Assembly: GCA_002269645.1 (NCBI GenBank)
Contig: NIVC01001088.1
Coordinates: forward strand, 1 to 64,000
Reading direction: 5' to 3'
Length of the DNA stretch: 64,000 nucleotides
From: Macrostomum lignano
Taxonomy: Eukaryota
Part shown: one piece after another, positions 1 to 64,000 of the stretch
Layout of the letters: every line of letters starts with the position of its first letter
Position numbering within the stretch: the first letter of the stretch is position 1
The notes under the pieces: model-generated
What the model was told of the DNA's origin: nothing
The model's input: the letters and a program-made list of their open reading frames with translations, nothing else
Databases searched by the model: none
Program-made: the position numbers and the translations under genes

Positions 1-3000
1 TTTTCTAAAAGATTCCAGCGCAGGCGAGAGCCAACGCGTACGTACAGACGCAGATAGGTCCCCTACGAAGCCGGGGTATTCTGGGAGGGCTCTGTGCTCT
101 GCTACATGCACCATACCTCTGTCGGGAACGAGCCAGAAGCCTTCGTTGCTCACCCGTGACGTTCAAATCCTCGCCGATCAATTGTAATGTCTAAAGTGTC
201 GCCGAGTTTGGATAAACACGTTATGTGGATAACCATCCGCTATGTTCATACTATCGAGCTTGACAGTGATTTCTTCTTTTGTCGTGTGCGAAATTGCGGC
301 AACGCTGCTTCGGCTGTCTTCCACTCTTTCGTAGACAATTTTCAAGTTTCCATCCTGCAAGATTTAATTAGTAATTCTATTAATCTGTTTCCTGATACAG
401 TTGCACCTGATCACTTATCAGACCTTATCCTTCATAACACTGGTTTCAGCAAAATTGATGTACACCTGAAGCAATTACCTTAAGGAACACTGTTATCGTA
501 GTGTTCGGCTCTCTAAACGAGTGCCATAGCAGAGCGTTCCTCTCTCGAGTGGCAAATGTCAGATTGAGTGACTGATCGTAGTTGTCAGGCACACCGGAGA
601 ATCGGTAGATGATCTGACCGGATCTGTTGTGATTGAATAATAAGAATCGAATGTACTACTAAATCTGGTGCCTTTTCAACGGTACAAGCCACTGAAGCTA
701 AAATGCAGTCGTATTGACTTGACGATATCAATAGGTTCTTAGCTCAATTGCGAGCTTTTCAAAAATTCGAAACTACTGACTGAGGTAAACTAACTGACCT
801 GCCAATCCTGGCCATTTGAACAGGCGTAGCCGGCTGCTGGTTCTGATAATTGCCAGGCCCATCGATGATATTCACAGCCGGGTAGTCTGTTCGCATCCGT
901 AATGCTGCCCGGTTCAGCACGTACGAGTAGCGAGCGTTCCACCAGGTGATTGTGCCAATATGCATCACCTGTCTTGTGTAGGCAAACCTTGGATTTGAGC
1001 CCACAATCAACTCTTCGCCGGCGTCGCGAGCATCGTGCAAACCAGCTTGGTAGGCCGAAGTCACTAGGGCGTCGTTGATGTACACCAGGAGGCCTTCGTG
1101 CAGCTGCCAGCTGATCGACATCACAAACCAGGTGCCATCGGGGATGCGACTAGCTGGCAGTGCGGCTTTCCAGATGTGCCGACTAAGCCGGAATTGGACG
1201 ATTAATCGGGTCGCATCAGCGCTCACCTCGAGAGTGTCACTAGAAATGATTGGCACATTCGACACCGGGCCTTCGAACTTCAGCGGTAGAACCATTGCAA
1301 AGCCTTCGGGGCAATAGTTGAGCGGATCGCCTAGGCACACAATGTTCTCATTGAACACGATGGAGTCCCGGTCTAGGCTCATGCGAAGTCCGGTGCCCAT
1401 GCCTGGTGGCGCGGTCTCCACTCGAGGGTAGCCTCTGACAACGGCCTGAACACTCGGGCTAGCTGTTCCGCCGACGAAACGATGCCGAGCAATGCCGTCC
1501 CAGATGTAGGCGTTTGGTTCAACGACAAGCGTGAGCTTCCGACGAGCGATCAGTTCGTCTCGACTTGCCTCCCAGAGCTGCAGCTCGTCGATGTCGCAGT
1601 TGGGCGACGAGCGGCCTCGACGTTTACAGCGGAGCCAAGGTAAATCGCAGTATCGGCAGACAGACCCGCTTTAGTTGAAAAGTCTGCCGTTGGCACCGCC
1701 ATCGAGTCGACTAGGGAGCCGTTGATGTAAACCTGATATGTGTATTTGTGGATCAAATAATTATTTGTTAACGAAATGGGTCTGTGTAACTCTCTATTTG
1801 AAATTGACATTGTTAGTTACGTCATGATAGCGTCAATAATCTACCTAGCAGTCTATAATTCATCTGCATGAGGTAGACAAACTTATAAACGTCTTAAGCA
1901 ACTATCCAATCTAATGAAGCTCGTGCGACCTACCTGCAATCCTTGCCGCCTCTCCCAGCTAAACTCAATCAGTTGCCAAGCGTTAAACGTCAGACGTTGA
2001 CCTCGGGAGACCCACACAGATTCGTCAGTTCTAGCTCGAACAATGAGCCTGGCTGACTGGATGACCACCTCGTAGCCCCTGGCGGAGAGCAGGATGCTCT
2101 CCCCGCCCGAGACAGATCCACCCAGAGGTCGCAGCCAGAGTCGGACGGTAAGACCCTGGTGACACCACTGCAGATCGGTAAGGCATGAGTGCCCAGCTTG
2201 GATCTTCACGAAATTATTGGTGCTGCCAGGTAGTCGCAGAGCTCGGCCGAACACGCCTGGCACGCGCTGGACACCATCCTCAACGCGGATGCCGGCTGGG
2301 AAGCTGAAGTGTAGCATGTAGCCGCTCTCGACGTCGTTCTCGAACGATACGCTCACCATGTGTACTGCAACAACGAATTTGGTTAAAGTGCTTCAACACT
2401 GCTTTAGGCTTATTCGGAAGAATCCAGAATTCCAGGTTTATTCAGAGTCGCTTCACAAGTCCGTCTTAACTCGCTACATACTACTTTGAGTTGGATAGTT
2501 TTCGAATTTTATTGCGTGTTACGCTAGGGATGCTGCGATGGACGGTTTGTTATTCAGCTTCTGTTCCAACATCAGAAGCTGCCTTAGAAAGTATAACTCA
2601 CAGCAATTCGACTACAAATGTAAGAAACAAAATTATTTTATCCGTAAGCGGGCAGATATAAGACTAGAAAATAAGTGTTCCACTGCACTAACTTGAAACC
2701 ATGTTTAACTGCCTACGTACGCATATAGACATTGGAACTAATGACTAAATGGAAATATCGCATAAAATCTATTCGTTTTTGTCAAGCAAGGTAAGAATTC
2801 TTTTATTTCAAAAAAACTAACGATTCTCTTTGAGGATAATTGGGGCTAAAGATGATCGGAAAAATATTTTTTGAAACCGCAACTGCGATCAAAATGGGTG
2901 TTAACAGACAGACTTGAAGAAACGTGTACTGTAGCCATATAAATTTGTTTTACTAAATAAATAGATTTTAACTAATAAGAATTCTAACTTAGGAAAGCTG

Positions 3001-6000
3001 TATAAATTAAAAGACAACTCGAGTAGAGCGCTACGCTTGATTTCCTTAGAAACGAGTGGAGCCCTGTGAAGGAACGTACTCGTACATTTGTCTTATCGCG
3101 AAATTATGTTTTTCTCGACATAATTGATTTGTATCTTGATTTGTATTTGATTAATCGATTTGTCTGTGGCCAAACCCCATTTAGCGTTCTTTAACGACAA
3201 ATATATAAATCCTTCAGGCTTTCTAGGGCAGAAAGGAGGAGAATCCGAGGGCCGCGAAGCGGCACGAGGATTTCCGACTTTTTGCCCTAGATAACCTGCT
3301 GGATTTGTATTCCTTCTTGATTTTGCGGGCGGGCCGAGAAACGACATTCTTCGGCCCGCGAGTCAAACTGCATTTGCTTCAGTCTAAGTTCAGTGCAAGT
3401 CCTGATTCTCGGCCCGCAAGAAAATGGAATTTGTCTATGGCACAAAATGCAAACTGTATTTCATTTTAGCTCTGAGCCTAAAAGAGCGACTGACAAAGTA
3501 ATACGCTCGTAATTAGTCTAACTTTTTATTAAAAATGAATTTCATTAACTCCTGACCCGAGCGTTCTGAGAACATGATAGACTACTCCTGTAAGAAGGAG
3601 GCGAGATTTCTGGGTTGCAGCGCGAAGAAATCGACTTTGTATGCCAACTCCGTGGCCGTGGGCGAATGTTCAATCAGTACACTGGCTTGCCTGTGCCTGG
3701 AATTGGAGTCAGCAAGGCGCTCGACAACGGCCTGTTGGATGATCTAGTAAACGATCTTTCTGCTGAAGCGAGCAGCGACAATCAACTCCGGGAGCTAACA
3801 AGTGATGAAGTGAGCGCCATTTTGGATGTGGAGAATGCCTCACGCGTCGTCTCTACCGAAACAAAAACAAGACAGTGTGTGGAGAAATTCTGATACTGAC
3901 TGCGAACAAAGGGACTTTAATGGAGTTCTGCCGACTGCAGTGCTAGAGAAAAATGGATCCAGTGTTCTATTTTTCCTATAAGTGAGTACCTCTGAACGCC
4001 ATGTACTGTAACGACGGCGTGGGTTGCACCACAAGACTATATTAAATCGTTACTGTTGTCCTCTTTGTAATGTTGCACTTTTAACGTTTTAAATACAATC
4101 GTTTCGGCTTCGTCTATGGCCCAGCCCGATATCGGGCAGAGAATGGGCCATTTCTTAAGCAGTCTTGCCCGCAAAATCAAGCAGGAATATACGTTCCTCC
4201 AGATCGTTTCTAAGAAAACGGAGTGTAAAATCATTCTACTGCCGCTGTCAATGCAGGATAAAAACCAAAGTTATTTTCCACTCATAAGGGTCAAATAAAA
4301 CTATAATTCGACATAACTAACTATAGCATGCAGGTGAGACAGTCAACTAGAAACAAAAGTAAATATAATTATAGCTAATGGATAATAGCAATAGTTGCTT
4401 AGCTAAAACAATGTCTACTATATTACATGTAAGTAAGAAGGAAAAGCGTCGTGTGAACTGAAAATGCATTTAGACGTCAGACACTATAACTATAGCTAAT
4501 GAAAATAAAGGTTGGCATGAGCTGTAAGCTCACTAAATGGCGCAGAACAATACAAAGAGATTAATAATGATTGAGTACCAAGCTGCGGTTGGTCATGTTG
4601 CATGCCCAATTCAATTTCTGATGCCTCCGGCCCTGGTCCGTTGGCTACAAAAATTCATTTCGAGGTCGATAATTTTCATCATTGTTTTTTCTTTCTAAAC
4701 TTTTACTTTGGTACAATGCGATTTCGACTCCTTTAATACGATTATTAAACATTGAATAAGCAGTTTACTGATTTATTGCAACGTAATGGGTAAATAATTG
4801 CAACGAGTACCGGATGCTTTGGGTCAAGCTTTTAGAACTTAACAAGGATGCTGGCTTCAAAGGCGCTTGACCTGTCTGTCTAATATGGTCTGTCTGTCCA
4901 AGGGTGTGTCTATCTATGGGTCTGTCTGCCCAGGGGTCTGTCTGTCTAGGGGTCTGTCTATGGGTCTGTCTATGGTCTGTCAGTCTATGGTCTGTCTGTC
5001 TATGGTCTGTCTATGGGTCTGTCTATGGTCTGTCAGTCTATGGTCTGTCTGTCTATGGTCTGTCTGTCTATGGTCTGTCTGTCTAGGGGTCTGTCTATGG
5101 GTCTGTCTATGGTCTGTCAGTCTATGGTCTGTCTGTCTATGGTCTGTCTGTCCATGGTCTGTCTGTCCATGGTCTGTCTGTCGATGGTCTGTCTGTCGAT
5201 GGTCTGTCTGTTTAGGGTCTGTCTGTCCATGGTCTGTCTGTCTATGGTCTGTCTGTCCATGGTCTGTCTGTCGATGGTCTGTCTGTTTAGGGTCTGTCTG
5301 TCTAAGGGTCTGTCTGTCTAAGGGTCTGTCTGTCTAAGGGTCTGTCTGTCTAAGGGTCTGAAGAATATGACTTTCTAAAGAGATCTGTCTCAGAAAAATC
5401 TAAGTATTAGCTAGACTGGCTTGGTTAATGGTTTCCTCACATCCAGTGTCCCTGCTTGAAGCGAGGATATAGTTGCGCGTAACTCATGATTCGGTGTCAC
5501 GCATAGCACATATAATGCGGGTTTTTCGCTTGCACATCAGCTGGGAGGTCAGCGGTTATAATGATAAAAATTTAATGACATCGGTGCATCGTTTGACTCT
5601 GATTAATAACATTGCAGCGCAAAGCATTATCAGCACTCGAATACTTAGTATCGTTAGAAGTACATAAATGTAAGTTAGCCAGTCGCACCCTTTGACCTTT
5701 GTTAACCAATCTCAAGCAAGAAATAATTAGATTGTTATAAAGATGTATTGGGCAAAAATTACTTCGCCTATGAATGTTAGAAGTTGCAGAAGTGTCAGGG
5801 AAACCTTTTTAATAACGTCAATAAGTTTATACAAAAGTGCAAAATTCGCAACATATACTACTTACCAGCGCCGCCAAGACTGCTGGAATTTTTCGCCTCC
5901 ATTATAGTCTTTCCATCGGCTGAAAGCGCTAGCAGAGATAACACCTGAGGTGGCGGGTTGGTCAAAGATTTATAGGACTCAGTGTACCTTCTATTTCTGA

Positions 6001-9000
6001 GTAAATCTTTACATCTTTACTTACAGTACATCTTTAGCATAGTCTAAAATATGAAACAGGATTTATCTCCCACCGTCAATTTCTTATCCTCAATGATGGG
6101 CTTGGCTGGCGAGACCGGATCCCAGCCGAGGTACCAATCCTTGGGCTGGGACTCCCATGGCAACGCCGCGCTCATCTCGGTGCCCGTCGACTGTCCGACA
6201 CGGTGGCCGTTCAGCTCGAGTCTCAAGCCGCCAGCCATGGCCGGATGCCAGGCGATCTCGGCCAGGCTCCATTCATTCTCGGCCACAACTCCTCCAGCGA
6301 CTGTCCATCGATACCAACGACCCTCGGCGTCCTTAGAAACCAGGCTAGCAATGAGACGATTGCTGGAATCCACGCCAACGCTTAGGCCGAGGGTGCCAGC
6401 GTACAGCAGCGCGAAGTCCTGATGCCCCAGGCCGGTCTTGAACACCAGTCGGATGTAGAAGCCGCAGCTCGCGCAGGCTCCGTTGGCTAAGCAGCGACTC
6501 TGGCCAGCGGCTGACGGCCTCAGCGTCAGGTAGTTGGCGCCCTCCGTCAGGCTGACGCCGGCGATGCCAGAAAAAGTGACTCCGTCGCCGAATACGTCAA
6601 ATGAAGCGTTTGATGGAGATGGCGAGGCGAATCGAAGGCTGTAGCGCTCCTGAGGACAGCCGGCTAAAATGGTTTATTTAAGGTGCGAAGTGTCTTGCTT
6701 ATATAGTAGTATAACAAAATTAATAATAATATTAATAATAATAATAGGTGATTACACCTGCCCCCATTGGGCCAGATGTGCAGCCGACAGCTCAGCCGCA
6801 GCTATTGCGCGGCGCATCTGAAGGCTGCGTACGGCTGTTCAGTCCAAGGACTGGGGCGTCGCCACACACAGCCTCGATTACCCCAGCTAATGCTGGCACC
6901 CATTTTACAGCTGGGTGAACTGAAGCAATGCTCAAGGAAAATGACTTGCTCAAGGACACAAATGGTTTCGATTGGGTCCAGAATCGAACCCCCGACATTT
7001 CAGTCGTGAGTCCTACGCTCTAACTAGTAATAAGCTACAACCATCTTGCTTGTACAAAACACGTACATTCTAAACTCCCTTAAATTTGCAAAGTTAAGCA
7101 TTTGGTGATTCAAAGGTTTTGGTGATTCAGTAATGTGTTTTAGGAGAACCAATGTATCATTAACTAAGGCGTTTCATAAACTCGAAACTTCACTGCTCGA
7201 AAAGTCTTGCTAATCATTTCCGTCAGTTCACAATTTAAACCAATTCAACTAATAAGTTTCTAGCCTGTGAAAGTGACCAAGAATTTTGGCCAAGATTACA
7301 ACCGATGTGAAGGTTTTGAGGTTAATAGGAGTACGTGTCTGACTCAATAATTTCACAATACATTCCGATGCTGGACATTCCTGGAAATATACCGGTTGCT
7401 CTTGGAAGATCAACTCCCCCCTCAACGAGTGAAAGACTTACAAATTTGATCCATAATCAGTGGTTTGGCGGCAGCAGCGAACAAAACGACACAAGCCAAA
7501 ATTTGGCCGCAAGGCATGATGAAATTATAGTTATAAGACGTGTTGTTTTGTAATAATCTTTAAGCTGTTATTAATTTTGCCGAGATGCCGCGTATAAATA
7601 ATTTATACCAGAAGAGTTTTCTGTTCAACCAGACGCTTATGAAGACTTAGTTCCCGCAGTTGTTATAATAGTTGGAACTTGCAGCTCACATTTTCACACA
7701 GACGAATTCTGTGCAAAACTGCGATGCACTGCCTAAATGCAGCACAGAGATTTTTCTTTCTTCGTTCAAACTGCTTCTGTAGCACTCCTCGAGCGTGTAG
7801 TTTTGTTATAGCCAGCTGTTAGTTGTTGCATATACAGAGGCAATATTAAATTCTATAAGTCACAAAATATCCAGTTCTATTGGCAATGAAATTTTCACTA
7901 GATTCAGAGGCTATTAGAGTTCCAGATCCTAAGAGATCCTGCGGCTATTAGAGTTCCAGGTCCCATGAGATTCTGTGGCTATTAGAGTTCCAGGTCCCAT
8001 GAGATCCAGTGGCTATTAGAGTTCCAGATCCCATGAGATTCTGTGGCTATTAGAGTTCCAGGTCCCATGAGATTCTGTGGCTATTAGAGTTCCAGGTCCC
8101 ATGAGATCCAGTGGCTATTAGAGTTCCAGATCCCATGAGATTCTGTGGCTATTAGAGTTCCAGATCCCATGAGATTCTGTGGCTATTAGAGTTCCAGATC
8201 CCATGAAATTCTGTGGCTATTAGAGTTCCAGATCCCATGAAATTCTGATGAAATCCCATGAAATAATCAGTGCCAGTGCTATTGATTGGCATTCCATATC
8301 AGACGGAAAGGATGTGCAAGATTATGCTTGAAGAAATTTTTTTGAAAAAGAATGTTGGACAAAATGGACGACCATTCGTCATGAAGCCAGTTTGCCAAAC
8401 GGATACAATGAGTCATCACTGGAGGGGGATCTAAGGTACGCATAAAGATATTCGCTTGTCAGTTGCAGGGGGATCCCTATTCACCACTTTCCACCCAGCG
8501 CTCGCGTCCACTCCGCTCCAACACTAATCCCCACTCATGCAACCCAGCTGAGGTCATAAACGTTCACAACCTCGCACTGATAAGGGCCCAACCAATTCCT
8601 AAATAGCAGCAACTGTTATCAGCAACGGGGAGGGGAGAGAAATTCCCACTAAACTAATCTTCTTGGCCCTATGCCCTGATGAAAGCTGGATAGAATAATC
8701 TTGAACTTTCCTTCAGTGACGACTGGACGTTGTCAAAACTTGTAGAGTCGTAGATTCCAGAGTTGTTGCCAGTTATCATAAACTAGGTGGCTATTATCTC
8801 AATTTTACTTTTATTAGAGCTTAGACAGAAGTGCTTTAATGATGCAGCTATCTGATAGTATTAACTATACTATACATATAAGCAAAACTCACCTGTTGCT
8901 TTTGGACAGGAGCAGACATTGTCGCCGTCAGTGGCTCGGCACTCGCAGCCGACAGGGCAGTTATTGGACTTGCCAACGCAGTTGTCAAAATAGGGCCAAT

Positions 9001-9543
9001 TGGCTCCTCCGACCAGCCGTTCGGGTGTGGCGTTGCAGCTAGAAGTTACGAAGGTGTTTCTAACCACAGTGCTAGTGTCATTTTTGCCTAGCAGCCAGGT
9101 GACTCTCAGTGGGCCGATTAGGAGAGGAGGAGTCGTTGTTGGAGCCCGAGCGCTCGGCACTCCATCCACCAGCAGCAGCCAGACGGTGTCGCTGCCATCC
9201 GAGTTGGTGGATAGCCGCACAGTCAGATTGACCCAGCGATGGCGCGGCAGTCTTCCAGTTGATGCGGCTATTTCAGCCTCCTCGTTCAGCGATGCCGACG
9301 ACTTTAGGCCGAGTTTCGCGTCGCCGCTGGTTGTCAGGAGCAACTGGGCGGACTCTTCGTCAGACAGACCTAGCATGCTGCGCCTTGAGCCGGCCGCTGA
9401 GTCACCTTTAAACAGAACCTCCAGATCGAGCTGCCAGGGACTGCTGCAGCTAGTTGACAAGGCGTCCGTTGGAACAAGCAGACTCTGCAACATCAGCGTC
9501 AGCACCATCAGAGACAATGCTAACGGCGTTGCTGTTCTAGGAC
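1..9543 (-). CDS. Secreted multi-domain laminin-G/concanavalin-like (LamG) protein with one EGF-like domain; multi-exon, continues past the window start
   Basis: Phase-consistent GT-AG exons on the minus strand: 9543-8893, 6663-6074, 5944-5866, 2364-1934, 1732-795, 655-479, 354-<1. Signal-peptide-like LALSLMVLTLMLQSLLVPTDA; EGF-like CVGKSNNCPVGCECRATDGDNVCSC; LamG motifs VYINGSL..IYLG..CDIDELQLW, LTFATRERNALLW, LKDGNLKI..IADGYPHNV. Apparent frameshifts at about 1602 and about 160-212. Start codon not fixed. Confidence 0.8.
4872..5360. repeat. (TCTG)n-derived microsatellite with ATGG/AGGG interruptions
   Basis: Repeated ggtctgtctgtcta units visible directly; lies in the LamG gene intron. Confidence 0.95.
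6721..7042 (-). mobile_element. tRNA-derived SINE with CORE-like central domain and (ATT)n tail
   Basis: Minus strand starts GGTTGTAGCT..TAGTTAGAGCGTAGGACTC (A-box-like) and GGGGTTCGATTC (B box). The central segment cagttcacccagctgtaaaatgggtg resembles the MIR CORE. Ends in attattatt repeats at 6721-6745. Confidence 0.75.
7910..8248. repeat. 34-bp minisatellite, about 10 copies (ggctattagagttccagrtcccatgagattctgt)
   Basis: Period of 34 measured between 7977 and 8011. Confidence 0.95.
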
Positions 9544-12288
9544 CTAAAAATCGCATGACAACGAGACCTCGTTCGAATCTCATAGACTTGAGTACCACTC
9601 TGAGTCTTAAGCTTTGAGTGCGATGTACCAAAGAAATCGTATTTCTTTTTCAAATTCCAAATATTCCTTGCGAACAGTACGAACACGGAAGCAAAAATTC
9701 TATGGGACGTGACTTTTAAATCGTTTACCCCAGTCTCCCTTCGCAGCGATTCATCTCTAGACCTCTTCCGTCTCTTTCCTTTCCCCCTCCTTCTGCGACG
9801 TCCTTCGCCGCATCCCATAAGCTGCTGCAAGTTTAACTCCCCCGCTACCCAGACCCAAGCGTACATTCTAGCGAGCAAATTACATACATTTTCCTCGATT
9901 GTGCAGGCGCAATGGATCACCATGGCGGTAACCTTGGCCCTTCAGCCCACGTAGATGCAGCATAGAAGGCATTCGCTGGCCATTCTAGGAAATATATTCT
10001 AACCCCCATGACTTTGCGCACATTTTTGACGAAACACAGATGGAGAGAGAGAGGGGGGGAGCTGCATCAGGAATGGAGAAGCGAAAAATCGATTGTTAGT
10101 ACGTTCCCTATTCGGGTCAACCCCGTGCGCAGAAACTACCGAGTGTTCCTTCTGATGAAGGAAGGAATCTCCACTCTTCTATTCGTTGGTAAACGCTTCA
10201 GGCCGTATTTGCAATACGCTTTTCAAAGCTATATATGGGTTAGCTCGTATCTTCCCATCGCTAAACAACTGACTGTGTGCCAGCACTGCACCAACGCCGC
10301 GATATTGGGTTATAGTTGCCCACTGACAAAGCTTCAAGGAAAAAGCGCGCAGTGTGCAGCCATCTTGCCATTTGCAGTAGTCGCCCCCCCCCCATTCACT
10401 TCACGGTGTGCTGTCGATGGAAAAGGCCCAAAGCCGCACGAAATGCTTTGGAGTGGTTGGAGGACGGGCTTATGCACAACAGCTGCTCCTACAATATTAG
10501 CTGCAGCATGCACACACGCATGTAGATAGATGTGCATGAACCGAAAATGGCGATGCAACAGTTTATGTTAGTATCGGTATCAGTTGCGGATGTGACTTGG
10601 AAGAAGGCTACGATCAGGCCTCGCGTGCATATCATAGGTACATGTTGCATCGATTTTTCATTTCTTTACACTCGTATTTTTTTTGCCGGCCGCGGCAAGA
10701 ATCCATGATGTACGCGCTCGTAAAAAAATTAATAACAATAAAGTACATACAACTGCGGCGAAACAACTGCGGAGCATCACTATTTAGGAACTTCACTTTA
10801 ATCTACATGCAAATGCACTGTATACCATAAAACCCTTGGCCTGCTGAAGCAATTCTACATGTACATGCACGGTTATTTATGCGTTCGATTATCTACATAT
10901 TCCAATATATGACTGCATTTTGCCCTTGAAGCAAAAAAAGTACACACAGCTTAAACTTGACTAACCGTCAAAAAATACATGTATCTTTAGAAATTGCTCT
11001 GCCAAATACCCCATTAATGATCGATTGTTGCTTAATTTGTTACGCTGGGACAGCTTGTGTACACATGTACATGCAGTACGCGCAATTTGCATACACACCC
11101 TGATACTACATGTAGGGACAGCTGAAACAGGTTTAAATTGTGTCGTGTATAATATCTCTCTTACTTAGTCCATGTATTCGGTACGTTTTCTTCCTTTCCT
11201 AGGAAGGATATGTATAGGGGATATATCGAATTCCACCATCATTCATATTAAAAAAAATTGGGTTATAGGGGTCAGGAACCTTTGCTATCTGGACCAGTTA
11301 TTATGGCTACGCGTAGGAAGATCAAGAGCATCAAAAAGGAATGACTAATTGAGAAGAGAAATATTATTCTGCTGCATACTTAACATTTTTGGCCGTAAAA
11401 AGCAAATTCCAATGGGGTAAATATTTGTTTAGTAATCCAAGTAAGTATGCCAGAGTTAAAATGATATTCCATTGTACTATATGGTTAGTCACCCAAAAGC
11501 TAGTAAATGACGCGAGAGTCAAAATTGCAGGCCGCTTTGAGCGTGCGTGCGCACGCATGCAAGAAAATAAAGCGGGCTGCGATAGCATCGATGACATCAT
11601 GACTAACAATAGTATTTGACTATTTTCTATAACAAAGTTTACTAAAATACAGTTAAATTTGTCCAAAGTAACTTCAAATCTATTATATCTGTCGATTATT
11701 TATAAGTCTAGTACAAAATTGTTTTAACGTTACTAGCAGCTTCATAGAAAATAGACACATTTAATTTTAAGACGGAGATTGTGTTTTATAACAACAATTT
11801 TATCCTAAAACAAATTTGGCTGTTTTGCCATTGGTTGTTTTGCCACAAACTATTTTAACTATATACATTTTTCTGTAAACCAGACCATTTGGCCCACAAA
11901 CTAGTTTAGGCCTAGCTATACTCCTATAGACCTAGGGCTAGGTCTTGCCATAGCATAGGCTGTTTTGGCCATTATAAAACTCATTGACATTAGGCCTATA
12001 TAATATACAAGAAAAAATATTATAATTATATATGTATAATTATTAAGCTTATCTTAGGCCTATATTATAGTCCTAAGTATGTAGGGCCTACCATGCATGC
12101 AATATTTTTTTGCTCTGCATGCATATAGGAAAGTTAGACCAAATCTATCAAGTATGCACCAATGGACAAAGGGAAGGTTGCAAGTTTAAGCATTATGAGT
12201 TTGTGACAATATAATAAAGGATTTTTTTTGCATTTTGACTTTTTATATGAGTTATATGATTGAAATGCTTCCCGTTTTGCTACCCTAA

Positions 12289-12756
12289 ATCCATAGTCAG
12301 GAAAGGGGCACAGTGTGCACTAGAACAATTTTTTTGGGATGATCTGTGCACCATCTATGTGCCATTTGTGCGCCATCTGTGTGCCATATCTATGCCCTTA
12401 TTTTATATAATTTATGTAATTTACATAAATTATATAGGCCCTATTTTACAACAAATTAACAAAATTCTTAGAACTCATATAGACTCAATATGCTATACTA
12501 GTTTTATGCTAATAAAGATTCTATTCTGATTCCTTATGCACCAAAGTTGTACATAGCATTGCATATGTCAGGGACCTTATGCACTGCAATTATGTGCCGC
12601 ATGCGCTAGGGACCTCAGTGTGCCGTGTGTGCTATGATTGTACGCCACATGCGCCAGGGACCTCAGTGTACACCATGATTGTGCGCCAAATACACCAAGG
12701 ACCCCTTGTGTGTGCTGGAATTTTCCATGGCAAAGGCCACCTTCCTGACTATGGCC
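12289..12756. mobile_element. Non-autonomous DNA transposon (MITE, possibly PIF/Harbinger-like)
   Basis: Perfect 13-bp inverted repeat ccatagtcaggaa (12291-12303) / ttcctgactatgg (12742-12754). Right end is ...ggcc followed by ttaa. Internal gtgcgcca/gtgtgcca subrepeats. Confidence 0.5.
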
Positions 12757-13719
12757 TTAAATAAATATATTTCTTTGCTTTTCAGTTAGGCTATTAAATT
12801 AACAATGTAAATTAAAATCAAATTTAAAAATCAATCAAAAATGATAGGCCTAAGTATCATGTCATGTTTTAAAAGTACTAAAAATTTTATATGTCGTAGC
12901 TACTAAATAGCTTTGACTATAGGGCTATATTTGGCATGTATTTGCAATTTTTTATATATAGTACTAATATACAAAACATACCAAAAAACTTTGCTAACTC
13001 CTTAATGCATGCAATGCAGGCAGTACTAGATTGCCTAAAGTGGGACCTTATTGCATACAAGAATTTCCCCAAAAATAGCATATTTGGGAGTATAGGACCT
13101 ATATTCTATACTCTAGATCATGTTGAGTATAGGCCCCTACATTGGAATATACAACTAAAAAAACTGCACTATATACTAACTATATACTATGCTAAATAAC
13201 TATATACCAAATAAATACCTTGATTTTTATGCCTTGAAGTTATTTTACAAAAAATGAAACAAAGAATAATATTCTATCTTATTAAAAATTTTGAAACTAC
13301 AAAAACAAAGCTTTTGTAAAGATTAAGCCTAAGCCTAACAATTAATTCAAAATTAATTAGAATCAAATATATTGCCAGAATGTTAATTATAATATATTAT
13401 TTTTTTATTTAGCTCTATGTAGTCTATTATGTATTTGTATATTCTAATTTGTAGAATTTATTTATGATAAAAAAATAAGGAGTCAATATAATTTAAAAAA
13501 AAATAGATTAGGCCTAACAATATAAATTCATATGATATATTATAAACTATGTGTACCAAAATAAGTTTTCTATTTTTTCCTTACATGCTGTGTGCCAAGG
13601 CCAAAGCAGTTTTATTCTTTGACTTATGCCATATGCCAGCATTTAGAGATTTCATATCCAAAAACAATAACAACACAACAAAATATGTTGTTAGCCAGTC
13701 AGCAGAAAACATCACAAAG

Positions 13720-14470
13720 TGCATTTTAAGGCCTGGGTGCAAATGTCAGCCACACTGCCAGCAGTGTTTAGAGTGCTAGCATCAGCTAACAGGCAATCAA
13801 TTAAATGCCAAGTATATGCCTATTCCCGCTAGTAAGGTACCTGCATGATTAGCAGCAGCACCTTCTGCACTGGCTATGGGCAGTACAACCTGGCTTGGAT
13901 GAAATTGCCTGCTAGCTGGAATTGCCTATGGCACAACAGTTCATTGGGACAGGATATAGGCTAGTGTGGTGATAGAGTGCTACATTTGTGACTCACTCAT
14001 AGCCAATCTTGAAGGCAATGTGTAGCAGGCCAGTGTGTACTACATCAATCATCTGTTCAAGCAAATCCATCAGTGTCCAGGTCTTGGCATTGTACAACAG
14101 GATGGTCTCAATCACCACCTGAACCAACACTGCCTCTGGCAGTAGGCAGGGCCTCAGACTGTAGGACAACCCTCATGGAACAGAAGGCAGCCTAGGCAAG
14201 TCCATGGCAACATCATAGGTCCTCGCAAATATCAGGTACCAGACTGCCAAGGTAGACAGACTGCTGACAACATGGAAGCTTCGTCACCTGTCCTGTTGGG
14301 AAGAAAATTGCAGCCTTGATATTGTCTAGTGCACAAAGCACAATGGTCTTCTGCATGTTGACCACCAGGCCAATGCTTGCCACAATGCTCACTAGCTAGT
14401 GCAGCTGGCTTTGGGCACCCTTGATGGTCAAGGACAGCAGTGCAAGATCATTGGCATTTGGTGCCTTTTT
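13720..14470 (-). pseudogene. Degenerate RTE-like non-LTR retrotransposon reverse-transcriptase fragment
   Basis: Hand translation gives NANDLALLS..GAQSQL..LVSIVASIGLVVNMQKT, YLGSLV, GLA*AAF, VIETILLYNAKTWTL, matching RT motifs YADD-LALL, GLxVNxxKT and LLYxAETWTL. Contains stops and frameshifts. Confidence 0.85.
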
Positions 14471-15927
14471 GGTTGGCATCAATATCCCAAAAACAAACTT
14501 TAAAAATCTGTTTATAACTTATACTATCAATGTTATTCCCAGACTCAATCACTTGCAATGGCTTTGTTTTCATTCAAATTGAATTAAACTTAAGCTTAAA
14601 CTTTGAGCAAACTTTCATGTTTATAATAAAATGAATGATTGTTGTAAAAGTGACTATAATTTAATTTTTTTACATAATTTTATTGTTAATATTAGGCCTA
14701 TTTCTATACTGAATATGCCAAATATACCAAGTATGCTAGAAAAAAGCTATTTATACCAGAAAATTCAATGAAATCTACTGCCTTCCTGATTATATCATTT
14801 ATAAACTATACTATATATTTTGATTTATATTCATTTTGAATCAAGTTGATTAAAGAAGTTATTATGTAGTCAATTTCTTAGTTAGTCAAAACTTAGTTAA
14901 AAATATATAATGAGAAAAGGCTATAAAAGTAACTATTCATATTTATGATTTATGACTAAATTTGTTTTAGGGGCAAAGTAGTCTAGGAAAAGTCTATGAT
15001 AAAATGGTTTAAGGTAAACAACTAATTACTTTTGTTTTATAATATGATGCATTTACTAGGCTAGAGGCTTATGAATATTGCATAAAAGAAGGGTAGTAAA
15101 ACAAATGTTTTTGTTTTGGCTTAGCTTTTATTTAAGAACTAAAACTATAATGTCTATCTATTATAAAGGACCTAATGAATCTATTATTTTTCAATTGATA
15201 AACTATATAATTTGATAATCAACTGCCCTATTGAAATAAGTGGACAAAAGGCATCTGACAAGGTAAAAATTACTGTTTGAAGCTAAAATTATTGATATAT
15301 TGAAATATATTGGATACTATTTTCCATTTATACCATTTAAAACTAAAGACAATATATTTTATAGAGAAAAGATAAAGCTTGATTGATCCTTGCAAATAAA
15401 CTGAATACTCTATTTGTTTAGGCCTTAGCTAATAAAAATGCAAAATAATCTATAGTAAATACCAATTTAATCAATAAGTTATTTATGCAATTATTGATAT
15501 TTAAGAAATTGAAATTAGAAACAAAACAAGATCCAAGTAGACCTGTAGTATTAATCTATTTAGAGTATAGAAATATATACAAGTAAGAAGGTTTTTATAT
15601 CTAATTATGTTAGGCCTCATATGGCCAGGTTAATCCCTAGGTTGTGCCTAAGCATGTTAGGCCTATGCCTAAAAGTGAAGAAAAATAAAAAAAGAGTAAT
15701 GAACTTATAAGTAATTAAAAAACAAACAAATCAAAAGAGAGCCTTATGATGATTGATGAGGCTAATAGGAAATAAGATTTAAATTGCATGCTAAGCAAAG
15801 CTATGTTGTCACAAAATGTTGATTGATTGATTGTCATTGATCTATAAAACTATTTTTTAAAGAAACTTCATTTTACTTTGCATCAATGCACATTCCAATG
15901 CTTATTATTTCATGCCAATCAGTTGCT

Positions 15928-17744
15928 ATGGTGAAGGCTATGTTTGAGTTTTTGTCCTCGCTGGACTTGACAGTTATTAACAAGATTTACAGCAATTCTT
16001 ACACAGTTACAAGTTTGTTCAGGTATGGTAATTGTATTCATTTTTTTGTAAAAAAAATTGCAGTTTATAAAATACTGTTTATTAATTGGCATTTTTAGTG
16101 AGCTCCCAACGCTAGGCAAGCACCTGCTTGTCCGACTGCTTTTTATTCCATCTGTAATACCCAAGAAAGTGGTATTGGCCTGGTTTACTAAAGAGGCCCA
16201 GCAGTCTGAACTGCCGGAGGCTTTAAAAGTGCTTGAACGGCTTAGAATATTGGAATCAGTTGACGCTGCTGGTGGGATGGCCAGTTATCGGATAAAACCA
16301 GAATTTCAGGTCAGTTCTACTAAAGCTTACTTAGTTGCTTACTTACCAAATTTACCAAATTTAATGACTCGTCACAGAGATCTTTGTAGCTGGCGCCTCA
16401 ACTGTAGCTGGCGCCTCATCTCTGTAGCTGGGGCCTCATCTCTGTAGCTGGCGCCTCATCTGTAGCTGGCGCCTCTTCTGTAGCTGGCGCCTCATCTCTG
16501 TAGCTGGCGCCTCGTCTGTAGCTGGCGTCTCATCTGTAGCTTGCGCCTCATCTGTAGCTGGCGCATCATCTCTGTAGCTGGCGCCTCATCTCTGTAGCTT
16601 GCGCCTCATCTGTAGCTGGCATCTCATCTCTGTAGCTTGCGCCTCATCTGTAGCTGGCGCCTCATCTGTAGCTGGCGCCTCATCTGTAGCTGGCGCCTCA
16701 TCTCTGTAGCTGGCGCCTCATCTCTGTAGCTTGCGCCTCATCTGTAGCTGGCGCCTCATCTGTAGCTGGCGCGTCATCTCTGTAGCTGGCGCCTCATCTC
16801 TGTAGCTTGCGCCTCATCTGTAGCTGGCGCCTCTTCTGTAGCTGCCACCACCCCCTGACCCCCTCTGTAGCTGGCGCCTCATCTCTGTAGCTGGCGCCTC
16901 ATCTGTAGCTGGCGCCTCTTCTGTAGCTGGCGCCTCATCTCTGTAGCTTGCGCCTCATCTGTAGCTGCCGCCTCTTCTGTAGCGGGCGCCTCATCTCTGT
17001 AGCTTGCGCCTCATCTGTAGCTGGCGCCTCATCTGTAGCTGGCGCCTCATCTGTAGCTGGCGCCTCATCTCTGTAGCTTGCGCCTCATCTGTAGCTGGCG
17101 CCTCATCTGTAGCTGGCGCCTCATCTCTGTAGCTTGCGCCTCATCTGTAGCTGCCGCCTCCTCCGCCACCCCCTCTGTAGCTGGCGCCTTTTCTTTAGCA
17201 AAATCTGTAGCATCTGTATTTACTTTCTAATAAATGAACTATACGCCTCCGTCTGACAAAAAACAGGCTGTACTTTCTAAACAAATTCTCTCAAACTATC
17301 CCAGGAGAGCCTCCGTCGCGGACTGCAAGGCGGCGGCCAGGCCTGGTACGAAACCGGCTCAGTAGATTCGGCTGGCAGTGACAAAGGAGGTCGCAGCATC
17401 GAACAGTTGGACCAGTTCGCCAAAGAGCACTGGGACTCTCTGCTGCAGTTCATGGTGAACTCGCGCGAACTTGAACGGGGAAAAGTTAGCAAAGCTGTTG
17501 AACAGCTCCTAGTGGACTCCGGACTGTGCGTGCCCGGCGGTGGCGGCGGCGGCGGAAGTCGCGGCAGCGGCAGCGATGAAGATGACGACGAGGATGACGA
17601 CGGCGAGGGCGGCGGCGGCGGTGGCTTCACAGTCGGCGAAAGCGGCTTCCGGTTCCTGCTTTTGGATCAGGCCACTCAGGTGGGTGTCTGTCTGTCTGTC
17701 TGTCTGTCTTTCTGCCTGCCTGTCTGTTTTTCTGTCTGTCTGCC

Positions 17745-17805
<61 letters not shown>

Positions 17806-17840
17806 TTCTGCCTGCCTGTCTGTTTTTCTGTCTGTCTGCC

Positions 17841-17885
<45 letters not shown>

Positions 17886-17898
17886 TTCTGCCTGCCTA

Positions 17899-17961
<63 letters not shown>

Positions 17962-17996
17962 TTCTGCCTGCCTGTCTGTTTTTCTGTCTGTCTGCC

Positions 17997-18045
<49 letters not shown>

Positions 18046-18080
18046 TTCTGCCTGCCTGTCTGTTTTTCTGTCTGTCTGCC

Positions 18081-18121
<41 letters not shown>

Positions 18122-18132
18122 TTCTGCCTGCC

Positions 18133-18205
<73 letters not shown>

Positions 18206-18240
18206 TTCTGCCTGCCTGTCTGTTTTTCTGTCTGTCTGCC

Positions 18241-18277
<37 letters not shown>

Positions 18278-20831
18278 GCCTGCCTGTCTGTCTGCCTGCC
18301 TGTCTGTCTGTCTGTCTGTCTGCCTGTCTGTCTGTTTCCCTCTATATCAATCTGACATCTGCCTTTTTTGTGCTAATTCAGCTTTATGCCCTACCTGTCA
18401 ATACCAGTGGCTTTCCTCGTCAGCTAACCAGACGCTTCGAATGTGACTCGAACCCACCCTGTACCCTCGCTCGAACCGCAGGTGCAAACCATAGTAGTAC
18501 ATTTTCTACGCGCAGTGCAAAAAGGCTCGGGCAAGATGGCAGGCATTGACCTGTCCGAAGCCATCAACCTGTTGTTCCAGCTGAGCTCGGCCACCCTGGG
18601 CCGCAGCTATCCAACAGCCTGCCTGCCCAGTCCCAGCCAGCAGTCCTGCCTGCGGCACTGCCGCGCTCTCGGCCTGGTGTATTGGCGCAAACGCTATCCG
18701 GGCAGATTCTACCCGACTAGGCTGGCTACCAGAGCCACTTCCGGTCGGCTGGGACTGGCCGATTCTACCGGAAGTGCTGACGGTAGCGGCGGTGGTGACG
18801 GAGGTTATCTAATTGTTGAGACAAACTTCCGGGTGTTCGCATTTACTAATTCTCCACTTCAGGTGTGTGTAGGATTTGTTTAATCTTTTTCTAATATTAA
18901 TAAACCAGTGCCATTGTTATGGACAACAATAAACAGATTGACGCTGAACTCTCTGAGAATCTAGTGAATTATCTAGCTAATGATGTAGCTAATGATGTAG
19001 CTAGTGATCTAGTTAATGATCTAGTACTTCGGGTGTGTCATAAGTAATGTCACTGATGTGAAAACAGACGAACTTGCAATCGCAGATGAACAAAACTGTA
19101 CCACTCAACAACATAGAGTCCCCCAATATCAATCACCCTCTGGCAGTGCTCATACAGCTTGTCCACCTCAGCCTGCAGGTGTTTTTCCTCCAACTGCCAT
19201 AACCAGTGCAACGCAGCCTGTTTTACCTCTTCATGGTTTGCGAAACTCTTCTTGGAAAAGTCAGCCTTCAGCCATTTGAACAGGAATCTCTTGCAAAAGT
19301 TGAAGTCTGGGCTGTAGGGACTGTCAGAGAATATTCACTTGCTGTGCAGGCAGAAAATTCGAAACAGCCTTCAGGTGTGCAGCCGTGCGGTGTCCATCTG
19401 CCACAGAACCTCGTCCAGGTGACATGGATTTGACCGGAGAGTGCACCAGAGGTCCCCAGTGTGCCGGAAAAAGTCGATAAAGTACTGGCCATCGACCTTG
19501 GTGTTCGGTGGAGTTGTGCAGATGGAGACTCGTTTGTTTGGCGTGAAGGCTACCAGCAGCATGATCTTCTTGTCCGAGATGGACTTCCTAGTCACCATCG
19601 GCCTGAAGTCCCCAGCTCCCAACCAGCAGCGATTGTCTGCCTTGCTGCCCTTGCCATCCAGGTGGAGCCAGCTTTCATCCTCAGCAACCAGGCAGTTTAG
19701 GATGTCATTCAAGCCCCGGCTGCTAAACACCTTGCGGATCTGCTTGGTGCAGGCGTCTTGTCGAGATTCATGATGATTTTTGTTCGCTGCATGGACAATT
19801 TTTCATCGCGTTGCACTTGCTAAATCTGCTTGGCGTATTCTTGCGATACCTTGGGCCATAAACACCTATGCATGTCTCAAATGCACTGCTATTGCTTCAC
19901 TAAGTATACTTTGCAGCTACACTACCCACAAGTTCATGTGCCTACATATTTTAGACAGAGGCCTGCAGTGACATTATTTATGACACACCCGAAGTAAATG
20001 ATGTGAATTATCTAGATAATGATCTAGTAAATGATCTAGTGAATGATCTAGCTATTGATCCAGTTAATGATCTAGTAAATGATTCAGCTAATGATATAGT
20101 GAATATCTAGTAAATGATCTAACTAATGATCTAGCTAATGATCTAGGGAATTATCTAGTAAATGATCTAGCTAATCATCTAGCTAATGATCCAGCTAATG
20201 GTCTAGCTAATGATATAGCTAAAGATCCAGTTAATGATCTAGCTAAGGATCCAGCTAATGGTCTAGCTAATGATCTAGCTAAGGATCCAGCTTAAAAGTC
20301 GAAATCCACTTGTTGACATGTTTGCACAATTTGTCAAAGTTGCAGTTATTTAATTTTACGAGTACAATACGACGTAAAATGCCTCTGTCACTGCAGGTAG
20401 CTCTGGTTGCCCTATTCACCCAGCCGCTGTACCGATTTCCCAATCTATTCTGCGGTCACATCACCCGCCAGAGCGTGGCTGACGCCCTGTCTCACGGCAT
20501 CACGGCTAGGCAACTGCTGTCTTTTATGACCGCCAGCGCGCACCCGCAGCTGCGGCAGAGACAGCTGCCAACCGTGCTACCGCCCACAGTGTGCGACCAG
20601 ATGTTGCTATGGGAACGCGAGCGCAATCGGTTCACTTTCACTGACAGCGTTCTGTACGAAAAGTTTGCTAATAAACGCGATTATCAAGCGGTGAAGTCGT
20701 ACGCGTCCGATTGCGGCGTGCTGTTGCATAGCGTTGATGATCGAATGATTCTGGTGGTTACCAATGCCGGCCACGACGATATCTGCCGATTCTATAAGCG
20801 CTACAAGCAGGAGTCCACCAGGGGGAACTGA
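15928..20831 (+). CDS. GTF2H4: General transcription factor IIH subunit 4 (p52/Tfb2); 5 coding exons
   Basis: Exons 15928-16022, 16099-16309, 17305-17679, 18482-18862, 20397-20831 with consistent phases. Motifs MFEFLSSL..SLFR|ELPTLGKHLLVRLLF, LDQFAKEHWDSLLQFMV, GFRFLLLD, FYPTRLA, GYLIVETNFRVFAFTNSPLQ, YRFPNL, PPTVCDQMLLWERERNR. The exact start Met is uncertain. Confidence 0.96.
16381..17190. repeat. 18/20-bp minisatellite (tgtagctggcgcctcatc[tc]) in GTF2H4 intron 2
   Basis: Direct tandem repeats. Confidence 0.95.
17686..18336. repeat. (TCTG)n microsatellite in GTF2H4 intron 3
   Basis: Direct observation. Confidence 0.97.
18958..20292. repeat. 12-bp minisatellite (ctagctaatgat-type), split by a mariner insertion at 19027-19994
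   Basis: The same unit occurs at 18958-19024 and 19997-20292 on either side of the transposon. Confidence 0.85.
19027..19994 (-). mobile_element. Tc1/mariner-family DNA transposon, degenerate, 968 bp
   Basis: 29-bp TIRs cttcgggtgtgtcataagtaatgtcactg (19027-19055) and the reverse complement at 19966-19994, with 1 mismatch. TA duplication at 19025-26 and 19995-96. Transposase remnants AEDESW, MDTARLH and SPYSPDFN, with stops and frameshifts. Confidence 0.92.
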
Positions 20832-20967
20832 AGCTTTGCCTTACTCTCTTTGTTTGGGATTTCTTCGAATCAGGAATGATCCCCGAAGATTCTGTGATTG
20901 TTCTACTGAAACCTCGCAAATTTTAGAAAAATCGTTATGGATTTCCGCCACGTCTTTAAACGGGATT

Positions 20968-21530
20968 GCCCCGAATCCTAAGGGATTCCCCCGAGTTCCC
21001 AATTATCCTAATAGATTGCCCTAAATCCTAAGGGATTCCCCCGAGTTCCCAATTATCCCAATAGATTGCCCTAAATCCTAAGGGATTCCCCAGAATTCCC
21101 AAGAATCCTAATGGATTGCCCCGAATCCTAAGGGATTCCCCCGAATCCTAAGGGATTCCCCCGAATCCTAAGGGATTCCCCCGAATCCTAAGGGATTCCC
21201 CGAATCCTAAGGGATTCCCCGAATCCTAAGGGATTCCCCGAATCCTAAGGGATTCCCCGAATCCTAAGGGATTCCCCCGAATCCTAAGGAATTCCCCCGA
21301 ATCCTAAGGGATTCCCCCGAATCCTAAGGGATTCCCCCGAATCCTAAGGGAGTTCCCCGAATCCTAAGGGATTCCCCCGAATCCTAAGGGATTCCCCCGA
21401 ATCCTAAGGGATTCCCCCGAATCCTAAGGGATTCCCCCGAATTCTAAGGGATTCCCCCGAATCCTAAGGGATTCCCCGAATCCTAAGGGATTCCCCCGAA
21501 TCCTAAGGGATTCCCCCGAATCCTTAGGGT
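20968..21530. repeat. 19/20-bp minisatellite cccc(c)gaatcctaagggatt with an internal palindrome
   Basis: Direct tandem repeats; GAATCC-taag-GGATTC inverted core. Confidence 0.95.
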
Positions 21531-22261
21531 CTCCCTGGATAAAGAGTTAAATGTTTTTTCGTTTCATGCGTCTAACTAATTAAATGCATCCAATAGATGA
21601 AAAAATTCAAGCATTTATTTTTTGTAAAAAACTGATAATATTACACAATTTATTATCAGTAATACTGTACTAATAAATGTATTACTGCTTATAATACTAA
21701 AACTGTTATTATAAAAATATATCATAAGTAGAGATCTTCGTCTGCATAATTTTATGACTATACTTTTTTATAACTATTTATTTTAGTTAGGGAATTTTTT
21801 CCAATTAGTACTGCTTCAGAAAGTATAGTCTAAAAATAGTAATATCCTTAAATGGCAGTAGATATTTAGCGAGCGGCTGAGTTGCATATTTGAAGTTTTT
21901 CTATTCTTTATTAAGTCTTTTAGTGTGTGCGTTTGTGGTGGGTGTGCAGTTTTTTTGGCACTGGGCCAACAACACTAGATTGCATTAGAGTTTGCTTGTT
22001 GAGTGGACCAGTCGTTCTCACGCACTTTCTCTCTGTGTGTATGTGTTATTCTCTCTCTAAAGGCCCTTTTTTCTCTCCTCTTTGGGTCATTAGGTATTAC
22101 TCTGCTTTTGTATCATGCAAGCTCTTATTTGCACTCTTCTTTATCTGTTTAGCATTTGTACTGCAGATTGGTTGAGTTTAGTAATCGATATTGGAGCAAT
22201 TAGTACTTGTTAGTCTTAGTGAGGGTAGGGTGTCTTATTCTGGATTTTTGCTCTTGTGTAA

Positions 22262-23209
22262 TGACGTTTCTTTTACTGTAGTTGTGTAATATCAGTTTGT
22301 TAATGATTGTAGAATATCAGATTACTGTAGTTGTGTAATATCAGATTACTGTAGTTGTGTAATATCAGGTTACTGTAGTTGTGTAATATCACATTACTGT
22401 AGTTGTGTAATATCAGTTTGTTAATGATTGTAGAATATCAGATTACTGTAGTTGTGTAATATCAGGTTACTGTAGTTGTGTAATATCAGGTTACTGTAGT
22501 TGTGTAATATCAGGTTACTGTAGTTGTGTAATATCAGGTTACTGTAGTTGTGTAATATCAGATTACTGTAGTTGTGTAATATCAGGTTACTGTAGTTGTG
22601 TAATATCACATTACTGTAGTTGTGTAATATCAGATTACTGTAGTTGTGTAATATCAGATTACTGTAGTTGTGTAATATCACATTACTGTAGTTGTGTAAT
22701 ATCAGATTACTGTAGTTGTGTAATATCACATTACTGTAGTTGTGTAATATCAGATTACTGTAGTTGTGTAATATCACATTACTGTAGTTGTGTAATATCA
22801 GATTACTGTAGTTGTGTAATATCACATTACTGTAGTTGTGTAATATCAGATTACTGTAGTTGTGTAATATCACATTACTGTAGTTGTGTAATATCAGATT
22901 ACTGTAGTTGTGTAATATCACATTACTGTAGTTGTGTAATATCACATTACTGTAGTTGTGTAATATCACATTACTGTAGTTGTGTAATATCAGATTACTG
23001 TAGTTGTGTAATATCACATTACTGTAGTTGTGTAATATCAGATTACTGTAGTTGTGTAATATCACATTACTGTAGTTGTGTAATATCAGATTACTGTAGT
23101 TGTGTAATATCACATTACTGTAGTTGTGTAATATCACATTACTGTAGTTGTGTAATATCACATTACTGTAGTTGTGTAATATCAGGTTACTGTAGTTGTG
23201 TAATATCAG
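22262..23209. repeat. 24-bp minisatellite (ttactgtagttgtgtaatatcasa), about 39 copies
   Basis: Direct tandem repeats; produces the spurious (LILHNYSN)n ORF. Confidence 0.97.
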
Positions 23210-23299
23210 GGCAGAACTGCCATCAGCTCTGGATGCAGATGCACCAGGGTAACTGCATCTCCACCTCCATCTGTTTCAGCTTCCGCAATAAAACAAAGC

Positions 23300-25231
23300 A
23301 TGAAAACTCGCAGAAAGAAGCAGCACCAGACTCCAATCGAATCGTCAAGCTCTTCATCATCGGCCTCGTCAGAATCATCGGATTTAGAATCGTTCACCTG
23401 CCCAGTCTGCCTGTCGGTGATGGTGAAGCCGGTGCTGTTGCCATGCCAACACGAGCTGTGTCTGGGCTGCCTGATGCAGGCCTGCTCAGGCGACTGGTGC
23501 AGCCTGGCCTGCCCCCTGTGCCGCCGCCGGCTGTCCGTGTGGATGCGCCGAGCTCGCAATCCGGAGCTGCTGGTCAACCAGGACAAATGGCGGCGCATTC
23601 AACAGCTGCACCCGCGGCTAGTTGAAGTTGTCGAGGCTGGCGGCAGCGCCGACAACGGGGCCGAGCGGCGTCAGCTGGCGCAGCCGGGCGAGCTGCAAGC
23701 TGAGTGGCAAGCCGCGGTGGACGCCTTGACTGCCGAGCGTCGGGCACAGCAGGCGACCGAGGAGGCGGCTTCGTTGGCGCTGATTCGCCGACTGCGCCTG
23801 GCCGAAGCTACGGCGACAGCGATGTCACCGGCGGAGCAGAGCATGGCTGAGGATATCGCTCTGGCTGACGGTGAGTGCTGTGGTGGCCTCTGAAAAATCG
23901 CCACTTCTTTGAAAAGATTGCTCTAATCTATCACCATGAGAATTACTTTGTAAAAAATTCCCCTCCGTTAAAAACACCTCAAAATTCTCTTTTAAAAAAC
24001 CGCCTTTAAAAATCGCCTCTAAAGAACCCCCCCCCCCCTAATTAAAACTCCTTTCTAAAAAATCGGCCATTAAAAATCGTCTCCTAATGAATCTCCACAT
24101 AAAAAATCTCCCCCCCTAAAGAATCTCCGCAATTAAAAATCGCCCCCTAAAGAATCTTCACATTAAAAATCGCCCATAAAAATCTTCACATTAAAAATCT
24201 CCCCCTAAAAATCTCCGCAATTAAAAATTCCCGCCTTTAAGAATCTCCCCATTAAAAATCGTCTTTAAAGAATCCCAATTAAAATCGTCCCCTAAAGAAT
24301 CGCCCAAATAAATTTCACCACTAAAAATCTCCCAATTAAAAATCGCCCCCTAAAAATCTCCCAATTAAAAATCGCCCCCTAAAAATCTCCCCATTAAAAC
24401 TCGCCCCCTAAAATAACCCCATTAAAAATCGCCCCTTAAGAACCCCCGCATTAAAAATCGCCCCTTAAGAACCCCCGCATTAAAAATCGCCCCTTAAGAA
24501 CCCCCGCATTAAAAATCGCCCCTAAAGAATCGCCCCGAAAAGAATCGCCCTTAAAATCGCCCTTGAAAAATCGTCCCTAAAGAATCGCTCTATTAAAAAT
24601 CACACCCCTCCCAGCGGCGATCCCAGACGAGCCCCAGTCCGAGCCAGGCTACCCGCTCGCCGCTCCGCCAATTCGCCGTCACGACTCCGACGAGTCTTCG
24701 GCAATTGTCGACAATCGTTGTCGCCTGTTCTCCGCCACCGCCGCCGCCTACCTGCGCTGCGACTCGGTTGACAGCATCGGGCCGGAGCTCAATCAGCATT
24801 TCCGGCCAATTCAAGCGATGCCGCTGACGCCAACTAAGCCGGCGAATTCTACGCCGGCATCCACAGCGTCAGGATCGGCGGCTACGCCAGGCTCCGTCAG
24901 GAAAGTCGTGCACCGCCCGAAGGCTACTAAACGCCAGAGTCGCAGAGCTGCCGCGGCCGCTGCCGCCGCCGCTTTGATATCTGGCGGCGGCCGGCCTCGA
25001 CGGCTGCTCCGGTCGGCCAGCGTTCAAGAAACCGCCTCGACATCGTCGACAACTTCAACGAAACCGTCGTCTCGTTGTCTGCGCAGCCAGATGTCTGTAG
25101 TGGTGGAATCGCCGGCCGCTACTGCTGGCTTAGAAGAGAGCCTGCTAGTTGAAGCCGAGAGCTGCTCTGCGGGTAGCGGCGGCTACAGCTTGCGAAAGCT
25201 TCATCAACAACAACAGACAAAGTTTGAGTAA
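23300..25231 (+). CDS. RNF168: RNF168/RNF169-like RING E3 ubiquitin ligase (two confident exons; 3' end uncertain)
   Basis: Exons 23300-23870 and 24615-25231 (or to a donor after 25227). C3HC4 RING CPVCLSVMVKPVLLPCQHELCLGC..CPLCRRRLSVW; LVNQDKWRRIQ; UMI/MIU1-like QPGELQAEWQAAVDALTAERRAQQATEEAASLALIRRL; motif DSIGPELNQHFRPI..TPTK. Confidence 0.85.
23950..24598. repeat. Degenerate A-run/C-run minisatellite (attaaaaatcgccccctaaagaa-type) in the RNF168 intron
   Basis: Direct observation. Confidence 0.85.
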
Positions 25232-25334
25232 GGCTTAAATACTGCAAGTGTCCTATTCTTTCTCATTTACCCTGTCTGCAATATTTGTCTTGTGAATTAC
25301 GGTTATAAATTATCTTTTAATTTTTCCACCTTAC

Positions 25335-25880
25335 TGTCCTTACCCTCTTCCCTCTTAACCCTCTTCCCTCTTTACCCTCTTCCCTCCTTACCCTCTTCCC
25401 TCTTTACCCTCTTCCCTCCTTACCCTCTTCCCTCTTTACCATCTTCCCTCTTTACCATCTTCCCTCTTTACCCTCTTCCCTCTTTACCCTCTTCCCTCTT
25501 TACCATCTTCCCTCTTTACCCTCTTCCCTCTTTACCCTCTTCCCTCTTTACCCTCTTCCCCCTTTACCCTCTTCCCTATTTACCCTCTTTACCCTCTTTA
25601 CCCTCTTCCCTCCTTACCCTCTTCCCTCTTTACCCTCTTCCCTCCTTACCCTCTTCCCTCTTTACCCTCTTCCCTCTTTACCCTTTCCCCCCTTTACCCT
25701 CTTCCCTCTTTACCCTCTTTACCCTCTTTACCCTCTTTACCCTCTTCCCTCTTTACCTTCTTCCCTATTTACCCTCTTCCCTCTTTACCCTCTTCCCCTT
25801 CTTTACCGTATTCCCCCTCGTCTCTCCCCTCTGCCCTCTTCCTTCTTTACCCTCTTCCCCTCTTTGCCCTCTTCCCTTTC
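25335..25880. repeat. Polypyrimidine repeat (ttaccctcttccctct)n
   Basis: Direct observation. Confidence 0.95.
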
Positions 25881-26777
25881 TTTAATCACCCACATTTCTA
25901 TCCTCTTCTGGTCTCTCATTTTGTATTTTAAAAGTTCTCTAATAATTTCCCCTTCCACTAAGCCAACAGCAGTTAGTCTTATTTGCCAAAGGCTGCAGCA
26001 CACTTCTAGTCCTCCAAAAAAAATGGCTATTGTTTTCGCTTCAACCAACATGTATTGCCGATTGTAGATATTTATTAATTGCAAAATATTTAATTTTTAA
26101 TGTATTTTTTTTGTACCTGAGTATTGTATATGCTATAATTTTTATACATTTGTAACGCAATAAACAGCTTATCAATATAGTCAATATAGCTATTTAAAAT
26201 TCTAATATTAATGAGCATTTTCTAAGCTTATCAGTAGTATGTCAAGCGTGCTTTATATTTCTCTTATTTAATGAGTTTTTGAGTTTTTGTAATCTCCAGC
26301 GTTATGCTGATTTTTTCACTTGGCCATGTATGATTTATTTAATTTACCAATGACTTAGTTGCCATGGCATCTATTATAATTTATAAAGCATTTTATTACT
26401 TAGCTCCATAGTTTAAAAGTAGATTGTTGCTTTTAATTTTGCCGTCGTGTAAACTAATTTATATATTGCTATTAGTAGTTGACTTTAAAATGTTTCTGGA
26501 ACAGCTGTTTCTTTATTTAATGCTTGCTTATTTATTGATTTACTTAACTTTATTCTTTATTAATTACTTCGTAAATGATTTTGTTAGTGCTCTTTTAATT
26601 TTTTCAAGTTTTTTCTGAAATTGCCAATTACTGAAGGAGCAGCAAGGATCTCCAAATTGCCTGGCTATTGTGTAAGATTTGTTCTGGTCTCAGTTCTTTG
26701 ATTTGCAAATTTGAAAAGCATTTACTTTGATATCTGGATTTTAGGGCTAAGTTGTCAGTTTTTTTCTTTTTTGAGGG

Positions 26778-27082
26778 TCAAGCAACTCCGCTTTGAGCCA
26801 TGGCATCTCAGCAACTCCGCTTTGAGTCAATTGGCATCTCAGCAACTCCCCATTGAGTCAATTGGCATCTCAGCAACTCCCCATTGAGTCAATTGGCATC
26901 TCAGCAACTCCCCATTGAGTCAATTGGCATCTCAGCAACTCCCCATTCAGTCAATTGGCATCTCAGCAACTCCCCATTCAGTCAATTGGCATCTCAGCAA
27001 CTCCCCATTCAGTCAATTGGCATCTCAGCAACTCCCCATTCAGTCAATTGGCATCTCAGCAACCCCCCAGAAAGCCATGGCA
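26778..27082. repeat. 31-bp minisatellite (ctcagcaactccccattsagtcaattggcat)
   Basis: Period of 31 measured between 26931 and 26962. Confidence 0.93.
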
Positions 27083-27303
27083 TCTCATACTTTATTCTAT
27101 TGAAAAGTTAAGATTTAGGCTTGTTAGCAAGGGAGTAAAATCTCGATTTTTTCTTTGATGAAGACATTTATTGTAAATCCTAAATTATTGATTTGTTTCA
27201 ATTATACAATTTCAGCCAGATCAAAAGACCTCTCCACTATCAGAGACAGGAGTGTGCCAGACCTATCAAAGAAACTCACCGCTGTTAAGTTGGCTGCCTC
27301 TTA

Positions 27304-28131
27304 ATGGACCAGCAGCAGCAGCAGCAGCAGCAGCAAGACTCTTCTGTTGTGTCAGATGGCGCCTCAGCCACCAGTCCGCAGCAGCCGCCAGTTACGGTGA
27401 AATGCGTGGCAGTTGGAGATTCCTGCGTAGGCAAAACAGCCAGCCTAATCAGCTACACAACTAACGGCTTCCCCAATGCCTATACGCCAACCACATATGA
27501 CACTTATTCTATTGATGTTCGCGTTGATCACCGCTGGTGCCGGGTGGCTCTGTGCGACACTCCCGGCTTGGACCATTTCGAGCAGATCCGCCCCTTAGCC
27601 TACCCGGACGCGCACGTGTTTCTGTTGTGCTTCGCAGTCGCCCAGCCGGAGTCGCTGGAGTCCTTGAAAGCCAAGTGGCTGCCGGAGCTGAATGAGCATG
27701 CTCCGGCGCACGCCGCTCGGCTGCTTATTGGTTTGAAATCCGATCAACGCGACGACGCGTCGATATTGTTAGACTTGTCGTTGAAGAATTCTGCACCGGT
27801 TAGTAAAGAGGAGGCCGAGAAGGCCTGCAGACAGCTTGGCGCACTGGAGTACATCGAGTGCAGCGCGCTGACTCAGAAATGTCTCAAAGAAGTGTTCGAC
27901 ACGGCCATCTGGGCCGGTTCGAGTGTTCAAGAAGCCCTGGCTACTGGGGCGGCGGCGTCCGGCAAGTCTGGCAAGTCGCGAGGCAAGAAATCCAAAAGCT
28001 CAAAGGTGAGCGACCAGAGCGGCTGCAAGTTGATGGCTAAAAGAGGCGCGGATGGCGCCAGGCAGCAGCAGCAGAAATCTTCCGGCTTGTTGCAACGACT
28101 TTTCTGCGTGGCCGATCACTCCGCGAACTGA
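27304..28131 (+). CDS. RhoU/RhoV (Wrch-1/Chp)-family small GTPase; intronless ORF with atypical catalytic residues
   Basis: VKCVAVGDSCVGKT, SYTTNGFP, LCDTPGLD, YIECSALTQKCLKEVFDTAI align ungapped to the RhoU/V core. N-terminal extension; basic K-rich tail ending LFCVADHSAN (no CAAX). AATAAA at 28139-28144. Confidence 0.92.
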   Translation: MDQQQQQQQQQDSSVVSDGASATSPQQPPVTVKCVAVGDSCVGKTASLISYTTNGFPNAYTPTTYDTYSIDVRVDHRWCRVALCDTPGLDHFEQIRPLAYPDAHVFLLCFAVAQPESLESLKAKWLPELNEHAPAHAARLLIGLKSDQRDDASILLDLSLKNSAPVSKEEAEKACRQLGALEYIECSALTQKCLKEVFDTAIWAGSSVQEALATGAAASGKSGKSRGKKSKSSKVSDQSGCKLMAKRGADGARQQQQKSSGLLQRLFCVADHSAN

Positions 28132-28494
28132 GCGAATTAATAAATCAATTATCGATTTTTATTGCTTATCTATTTTCATTAATTAATAATAATTTATTTC
28201 TCTTCTAATTCTATTGTGCATTGTTTTTAACCTGGGTAAAAACTTGCTTTTTAAGGTTTTTTTAGCACCTGCCTTGTTGCAGAGTAACATGTAGAATGTA
28301 AAGTATTGTGTGTACTCTGAATTTTTCTCCTGCTATACATTTACGAGTCCAGAGATTTTTATTTTCTGTCTGCCTGGATCGTTAAATAATCAAATATTAT
28401 TTGATTATTCCCCACATGTTGATATAATGGGCCTCGTTCTTCTTATATTAATTTTGAAGGAGTTATGAAACTTGTTGGTCAGTAAGTTACTCTT

Positions 28495-29190
28495 ATTGCC
28501 CTTTTCCACTTTTACCCATTTCCTCTTTCTCCTCTCCCGCCTTTCCCCCTCTTTCTCCTCTCCCCTCTCTTCCCCTCTCCCCTCTCCCCTCTTTTCCCCT
28601 CTCCCCCTTTCCCCTCTCCCCTCTTTCCCCCTCTTTCCCCTCTTTCCCCTCTTTTCCACTCTCCCCTCTTTTCCCTCCCCCTCTTCCCCTCTTTCCGCTC
28701 TTCCCCTCTGTCCCCTCTTCCCCCTTTTCCCCTCTTCCCCTCTTCCTCTTTTCCCCTCTTCCCCTCTTCCCCCTTTTCCCCTCTTCCCCTCTTCCCCCTT
28801 TTCCCCTCTTCCCCTCTTCCTCTTTTCCCCTCTTCCCCTCTTCCCCCTTTTCCCCTCTTCCCCTCTTCCCCCTTTTCCCCTCTTCCCCTCTAACCCTTTT
28901 TCCCCTTTTCCCCTCTAACCCCTTTTCCCCTCTTCCCCTCTTCCCCCTTTTACCCTCTTTCCGCTCTTCCCCTCTGTCCCCTCTTCCCCCCTCTTCCCCT
29001 CTTCCCCCTTTTTCCCCGCTTTCCGCTTTTCCCCTCTGTCCCCTCTTTCCCCTTTTCCCCTCTTCCCCTCTTCCCCCTTTTCCCCTCTTTCCGCTCTTCC
29101 CCCTTTTCCCCTCTTCCCCTCTTCCCCCTTTTCCCCTCTTTCCACTCTTCCCCTCTGTCCCCTCTTTCCCCTCTTTTCGTCCTTTCCTTT
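28495..29190. repeat. Polypyrimidine repeat (ttcccctc/ttttcccctc)n
   Basis: Direct observation. Confidence 0.95.
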
Positions 29191-29982
29191 TTCCCTTGAT
29201 CTTTTTTATTTTCAAAGGAATTCCTTTCTTCTCTCGTGGCTATTAAAATGATCAATTTTTATTATTGACTTTTTAAAATAAAATCGATTTGTTTAGTATC
29301 TCTTGATCATAAAACACTCAGTGATGCAATAATATAGCCCAACTTCGCGTGCTTGCATGTAAACGGAAGATGATTTGTAGCGTGTTAAAATTTTTGACCT
29401 ATCAAGTATATTTTATCATGTTTTATCGTATTGAGATGCATACATTTGTGTAAGTATTATTGTACGAGTAACAATATGCTTGTCAATGAGCTCAGTTTCA
29501 CAATAAAATGTATTAATAATGATTTAACAGTATATAAAGTTCTATAACGGAAATTGTCTTGAAAAGTGCATTGCTAATGTTCTTTTCGTAAACCCAGCCA
29601 TCGTTAAAAACTTAAATACATCGATATCCTATGCGTCAGAAATAAATTAATAAACAAACACCTACACATATTGTTTATTAGACAATTTTGTGATAATTCG
29701 AGTGTATTAATACAGTTGGTTTCCTGAACTTTTTTAGCTAATAGTTTGTAACTTTAATTAGTAAGTTTTATTATCTAAAAGTTTTGTTACTTCAGTTTTA
29801 TTGCATGTTTTAATCTATGTTATATCCACTGTGCTCACAGCTGCTCCGTGTGCTGCAAATATTACAATATAACGACTTGTATTCGTTACAATTCTCTCTA
29901 ATAATACTACTGACGCCTTTCACTCAGTAGTATGATTAATAACCCACTACATTTTTGGGGAGTACAGCGAGCGGCAATATTG

Positions 29983-30028
29983 TGTCTGTCGGTCTGTCTG
30001 TCTGTCTGTCTGTCTCTGTCTGTCTGTC

Positions 30029-30115
<87 letters not shown>

Positions 30116-30174
30116 GACTGTGTGTCTGTCTGTGTGTCTGTCTGTCTGTCTGTCTGCCTGTCTGTCTGTCTGAC

Positions 30175-30235
<61 letters not shown>

Positions 30236-30268
30236 GACTGTCTGCCTGTCTGTCTGTCTGCCTGCCTA

Positions 30269-30301
<33 letters not shown>

Positions 30302-30315
30302 GACTGTCTGTCTGC

Positions 30316-30349
<34 letters not shown>

Positions 30350-30435
30350 GTCTGTCTGTCTTTCTGTTTATCTGTCTGTCTCTCTGCCTGCCTATGTCTG
30401 TCTGTCTTAGTGTCTGTTTGTTTTTCTGTCTGTGT
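29983..30435. repeat. (TCTG)n microsatellite
   Basis: Direct observation. Confidence 0.97.
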
Positions 30436-30919
30436 GTGTGTATGTTTCGTTGATCTTCCGAAAGAACCCCAGTTGATTCAGTTGAATGTTTATTTCATCT
30501 ACTATTCTCAACAGTTTTGGCTTACCAGCCGTATTCACATAGTAAAAAGATCTCCCCGAAAAATGCAGAGAAGGCATGCAGTGTTTATATATCAAATAGT
30601 ATTTTATATTACATTCTGCAATTTGCGTCTAATTCCATGCAAACCTGATGCTGTTAAGCTACTGTAAGTAGTAACAAAACCAGTTTTTTTAAATGATTTT
30701 TTGTAAAACGAAATTGAATGCATGATTTTGCTTGTTTGTTTTTCAACTACCAATCTGTTTATTTATTTAATGTATATCATAAATAAAAGCTTGTTTCAGA
30801 ATTTACCGCCACTATATGTTGGCTTTTGCCTGGTGTAGCTTAATTTTAACCTGACTTCTTCACGCTCAAGAACTTAATCAAGTTTTTTATTTACTTGTCT
30901 TTTCATTGAAATTACATTT

Positions 30920-31560
30920 CCAGATCTCAGTTGCTGGGTCACCAGCTGCCCAGATCCTCAGTTGCTGGGCCAGCCTCCCAGATCCTCAGTTGCTGGGCCA
31001 GCCTCCCAGATCCTCAGTTGCTGGGCCAGCCTCCCAGATCCTCAGTTGCTGGGCCAGCCTCCCAGATCTTCAGTTGCTGGGCCAGCCTCCCAGATCCTCA
31101 GTTGCTGGGCCACCAGCCTCTCAGATCCTCAGTTGCTGGGCCAGCCTCCCAGATCCTCAGTTGCTGGGCCAGCCTCCCAGATCCTCAGTTGCTGGGCCAC
31201 CAACCTCTCAGATTCTCAGTTGCTGGGCCAGCCTCCCAGATCCTCAGTTGCTGGGCCACCAGCCTCTCAGATCCTCAGTTGCTGGGCCAGCCTCCAGATC
31301 CTCAGTTGCTGGGCCAGCCTCCCATATCCTCAGTTGCTGGGCCAGCCTCCCAGATCCTCAGTTGCTGGGCCAGCCTCCCAGATCCTCAGTTGCTGGGCCA
31401 CCAACCTCTCAGATCCTCAGTTGCTGGGCCACCAACCTCTCAGATCCTCAGTTGCTGAGCCAGCCTCCCAGATCCTCAGTTGCTGGGCCATCAGCCTCCC
31501 AGATCCTCAGTTGCTGGGCCATCAGCCTCCCAGATCCTCAGTTTCTGGGCCACCAGCCTC
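30920..31560. repeat. 28/32-bp minisatellite (cagatcctcagttgctgggccagcctcc)
   Basis: Direct tandem repeats. Confidence 0.95.
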
Positions 31561-32555
31561 CCTCTTAGCAGGCCAGAGCTCAGATAAAGAATTTGACGCG
31601 GAATTCCTTTTGGCACACAGCACAGTCGGAGCAGGTGAACCCAGCTCCAAATCTCTCTTATCTCTGTACTCGTACTTTATTCATCTGGAATAGCGAAATG
31701 AGCCGAGCCAGGAAGCCATATAAATTAATTAGTATTGATTGCTTAGCTGAATAAGGCCACGGCTTTGGGAGAAGGGAGAAGGGCGGATCAGGGTTTGTTG
31801 GGGGCCGATGGGGGTCTGATTGTAGCATCTGCAGAGACTAGTTGTTGTCCGCCCAGCAACTGCAGCCAGTATTTCATAGTTGGGAGTCTCAAATTCCCTG
31901 TCTCTCTCTCCACGCTATGCTCTAGCTTTGGGGGGGGGTGTACTCACTCACTCGCTCGCATGTACTCTTCTCAGTCTCTGCCTTCCTCTCTGCCGGCAAA
32001 TTTTATGCTGGCTATTTAATATCAAATATAATCTATAGCTGGGATCTGTGTATTAGATATCTATAGCTGTAGCCGGGGTATAATTCAGCATCATCATATC
32101 TAAGACTCCGATTGGCTAGTTGCTGGGGGGGGGGTTGGTTGGGGACGAACTAGGGAGAAAAAAGAGCTCGTTCTTTGCAGCATCCCTGGAGTGCCATCCC
32201 AAATTTTCTTCTCTCCCTTCTACTGTAGGGGAGTAGAAGTACACTTCCCAGCTGCTCCCATCTCTCCCCAAGCCGCTATGCAGTGCATGAGACAGGCAGG
32301 CAGACATGCTGGGATAGCTGAGCTAGGGGAAGTCTGAAAGAGCTGATGAGGGGAACAGAGGGACCAGGGGTAGAGAACAGAGGAGGAGAAAGGACTGGTG
32401 GGTACGCGGATGAAATAGGTCCAGTTTTTAAAAGCAGACTTCTCACACCCCCCCCCCTCTTATGCTGTCGACGCATTTTGGCGATCCAAGCTGTTGCTTC
32501 TAAAGGCAGAGTTTTTGGCTTCTATAGCTGCTATTGAGCTTTGACTGATTAAATA

Positions 32556-35500
32556 ATGCAGCCCTGGGCCGCCGTTGTGATCTCACTGCTCACTGTGATT
32601 GTGATTGCCCTGCTGGCCTACATCATCTTGAGGATATTTTTCCCTAACCAGCTGGAGACTCTGTTCGCTATAGGAGAGGAGCGCCTCTCCCTGACTAAAT
32701 CCGACAGCCGGGCCAACTACTATGCTGCGGTGAGCTGGGGTCTGTGTAGCTGCCTCATCTGTCCATGTGCCGATCTGTCTTCATGGCTGCGCATCTATCC
32801 ACCTCATCCAGCCATCCATCTACCCATCCACCCATCCATTCCCCCATCCACCCATCCATCCTTCCACCCACCCACCCATCCATCCATCCATCCATCCCCC
32901 ACCCATCCATTCCCCCATCCACCCATCCATCCTTCCACCCACCCACCCATCCATCCATCCATCCATCCCCCACCCATCCATCCACCCATCCATCCATCCA
33001 TCCCCCATCCATCCATCCACCCATCCATCCATCCACCCGCCCATCCATCCCCCACCCATCCACCCATCCATCCACCCGCCCATCCATCCACCCGCCCATC
33101 CATCCACCCGCCCATCCATCCCCACCCATCCATCCACCCATCCATCCATCCACCCGCCCATCCATCCCCCACCCATCCATCCACCCATCCATCCATCCAC
33201 CCGCCCATCCATCCCCCACCCATCCATCCATCCACCCGCCCATCCATTCCCCACCCATCCATCCATCCATCCACCCGCCCATCCATCCATCCATCCATCC
33301 ATCCACCCGCCCATCCATCCCCACCCATCCATCCATCTATCCACCCGCCCATCCATCCATCCATCCATCCATCCATCCACCCGCCCATCCATCCATCCAT
33401 CCATCCATCCATCCCCCACCCATCCATTCACCCATCCATCCATCCACCCGCCCATCCATCCCCCACCCATCCATCCACCCGCCCATCCATCCCCCACCCA
33501 TCCATCCACCCGCCCATCCATCCCCCACCCATCCATCCACCCATCCATTCACCCGTCCACCCATCCCCCACCCATCCACCCATCCATTCAACCACCCATC
33601 CATTCAACCATCCATCCACCCGCCCATCCATCCCCCACCCATCCATCCATCCTCCCATCCATCCACCCGTCCATCCATCCACCCGTCCATCCATCCACCC
33701 GCCCATTCATCCCCCACCCATCCATCCATCCACCCATCCATTCACCCATCCACCCATCGATCCATCCATCCATACATGCATACGTTTAGCCGATCTACCG
33801 AACAATATTTTCATCTAATAATCCTAATTAGCAAGTGCTATTATCCCCAGCATCCAAACTGCATCATACCGTAATCATATTTCCCAAGTGCCAATTCGAG
33901 CAGTGCAAATTCAGTGGAGTGCCGGCTTTAGCGACACTCCAGAGCCGCAGGGAGAGTGCAGAGGCAGCAACATTCACCCTCTCCCCCATCAGCTGTCACT
34001 GCTGTCAGGATGCCGTCTAGCTCTGGAGCCTCTGTAATTTGATTTCCAATCCCACTTCCCTCCCGCACTGCCTGCTACTAGAGGCCTTGCATATGAGAGA
34101 AAGTGACAGCCAGTCCCGCATGGCTGAGTGACCCTCCTGACGGCTGGCATTCAGAGTCCTTGGGGGCTGCACAACACGATGGGGCTCCTGGGCCTAGGGA
34201 GAGTTTCTGCGTGCGTGACTCTTCGCACTTTTTTGTGTCCCTTGACAGTCAGTGCAGTGCAACAACTCATAGCTGCCGCCTTAGTTCCTGTCTCTCCTCT
34301 TCATCTGACATCTCGCTGCGAGGGTTCTACATGTATTAGTGGGGAAGGTTGGCGCCCACCTTGAAGGCGCCATTTTATTCAAGTAACGCCAGCACCGTGA
34401 GGCGCCAGCATTAGAGGCGCCAGAATTAGAGGCGCCAGCACCATGAGGCGCCAGCATTAGAGGCGCCAGCACCATGAGGCGCCAATACCATGAGGCGCCA
34501 GCATTAGAGGCGCCAGCACCATGAGGCGCCAGCATTAGAGGCGCCAGCACCATGAGGCGCCAGCATTAGAGGCGCCAGTACCATGAGGCGCCAGCATTAG
34601 AGGCGCCAGCACCATGAGGCGCCAGCATTAGAGGCGCCAGCACCATGAGGCGCCAGCATTAGAGGCGCCAGCACCATGAGGCGACAGCATTAGAGGCGCC
34701 AGCACCATGAGGCGCCAGCACCATGAGGCGCCAGCACCATGAGGCGCCAGCACCATGAGGCGCCAGCACCATGAGGCGCCAGCATTAGAGGCGCCAGCAC
34801 TATGAGGCGCCAGCATTAGAGGCGCCAGCACCATGAGGCGACAGCACCAAGAGGCGCCAGCCAGGCGCCAGCACCATGAGGCGCTATATGGATGTACTTT
34901 TGTCTTGTTTACTGTCACCATTTCAAGGACGGGAGTCGGGACGCCGATGCTGCATATCAACATGGGTTTAGGCGGCCCCTGAACCCTCACCTGGATGCAC
35001 CCCATGCGAGTAGTCTATCCGCGACTATTTAAACTCATGCAGTGGCCATCAGTCAAGACCTATAGGTGATGGTGTCTGACAGGTTGGCTATAGCCCTTGT
35101 CAGTCAAATGGAGGAAAATCTTGATTCCAGAGCTATGTATAATTTTACTGAGAATAGACTGTGATTACGACGAACTTTGCTGAGTGACTAATAATTATCA
35201 GCGCTTTGGATTTTTCAGCATGTCATACATATGGAGACAGTATAGTAAATGTATAGTCGATATAGTATTAACTTTCAATATTTTTTTTCAATCTAGAGTT
35301 ATAAAATGACCAGATTTTCAGACTAGAGTCATAAAATGACCAGATTTTCCATCTAGAGTGATAGATGGACCAGATTTTCAATAAAGAGTCATAAAATGAC
35401 CAGATTTTCCATCTAGAGTGATAGATGGACCAGATTTTCAATAAAGAGTCATAAAATGACCAGATTTTCCATCTAGAGTCATAGATAGACCAGAGCTTCA

Positions 35501-38500
35501 ATCTAGAGTCATAAAATGACCAGATTTTCAATCTAGAGTCATACAATGACCAGAGCTTCAATCTAGAGTCATAAAATGACCAGATTTTCAATCTAGAGTC
35601 ATAAAATGACCAGATTTTCAATCTAGAGTCATAAAATGACCAGATTTTCAATCTAGAGTCATACAAAGAATAAATTTCTAATCTAGAGTCATGCATGCAG
35701 AATGACCAGAGGTTTCCAATTTAAAGTCATGCAATGACCAGATTTTCTATATCCAATCATTAAATGATGAGATTTCTAGTATTACCAAGTTTTTTAATTA
35801 GAAATCACTATCTAAAATGAAACTCCTCATCTTTTAATCCTTGGAGCAGCAGCACCCGGAGACGGGCGCTCAGGTGGCGCAGACGGCGCCAATCGGGCGC
35901 CAGGGCGCCTCTGCCGGTGGCAGCTTCTCGCGGCGCGAATTCCGAGACGATGCCGTTGAGGACAGCGACACCGGGCCAGGGCGTCACAGCCCCGGAGACA
36001 CCACCGGTAAGTCATTCGGGACCTGGGATGAGGGTCACATGCGGCAGAATTTAGTGTCAGCAATGGCGCCAAATTGAATTTCAAAAGTGGCGCCAAACTG
36101 GATGTCAGCTATGGTGTTAAATTAAATCTCAACAATGGCGCCGAATTAAATGCCAAAAATGGCGCCAAAATGAATGTCAATAAAAGCGCCGTACTATCCA
36201 AACCGTTTTCTTTTGTTAGAGTGTCAGTAAGGGTTAAAGCGCCAAGGGAGGCAGAGACGCAGTAGAGAGATAATGAGGGATGCGCCAAAAATCGAGTGGC
36301 GCCAAAAGACGTGTGTCAGAGTGGCGCCAAAAGACGTCTGTCAGAGTGGCGCCAAAAGATGACTGTCAGAGTGGCGCCAAAAGACGATTGTCAGAGTGGC
36401 GCCAAAAGACGACAGTCAGAGTGGCGCCAAAAGACGACTGGCAGAGTGGGACAAAAGACGACTGTCAGAGTGGCGCCAAAAGACGTGTGTCAGAGTGGCG
36501 CCAAAAGACGTCTGTCAGAGTGGCGCCAAAAGATGACTGTCAGAGTGGCGCCAAAAGACGATTGTCAGAGTGGCGCCAAAAGACGACAGTCAGAGTGGCG
36601 CCAAAAGACGACTGGCAGAGTGGGACAAAAGACGACTGTCAGAGTGGCGCCAAAAGACGTGTGTCAGAGTGGCGCCAAAAGAGGTGTGTCAGAGTGGGAC
36701 AAAAGACGTGTGTCAGAGTGGCGCCAAAAGACGTGTGTCAGAGTGGCGCCAAAAGACGTGTGTCAGAGTGGTGCCAAAAGACGATTGTCAGATTGGCGCC
36801 AAAAGACGACTGTCAGAGTGGGACAAAAAAGACGACTGTCAGAGTGGCGCCAAAAGACGATTGTCAGAGTGGCGCCAAAAGACGTGTGTCAGAGTGGCGC
36901 CAAAAGACGTGTGTCAGAGTGGCGCCAAAAGACGTGTGTCAGAGTGGCGCCAAAAGACGATTGTCAGAGTGGCGCCTAAAAGACGACTGTCAGAGTGGGA
37001 CAAAAAAGACGACTGTCAGAGTGGCGCCAAAAGACGATTGTCAGAGTGGCGCCAAAAGACTTGTGTCAGAGTGGCGCCAAAAGACGACTGTCAGAGTGGC
37101 GCCAAAAGACGACTGTGATCAACTTATTAAACAGCAATAAAAAGATTCGTTCGCCCTCCGTTCATGCGCCCGCAGGCTCCGAGTACGAGCCCGGACACAA
37201 CCTTCCCCGCGTTGGCTCGGCCGAGTCGCTGGCCTCGGACACATCCGTGATGGACATGCAGCCGGACGTGTCGCCAATCGGTCAGGTGGAGATCGGGCTT
37301 GAGTACGACAGGGACGTCTCCGAGCTGGTGGTGTCGCTCATCCAGGGTCGGGATCTGGCCTCCAGCGACGCCACCGGAGTCTGCGACATGGACTTCTTCG
37401 CCAGCCTGGCCGTAGTGCCCGACGTGGCCAACATGAAGTCCCAAACTAAGGTGAGCGGCTCTTGACGAAAACTACGAGCCGTAAATAGATCATTAGAATC
37501 TAGATCTATAAATCAGATAGATCATTAGATCATTAGAGTCTAGATCTATAAACCAGATAGATCATTAGATCATTAGAATCTAGATCTATAAACCAGATAG
37601 ATCATTAGAATCTAGATCTATAAACCAGATAGATCATTAGAATCTAGATCTATAAACCAGATAGATCATTAGATCATTAGAATCTAGATCTATAAACTAG
37701 ATGGATCATTAGAATCTAGATCTATAAACCAGATAGATCATTAGAATCTAGATCTATAAACCAGATAGATCATTAGATCATTAGAATCTAGATCTATAAA
37801 CCAGATAGATCATTAGATCATTAGAATCTAGATCTATAAACCAGATAGATCATTAGATCATTAGAATCTAGATCTATAAACCAGATAGATCATTAGATCA
37901 TTAGAATCTAGATCTATAAACCAGATAGATCATTAGATCATTAGAATCTAGATCTATAAACCAGATAGATCATTAGATCATTAGAATCTAGATCTATAAA
38001 CCAGATAGATCATTAGATCATTAGAATCTAGATCTATAAACCAGATAGATCATTAGATCATTAGAATCTAGATCTATAAACCAGATAGATCATTAGATCA
38101 TTAGAATCTAGATCTATAAACTAGATAGATCATTAGAATCTAGATCTATAAACCAGATAAATCATTAGATCATTAGAATCTAGATCTATAAACTAGATGG
38201 ATCATTAGAATCTAGATCTATAAACCAGATAGATCATTAGAATCTAGATCTATAAACCAGATAGATCATTAGATCATTAGAATCTAGATCTATAAACCAG
38301 ATAGATCATTAGATCATTAGAATCTAGATCTATAAACCAGATAGATCATTAGATCATTAGAATCTAGATCTATAAACCAGATAGATCATTAGATCATTAG
38401 AATCTAGATCTATAAACCAGATAGATCATTAGATCATTAGAATCTAGATCTATAAACTAGATAGATCATTAGAATCTAGATCTATAAACCAGATAAATCA

Positions 38501-40613
38501 TTAGATCATTAGAATCTAGATCTATAAACTAGACTATCTTCAGGAGATCGATCTTTGGGACCTAGGTCCATAGAAAACTAGACTAGACGGATTGTTAAAA
38601 TCCAGTTCTACGAAAACGCATGAGGATTGATGGTGCTACAATCTGCATAGGACAGGTATAATGTTGTATGGGACAGGTTATAACCAATGTGTGAACATAT
38701 CCTCAACATCGCAGGTTGTCAAGCGGAACCCCAATCCCGTATTCAAAGAGCGGTTCCTGTACAGCCTGGAGCCGCACCAGCTGGCCCAGAAGTCGCTGCA
38801 GCTGCAGATGTTCAGCGTTGACAAGTACGCCAGGCAGAAGCACATCGGCGAGACTGAAATCAGGCTCGCTGACGTGGATCTGCAGCGACCGCTTCGTCTA
38901 TGGCTCAACCTGCGCGAACTCGACCAGGTGAGCAGCTGTTTCTTTAACTGCTACCCCAACCCCAACCCCAATGACCCAATAAAAATATCAAAACAGCCGC
39001 GTGCTTTCGATCTCAACATTGCAGAAACCGTCAGACTTTGGCGAGCTGATGTTCTCTCTCAGCTACCTGCCAACTGCCGAACGACTCACCGTGGTCATTG
39101 TGAAGGCAAAGAACTTGAAGTGGCCTCGCCAAGATCAGTCGGTTGGCGGTGAGTGTGTAACACGCGGTATTTGGCAGCACCACAAACACGAAGGCCCCGT
39201 GAGGCAGTGATCGCTTTATTTATGCAAGTTGAAGTTAAGCCTGCGATGTACATAGAGAGCGAACGTACATTAAATCAATACGATGATTCAGCTAATTATT
39301 TGTCACGATTGCTAACAGTTCAGACTGCCTCTAAGGCAAGGAATAAAATATTACAAGTGGAGGGAGGCAGATTAACTCGATAAAATTTATTTCCAAAGAT
39401 CGCAATCCCTTTGATGTGCCACGCCCTGCAGTGATTCCCCTCCAATTCCTTTGATGTACCGCCGCCCTCTAGAGATTCCCTCCAATCCTTTTGATGTACC
39501 GCCGCCCTCCAGAGATTCCCCTCCAATCCCTTTGATGTACCGCCGCCCTCCAGAGATTCCCCTCCAATCCCTTTGATGTACCGCCGCCCTCCAGAGATTC
39601 CCCTCCAATCCCTTCGATATGCCACCGACCTCCAGAGATTCTCAACCCCCAATCCCTTTGATGTACCGCTGCCCTCCAGAGATTCCCCTCCAATCCCTTT
39701 GATGTACCGCTGCCCTCCAGAGATTCCCCTCCAATCCCTTTGATGTACCGCTGCCCTCCAGAGATTCCCCTCCAATCCCTTTGATGTGCCGCCCTTAACC
39801 TCGTCAGGCGGACAAGCATTTGGCACTCAATACCCATTGCAGACGTGCTGGTAAAAGTGCATCTGCTGCAGGGCGGCAAGCGGGTAGCCAAAAAGAAGAC
39901 ATCGGTAAAGCGCAGCGAAAGCCAGCCCACCTACAACGAGGCGATGATATTTAGTGTGTCACAGGCCTCTCTGTCGGTGAGAACTGTTTTACAATTACAT
40001 GTTTATTTGCTCCAATTAGCCTTAAAATTACCATTTAAATAGCCAAATTATATACCATAATCAGCTCGATTACACTAGCTAAGCGGCTTTAGAGTTTATA
40101 AAATATAAATTGTCTGCAAATTGGACCAGACTTGAGACAGCGCACTGCACAATTGATTTATGGGTTATTATGCTGAAATAATTTTATAGGGAGACAGAGG
40201 GAGAGACAGAGGTAGAGACATGGAGAAACATAGGGAGAGACGGAGGGAGAGACGGAGGGAGAGACGGAGGGAGAGACAATGAGAGACATGGAGAGACAGA
40301 GGGAGAGGCAATGCGAGACAGAGGGAGAGGCAGTGCGAGACAGAGGGAGAGACAGAGGGATAGACAGAGGGAGAGACAATGAGAGACGGAGGGAGAGACG
40401 GAGGGAGACAGTACCTTCTACTCTCTCTTTCATCTCCAGTCCGTCCAGCTCCGCCTAACCGTGGCCGAATTGCGCAGCGACGGCCGGCTCAGCAGCATCG
40501 GTCACGTGATAATCGGCTCGCAGGCTGGCGGAGCCGAGCTGACGCACTGGCAGCAGATGGTCACCTCGCTGCGCAAACCCGTTGCCATGTGGCATCATTT
40601 GCGGAAGAAATGA
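32556..40613 (+). CDS. SYT12: Synaptotagmin-12-like protein (N-terminal TM, C2A, C2B; predicted Ca2+-independent); 7 exons
   Basis: Exons 32556-32729, about 35847-36006, 37176-37450, 38715-38927, 39025-39148, 39843-39976, 40440-40613, phase-consistent. [23 protein letters not shown]2[78 protein letters not shown] is typical of Syt12. Ca-ligand aspartates are mostly absent. Confidence 0.92.
32805..33772. repeat. (CCAT)n/(CCAC)n microsatellite in SYT12 intron 1
   Basis: Direct observation. Confidence 0.97.
34395..34883. repeat. 15/16-bp minisatellite gaggcgccagc+atta/accat
   Basis: Direct tandem repeats. Confidence 0.95.
35290..35755. repeat. 30-bp minisatellite (ctagagtcataaaatgaccagattttcaat)
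   Basis: Direct tandem repeats. Confidence 0.93.
36295..37118. repeat. 25-bp minisatellite (gtcagagtggcgccaaaagacgwyt)
   Basis: Direct tandem repeats; source of the SEWRQK-type ORFs. Confidence 0.95.
37485..38535. repeat. 40/32-bp minisatellite (tagatcattagatcattagaatctagatctataaaccaga)
   Basis: Period of 40 measured between 37801 and 37841. Confidence 0.97.
39405..39795. repeat. 41-bp minisatellite (ccctccagagattcccctccaatccctttgatgtaccgccg)
   Basis: Period of 41 measured between 39505 and 39546. Confidence 0.93.
40190..40410. repeat. GA-rich low-complexity repeat (gagacagaggga-type)
   Basis: Direct observation. Confidence 0.85.
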
Positions 40614-40919
40614 ATTCTAAGAAACAGCTATTTAGGCTGAGTGAGGATGGCTGGATTACCCCCATCTTATCGATCTGAGTATGCGTGAGCACGAGCAGAA
40701 AAAAGCAGATAGTGAATTCGATTAAACATGAGTAAGCTCGTCTCTTGTCTTTTCTTACACGAATGTTTCTGTTCTGGTCTGTTAATATGCTGCTCGCGTG
40801 TGTTGTTATGACCTGATATTTATGATTCATGTTTATATACTGTTTGGATCTGTAATGTTCTGTTCTGATCTTTTATACACTTTTCTGTTTTCATTGTACT
40901 TATTTTGTATTTTTGTTGT

Positions 40920-41965
40920 GCTCCAGTCTGTAATGTACTGTTCCAGTCTGTAATGTACTGATCCAGTCTTTAATGTGTACTGTTCCAGTCTGTAATGTAC
41001 TGATCCAGTCTTTAATGTGTACTGTTCCAGTCTGTAATGTACTGATCCAATCTGTAATGTACTGATCCAGTCTGTAATGTACTGATCCGATCTGTAATGT
41101 GTACTGTTCCTGTCTGTAATGTCTACTGTTCCAGTCTGTAATGTGTACTGTTCCTGTCTGTAATGTACTGATCCAGTCTTTAATGTGTACTGTTCCAGTC
41201 TGTAATGTACTGATCCAATCTGTAATGTACTGATCCAGTCTGTAATGTACTGATCCGATCTGTAATGTGTACTGTTCCTGTCTGTTATGTCTACTGTTCC
41301 AGTCTGTAATGTGTACTGTTCCAGTCTGTAATGTACTGATCCAATCTGTAATGTACTGATCCAGTCTGTAATGTACTGTTCCAGTCTGTAATGTGTACTG
41401 TTCCTGTCTGTAATGTCTACTGTTCCAGTCTGTAATGTGTACTGTTCCAGTCTGTAATGTACTGTTCCAGTCTGTAATGTGTACTATTTCAGTCTGTAAT
41501 GTGCACTGTTCCAGTCTGTAATGTACTGTTTCAGTCTGTAATTTTTACTATTCCAGTCTGTAATGTGTACTGTTCCAGTCTGTAATGTGTACTGTTCCAG
41601 TCTGTAATGTGTACTGTTTCAGTCTGTAATGTGTACTGTTCCAGTCTGTAATGTGTACTGTTCCAGTCTGTAATGTGTACTGTTCCAGTCTGTAATGTGT
41701 ACTATTTCAGTCTGTAATGTGCACTGTTCCAGTCTGTAATGTACTGTTTCAGTCTGTAATTTGTACTATTCCAGTCTGTAATGTGTACTGTTCCAGTCTG
41801 TAATGTGTACTGTTCCAGTCTGTAATGTGTACTGTTCCAGTCTGTAATGTGTACTGTTCCAGTCTGTAATGTGTACTGTTCCAGTCTGTAATGTACTGTT
41901 CCAGTCTGTAATGTACTGATCCAATCTGTAATGTACTGATCCAGTCTGTAATGTACTGATCCAGC
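40920..41965. repeat. 20/22-bp minisatellite (ccagtctgtaatg[tg]tactgtt)
   Basis: Direct tandem repeats. Confidence 0.95.
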
Positions 41966-44900
41966 CTGTGTCTGCACTCTACTGCTCCTAACAGCATTCT
42001 TATGTCTAATCGAAAACATGAAATTGTTTAAATTTATACTCAGTTGACATATAAACACCCGACAGTTGACATCTTGTCAAACACAAAGATACATTTAGTT
42101 GAAGACATTTATTATCTTTAGGATTAGTGATTGGCTACACAGTATAGCCGCACAGCTCAGCAAGGGGATTATAATGAACGATGGGCAAATAGAGCTTGCA
42201 AGAGACCGCGGACGGGCTTCGGCTACTCATGAATAATCCATCGGTAGAAGCATCGAAGGCTTATACATGTACATGTAGGGTAGGCTTATAGCAATTGCCC
42301 CAGGGAATTGCGCCCGGCTCTTGGCTTAGCTAGCTATGGGAAATTAGATAGCAAAGGCAGGCGCGCCGAAAGCTCAACCAAAATGCCACTGGGCCACTGC
42401 ACTGTGCCCTTCGGAATATTAAATGCAACAACGTGTCCTTCGGTCTCTTTGCTTCTTCTCTATAACGTTTCTTGTTTTTTGGGTTATTTTTTCTTAGTCT
42501 CATGTTACTAGTTTGTCTTAATATTTAAAAGCTATTTTTAATTCAAAATAGTCCGCTTTCTCATTAAAATGACACACTCCTCTTACTTGTAGTAGTGTGA
42601 TACATGCGTTAATTATTTTTGTTGTTTTAATCTAATTCTTGAATTGAATTGTTCTATAATTATTCAATATTATTGACACCAGAAACAGATAATTAATTTC
42701 TTTAACTTTTAGCTTATTTTGTTGAGTCTAACCATATTAAATTTAATCTTCTGCCTATATTATATAATTGTTCTGTTTGTTGTTGGTCTCCGCGAACGCA
42801 GATTTAGAGTCTGTGTGCAAACCACACAAATGATATAATTGACTATGCTAATTAATAATTTATTCGATATGTACTGCAAAATGTTATTATGCCATGGTAC
42901 ATGTATGTGGTTTAGTTTAAAACATCAATTAAATTCTTAACTCATTTCAGCACTAATTGTTAGTTTTCATCATTTAGACCTACAGATTAAGTTATAGTAT
43001 TTTTGCAATTCTGAATTCTGATAATGTTATACCTTCTTTCGAAACATTTCTTATTGCATTGTTCAAGCATATTTGGACCAAAGTATTTGTCCTTAATTTT
43101 AAATACATGTAATAATAGTATCTTTAATTGCTGTTGCACTGGTTTAAAATACATATTCGTTAAAAGATTGTCACTTTTTTGTTCCGGAAATTTTGTAAAG
43201 ATTATAGCTATCCGAATAAAACGTAAAAGAAAAAAGAATTTGATTACTTACCAATATAGATAGTAGCTTTGGTTTTTTAACCAGTTACTGTTACTCTAAT
43301 TATTTAAAACATACATTTTTATTTTTATTATCGCGTGCTTGGCATATACGAGCGTATTACGACTGAATAAATATACTTTCCTTTGTCAGTTTTATTTTCT
43401 GTTCACTTTTCGCTAACATTTTATAGCTAATAGCTGAAAACTTTGTGCACACGTTAATATAAAGAAAGTACTATAGTATATTTTTGTTGCCAAATACATA
43501 TACAGTATATATAGCTATAGCAATGTTGTCAATGAATATATGCAATTCAGATAAACGATCAAATTTTGATGGGTCATAATTTTGTTATAGCTAAACTCTT
43601 TCGTGTTTGTGCCTGTACTTAGCATGCGCATTTAATTTTTTTGGTTGAATTAGGCCCTGCATGGGGATGGTATATAATTGCAAAGCATCGGAGAAATACG
43701 AGTACTAATATTAAAAGTACTATTAAAACTATTACTATTACAGTAATATTAAAATTTTCCCTATACATTTTTTGTATTGTCTAAGAATTAAAATTTGTCA
43801 AAAATCATTGCTATATTTGTGTTAATGTGTTACAGAAAAAATAAATTCCTACGTTATTCCGCTCGCTTTAATCAGTTTGATGTACGCTCGTACTCTCTAC
43901 AATTTACCCAAGAAATCTGCGTTTTTATTTGTTACATTATCTGTACAAGCACTTCCAGCCATCTTGCTGTGTGATCACGACCACTCAGTCCACAGTTTCT
44001 ATATGTTTAGCTGCATATGTACAAATCATAATGTATCGAACATTCCTAAATATGTCATATCAGACCATCAAATTTAATCAATTAGCATATTCTGCTGGTA
44101 CTTTAAATTTAAAACTAATTAGAAATTAGAAAAAATAGCACTCGACACCCAAGCTCCACACTTGTCTTTTGCCACTCTAGACATATATTTGGCACTTATT
44201 CAATACATGTACTTGGCACACGCTTTATAGATGTGATAATTGCTTGCGTTGTGGATTAGAACAGTAACATAGATTCTAGTAACTCGAGAGCTAAGTTCAT
44301 ATTAACAAAGTACTTCAACAACAAAAAAAGATTAGCCACATTAGCAATAACAGAACCTCATTAGTTAGAAAATTTATGCTTCAATCGATAGCCATTGAGA
44401 AGGTACGCAATAGAAAACAACTACCGCGGTCAGTAGGTGTTCAAACAGGACAATTTATTAATAAATTAACAGTCAAATAATCAGTATACTAGCGCGGCGC
44501 TCTCATGTACCAGCCGGCAGCGGCCCAGGCTCGATTCCAAGTGCAGTCACAGTATTTTTGGGGGCTAAATTGGGATCTCGGCTTGGCTCTGCTTTCGCAA
44601 TTAATGCCAATTAGCTTGAGGGGCGTACATGTACGTATCCGCGCGCCTGTGTGCCTCAGGGGAGTCGGCGGAATGGGCAGTAACAATGTCTCTCGCCGAT
44701 TGTGTGACAATGTCGCTTTAAGTGTTGCCAGGGTGCACGCAGCCCCGCAGTCTCTTTCATTCTCATTCGTAATCATTCTCAGTTGGGTCGGAAGTGATCC
44801 TCATTTTTTCTACTGATTGAACGTGCCATCAAAAACATGGCATCTGAGAGTGCACTTGACTGAACATCGGCAGTCAGCACTCGCTAGAGTAAGTGAAATC

Positions 44901-45357
44901 GGAATAGCGTATTATCCCACAGAAGTATTTGTTTCAGCGTAATTCTTTTCAACGGCAACCCAAAATAGAACCATAATTTTTTCAAACGATTTTTGATTGT
45001 AGAAAGTAGATACTGTCAGTATAAAACAGAGCACACACTCATGTTGCACTACAGCTTTTTCGTTTTGTCATGAGTATAATTAATTTTTGGACACCCCTCG
45101 CTTGTACTAGCGTACTAGTATACCAATAGTACTGGTATAGTACTGGAGAAGTATACCAATAACTCGTATACCAATTGCGCGACGAACTTTAAACACCCAG
45201 TGGCCTACTGCTACTACAATGGAGACTTGCCTCAGTCTCAACTCTCTTTCTTTTTTCTTCTTTAATAAGCTTGCAGTAATGCTAGAGAAACACGGATTCA
45301 TTACTAAGCGAACTATTATTCTTAAAAAGAATAATTTTAAGAAGAAAAGCAAAGACG

Positions 45358-45540
45358 CCCAATTTGGCAACTCGGATACCCAATATGGCACTCAAACACT
45401 CACTTTGGCCCTCTGACAACCAATTTGGCACTCTAACACTCACTTTAACCCTCTGACAACCAATTTGGCACTCTAACACTCACTTTGACACCCTGACACT
45501 CACTTTGGCACCCTGACAACCGATTTGGCACTCTGAAAAC
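45358..45540. repeat. Short array of about 45-bp units (aatttggcactctaacactcacttt..ctctgacaacc)
   Basis: Three to four imperfect copies visible. Confidence 0.75.
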
Positions 45541-46303
45541 CATAATTTCGCACTCGTTTTAAAAGTACCAAATTGCCTATTTCAATATCGAACTAATGGA
45601 TTTAAGTTAGTGAGATAGCTGCTGTTTGCTTCCCGATTTAGGCACTAAAGCTTTACCTAAAGTCTCGAGCCTCTACTGTCGGAAGCCTTCTTAGCTCTTA
45701 GTAGAGTAGGTAGTGCTGCCACCAGTTCCTTCAGGTCTCGGCCTTCCGTGAGGTGACCTTCTCGTCGGAAAGAAAGAAACAATTCAACGAACTCAGCACC
45801 GTGTGCAGATTTGCAGCTCAACGGACAAGGAGTCTCGTCAGCAGATCCTACCGGGCTTGGTGGGTGGATGGAAAGGCTGTGTTAGCCTCTCGTAGGCTAG
45901 GAGTTGGCTTTAGATGGGTCTCAGACAGACCAATAACAGAGAGTTAAACGTACATGTACACTCAGACACAGACTCAGACGAGATTCTTAGGGAACACAAG
46001 ATTGAACAAGAAGAACCTCCTTGACTGAACCAAGGGTGAGGGGTCTGCATTTATAGTGGGATTCACCCCTGCCTCAACACACAAGACCTCGTGACTTTGT
46101 TCTATTTTTAGAACTGACGTCACTGGGGTCTCCGGGCAGAGTGCACAAGGCTGTGACTCAGTGTCTATTTTTAGAAACATCAAACTATTTTTAGAGCGCA
46201 GAAAACGGGCAGAAAACGGGAAAGGGAGGACCGCATACAGGCAGACAAAGGGAAGGCGGGAAGCTGATCAGCGGCAGACAGCGACCCAGGGCGAGGGCGA
46301 GGG

Positions 46304-49300
46304 CTTGACTTACTTGACTTAGCTGCAGGGCTGTCCCGGGGGGACACAGAGGGAACCCGCGAGCGCCCATTCCGCTAATCCCTGAACGGCCGACGCGTCG
46401 CTATGAACGAAGGGTTGGCGCCGCCCAAGGAGGTCCCCCAGTGTCGCCAGCAGCTATAGTACTCTCTGCAGAAAGGAGAGTTCAGCCCTGTGTGTGGCCC
46501 GAGGTAAGTGAGTCTGGCTCGCGTAAAGGCGGGACAGATGCTGACGAAATGCTCAGCGGTTTCGTCACCTGAGTTACAGAAACTACAGATGGCGTTGGTG
46601 GCGTTGCCCTGCAGGTACTTGTGCCTAGAGAAGCAGCCGTGACTTGAGAGGGTCATGGTGGCAGCCCGGATGTCTCTGCGCGAGAGGCGCAAGAGGAGCT
46701 TCCGGAGCTGGTGAGAGGGCTGAGGGACAGCGCCTCTGGATTGCCTGCAGGTAGTGCAGTTCGCCCAAGCCGAGCGGTGCTGGGTCCTGATCCACGCGTT
46801 GATGCGCGAGTCGATGACACAGCCAGGAATCGGGACAAGGGGTTCGGGACCGAGAGAGGAGCCGGAGGCGCCAACTTTTGCTAAGGCGTCAGCCAACTCA
46901 TTCCCTCGGATCCCCACATGCCCCGGAACCCACTTAAGGGTGATTTTGTTGGTGGAGCCCAACATGTTGAGGAGTTGGATACGAGGACTGTAGCAGAACT
47001 GGTACTACAGCCACTGATGGCGTGCAAGGCAGCTTGGCTGTCCGAATGGAAAATGATGTTCTTACCGGATCCGCCAGTGGCGAGAAGCTCTGCAATGCAG
47101 GAGCTGATGGCGAGAACTTCACTTTGGAAGACACTGGAGTTGACCCCAGTGTACTGAGCGTGGGTTGCGATGACCCTCCCGTTCAGGAAGATTCCAACAC
47201 CAAAGCCGGTGTTGGCTGACTGCTTAGAACCATCGGTGTAGCAGTGAAGCTCCCCATGGTTCCAGTGGTCATTGAAGGTATCGCGCGAGTCGAAAGCTAC
47301 GGAGTAGCGTTGTCTCAGGTTGAGCGTTGTTGAGGCAATGCCATCGGTGAAGACGCGATTGGCCTGACACTCGTTGAGAATGTTGAGGCACAGGTCGCTA
47401 TGCGGGACGAAGTTCCGCTTAGCAGGTGCCCTCATGTAAAGGAATTTGATACCGGCATCAAGTAAACGCCGCGTCGTTCTAGCCGCCTCACCCCTGATGA
47501 AGAGGTCAAGAGGCGGAAGATTAAGGAAGGCCCCCATGCCGGCAAAGGGCGTGGACCTGGTGGCGTTGCAGATAAGCCTACACGCTCTGTCCTGGATCGT
47601 GTTGAGCAAATCTGCATCGCTTTTGACCTGGGTAGCGCAACCCAGACAACCGATGCAGGTACGTAATGGCAGGTCTAACTACGGAAGTGTAGATCCACCA
47701 AAGCCGCTTTGGAGAAAGACCCCAAGAAGTGCCAAGTGCTCGTCGGAGCTGGGCCAGGATGACTGAGGCATGCTTGGCTTTTGCTTTCACGTGGAAGGAC
47801 CAGTTGAGTCGGTGGTCAAGTATGACCCCGAGACATCTGGTCTGGTGCGCGAAGGCAATATCTCTGCCGTATAACTGCAGAGGTCGTATTCCAGCGTATT
47901 CTGCTGGTGAACATAATGGCAACAGTTTTGGGCTCAGAGAGTTCCAGACCGTTGTCATTGGCCCAGGATTCTGCTTTGCGGATAAAGCTCTGCATCAGAT
48001 CCCTGAGCGTGCTGAGGGACGGCTCTGCCACAATGGCAGTGACGTCGTCAGCATACCCGACTTTGAAGACGGGATCAGGTCGGGAGTCGCCCAGAAGAGC
48101 GTCCATGACCAGGTTCCAGAGCGTCGGGGTGAGGACTTCACCTTGGGGTCCGCCCTTACAAACTTTGGCGGAGGCAGTTTGCCAAAGAAGTTGGGCAGTG
48201 ACCGTAAGGTTAGAGATCATGTACATGATCCACCGTATGAGGGTAGCGTGAGCTTTGCGGTTTTTAAGGGCCCTCTGAAACCCTTTAAAGATAACGTTGT
48301 CGAAGGCGCCAACAATCTCGAGAAAAAGAGCCAGGGCGTAACCGTCATCCATTACCGCCCGTTCAATGTACTCGACTATCGCATGCAGGGCGCTGTCAGT
48401 CGACCTCCTGGTACGGAAGGCTTGCTAGTGATTGCTGAGGTGCACTGCTGTCAGCTCGCATGAAAGCAGCCGCCAGAGAATAGGCCTCTCAGTGAGCTTA
48501 AGTATTGCTGACGTTAAGCTAATTGGCCTAAAGGCCTTGACGCTCTGGTAGTCACCCTTCCCAGGTTTGAGAATGAAGACTACCCGAGCTTCGGTCCAGC
48601 ACTTGGGAACGTATCCCATCTGGATAGAGGCCCGCATGAGATAGCGGGTGAGTCTCAAGAACGAGGGTATCTTGGCTGCTTCACGAAGAACAGGGTAGAT
48701 ACCATCAGGTCCAAGAGATTTGAAGGGCTTGAAGGTTCTGACCGCACGAGCGATTAAGTCTTCAGTGATAATGCCCGCCGCTAGGGTGGCTCCATCCATC
48801 GAACGGTTGGGTTCCGATCTAGCAGTGGGTACCCTCAGGAAGAATGTGCTGAGCATATGCTGAAGCACTTCTTCAGGGTCTTTAGTGAGAGAGCTATCAT
48901 CTCTTCTGATCATGGCTAATTTGGACATTTTTTCCATTGTAAGGGCCTTGACAAGCCTAGAAGTAGGTCTGTCTTGATCCAACTCATTGCAGAATTGGCG
49001 CCATTTACATTCCTTGGCTTTGCGCACTTCAGATTTCAAGTTGTGGGAGGCTTGTCGGAAAAGTTCCATGTCCTCTGGGTTTCCGGTCTTCATGGTACGG
49101 CGTGAAGGCTTTTGGCCTTCCGCCTGAGTTTCCCCAGCTCCGGGTTCCACCACGGCGCCGAGGTCTTGTCTTTGTATAGGCACGGACAGGGCAGGCCGCT
49201 TCATAGGCTGCAATAATGCAACCTGTCAGCGTCTCAGCCGCATGGTCCACATCCTCGCAGGTCTCAATCGGACGTAATTCCGTGAGTTCCTGCAGGTGCA

Positions 49301-50894
49301 GATCAAGGGTAGCCTTATAGACTGCCCAATCAGTGTTGCGAATGTTACGCCTCCAAGTGATCGAGGACTGGGGTTTAGTGTCCACGATGTTAAAGGCGAT
49401 AAAGCAGTGGTCAGACAGGGAGGGCTCCTCAGACCAGACTTCACTTCTCAACTCTGTCAAAGAGTTTTGGGGTAGAGAATGTGGCATCGAGGGCCTCAGT
49501 CCATCTGCCATTGTGAAAGGTAGGAGCAGGCGAATAACGTCTGGTCCAGCTGCGGTGCTCTTTGCCGAGACAAAAACCACGTAGGGTATTGTCTTTGGAC
49601 GCTGGCCTTCGCGAAGAAAAAGGGCTCCGCCGAGGTCAGCATCCAAGGAGACCGTCGGCAGCCGCTGGAGCAGCTGCTGAGCATCCTTATCACTGCTAGG
49701 AGCGATAAGAACGAATGTGCTTCGCAGCACCATCCGCTCAATGCCGATGGAGATTCCCTCCTCGACAGTCCGCTCAATCAGATGGGATTCAATAGCACTC
49801 CACACTTTTTGAAGCTGATCAGTGGTCCAGTCCTGGTCGCGACCTCGAATGATCACTCCCGGGATTTTGGCCTTGGCCTTCGCCGCAAAGGTAGCTCCCG
49901 AAGGAACCTCCTTGTTGGCAGTGGCCATTTGTTGCGCCGTGGTTTCGGCCTCAGCAGCCGCGGCAGCAGCTCCAGGGAGCGCCGCTGAACTACTGGGGCT
50001 TCCACCGGCCGGCCCGTCTGGTTGCCTTGGGACGCCAGTCGCTTCAGCGTCCGTGGTGGACGCCGCCGCTTTGCCCCCCCGCAGCTTCCTTCTTGGCCTG
50101 CCTTTTGGCGCGTCGCTTAGCGCGTTTGCGCTCGAGCCGAGCCCGCTGAGCTTCATCGGATCTGCCAGATTTGGCCGGTCCTTTAGGCTCAGAGCCCGCG
50201 GTTCCCTTTGATCTACCAGCAGAGCTGGCAGGTCTTTGGGTGTTTTGGTTTTGGTAGCTCTTGTTGGATCTGGTTGGAAGGCCAGGGCGGTCCTTCGGAC
50301 TGAGGTTGGGATTTAGAAGGGTCCCCGTCCCTAGAATTAGTTTGGTTATCCATAGTCGGCTCGAAGGCCATGATAAAGATTGATGGACTACCCTCGAAGG
50401 GGCGCGGTACCCACCCGGCCGCTCCAACTGACCGGGCAGTAGGCCAAAAGAACCCTCAAGGCTGGTCCGACACCAGGAGGGAGACCGCTTGCGACCGGAC
50501 TACTCCCCGGCCTTCCAGCCCATCGGCACGGTCAAACACCTTAGGTATAGAGGGTATACGTTGAGCAGTACCACGGCCTGCGGACTGGCAAGCCAGACCC
50601 GCATACACAAGTTCGGCAAAAGCCACTGGATGGGTCCCCAGCGTCGGAAGCCCAGTCTGTCCGGCAGCCCTAGGGTCTGCCTTGAACACTCGCGGGGACG
50701 AGTACCCTGGGTCGGCTCGCAAAACAGTGTGAGGGGGGGGGGTCCGCGGCTGCCAGTGGCAAATAGAGAGTGCAGACCTCCCTCCAGCCTTGACCTGCTG
50801 AAGATAGGGGCAGGCGTGGAGCATCGCAGACCTTAGCCCATAGGCCTGGTCTGTCTCATACTTCACTGGCATGCTGAATACGCCCGTGCGAGCG
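46304..50894 (-). mobile_element. Non-LTR retrotransposon of LOA/R1-like type: ORF1 remnant, truncated AP endonuclease, RT, RNase H and C-terminal zinc knuckle; frameshifted and internally deleted
   Basis: ORF pieces 50427-50044, 50156-49029 (ORF1 running into the endonuclease end SEEPSLSDH), 49213-48425 (KSLGPDGI, FRPISLTS), 48352-47816 (GGPQGEVLTPTLWN, GYADD), 47958-47578, 47609-46881 (YTDGSK, VFQSEV, SDSQAAL), 46965-46375 (WVPGHVGIRGNELADALA; CSFC..ETAEH..C). Tail (TAAGTCAAG)2. Flanking direct repeat AGGGCGAGGGCGAGGG. Confidence 0.93.
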
Positions 50895-51619
50895 AGGGCG
50901 AGGGCGAGGGCGAGGGAAACTGCTGACAAAGGGGGCGCCTAACACCAAACTAGCGGATCACTACATTAGTCTTGAACAGTAACATATTCTACTATAACCC
51001 GAAAGCTAAAGTTCATATTAACAGAGTTCTCAGTCTTCATGAGTATAATTACTTTTTGGACACGGCCCTCGCAATTGTAGCACCGGCGCGACGAACTTTA
51101 AACACGTCGCAGTGGCCCGCTACAATTGAGACTTGCCTCAGTCTCAACTCTCTTTTCTTATTCTCTAATAATAACGTACCAGGCTATGGAAACACGGATC
51201 TAAGAGAACAATTTTAAGAAGCAGACAGAGACTGCAGACAGAGCACAGAGCAGAGGCTGAAGGATGTCTGTCATCTTGAGTTTTATTTATTTCTTATCTG
51301 TGATGCTACTCTATTATAACTAAAACGTCGAGATCAAAAAAACTATCTTCGTCCTTTAAATATGAATAAAAAATTCTATTCTTAGAACTTCGTCATTTTT
51401 TCGATTCCGTAGCATCCGCATGCAGAATGGGTATAATTGCAAGACGAGGCGGCAGAAAAATGTGTGTAAAACTGCTGAGAAAGAAGCTGCGCTTTTACCT
51501 TTGAGACATCGGACTTCGTGAGTTTTATTTCTGTTCAGATGAGCAATTACAGGGATCAAGCATATTATGCATCATTATAGGGCCTAAGTGTATCAATCCC
51601 CCTATTCATTGATAGTGCC

Positions 51620-53030
51620 CTCCCCCCAGTATAGTGTGCCTCACTCGAGAACACGAGGACATTGCCCTCTTTAGTGTCTCCAAAACAGTGCCCCACTCGA
51701 GGACAGTGCCCCCAAGGACACCCACCGAGGACAGTGACCCCCCGAGGACAGTGCCCCCCCGAGGACAGTAGTCCCCAGGATAGTGCCCCCCAGGATAGTG
51801 TCTCCAAAGACAGTGCCCCACTCGAGGACAGTGCCCCCCCCGAGGACAGTAGCCCCCAGGATAGTGTCTCCAAAACAGTGCCCCACTCGAGGACAGTGCC
51901 CCCAAGGACACCCCCGAGGACAGTGCCCCCGAGGACAGTAGTCCCCAGGATAGTGCCCCCCAGGATAGTGTCTCCAAAGACAGTGCCCCACTCGAGGACA
52001 GTGCCCCCGAGGACACCCCCCGAGGACAGTGCCCCCCCGAGGACAGTAGTCCCCAGGATAGTGTCTCCAAAGACAGTGCCCCCCTCGAGGACAGTGCCCC
52101 CGAGGACACCCCCGAGGACAGTGCCCCCCGAGGACAGTGCCCCCCGAGGACAGTGCCCCCCCCGAGGACAGTAGTCCCCAGGACAGTGCCCCCCAGGATA
52201 GTGTCTCCAAAGACAGTGCCCCCGAGGATCCCCGAGGACAGTGCCTCCCCCCCCGAGGACAGTGCCCTCCCCCGAGGACAGTAGTCCCCAGGATAGTGCC
52301 CCCCCCAGGATAGTGTCTCCAAAGACAGTGGCTCCCCCCCCGAGGATAGTGGCTCCAGAATAGTACCGCCCAGGACAGTGCCACCCCCCCCTACGAGGAC
52401 AGTGCCCCCGAGGACAGTGCCCCCCGAGGACAGTGCCTCCCGAGGACAGTGCCCCCGAGGACAGTGCCCCCCGAGGACAGTGCCCCCGAGGACAGTGCCC
52501 CCCCCCGAGGACAGTGCCCCCGAGCACAGTGCCCCCCGAGGACAGTGCCCCCGAGGACAGTGCCCCCGAGGACAGTGCCCCCCGAGGACAGAGCCCCCCG
52601 AGGACAGTAGTCCCCAGGATAGTGCCCCCAGGATATTGTCTCCAAAGACAGTGCCCCCGAGGACACCCCCGAGGACAGTGCCCCCCCGAGGACAGTGCCC
52701 TCCCCCCGAGGACAGTAGTCCCCAGGATAGTGCCCCCCAGGATAGTGCCCCCAGGATAGTGTCTCCAAAGACAGTGCCCCCGAGGACACCCCCGAGGACA
52801 GTGCCACCCCCCCCCGAGGACAGTGCCCCCGAGGACAGTGCCCCCGAGGACAGTGGCCCCCCGAAGACAGTGCCCTCGGAATAGTTCCCCCCCCCAAAAT
52901 ACTGTAGTATTTCTAAAGACAGTGGCTCCCCCCCCGAGGACAGTGGCTCCAGGATAGTACCGCCCAGGACAGTGCCCCCTCCCCCCGAGGACACCGCCCT
53001 TGAGGACAGCGCCCCCGATGACGGTGCCTC
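51620..53030. repeat. GC-rich compound minisatellite (ccccgaggacagtgcc-type)
   Basis: Direct observation; open in several frames on both strands. Confidence 0.93.
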
Positions 53031-53292
53031 AGGATAGTGCTGCCTAATTAAACCTCGGAGATTGCATCGCGAAATTGGCGCTTTACTCGTACACGAGCCA
53101 AGCCATCTTGCTCGGATGGCCAGCTTCCTTTCAGAGCGTCTTTTAGAAGCAGACAAAAATATAAAAATCCACTGAAGTCCAACACACTTGTCTTTTCTAT
53201 AGAAAAATGTAATTTTCTCGTTTATCTACTAATAATAACCCAAAAATAACGCCTTCTCAATACCAGGTTAAAGAAGAATAAGAAGAGCAAAG

Positions 53293-56200
53293 ATGGTGCT
53301 GGTTTGGTAAGCATTTTATTACATTTTTGGAGCCTACAGGCAGTACAGTTCTCCATTGAGAACAGTTACCCATTGAGAACAGTTCCCATTGAGAACAGTT
53401 CCCATTGGGAACAGTTCCCCTACAGTTTTCCATTGAGAACAGCTTTCTATTAATGACAGTTCCCATTGAGAACAGTTCCCAATGAGAACAGTTCCCATTG
53501 AGAACAGTTCCCATTGGGAACAGTTCCCCTACAGTTTTGCATTGAGAACAGCTTTCTATTAATGACAGTTCCCATTGAGAACAGTTCCCATTGAGAACAG
53601 TTCCCATTGAGGACAGTTACCCATTGAGGAGAGTTACCCATTGAGGACAGTTACCCATTGAGGACAGTTACCCATTGAGTAAAGTTCCTCATTGAGTACA
53701 GTTCCCCATTGAGTAAAGTTCCTCATTGAGTACAGTCCCCATTGTGGACAGTTCCCCATTGAGTACATGCAGTTTTCCAGGGAGAACAGTTCCTACATGT
53801 AATTTCTGATTTGTGAGCTGAATATGGCGCATCGGGATCAAACTTTCTTACAGGTTCCTGTTGGTTCTAATCCAAACATCTGGAAATCTTGCCGTTAACA
53901 GTTGCCAAAATGGAGGTACATTCGATTATAGCACTTTCAGATGCTTCTGCACCACTGAGTTCTATGGGGAGAGTTGTGAGTCATCCTACATTGACAACGA
54001 TCCGTGCTCAGATACCAGCATACCGGAGATTGCCGATTCAACGGGCTCTCATGGACCAGCCAGAACTCAGTCCTGCACAGAAACGGGTACTTGCTTTGAC
54101 TTCTCCAAAATTTCAACCGGATGGTATAGGATTAACTCTCCGGCCGGGAATGCACTGACAAGCAGGTGTCCGGATACAACAAGCACCTGTGGAAGCTCCG
54201 CGCCATTCATCGTCACAAACATCGTCCAAGAACAGAACGCCAACAGGCAACTCTATTCTGCTAAACTGTCTAAGATAGTTAGGTCCGGGCCCAACTGTTA
54301 CGATTCCAGTGGCGACAACTATCCGGTGAAAATCCTGGAATGTGGATCGTACAAACTTTACTACCTAAGACCGACAAGCTACGCTGAGCATCACTACTGC
54401 ATTGGAGACAGGAAAGTGTGCGCAACTGGGTTCGTTTCAGCAGATGGCAGCGGCTACGAGCCGTGTCACGATGCCACTTCCTGCTTGCCGACGTTGAAAC
54501 CTGAAGCTGCTACGTCACCAATTCTACGACAAGTCAGAATCAATTTAAACCAATACAATTACCACAGTTACTTCAACTGCTCGTTTCAGAACGTATTTCA
54601 AGCTCCGAGCAACTTCACGCTGGGACTTCGATACAGAGTAACTTACCGGCTGACATTTCACAATGGTACAAAAATCGATATCCCAGACTGCACGGCTGCC
54701 GATTTGAACATTGCATCGAATTCAAATGAAACAACCACAGTGTCCTGCAGGCACGACAAATTTCTTAGACCGCATTCTAACATCTACGGTGGAACGCTGG
54801 AATGCGTGCTGCAAGCGAAGTGCAACTCGGCAACCTCGAATTACATTTCCCAAGAGCTTAGCTCCGTACCGCACAGATTTGAGTTCCTATACAACCTGGT
54901 TGATCCCGACACCAATGCAACCACGTCCGTGATAACGCCTTCCAAGCCTATTCAAATATGCATTAATGTTTCGAAAGTGCCGACAGCCAGTGTAGGAAAC
55001 GAGGGCGGCATTAAGTTTCGAATTACAACGCGCCGAAAAGCTCTAATTTTGAAGGACAAAATCACTATTAAGGTCAACTCGTCGATAGGAAACGAGACAG
55101 CAACTCCTTGTTCGGTAGAGTTTCCTCCTATGTTTATCGGTGCAACAAGAGCTTGCACAACGCTGACACTGATGAACGAGGACGACGATGGCTTGATTGT
55201 TGCCGGTCTCACCGAATCCCAGTGGACTTCTCAGATCGAAGTGAATGTCAGTTACTCTTCAATGGCATTAAAAGGAGTTTACACTGGAAATCGATGGGTG
55301 AAAATTCAGTCGCGCAAGCTAACCATTGATCTGAGTCCGCTATACGGGGTCGAACGCAAGGACTATTTGCACGTTTATTATGACCCCTATATCAAGCCGG
55401 CGAACTTGGATTCAGCATATGGATCTTTCATTTCCGGCGACCAATGCAGAGTACTGTCTTTGCTGCGACACAGTACTCTGCCATACGAAGTACAAGCGAA
55501 GGAGTGCGTCCAGAATTCGAGAAATTCATTCGCGTCGTTTGTCACTCAGTTGGCTTTAAGATACGAGAATTACGTAATTCAAACATACAGCGTAGGTGGT
55601 ACATTTGCTTATACAACAAGGAAAGCAGCAGCAACTAGTGTACTGCCGCTGACTGATGACGATGTTCCCTGGGGAGTAACGATTGAAAAAGCCAAAACTG
55701 GAGTGCGGCTGAAGCTTGACCTGTATGGCACAATAATTTACACCTGGGGCTTTCGCACCGGATCTCGAGGCTGCGCACACACCTTTATTCAGAGTCGAAA
55801 ATCAATGCTTGAATTCGATGCTACGCGGTGCTCTTCTTCACGTGCTACAACGGCTGGGTTCGATGCACTGGATACCATGGTAATCCCTGGGTTCTACGAT
55901 ACTCCTAGCAGAGTGGAGGGTCTCATGTACAAACCTAATGCAGCATCGTGGACAGTATCTGACACCATTGCCTTGGAAAGCACTAGAGATATGTTCTCAA
56001 ACAACTTTGTACCAGATTCAGTTCCAGAGAGTCTTTTGAAGCCAGTTCAGACGCTAAATTTTTGCTCCTGCTACGACGGTGACGAATACAAACCGTTAGA
56101 CCTGGCTGGTAGGTGTGTTATCAAACAAAATAAAACGATAAGCTACTCAAGAAAAAAGCGGTCAGTTCCTCGTCCTGGTCCCATCCTCTGGCAAAAAATC

Positions 56201-56753
56201 GCAAGAGCAGCCAGACAGTCAGCTCAGAGCAGCAGCACCGATACAGTTACAGCGGACAAGGCGACGCAGCACTGCAACGACCGTATTAGACAAAAGAGGC
56301 AAGATCGTCACCGAGTGTTCAAAGGCAACCGGCATCATTGGATCTATGGATTTTATATCTAAATTCAAGACTGTTTGCAGTCAATACGCTATCCAGCTAA
56401 ATTCATTCAACTTGACCGAGTCTCTGTTCAACTCTTTCGCTGGCGAATGCGTCAGGAGTCTCAGCTACAACGTGTCGATTGTGCTAAACAGCAAAGCCAG
56501 CAGCATCATCCAAGACCTGGAGGCTGAGATCTGTCCCAATGGCTGCTCAGGCTATGGAATCTGCCTCTCTGGAGCTTGCCAGTGTACCGGAGGTTATTCA
56601 GGAGATGACTGCCGCGAACTTACAGTCCAGACTGGCGAAACTGGTGGAAATAATCCTACGGACGGCGCCGGGGCCATCATTACATCATTAGCGGCTTTGA
56701 TTGTAGCGCTATTCTTCGTAGCCACAAGTTGCAAAATAACTCCGATTTATTAA
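53293..56753 (+). CDS. von Willebrand factor D and EGF domain-containing (VWDE)-like secreted/membrane protein; apparent +1 frameshift at about 56293
   Basis: Exon 53293-53306 (ATG GTG CTG GTT TG|gtaagc) joins 53854 to give signal peptide MVLVWFLLVLIQTSG. EGF SCQNGG..CFC..FYGESC; UMOD/OIT3-type D8C GWYR..C..CGSSAP..ILECG..YYL..YC; vWD-like YDPY..EVQ; RKKR site; second EGF ICPNGCSGYGICLSGACQCTGGYSGDDC; C-terminal hydrophobic segment. Confidence 0.82.
53345..53790. repeat. 16-bp minisatellite (ttcccattgagaacag) in the VWDE-like intron
   Basis: Direct tandem repeats. Confidence 0.93.
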
Positions 56754-57920
56754 GATTGCTATATATTAACAAAACATTTCAAAATTACTCTGCCAAAGGA
56801 TTTTTATTGACAATTTTTTATATTCATATCTACTTACTCGAAACTTTACTCTCGAATTTGTTAATCTATATTTTTTTAATTTTTGTTCATAGCTGCAACA
56901 GCTAGCTTTAACCACGAGCATGTTTTTTTTCACTATATAAGTCTTTGTATATTTGTATCAGAGTTAAGTTTATTGAATAGTTCAATCGATGCTTATAGTT
57001 CAAATTTTAGCTCACTCCGTTAATTTTCGTTTTATTTTTGGTTTCTATAGCTTAGCTATTGTTACGCGTCAGAAGTTGCTTAAAATATTTATTCAGCATT
57101 CAAATTCAAATTCAAATTTTGGCTATTACCATATTTTGTATCTGCTTTTGTAGATATTCCGACCTTAGTCTGATGTTCAAGAGCGACGCTAAAATTTATC
57201 CCTGTTTATAACAAAAGTTTATAACTACTCACGATTTTTAACCGAATTTTTTAAATGCGGTTTGTTACATTAACAAAATTTACTGATTAAAAAATATACA
57301 CATTGACGAGCTCGTAAAAAGGTTTTCAATTTAGCCTATTGTAAATCTTATTGGCCTTGTGTATTCTTGTGCAAACCCTTCTAACGATTTATAATTGTGA
57401 CTTTAAATTACAGTAATAGAAAATATTTCAGACATAAATCTTTATTATAGTTCACCCAGCAAGCGAATTTATTTGTTTTAACAAGATAATCTTTGTTCAC
57501 GGATGTTTCTAAGCACAGACCGCTCCTGCTGCCGCTTTTGCATTTGCTGCCGGCGGCACCTTGCAAGTAGGGGAGCTGCAGGTTGTTGAAGTTGCCGCCT
57601 GCGACTGCACACCATGTGGTAGGGGTACTTGCCGCACCTGGCCACCCCGCAACCAATTAAGGTGGTCTTGTCCCATACCATCTGAGTGTAATGACCGCAC
57701 ACTTTTCTACAGCTCTTACTATTGTAGTTGTAGTCTTTGTACTCGTCAAACCACAACTGCACGTTGCTGAAATCGAATTGAATGCTTATTTTTTATATAA
57801 CTATAATCGTTGTTGACGTTACAGAGAAGCTACGAGGGAATTTTTTAACACTAAAAGCAAAGCCCTGAAGGCCAGCAATCCAACCTATATTATCTAACCT
57901 ATAACCTATAACCTACTAAC

Positions 57921-58193
57921 CAGGAGCGTCGCTATGGATTTAATGTTGAAGGGGACAAAGCTAAAATTCTACATGTGCATGTACATTATTAAAATTCTAC
58001 ATGTACATTATTTTCAGAATCGGTGTTGTCAGCGATCATTTTAGCGCCGCAGGCGCTGTTTTGTCGCCCTGAAGCAAAATTATTGATTTCCAGGTCAACA
58101 AAAGTGGGGTAGGGGACAAAGCCTTAGAATATGTCCCCCACCCATAACGTTTCTGGGGGGATCCTGTCCCCCCCCCCGGTGGCGACGCCCCTG
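57921..58193. mobile_element. hAT-type MITE, 273 bp, in the CAP gene intron
   Basis: 12-bp TIRs caggagcgtcgc / gcgacgcccctg (1 mismatch), flanked by ctactaac / ctactaaa (7/8 match, 8-bp TSD). Confidence 0.75.
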
Positions 58194-58611
58194 CTACTAA
58201 ACCTATAGCCTATCTAAGTTATAAGATATTCAGCCGATGTTAACTTTGATACCAAATCCCTTTAAGCCATAGCATAACCCTAACTCTCCCTTTGATGCTT
58301 GGCCCGTGGCTTTATATGTATGATAGGGTTTAGGGATTAGGGTTTAGCGCAATGCGACAACATATTTACCTTGTAAAGTCGTCACTTCTTCCGCCAGCCC
58401 AGTTCTGTCCGACCCAGCCGAATGGGGGCAACTTTCTGTCCGCCGCTGACTCGAGACCAGCCCGGCACTTCTGCACCCATTTGTTGGCGCTGGCCATGAG
58501 CCTGTCGTCCCAGACCATTTTTGATTAATTGGAAATGAAAACAGCAACAGTTTTTTAAACTTGGGGGTTGGCGAACCATATTTAGAGAAGTGGCATTTGT
58601 GTGCATCGGTA

Positions 58612-60570
58612 GGAGTGGCAACCCATCTAGAGGAGTGGCAGCCCATCTAGAAGAGTGACAACCCATCTAGGATCGTGACAACCCATCTAGGATCGTGACA
58701 ACCCATCTAGAAGAGTGACAACCCATCTAGAAGAGTGACAACCCATCAAGGATCGTGACAATCCATCTAGAAGAGTGACAACCCATCTAGGATCGTGAAA
58801 CCCATCAAGAAGAGTGACAACCCATCTAGAAGAGTGACAACCCATCTAGAAGAGTGACAACCCATCTAGAAGAGTGACAACCCATCTAAAAGAGTAACAA
58901 CCCATCTAGAGGAGTGGCAGCCCATCTAGAAGAGTGACAACCCATCTAGGATCGTGACAACCCATCTAGGATCGTGACAACCCATCAAGAAGAGTGACAA
59001 CCCATCTAGAAGAGTGACAACCCATCTAGGATCGTGACAATCCATCTAGAAGAGTGACAACCCATCTAGGATCGTGAAACCCATCAAGAAGAGTGACAAC
59101 CCATCTAGAAGAGTGACAACCCATCTAGGATCGTGACAATCCATCTAGAAGAGTGACAACCCATCTAGGATCGTGAAACCCATCAAGAAGAGTGACAACC
59201 CATCTAGAAGAGTGACAACCCATCTAGAAGAGTGACAACCCATCTAGAAGAGTGACAACCCATCTAAAAGAGTAACAACCCATCTTGAAGAGTGGCAGCC
59301 CATTTAGAAGAGTGGTAACCCATTTAGAAGAGTGACAACTCATTTAAAAGAGTGAAAACCCATTTAGAAAAGTGACAACCCATCTAGAAAAGTGACAACC
59401 CATCTAGAAGAGTGATAACCCATCTAGAAGAGTGACAACCAATCTGGAAGAGTGACAACCCATCTAGAAGAGTGACAACCCATCTAGGATCGTGACAACC
59501 CATCTAGGATCGTGACAACCCATCTAGAAGAGTGACAATCCATCTAGAAGAGTGACAACCCATCTAGGATCGTGACAATCCATCTAGAAGAGTGACAACC
59601 CATCTAGGATCGTGAAACCCATCAAGAAGAGTGACAACCCATCTAGAAGAGTGACAACCCATCTAAAAGAGTAACAACCCATCTTGAAGAGTGGCAGCCC
59701 ATTTAGAAGAGTGGTAACCCATTTAGAAGAGTGACAACTCATTTAAAAGAGTGAAAACCCATTTAGAAAAGTGACAACCCATCTAGAAAAGTGACAACCC
59801 ATCTAGAAGAGTGATAACCCATCTAGAAGAGTGACAACCAATCTGGAAGAGTGACAACCCATCTAGAAGAGTGACAACCCATCTAGAAGATGACAACCCA
59901 TCTAGAAGAGTGACTACCCATCTAGAAGAGTTACAACCCATCTTGAAGAGTGACAACGCATTTAAAAGAGTGAAAACCCATTTAGAAAAGTGACAAACCA
60001 TCTAGAAAAGTGACAACCCATCTAGAAGAGTGATAACCTATCTAGAAGAGTGACAACCAATCTGGAAGAGTGACAACCCATCTAGAAGAGTGACAACCCA
60101 TCTTGAAGAGTGACAACGCATTTAAAAGAGTGAAAACCCATTTAGAAAAGTGACAAACCATCTAGAAAAGTGACAACCCATCTAGAAGAGTGATAACCTA
60201 TCTAGAAGAGTGACAACCAATCTGGAAGAGTGACAACCCATCTAGAAGAGTGACAACCCATCTAGAAGAGTGACAACCCATCTAGAAGAGTGACAACCCA
60301 TCTAGGATCGTGAAACCCATCAAGAAGAGTGACAACCCATCTAGAAGAGTGACAACCCATCAAGAAGAGTGACAACCCATCTAGAAGAGAGACAACCCAT
60401 CTAAAAGAGTAACAACCCATCTTGAAGAGTGGCAGCCCATTTAGAAGAGTGGTAACCCATTTAGAAGAGTGGCAACCCATCTATAACAGTGGCAACCCAT
60501 TGAAAGAGGTCAAAACCAATCTAGAGGAGTGGCAATCCATCTTAATGAGAGACAACCCATCTAGAAGAAG
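58612..60570. repeat. 20-bp satellite (agaagagtgacaacccatct), about 95 copies, filling CAP intron 1
   Basis: Direct tandem repeats with higher-order blocks. Confidence 0.97.
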
Positions 60571-60937
60571 CAGCCCATAGGAAGGGTTGCCACTATTCTT
60601 TTCTGGCTTGCTTCATTTGCAATATAAAGAAGTTCAGAAAATGCAGTATTGTTAATATGATTTTGTGCTGAAAGAACTAATTTTGCAAATGCATTTTGCT
60701 GTAGCAACAATTACCAGCTCCGCCATGTCTGCCGCAGGCGGCTGACCAGCGGTCTGTCCTTTAGCTGTTTGCGATCTCAGCTTATTGTGAGCGTCCACAA
60801 TGGCTTGCTTTTGTTGCGGTGTCAGCGACACTAAGCTGGCTTCGCAGCATGTCGTTGTCATGAAAACCAGTAGGAGCAATGCGACTAAGTCTGTTAATCA
60901 TGGTTAAGAACGATTGATGGAGAAAGCTTAGGATTGG

Positions 60938-61530
60938 CAGCCCATCGGAAGGAGTGGAAACCCATCGGAAGGAGTGGAAACCCATCGGAAGGAGTGGAAA
61001 CCCATCGGAAGGAGTGGAAACCCATCGGAAGGAGTGGCAACCCATCCAGAAGAGTGGCAACCCATCCAGAAGAGTGGCAACCCATCCAGAAGAGTGGCAA
61101 CCCATCCAGAAGAGTGGCAACCCATCCAGAAGAGTGGCAACCCATCCAGAAGAGTGGCAACTCACCCGGAAGAGTGGCAACTCACCCGGAAGAGTGGCAA
61201 CTCACCCGGAAGAGTGGCAACCCATCCAGAAGAGTGGCAACCCATCCAGAAGAGTGGCAACCCATCCAGAAGAGTGGCAACCCATCCAGAAGAGTCGCAA
61301 CTCATCCGGAAGAGTGGCAACCCATCCAGAAGAGTGGCAACCCATCCGGAAGAGTGGCAACCCATCCAGAAGAGTGGCAACCCATCCAGAAGAGTGGCAA
61401 CCCATCCAGAAGAGTGGCAACCCATCCAGAAGAGTGGCAACCCATCCAGAAGAGTGGCAGCCAATCCAGAAGAGTGGCAGCCAATCCAGAAGAGTGGCAA
61501 CCCATCCAGAAGAGTGGCAGCCCAACCCAT
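60938..61530. repeat. Related 20-bp satellite (agaagagtggcaacccatcc) immediately upstream of the CAP gene
   Basis: Direct tandem repeats. Confidence 0.96.
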
Positions 61531-62239
61531 CGAAAGAGTCACCACTCCTTGCCCGAAATAAATATTATCTGGGCTGTGTGGATCTGAGAATCGACGCTAA
61601 GGATTTGTCGTGCCCAAAATCGCATACCTAATCTTTAACTTATTAATTGTGATGAGGACGCACTTTTTCCCAAATCCCGCGCTAGCACATGGGCTCTTAA
61701 CTTACTTGCCTACTAACAGTGGGCAGTGGGCATTTTTATCCTTTTTCTGCGAATTTTCATAGAATCTATACTAGATATAATGTCTGGCCATACTAGTAGT
61801 CATAATAACATAGGCGCAGCTTTTTGGGTCATAAATCATCGCTTTCGAAGCTGATCTGACAGCCACCTGCGCCTCACTCAGTGTTGAAGCGGGCGCCAGA
61901 TGGTCTGAGAGGATGCGGGCGGTAGCTTTTTTCTCATCATTTTGACAGGCCATCAAGATTTATGAGGTCAGAGCCTATTGTTCGGATTCACTCAAGCGTG
62001 TGACAGCTTTGACAGCTATGCGTTTTACCCCTAAAAGTACCTTGGGATTAGCGATTAGCAATTTCTCTTCATTATCTTCACTTTCTATTTAATAAGAGCT
62101 TTCTAATGTATATTTTTTCATTAATTTCTGTCAATCCTACGCGAAAAGTCATAAATCATTTTGTTGCGATTTTGAGTGATTTATGGCCGCACCTGTCATC
62201 TTTTTACGACCCTGTGGGAACTGATAGGATCTCTCGGTC

Positions 62240-62380
62240 ACGTGATTCTGGTAGCAACGAGCTTAGCCAATCAGAAAATTCGGCGCTCATTTTAACAAAA
62301 CGGCTCAGCCAATCAGAATCGACGTGTTCCGTTATAACAAACTGCGGTCCAGTTGGCGGCTATTTAAACCGGAGTTTTTG
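62240..62380 (+). promoter_or_regulatory. Putative Pol II promoter-like cluster (E-box, two CCAAT boxes, TATA-like)
   Basis: gtcacgtgat at about 62237-62246, agccaatcagaa twice (about 62264 and 62306), ctatttaaa at about 62360. No downstream gene recognised. Confidence 0.3.
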
Positions 62381-64000
62381 GCCCGCTCGGACGCAACAAC
62401 AACCCCTTCTTCTTACTTTGGCTCGGGCCCAGCGCGCAACTTCTGGTTCCCGGAGCACGACCGTCGTTTCTTGATCCCGGATTGCAACTTCCCCCATCAT
62501 CATCAAGGACGAGTCCCCCGGTCGACAGCAGCGAACATCCAGTTAAGAGCATCACCTGCTAGCTAACAGCGAAGATTGTGACAGCATCATCCCGAGTCTA
62601 CAGCTGCAGAGCATCGAGCCGATTCGGCCACTGTGGAATACCTGGTCTCCGGCTGTTGAGTTTCTGATTGGTTGGGTGAGAGGCTACCTAGACTTGCTTG
62701 ATTGGGTGATCCCTTTTCTGTCCCCTGTCGCAGTAGCTGAATTAGGCGCACACTTTTGCTCATTTTGTTCAGTAGTGCTGTTGCTGAGGCAGGAATCATT
62801 CAATAATACTGCTAGTAGTCTAAGACTCCAATTCAATCTAAAGTGTGAAGTGAACTAAGGAGAAGGTTAAATCTAACAGTTATCTTTGTCGGCTTTATTT
62901 CTTTGTTCGTCGATGGCTCAGATGAGTAGCTAAGCTAGTAGGCGCCGGTCACAGTGGACCAATGGCAAGGCAGTTCTCAGTCGACCAATCTAACAAATCA
63001 GTGAGCAAAACTGCCAAAAGTGCAGAATCGGCGCCAGAGATGTACTTTGTGCACTCTAGGGTAGCCAAGCGGCTCGGGTAAATGAATCATGCGGTCTCTG
63101 AAGTTCGAGTTAGTCTATCATCAGCGCTATGAGAGGCTAGTTGGCGCGTTGAAGGCCAAAAGTACATATCTTCGTATTTAGCAATGTAATAGTACATGTA
63201 GCTACCCCATAGACTCGCCACCGCAAGAATCCCCTGCACAAGTCCCCTCTGTACCTGCATGGCCAACGCGATCTAGTCCCAGCAGTGTCCCTTATCATCG
63301 GCTATGACTTCGAGATTGACAGCAAAAAGACACTAGTTGGCAGGTAAGTGCAAAGCCCCTTCTAGTCGGAAGCCCGATTTCGAGAGTCCCGGTGTGGTGA
63401 GCACGGGCTGGTGGCAGCAAGTTAGTTGATCTGCGGATTAGCTAATTTCTACTTTCAAAATTCTCCCTGCTCGTCTCTCGCTGTCCCTCTCTTAGCTATA
63501 GGACCTAGACTGCTCGCCACACGATCAAGCTACCATGGGGCTGACCATCTGACAGGAGTGGGGGGCCAGGTCTCTAATTGATTTATTTCTGAGCCTGAGG
63601 CCCGAAGGCTTCCCTAACAAGGAGCCCGAAGGTCGAAACCCATCAATTGCATGAATCAAAGCACAAACCTTTCATTTTACCATGAAAAATCGCGATTAAT
63701 GCGTCGTTAGAGCAGCATGTGAGGCACAAAATAGTGTGATTAGGACTTTCTCTGACACTGTTAAGAGACCCTATCACTGTTTTAGTGTTGAAAATCGTGA
63801 AATTCCTATCTCCGTAGTGTATTTTTCCGGTGAAACCTGCCTTTAAAACTATTTCTGAACACAAAGCTTTATAAATATCGATAGAGCAATAAGAAAGGCA
63901 CAACATATCAAAAGATGAACACTGGATCTGTCTCCTATCAAAAGCAATAACAATTTTTGTGCTGAAAAAAATTAAAACTTGATTAATGATTATGGTTAAT

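Follow-up and report, generated by a model that had tools for sequence, protein, structure and literature searches.

The window, a 64,000-nucleotide stretch of Macrostomum lignano contig NIVC01001088.1, carries a complete Rho-family gene whose product, on well-supported sequence evidence, descends from the RhoU/V (Wrch/Chp) lineage and has diverged strongly from it. Its residues S40, P87 and L89 are non-conserved residues at positions 12, 59 and 61 (Cdc42 numbering). Since published work recognises GTPase-defective Rho proteins by the loss of G12, A59 and Q61, a hydrolysis-dead, GTP-locked state is the best inference that can be drawn for this protein. We favor this reading, in which the protein would be hydrolysis-deficient, GAP-insensitive and GTP-locked, as the best supported of those considered and consider it reasonably probable; by analogy, it would probably act as a permanently "on" switch in the manner of Rnd and RhoH.

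The reading frame (27304-28131, plus strand) runs uninterrupted from ATG to TGA over 275 amino acids and is the coding sequence of an annotated M. lignano protein in GCA_002269645.1, with the coordinates of the record and of the window coinciding. The features to which we refer below are as follows.

27304..28131, plus strand: complete, single-exon coding sequence of a divergent RhoU/V-clade small GTPase (from the ORF, the Pfam Ras match, PDB matches and dN/dS)
27310..27336, plus strand: (CAG)n/CAA repeat that codes for polyQ (Q3-Q11) within the 30-residue N-terminal extension; 8, 9 or 11 Q among the gene copies
27376..27387, plus strand: PQQP, residues 25-28, the sole PxxP of the N-terminal extension
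27415..27438, plus strand: G1/P-loop GDSCVGKT, residues 38-45; S40 corresponds to G12 and C41 to A13; K44 and T45 are kept
27481..27507, plus strand: switch I YTPTTYDTY; T63 (T35) is kept, with A36T, F37Y and N39T relative to RhoU/Cdc42
27556..27573, plus strand: G3/switch II DTPGLD, residues 85-90; P87 corresponds to A59 and L89 to Q61; D85 and G88 are kept
27733..27744, plus strand: G4 motif LKSD, against TQxD (T115L, Q116K); K and D are kept
27751..27798, plus strand: Rho insert region DDASILLDLSLKNSAP, resembling that of RhoU (DVKVLIEL...) in the alignment to 2q3h
27862..27870, plus strand: G5 motif SAL, inside ECSALTQK
27964..28005, plus strand: polybasic stretch KSGKSRGKKSKSSK (residues 221-234) in the disordered C-terminal extension (pLDDT ~50)
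28084..28110, plus strand: GLLQRLFCV, a degenerate form of the RhoU/V tail motif, which lines up with G-WKK-xCCFx in the tail alignment
28139..28144, plus strand: AATAAA hexamer, a candidate polyadenylation signal 8 nt past the stop codon

Three gene copies under purifying selection

The 90% cluster of the GTPase contains two more M. lignano proteins, PAA93634.1 and PAA52428.1. Their genes lie on other contigs in which gene order is kept (Tfb2, a RING-finger gene, the Rho gene and a C2-domain gene), and the presence of three syntenic copies is consistent with the known redundancy of assembly GCA_002269645.1. The G domain is identical across the three copies, and the full proteins vary only in polyQ length (8, 9 or 11 glutamines) and in one V32L difference. 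Across the three coding sequences there are approximately 22 differing sites, 21 of them synonymous and one non-synonymous, with pairwise dS of 0.04-0.10, dN of 0-0.0016 and dN/dS of 0-0.04 (binomial P ~8e-13 against neutrality), while the flanks are 86-96% identical and contain many indels. The gene is functional and is selectively maintained under strong purifying selection.

These comparisons bear on whether the substitutions are real. The codons for S40 (TCC, 27421-27423), P87 (CCC, 27562-27564) and L89 (TTG, 27568-27570) are the same in 3/3 genomic copies, and the P-loop and switch II motifs sit with their codons exactly where the original prediction had placed them. That prediction had also argued that each change at positions 12 and 61 needs at least two base substitutions, which is correct as TCC is two bases from any Gly codon and TTG two from any Gln codon, and had held single-base error to be unlikely, in agreement with the identical codons of the three copies. 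Relaxed dN/dS, which the prediction had named, along with absence of expression, as the mark of a pseudogene, was looked for among the three copies and the values obtained (0-0.04) indicate purifying selection instead.

It is in our estimation highly improbable that the locus is non-functional, whether because a retrocopy is decaying, because it is a pseudogene or because assembly or sequencing produced an artefact. It is true that the coding sequence is intronless where the spiralian orthologues have three coding exons, that the protein is very divergent and a search for orthologues came back empty, and that Logan holds no transcript contig for the protein. However, the full ORF has been kept in three independent genomic copies, 21 of the 22 substitutions are synonymous while the flanks have diverged by 4-14% with many indels, and the annotation that supplies the gene model was built on RNA-seq. 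Codon identity across the three copies, together with the near-complete restriction to synonymous change, excludes both sequencing error and a pseudogene.

With regard to expression, the gene models of the assembly were built from RNA-seq transcript assemblies, and novel transcripts below 0.5 RPKM were dropped; transcription of at least one of the three copies is therefore very probable. Among Logan transcript contigs, none encoding the GTPase was found in its protein cluster, and the published M. lignano supplementary data and full texts that we searched gave no expression values for Mlig034410 or Mlig009472.

A derived RhoU/V G domain

Residues 31-207 align to RhoU and Cdc42, Rho insert included, and form a Ras-type G domain with motifs G1-G5. 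The Pfam Ras match has an E-value of 2e-36, with Ras and Roc being the only Pfam families matched, and the best PDB matches are RhoU (2q3h, 1.9e-53), Cdc42 (8e-53) and Rac1/3 (~1e-50). An AF2 model searched with Foldseek has the Rho G-domain fold (TM 0.82-0.86 to Rac/Cdc42 structures), with helices at the Rho insert (H146-160); confidence is low over residues 41-70, that is alpha1 and switch I, where pLDDT is 49-63. The alignment to Cdc42 had been described as gapless with a constant offset of 28. This needs correcting: because of one 1-residue insertion (APAHAARLL against CPK-TPFLL), the offset is 28 up to approximately residue 135 and 29 thereafter.

The residues that contact Mg and nucleotide are retained, as had been predicted, with K44, T45, T63, D85, D147 and S187-A188-L189 corresponding to K16, T17, T35, D57, D118 and SAL. 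The further claim that F28 is retained stands insofar as F56 corresponds to F28, the classical Rho residue, but in carrying it the protein departs from RhoU/V, which have Y28 (110/111 RhoU-like relatives). According to a 2024 review, RhoU/V carry Y28 and this residue may underlie their rapid cycling. Among the same 111 relatives G12 is found in 109 and both A59 and Q61 in all 111. More broadly, of the 92 positions at which these relatives show at least 95% conservation, the flatworm GTPase differs at 27, including S18A and L19S in alpha1, T115L in G4 and P50W. Several changes had gone unmentioned in the original prediction, namely A13C, the LKSD form of G4 (T115L, Q116K) and, in switch I, A36T and F37Y.

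Placement in the RhoU/V clade was assigned by neighbor joining on 174 G-domain columns, using 17 RhoU-like sequences, Cdc42, Rac, RhoA, Rnd3 and 17 other Rho representatives. The flatworm GTPase groups with all 17 RhoU-like sequences in 97/100 and 197/200 bootstraps, and in 96/100 when the other long branches are left out. This is a distance method applied to a long branch, and the sample does not include vertebrate RhoV, TC10, Mtl or CHW-1. Percent identity to RhoU-like proteins (47-53%) is barely above that to Cdc42 (49%), with Rac1 at 46%. The top database matches are RhoU-like proteins, and the TNGxP, LCDTxGxD and insert signatures are RhoU-like, although only 4/15 RhoU-specific signature residues are kept. 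The predicted RhoU/V-clade membership is thus borne out by bootstrap values of 96-98% and by a homologous C-terminal tail.

We also considered two other assignments. Membership of the Rnd subfamily was rejected: identity to Rnd3 is 39%, compared with approximately 50% to RhoU, the two group together in 1/200 bootstraps, and the C-terminus reads HSAN with no CxxM (the Rnd3 sequence was verified against PDB 2v55). The proposed independence from Rnd, RhoH and RhoBTB is well supported. Membership of the HAS-GTPases (Era, EngA, MnmE, FeoB, GIMAP) was rejected as well; L89 and DTPG are present, but Pfam matches only Ras/Roc and all of the best homologues are Rho proteins.

No orthologue beyond the three M. 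lignano copies was found above 53% identity, either in a word-indexed search of 5.8 billion proteins or among 50% cluster representatives, and this absence is a weak negative. The word-indexed search is lossy (when the last exon of the neighbouring Tfb2 gene was used as a control, the M. lignano Tfb2 protein was not retrieved) and the 50% cluster representatives would hide sequences that are 50-90% identical.

Outside the G domain, the 30-residue N-terminal extension is polyQ/Ser-rich with a single PQQP; RhoU/V have a proline-rich, SH3-binding extension here, of which PQQP may be a remnant. At the other end, the tail finishes ...GLLQRLFCVADHSAN and a basic stretch comparable to that of the flatworm protein is present in the tails of relatives. 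A RhoU/V-like tail Cys (LFC) outside a CAAX box had been predicted, and this is what the alignment to G-WKK-xCCFx gives: C268 (28105-28107) is the single tail Cys kept, W, KK and the first Cys are gone, and six extra residues (ADHSAN) follow. As C268 sits 7 residues from the C-terminus there is no CAAX box, and S-acylation/palmitoylation of C268 is probable from the motif.

Predicted nucleotide state

A review lists the GTPase-defective Rho proteins as Rnd1-3, RhoBTB1/2 and RhoH, which are without G12, A59 and Q61, and places RhoU/V, which keep all three, in a hydrolysing group that includes the fast-cycling RhoU, RhoV, RhoD and RhoF. The original prediction had drawn the line between hydrolysis-dead subfamilies and canonical RhoU/V in the same place. 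Rnd proteins have been described as having no intrinsic or stimulated hydrolysis and as being controlled by expression, modification and localisation.

We propose the following working model. With all of its Mg2+ and guanine-nucleotide binding residues kept (GxxxxGKT, T35, DxxG, xKxD and SAL), the protein would be expected to load GTP. Neither the transition state nor the arginine finger of a GAP would be sterically compatible with S12, P59 would stiffen the start of switch II and L61 would be unable to place the attacking water, such that both intrinsic and GAP-stimulated hydrolysis would be lost and bound GTP would be kept. There would be no GEF/GAP cycle, as in Rnd, RhoH and RhoBTB, and control would fall to the amount, location and degradation rate of the protein. 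The polybasic stretch and C268, which is probably S-acylated, would attach the protein to membranes. An altered effector set is suggested by A36T, F37Y and N39T in switch I. Two observations lend support to the GTP-locked reading: (i) Rnd3 shares both S12 and the xKSD G4 motif; and (ii) the milder G12A found naturally in C. elegans CHW-1 is already partially activating.

One alternative is that the protein still cycles, with hydrolysis reduced or else supplied by a partner, by dimerisation or by another residue, in which case it would behave as a slow, regulated switch. Enzymes of the Era, GIMAP, septin and translation-factor types combine DTPG with a hydrophobic residue in place of the Gln and still hydrolyse GTP, using a different route, and DTPGL itself is the switch II form of hydrolysing Era, GIMAP, septin and Toc-type enzymes; Ser12 is, moreover, among the milder Ras substitutions. 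In addition, three other members of the Rho family (P0134, P0136 and P0180) carry A59P while keeping Q61, from which it follows that Pro59 alone is tolerated. However, the scaffold of the flatworm protein is that of a Rho and not of a HAS-GTPase, with Pfam returning only Ras and Roc, and it is the joint loss of 12, 59 and 61 that defines the hydrolysis-dead Rho members. Q61L on its own is the standard GTPase-dead allele of Cdc42/Rac; Q61L structures of Cdc42/Rac are among the PDB matches of the flatworm protein and a designed Rac1 Q61L construct is among its database matches. We consider continued cycling unlikely.

A second alternative is that the protein is a pseudo-GTPase in which nucleotide binding or switching is impaired, and which would sequester GEFs or effectors or serve as a scaffold independently of nucleotide. 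The extent of change at near-invariant RhoU positions (27/92, with T115L, L19S, S18A and P50W among them) and the low AF2 confidence for alpha1 and switch I speak for this reading, and Pro59 adjoins G60, which must be flexible if GTP is to induce the switch. On the other hand, the direct phosphate, Mg and guanine ligands are all kept (K16, T17, T35, D57, G60, K116, D118 and SAL), Pro at this position does not prevent normal switching in EF-Tu-type GTPases, and Rnd3, whose G4 likewise begins with a non-canonical residue (CKSD, where the flatworm protein has LKSD), binds GTP tightly. We judge this outcome, too, to be improbable. A weaker form of the same concern does apply to the GTP-locked reading that we prefer, in that the 27/92 changed positions and the low AF2 confidence over residues 41-70 leave room for unforeseen effects on nucleotide affinity or on switching.

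Precedents and origin of the gene

That Rnd, RhoH and RhoBTB form a GTPase-defective class, and that substitutions of this kind have the effect described, is textbook knowledge. The flatworm GTPase is compared below with these proteins and with RhoU/V themselves. Like RhoU (Wrch-1) and RhoV (Chp), it has an N-terminal extension, TNGxP, LCDTxGxD, a RhoU-like insert and an alignable tail that is not a CAAX box. Identity is only approximately 50%, however, and it carries G12S, A13C, A59P and Q61L where RhoU/V keep G, A and Q, has F28 instead of Y28, has a tail without W, KK and the first Cys but with six more residues, and has a coding sequence free of the two introns that occur in Lottia and Lingula.

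With Rnd1-3 the flatworm protein shares the loss of all catalytic positions, Ser12 (as in GDSQCGKT of Rnd3), an xKSD form of G4 and a predicted mode of action in which the protein is always GTP-bound and is controlled by expression, localisation and turnover. It differs in identity (39% to Rnd3), in having DTPGLD where Rnd has DTSGSP and in having no farnesylated CAAX; the likeness to Rnd is convergent. RhoH and RhoBTB1/2 are GTPase-defective through the absence of G12, A59 and Q61, and the same logic of prediction applies to them, but both belong to other clades: RhoH is vertebrate-specific and ends in a CKIF CAAX box, which the flatworm GTPase lacks, and RhoBTB has BTB domains, which it also lacks.

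There is precedent for natural change at these positions within the RhoU/V lineage. CHW-1, the sole Chp/Wrch orthologue of C. elegans, naturally has A18 (equivalent to G12A), and genetics from two groups point to partial constitutive activity. It resembles the flatworm GTPase in that both are RhoU/V-lineage proteins of invertebrates that naturally lack Gly at 12, but the residue in CHW-1 is Ala and not Ser, there is no N-terminal extension and position 12 is the only change reported, compared with changes at 12, 13, 59 and 61 in the flatworm. In the case of cnidarian RhoUV (Nematostella, Exaiptasia), a 2020 survey citing Fort 2017 reports G3-box substitutions and a lack of GTPase activity. A RhoUV without hydrolysis had thus been claimed before for animals other than vertebrates, in another phylum and, like ours, on the basis of sequence. 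The view that substitutions of this sort had not been described for RhoU/V, which was implicit in the original prediction, cannot be upheld in view of CHW-1 and of cnidarian RhoUV as the survey reports it; prior description in invertebrate RhoU/V, which that prediction had said would count against it, thus exists in part.

Partial versions of the flatworm combination are found in uncharacterised database relatives from other invertebrates. RhoU-like proteins of four Schistocerca species have DTAGLD (Q61L) together with F28 and TAYDT; a well-expressed RhoU-like protein of Centruroides has the identical P-loop, GDSCVGKT (G12S/A13C), with a normal Q61; a Ruditapes relative has GDACVGKT and DTSGLD (G12A/A59S/Q61L); and Phlebotomus, along with three environmental sequences, has DTPGQD (A59P). 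The Schistocerca, Centruroides, Ruditapes and Phlebotomus variants fall within or beside the RhoU group in the neighbor-joining tree, and none has the full S12/P59/L61. As all are only about 42-51% identical to the flatworm GTPase, we take these locust, scorpion, clam and sandfly variants to be separate events or long-branch neighbours of it. Among the 137 G domains that could be scored in the best 150 50%-identity cluster representatives, position 12 or 61 is changed in 38 and all three positions are changed in 15.

In the sets compared, S12, P59 and L61 occur together on a RhoU/V background only in the flatworm GTPase, and our literature search found no paper that mentions it. We regard it as a hitherto undescribed protein, restricted to its lineage, that belongs to a functional class already known and is not a new kind of system. 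Should hydrolysis deficiency be confirmed, it would represent another independent conversion of a cycling Rho into one that is always GTP-bound, this time from the RhoU/V lineage, and in a spiralian that permits transgenesis and RNAi. Considered alongside CHW-1, cnidarian RhoUV as the survey reports it, and the variants of locust, scorpion, clam and sandfly, the flatworm protein suggests that RhoU/V-type GTPases lose catalytic residues repeatedly, a pattern that fits control exerted mainly via abundance and localisation.

As to how the gene arose, RhoU-like genes of Lottia and Lingula have three coding exons, with tblastn blocks across 21 kb and 8.9 kb, respectively, and their introns lie after switch I and before DTAGQ. 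The M. lignano coding sequence is a single block without these two introns, in line with its description as intronless. A retrogene origin, which had been raised on this basis, is possible and compatible with the intron loss; neither a poly(A) remnant nor a target-site duplication was identified for the gene. A more far-reaching scenario, which we put forward tentatively and consider doubtful, is that the gene founded a flatworm-specific, Rnd-like subfamily of independent RhoU/V descent, having been retroposed with the loss of both coding-sequence introns in one step and then stripped of the catalytic triad and of Y28, and that it is the sole RhoU/V-derived gene of Macrostomum. If this were so, RhoU/V signalling in Macrostomum would be a constitutive switch controlled purely by expression and localisation.

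Two smaller observations concern the locus itself. The coding sequence was already intronless before its three M. lignano copies diverged, and the GTPase ORF forms a G+C-rich island (0.53-0.58) amid A+T-rich, repeat-laden DNA.

Variants at catalytic positions and the predicted structure

Natural substitutions were found in RhoU/Cdc42-like proteins of other invertebrates that are database relatives of the flatworm Rho protein (Cdc42 numbering):

P0137, Schistocerca spp.: Q61L
P0047, Centruroides: G12S/A13C
P0238, Ruditapes: G12A/A59S/Q61L
P0180, Phlebotomus: A59P

The locust protein P0137 is conserved across four Schistocerca species, and it resembles the flatworm protein in that F28 and a TAYDT switch I are common to both. 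With regard to the predicted fold, the AF2 model of the flatworm protein (m57aa52da499c) is confident at residues 100-190 (pLDDT 93-97) and unusually uncertain at residues 41-70, corresponding to helix alpha1 and switch I (pLDDT 49-63); the substitutions S18A, L19S, A36T and F37Y fall within this low-pLDDT segment.

Neighbouring genes and other large ORFs

Two genes on the + strand precede Rho in the window:

17304-20831, +: Tfb2/GTF2H4 (TFIIH subunit 4)
23300-25231, +: RING-finger protein gene, upstream neighbour of Rho (annotated product 401 aa)

The exon-1 ORF of the RING-finger gene (23300-23893) matches zf-RING_UBOX and zf-C3HC4, and the gene keeps the same position in all three copies of the locus. 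When the last exon of Tfb2 was used as a query in the word-indexed database search, we obtained only three matches (47-53% identity) and the M. lignano Tfb2 protein itself was absent from the results; because the search missed the query's own protein, we consider its negatives unreliable.

Further along, window positions 49029-56362 hold three large ORFs:

49029-50156, -: ORF of 375 aa
51606-53156, -: ORF of 516 aa
53861-56362, +: ORF of 833 aa

None of the three has a Pfam match, and they could be either a repeat/mobile element or low-complexity read-through.

Repeats within and around the Rho gene

Repetitive DNA was located at the following window positions:

26781-27069: minisatellite (31-bp unit, 9.4 copies, 97% matches)
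27310-27336: (CAG)n tract coding for an N-terminal polyQ
25340-25877 and 28499-29176: long arrays of CT-rich, low-complexity sequence with periods of 8, 16, 17 and 25
20006-23209, 24067-24609 and 29983-35775: numerous other tandem arrays, with periods of 4, 12, 20, 24, 28-31 and 59

Approximately 235 bp separate the minisatellite from the start codon of Rho, which lies downstream of it. When the three locus copies were compared, this minisatellite proved far longer in the two syntenic loci, reaching approximately 0.5 kb in L012 and 3.4 kb in L013. The polyQ (8, 9 and 11 Q across the three genomic copies) is the sole length difference among their Rho proteins.

The CT-rich arrays flank the Rho gene on both sides. 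Their sequence produces long ORFs that are spurious, such as 28493-29215 on the - strand and 25292-25885 on the + strand. The numerous other tandem arrays listed above occur within 10 kb of the gene, in line with the 15% simple/tandem repeat content reported for the M. lignano genome.
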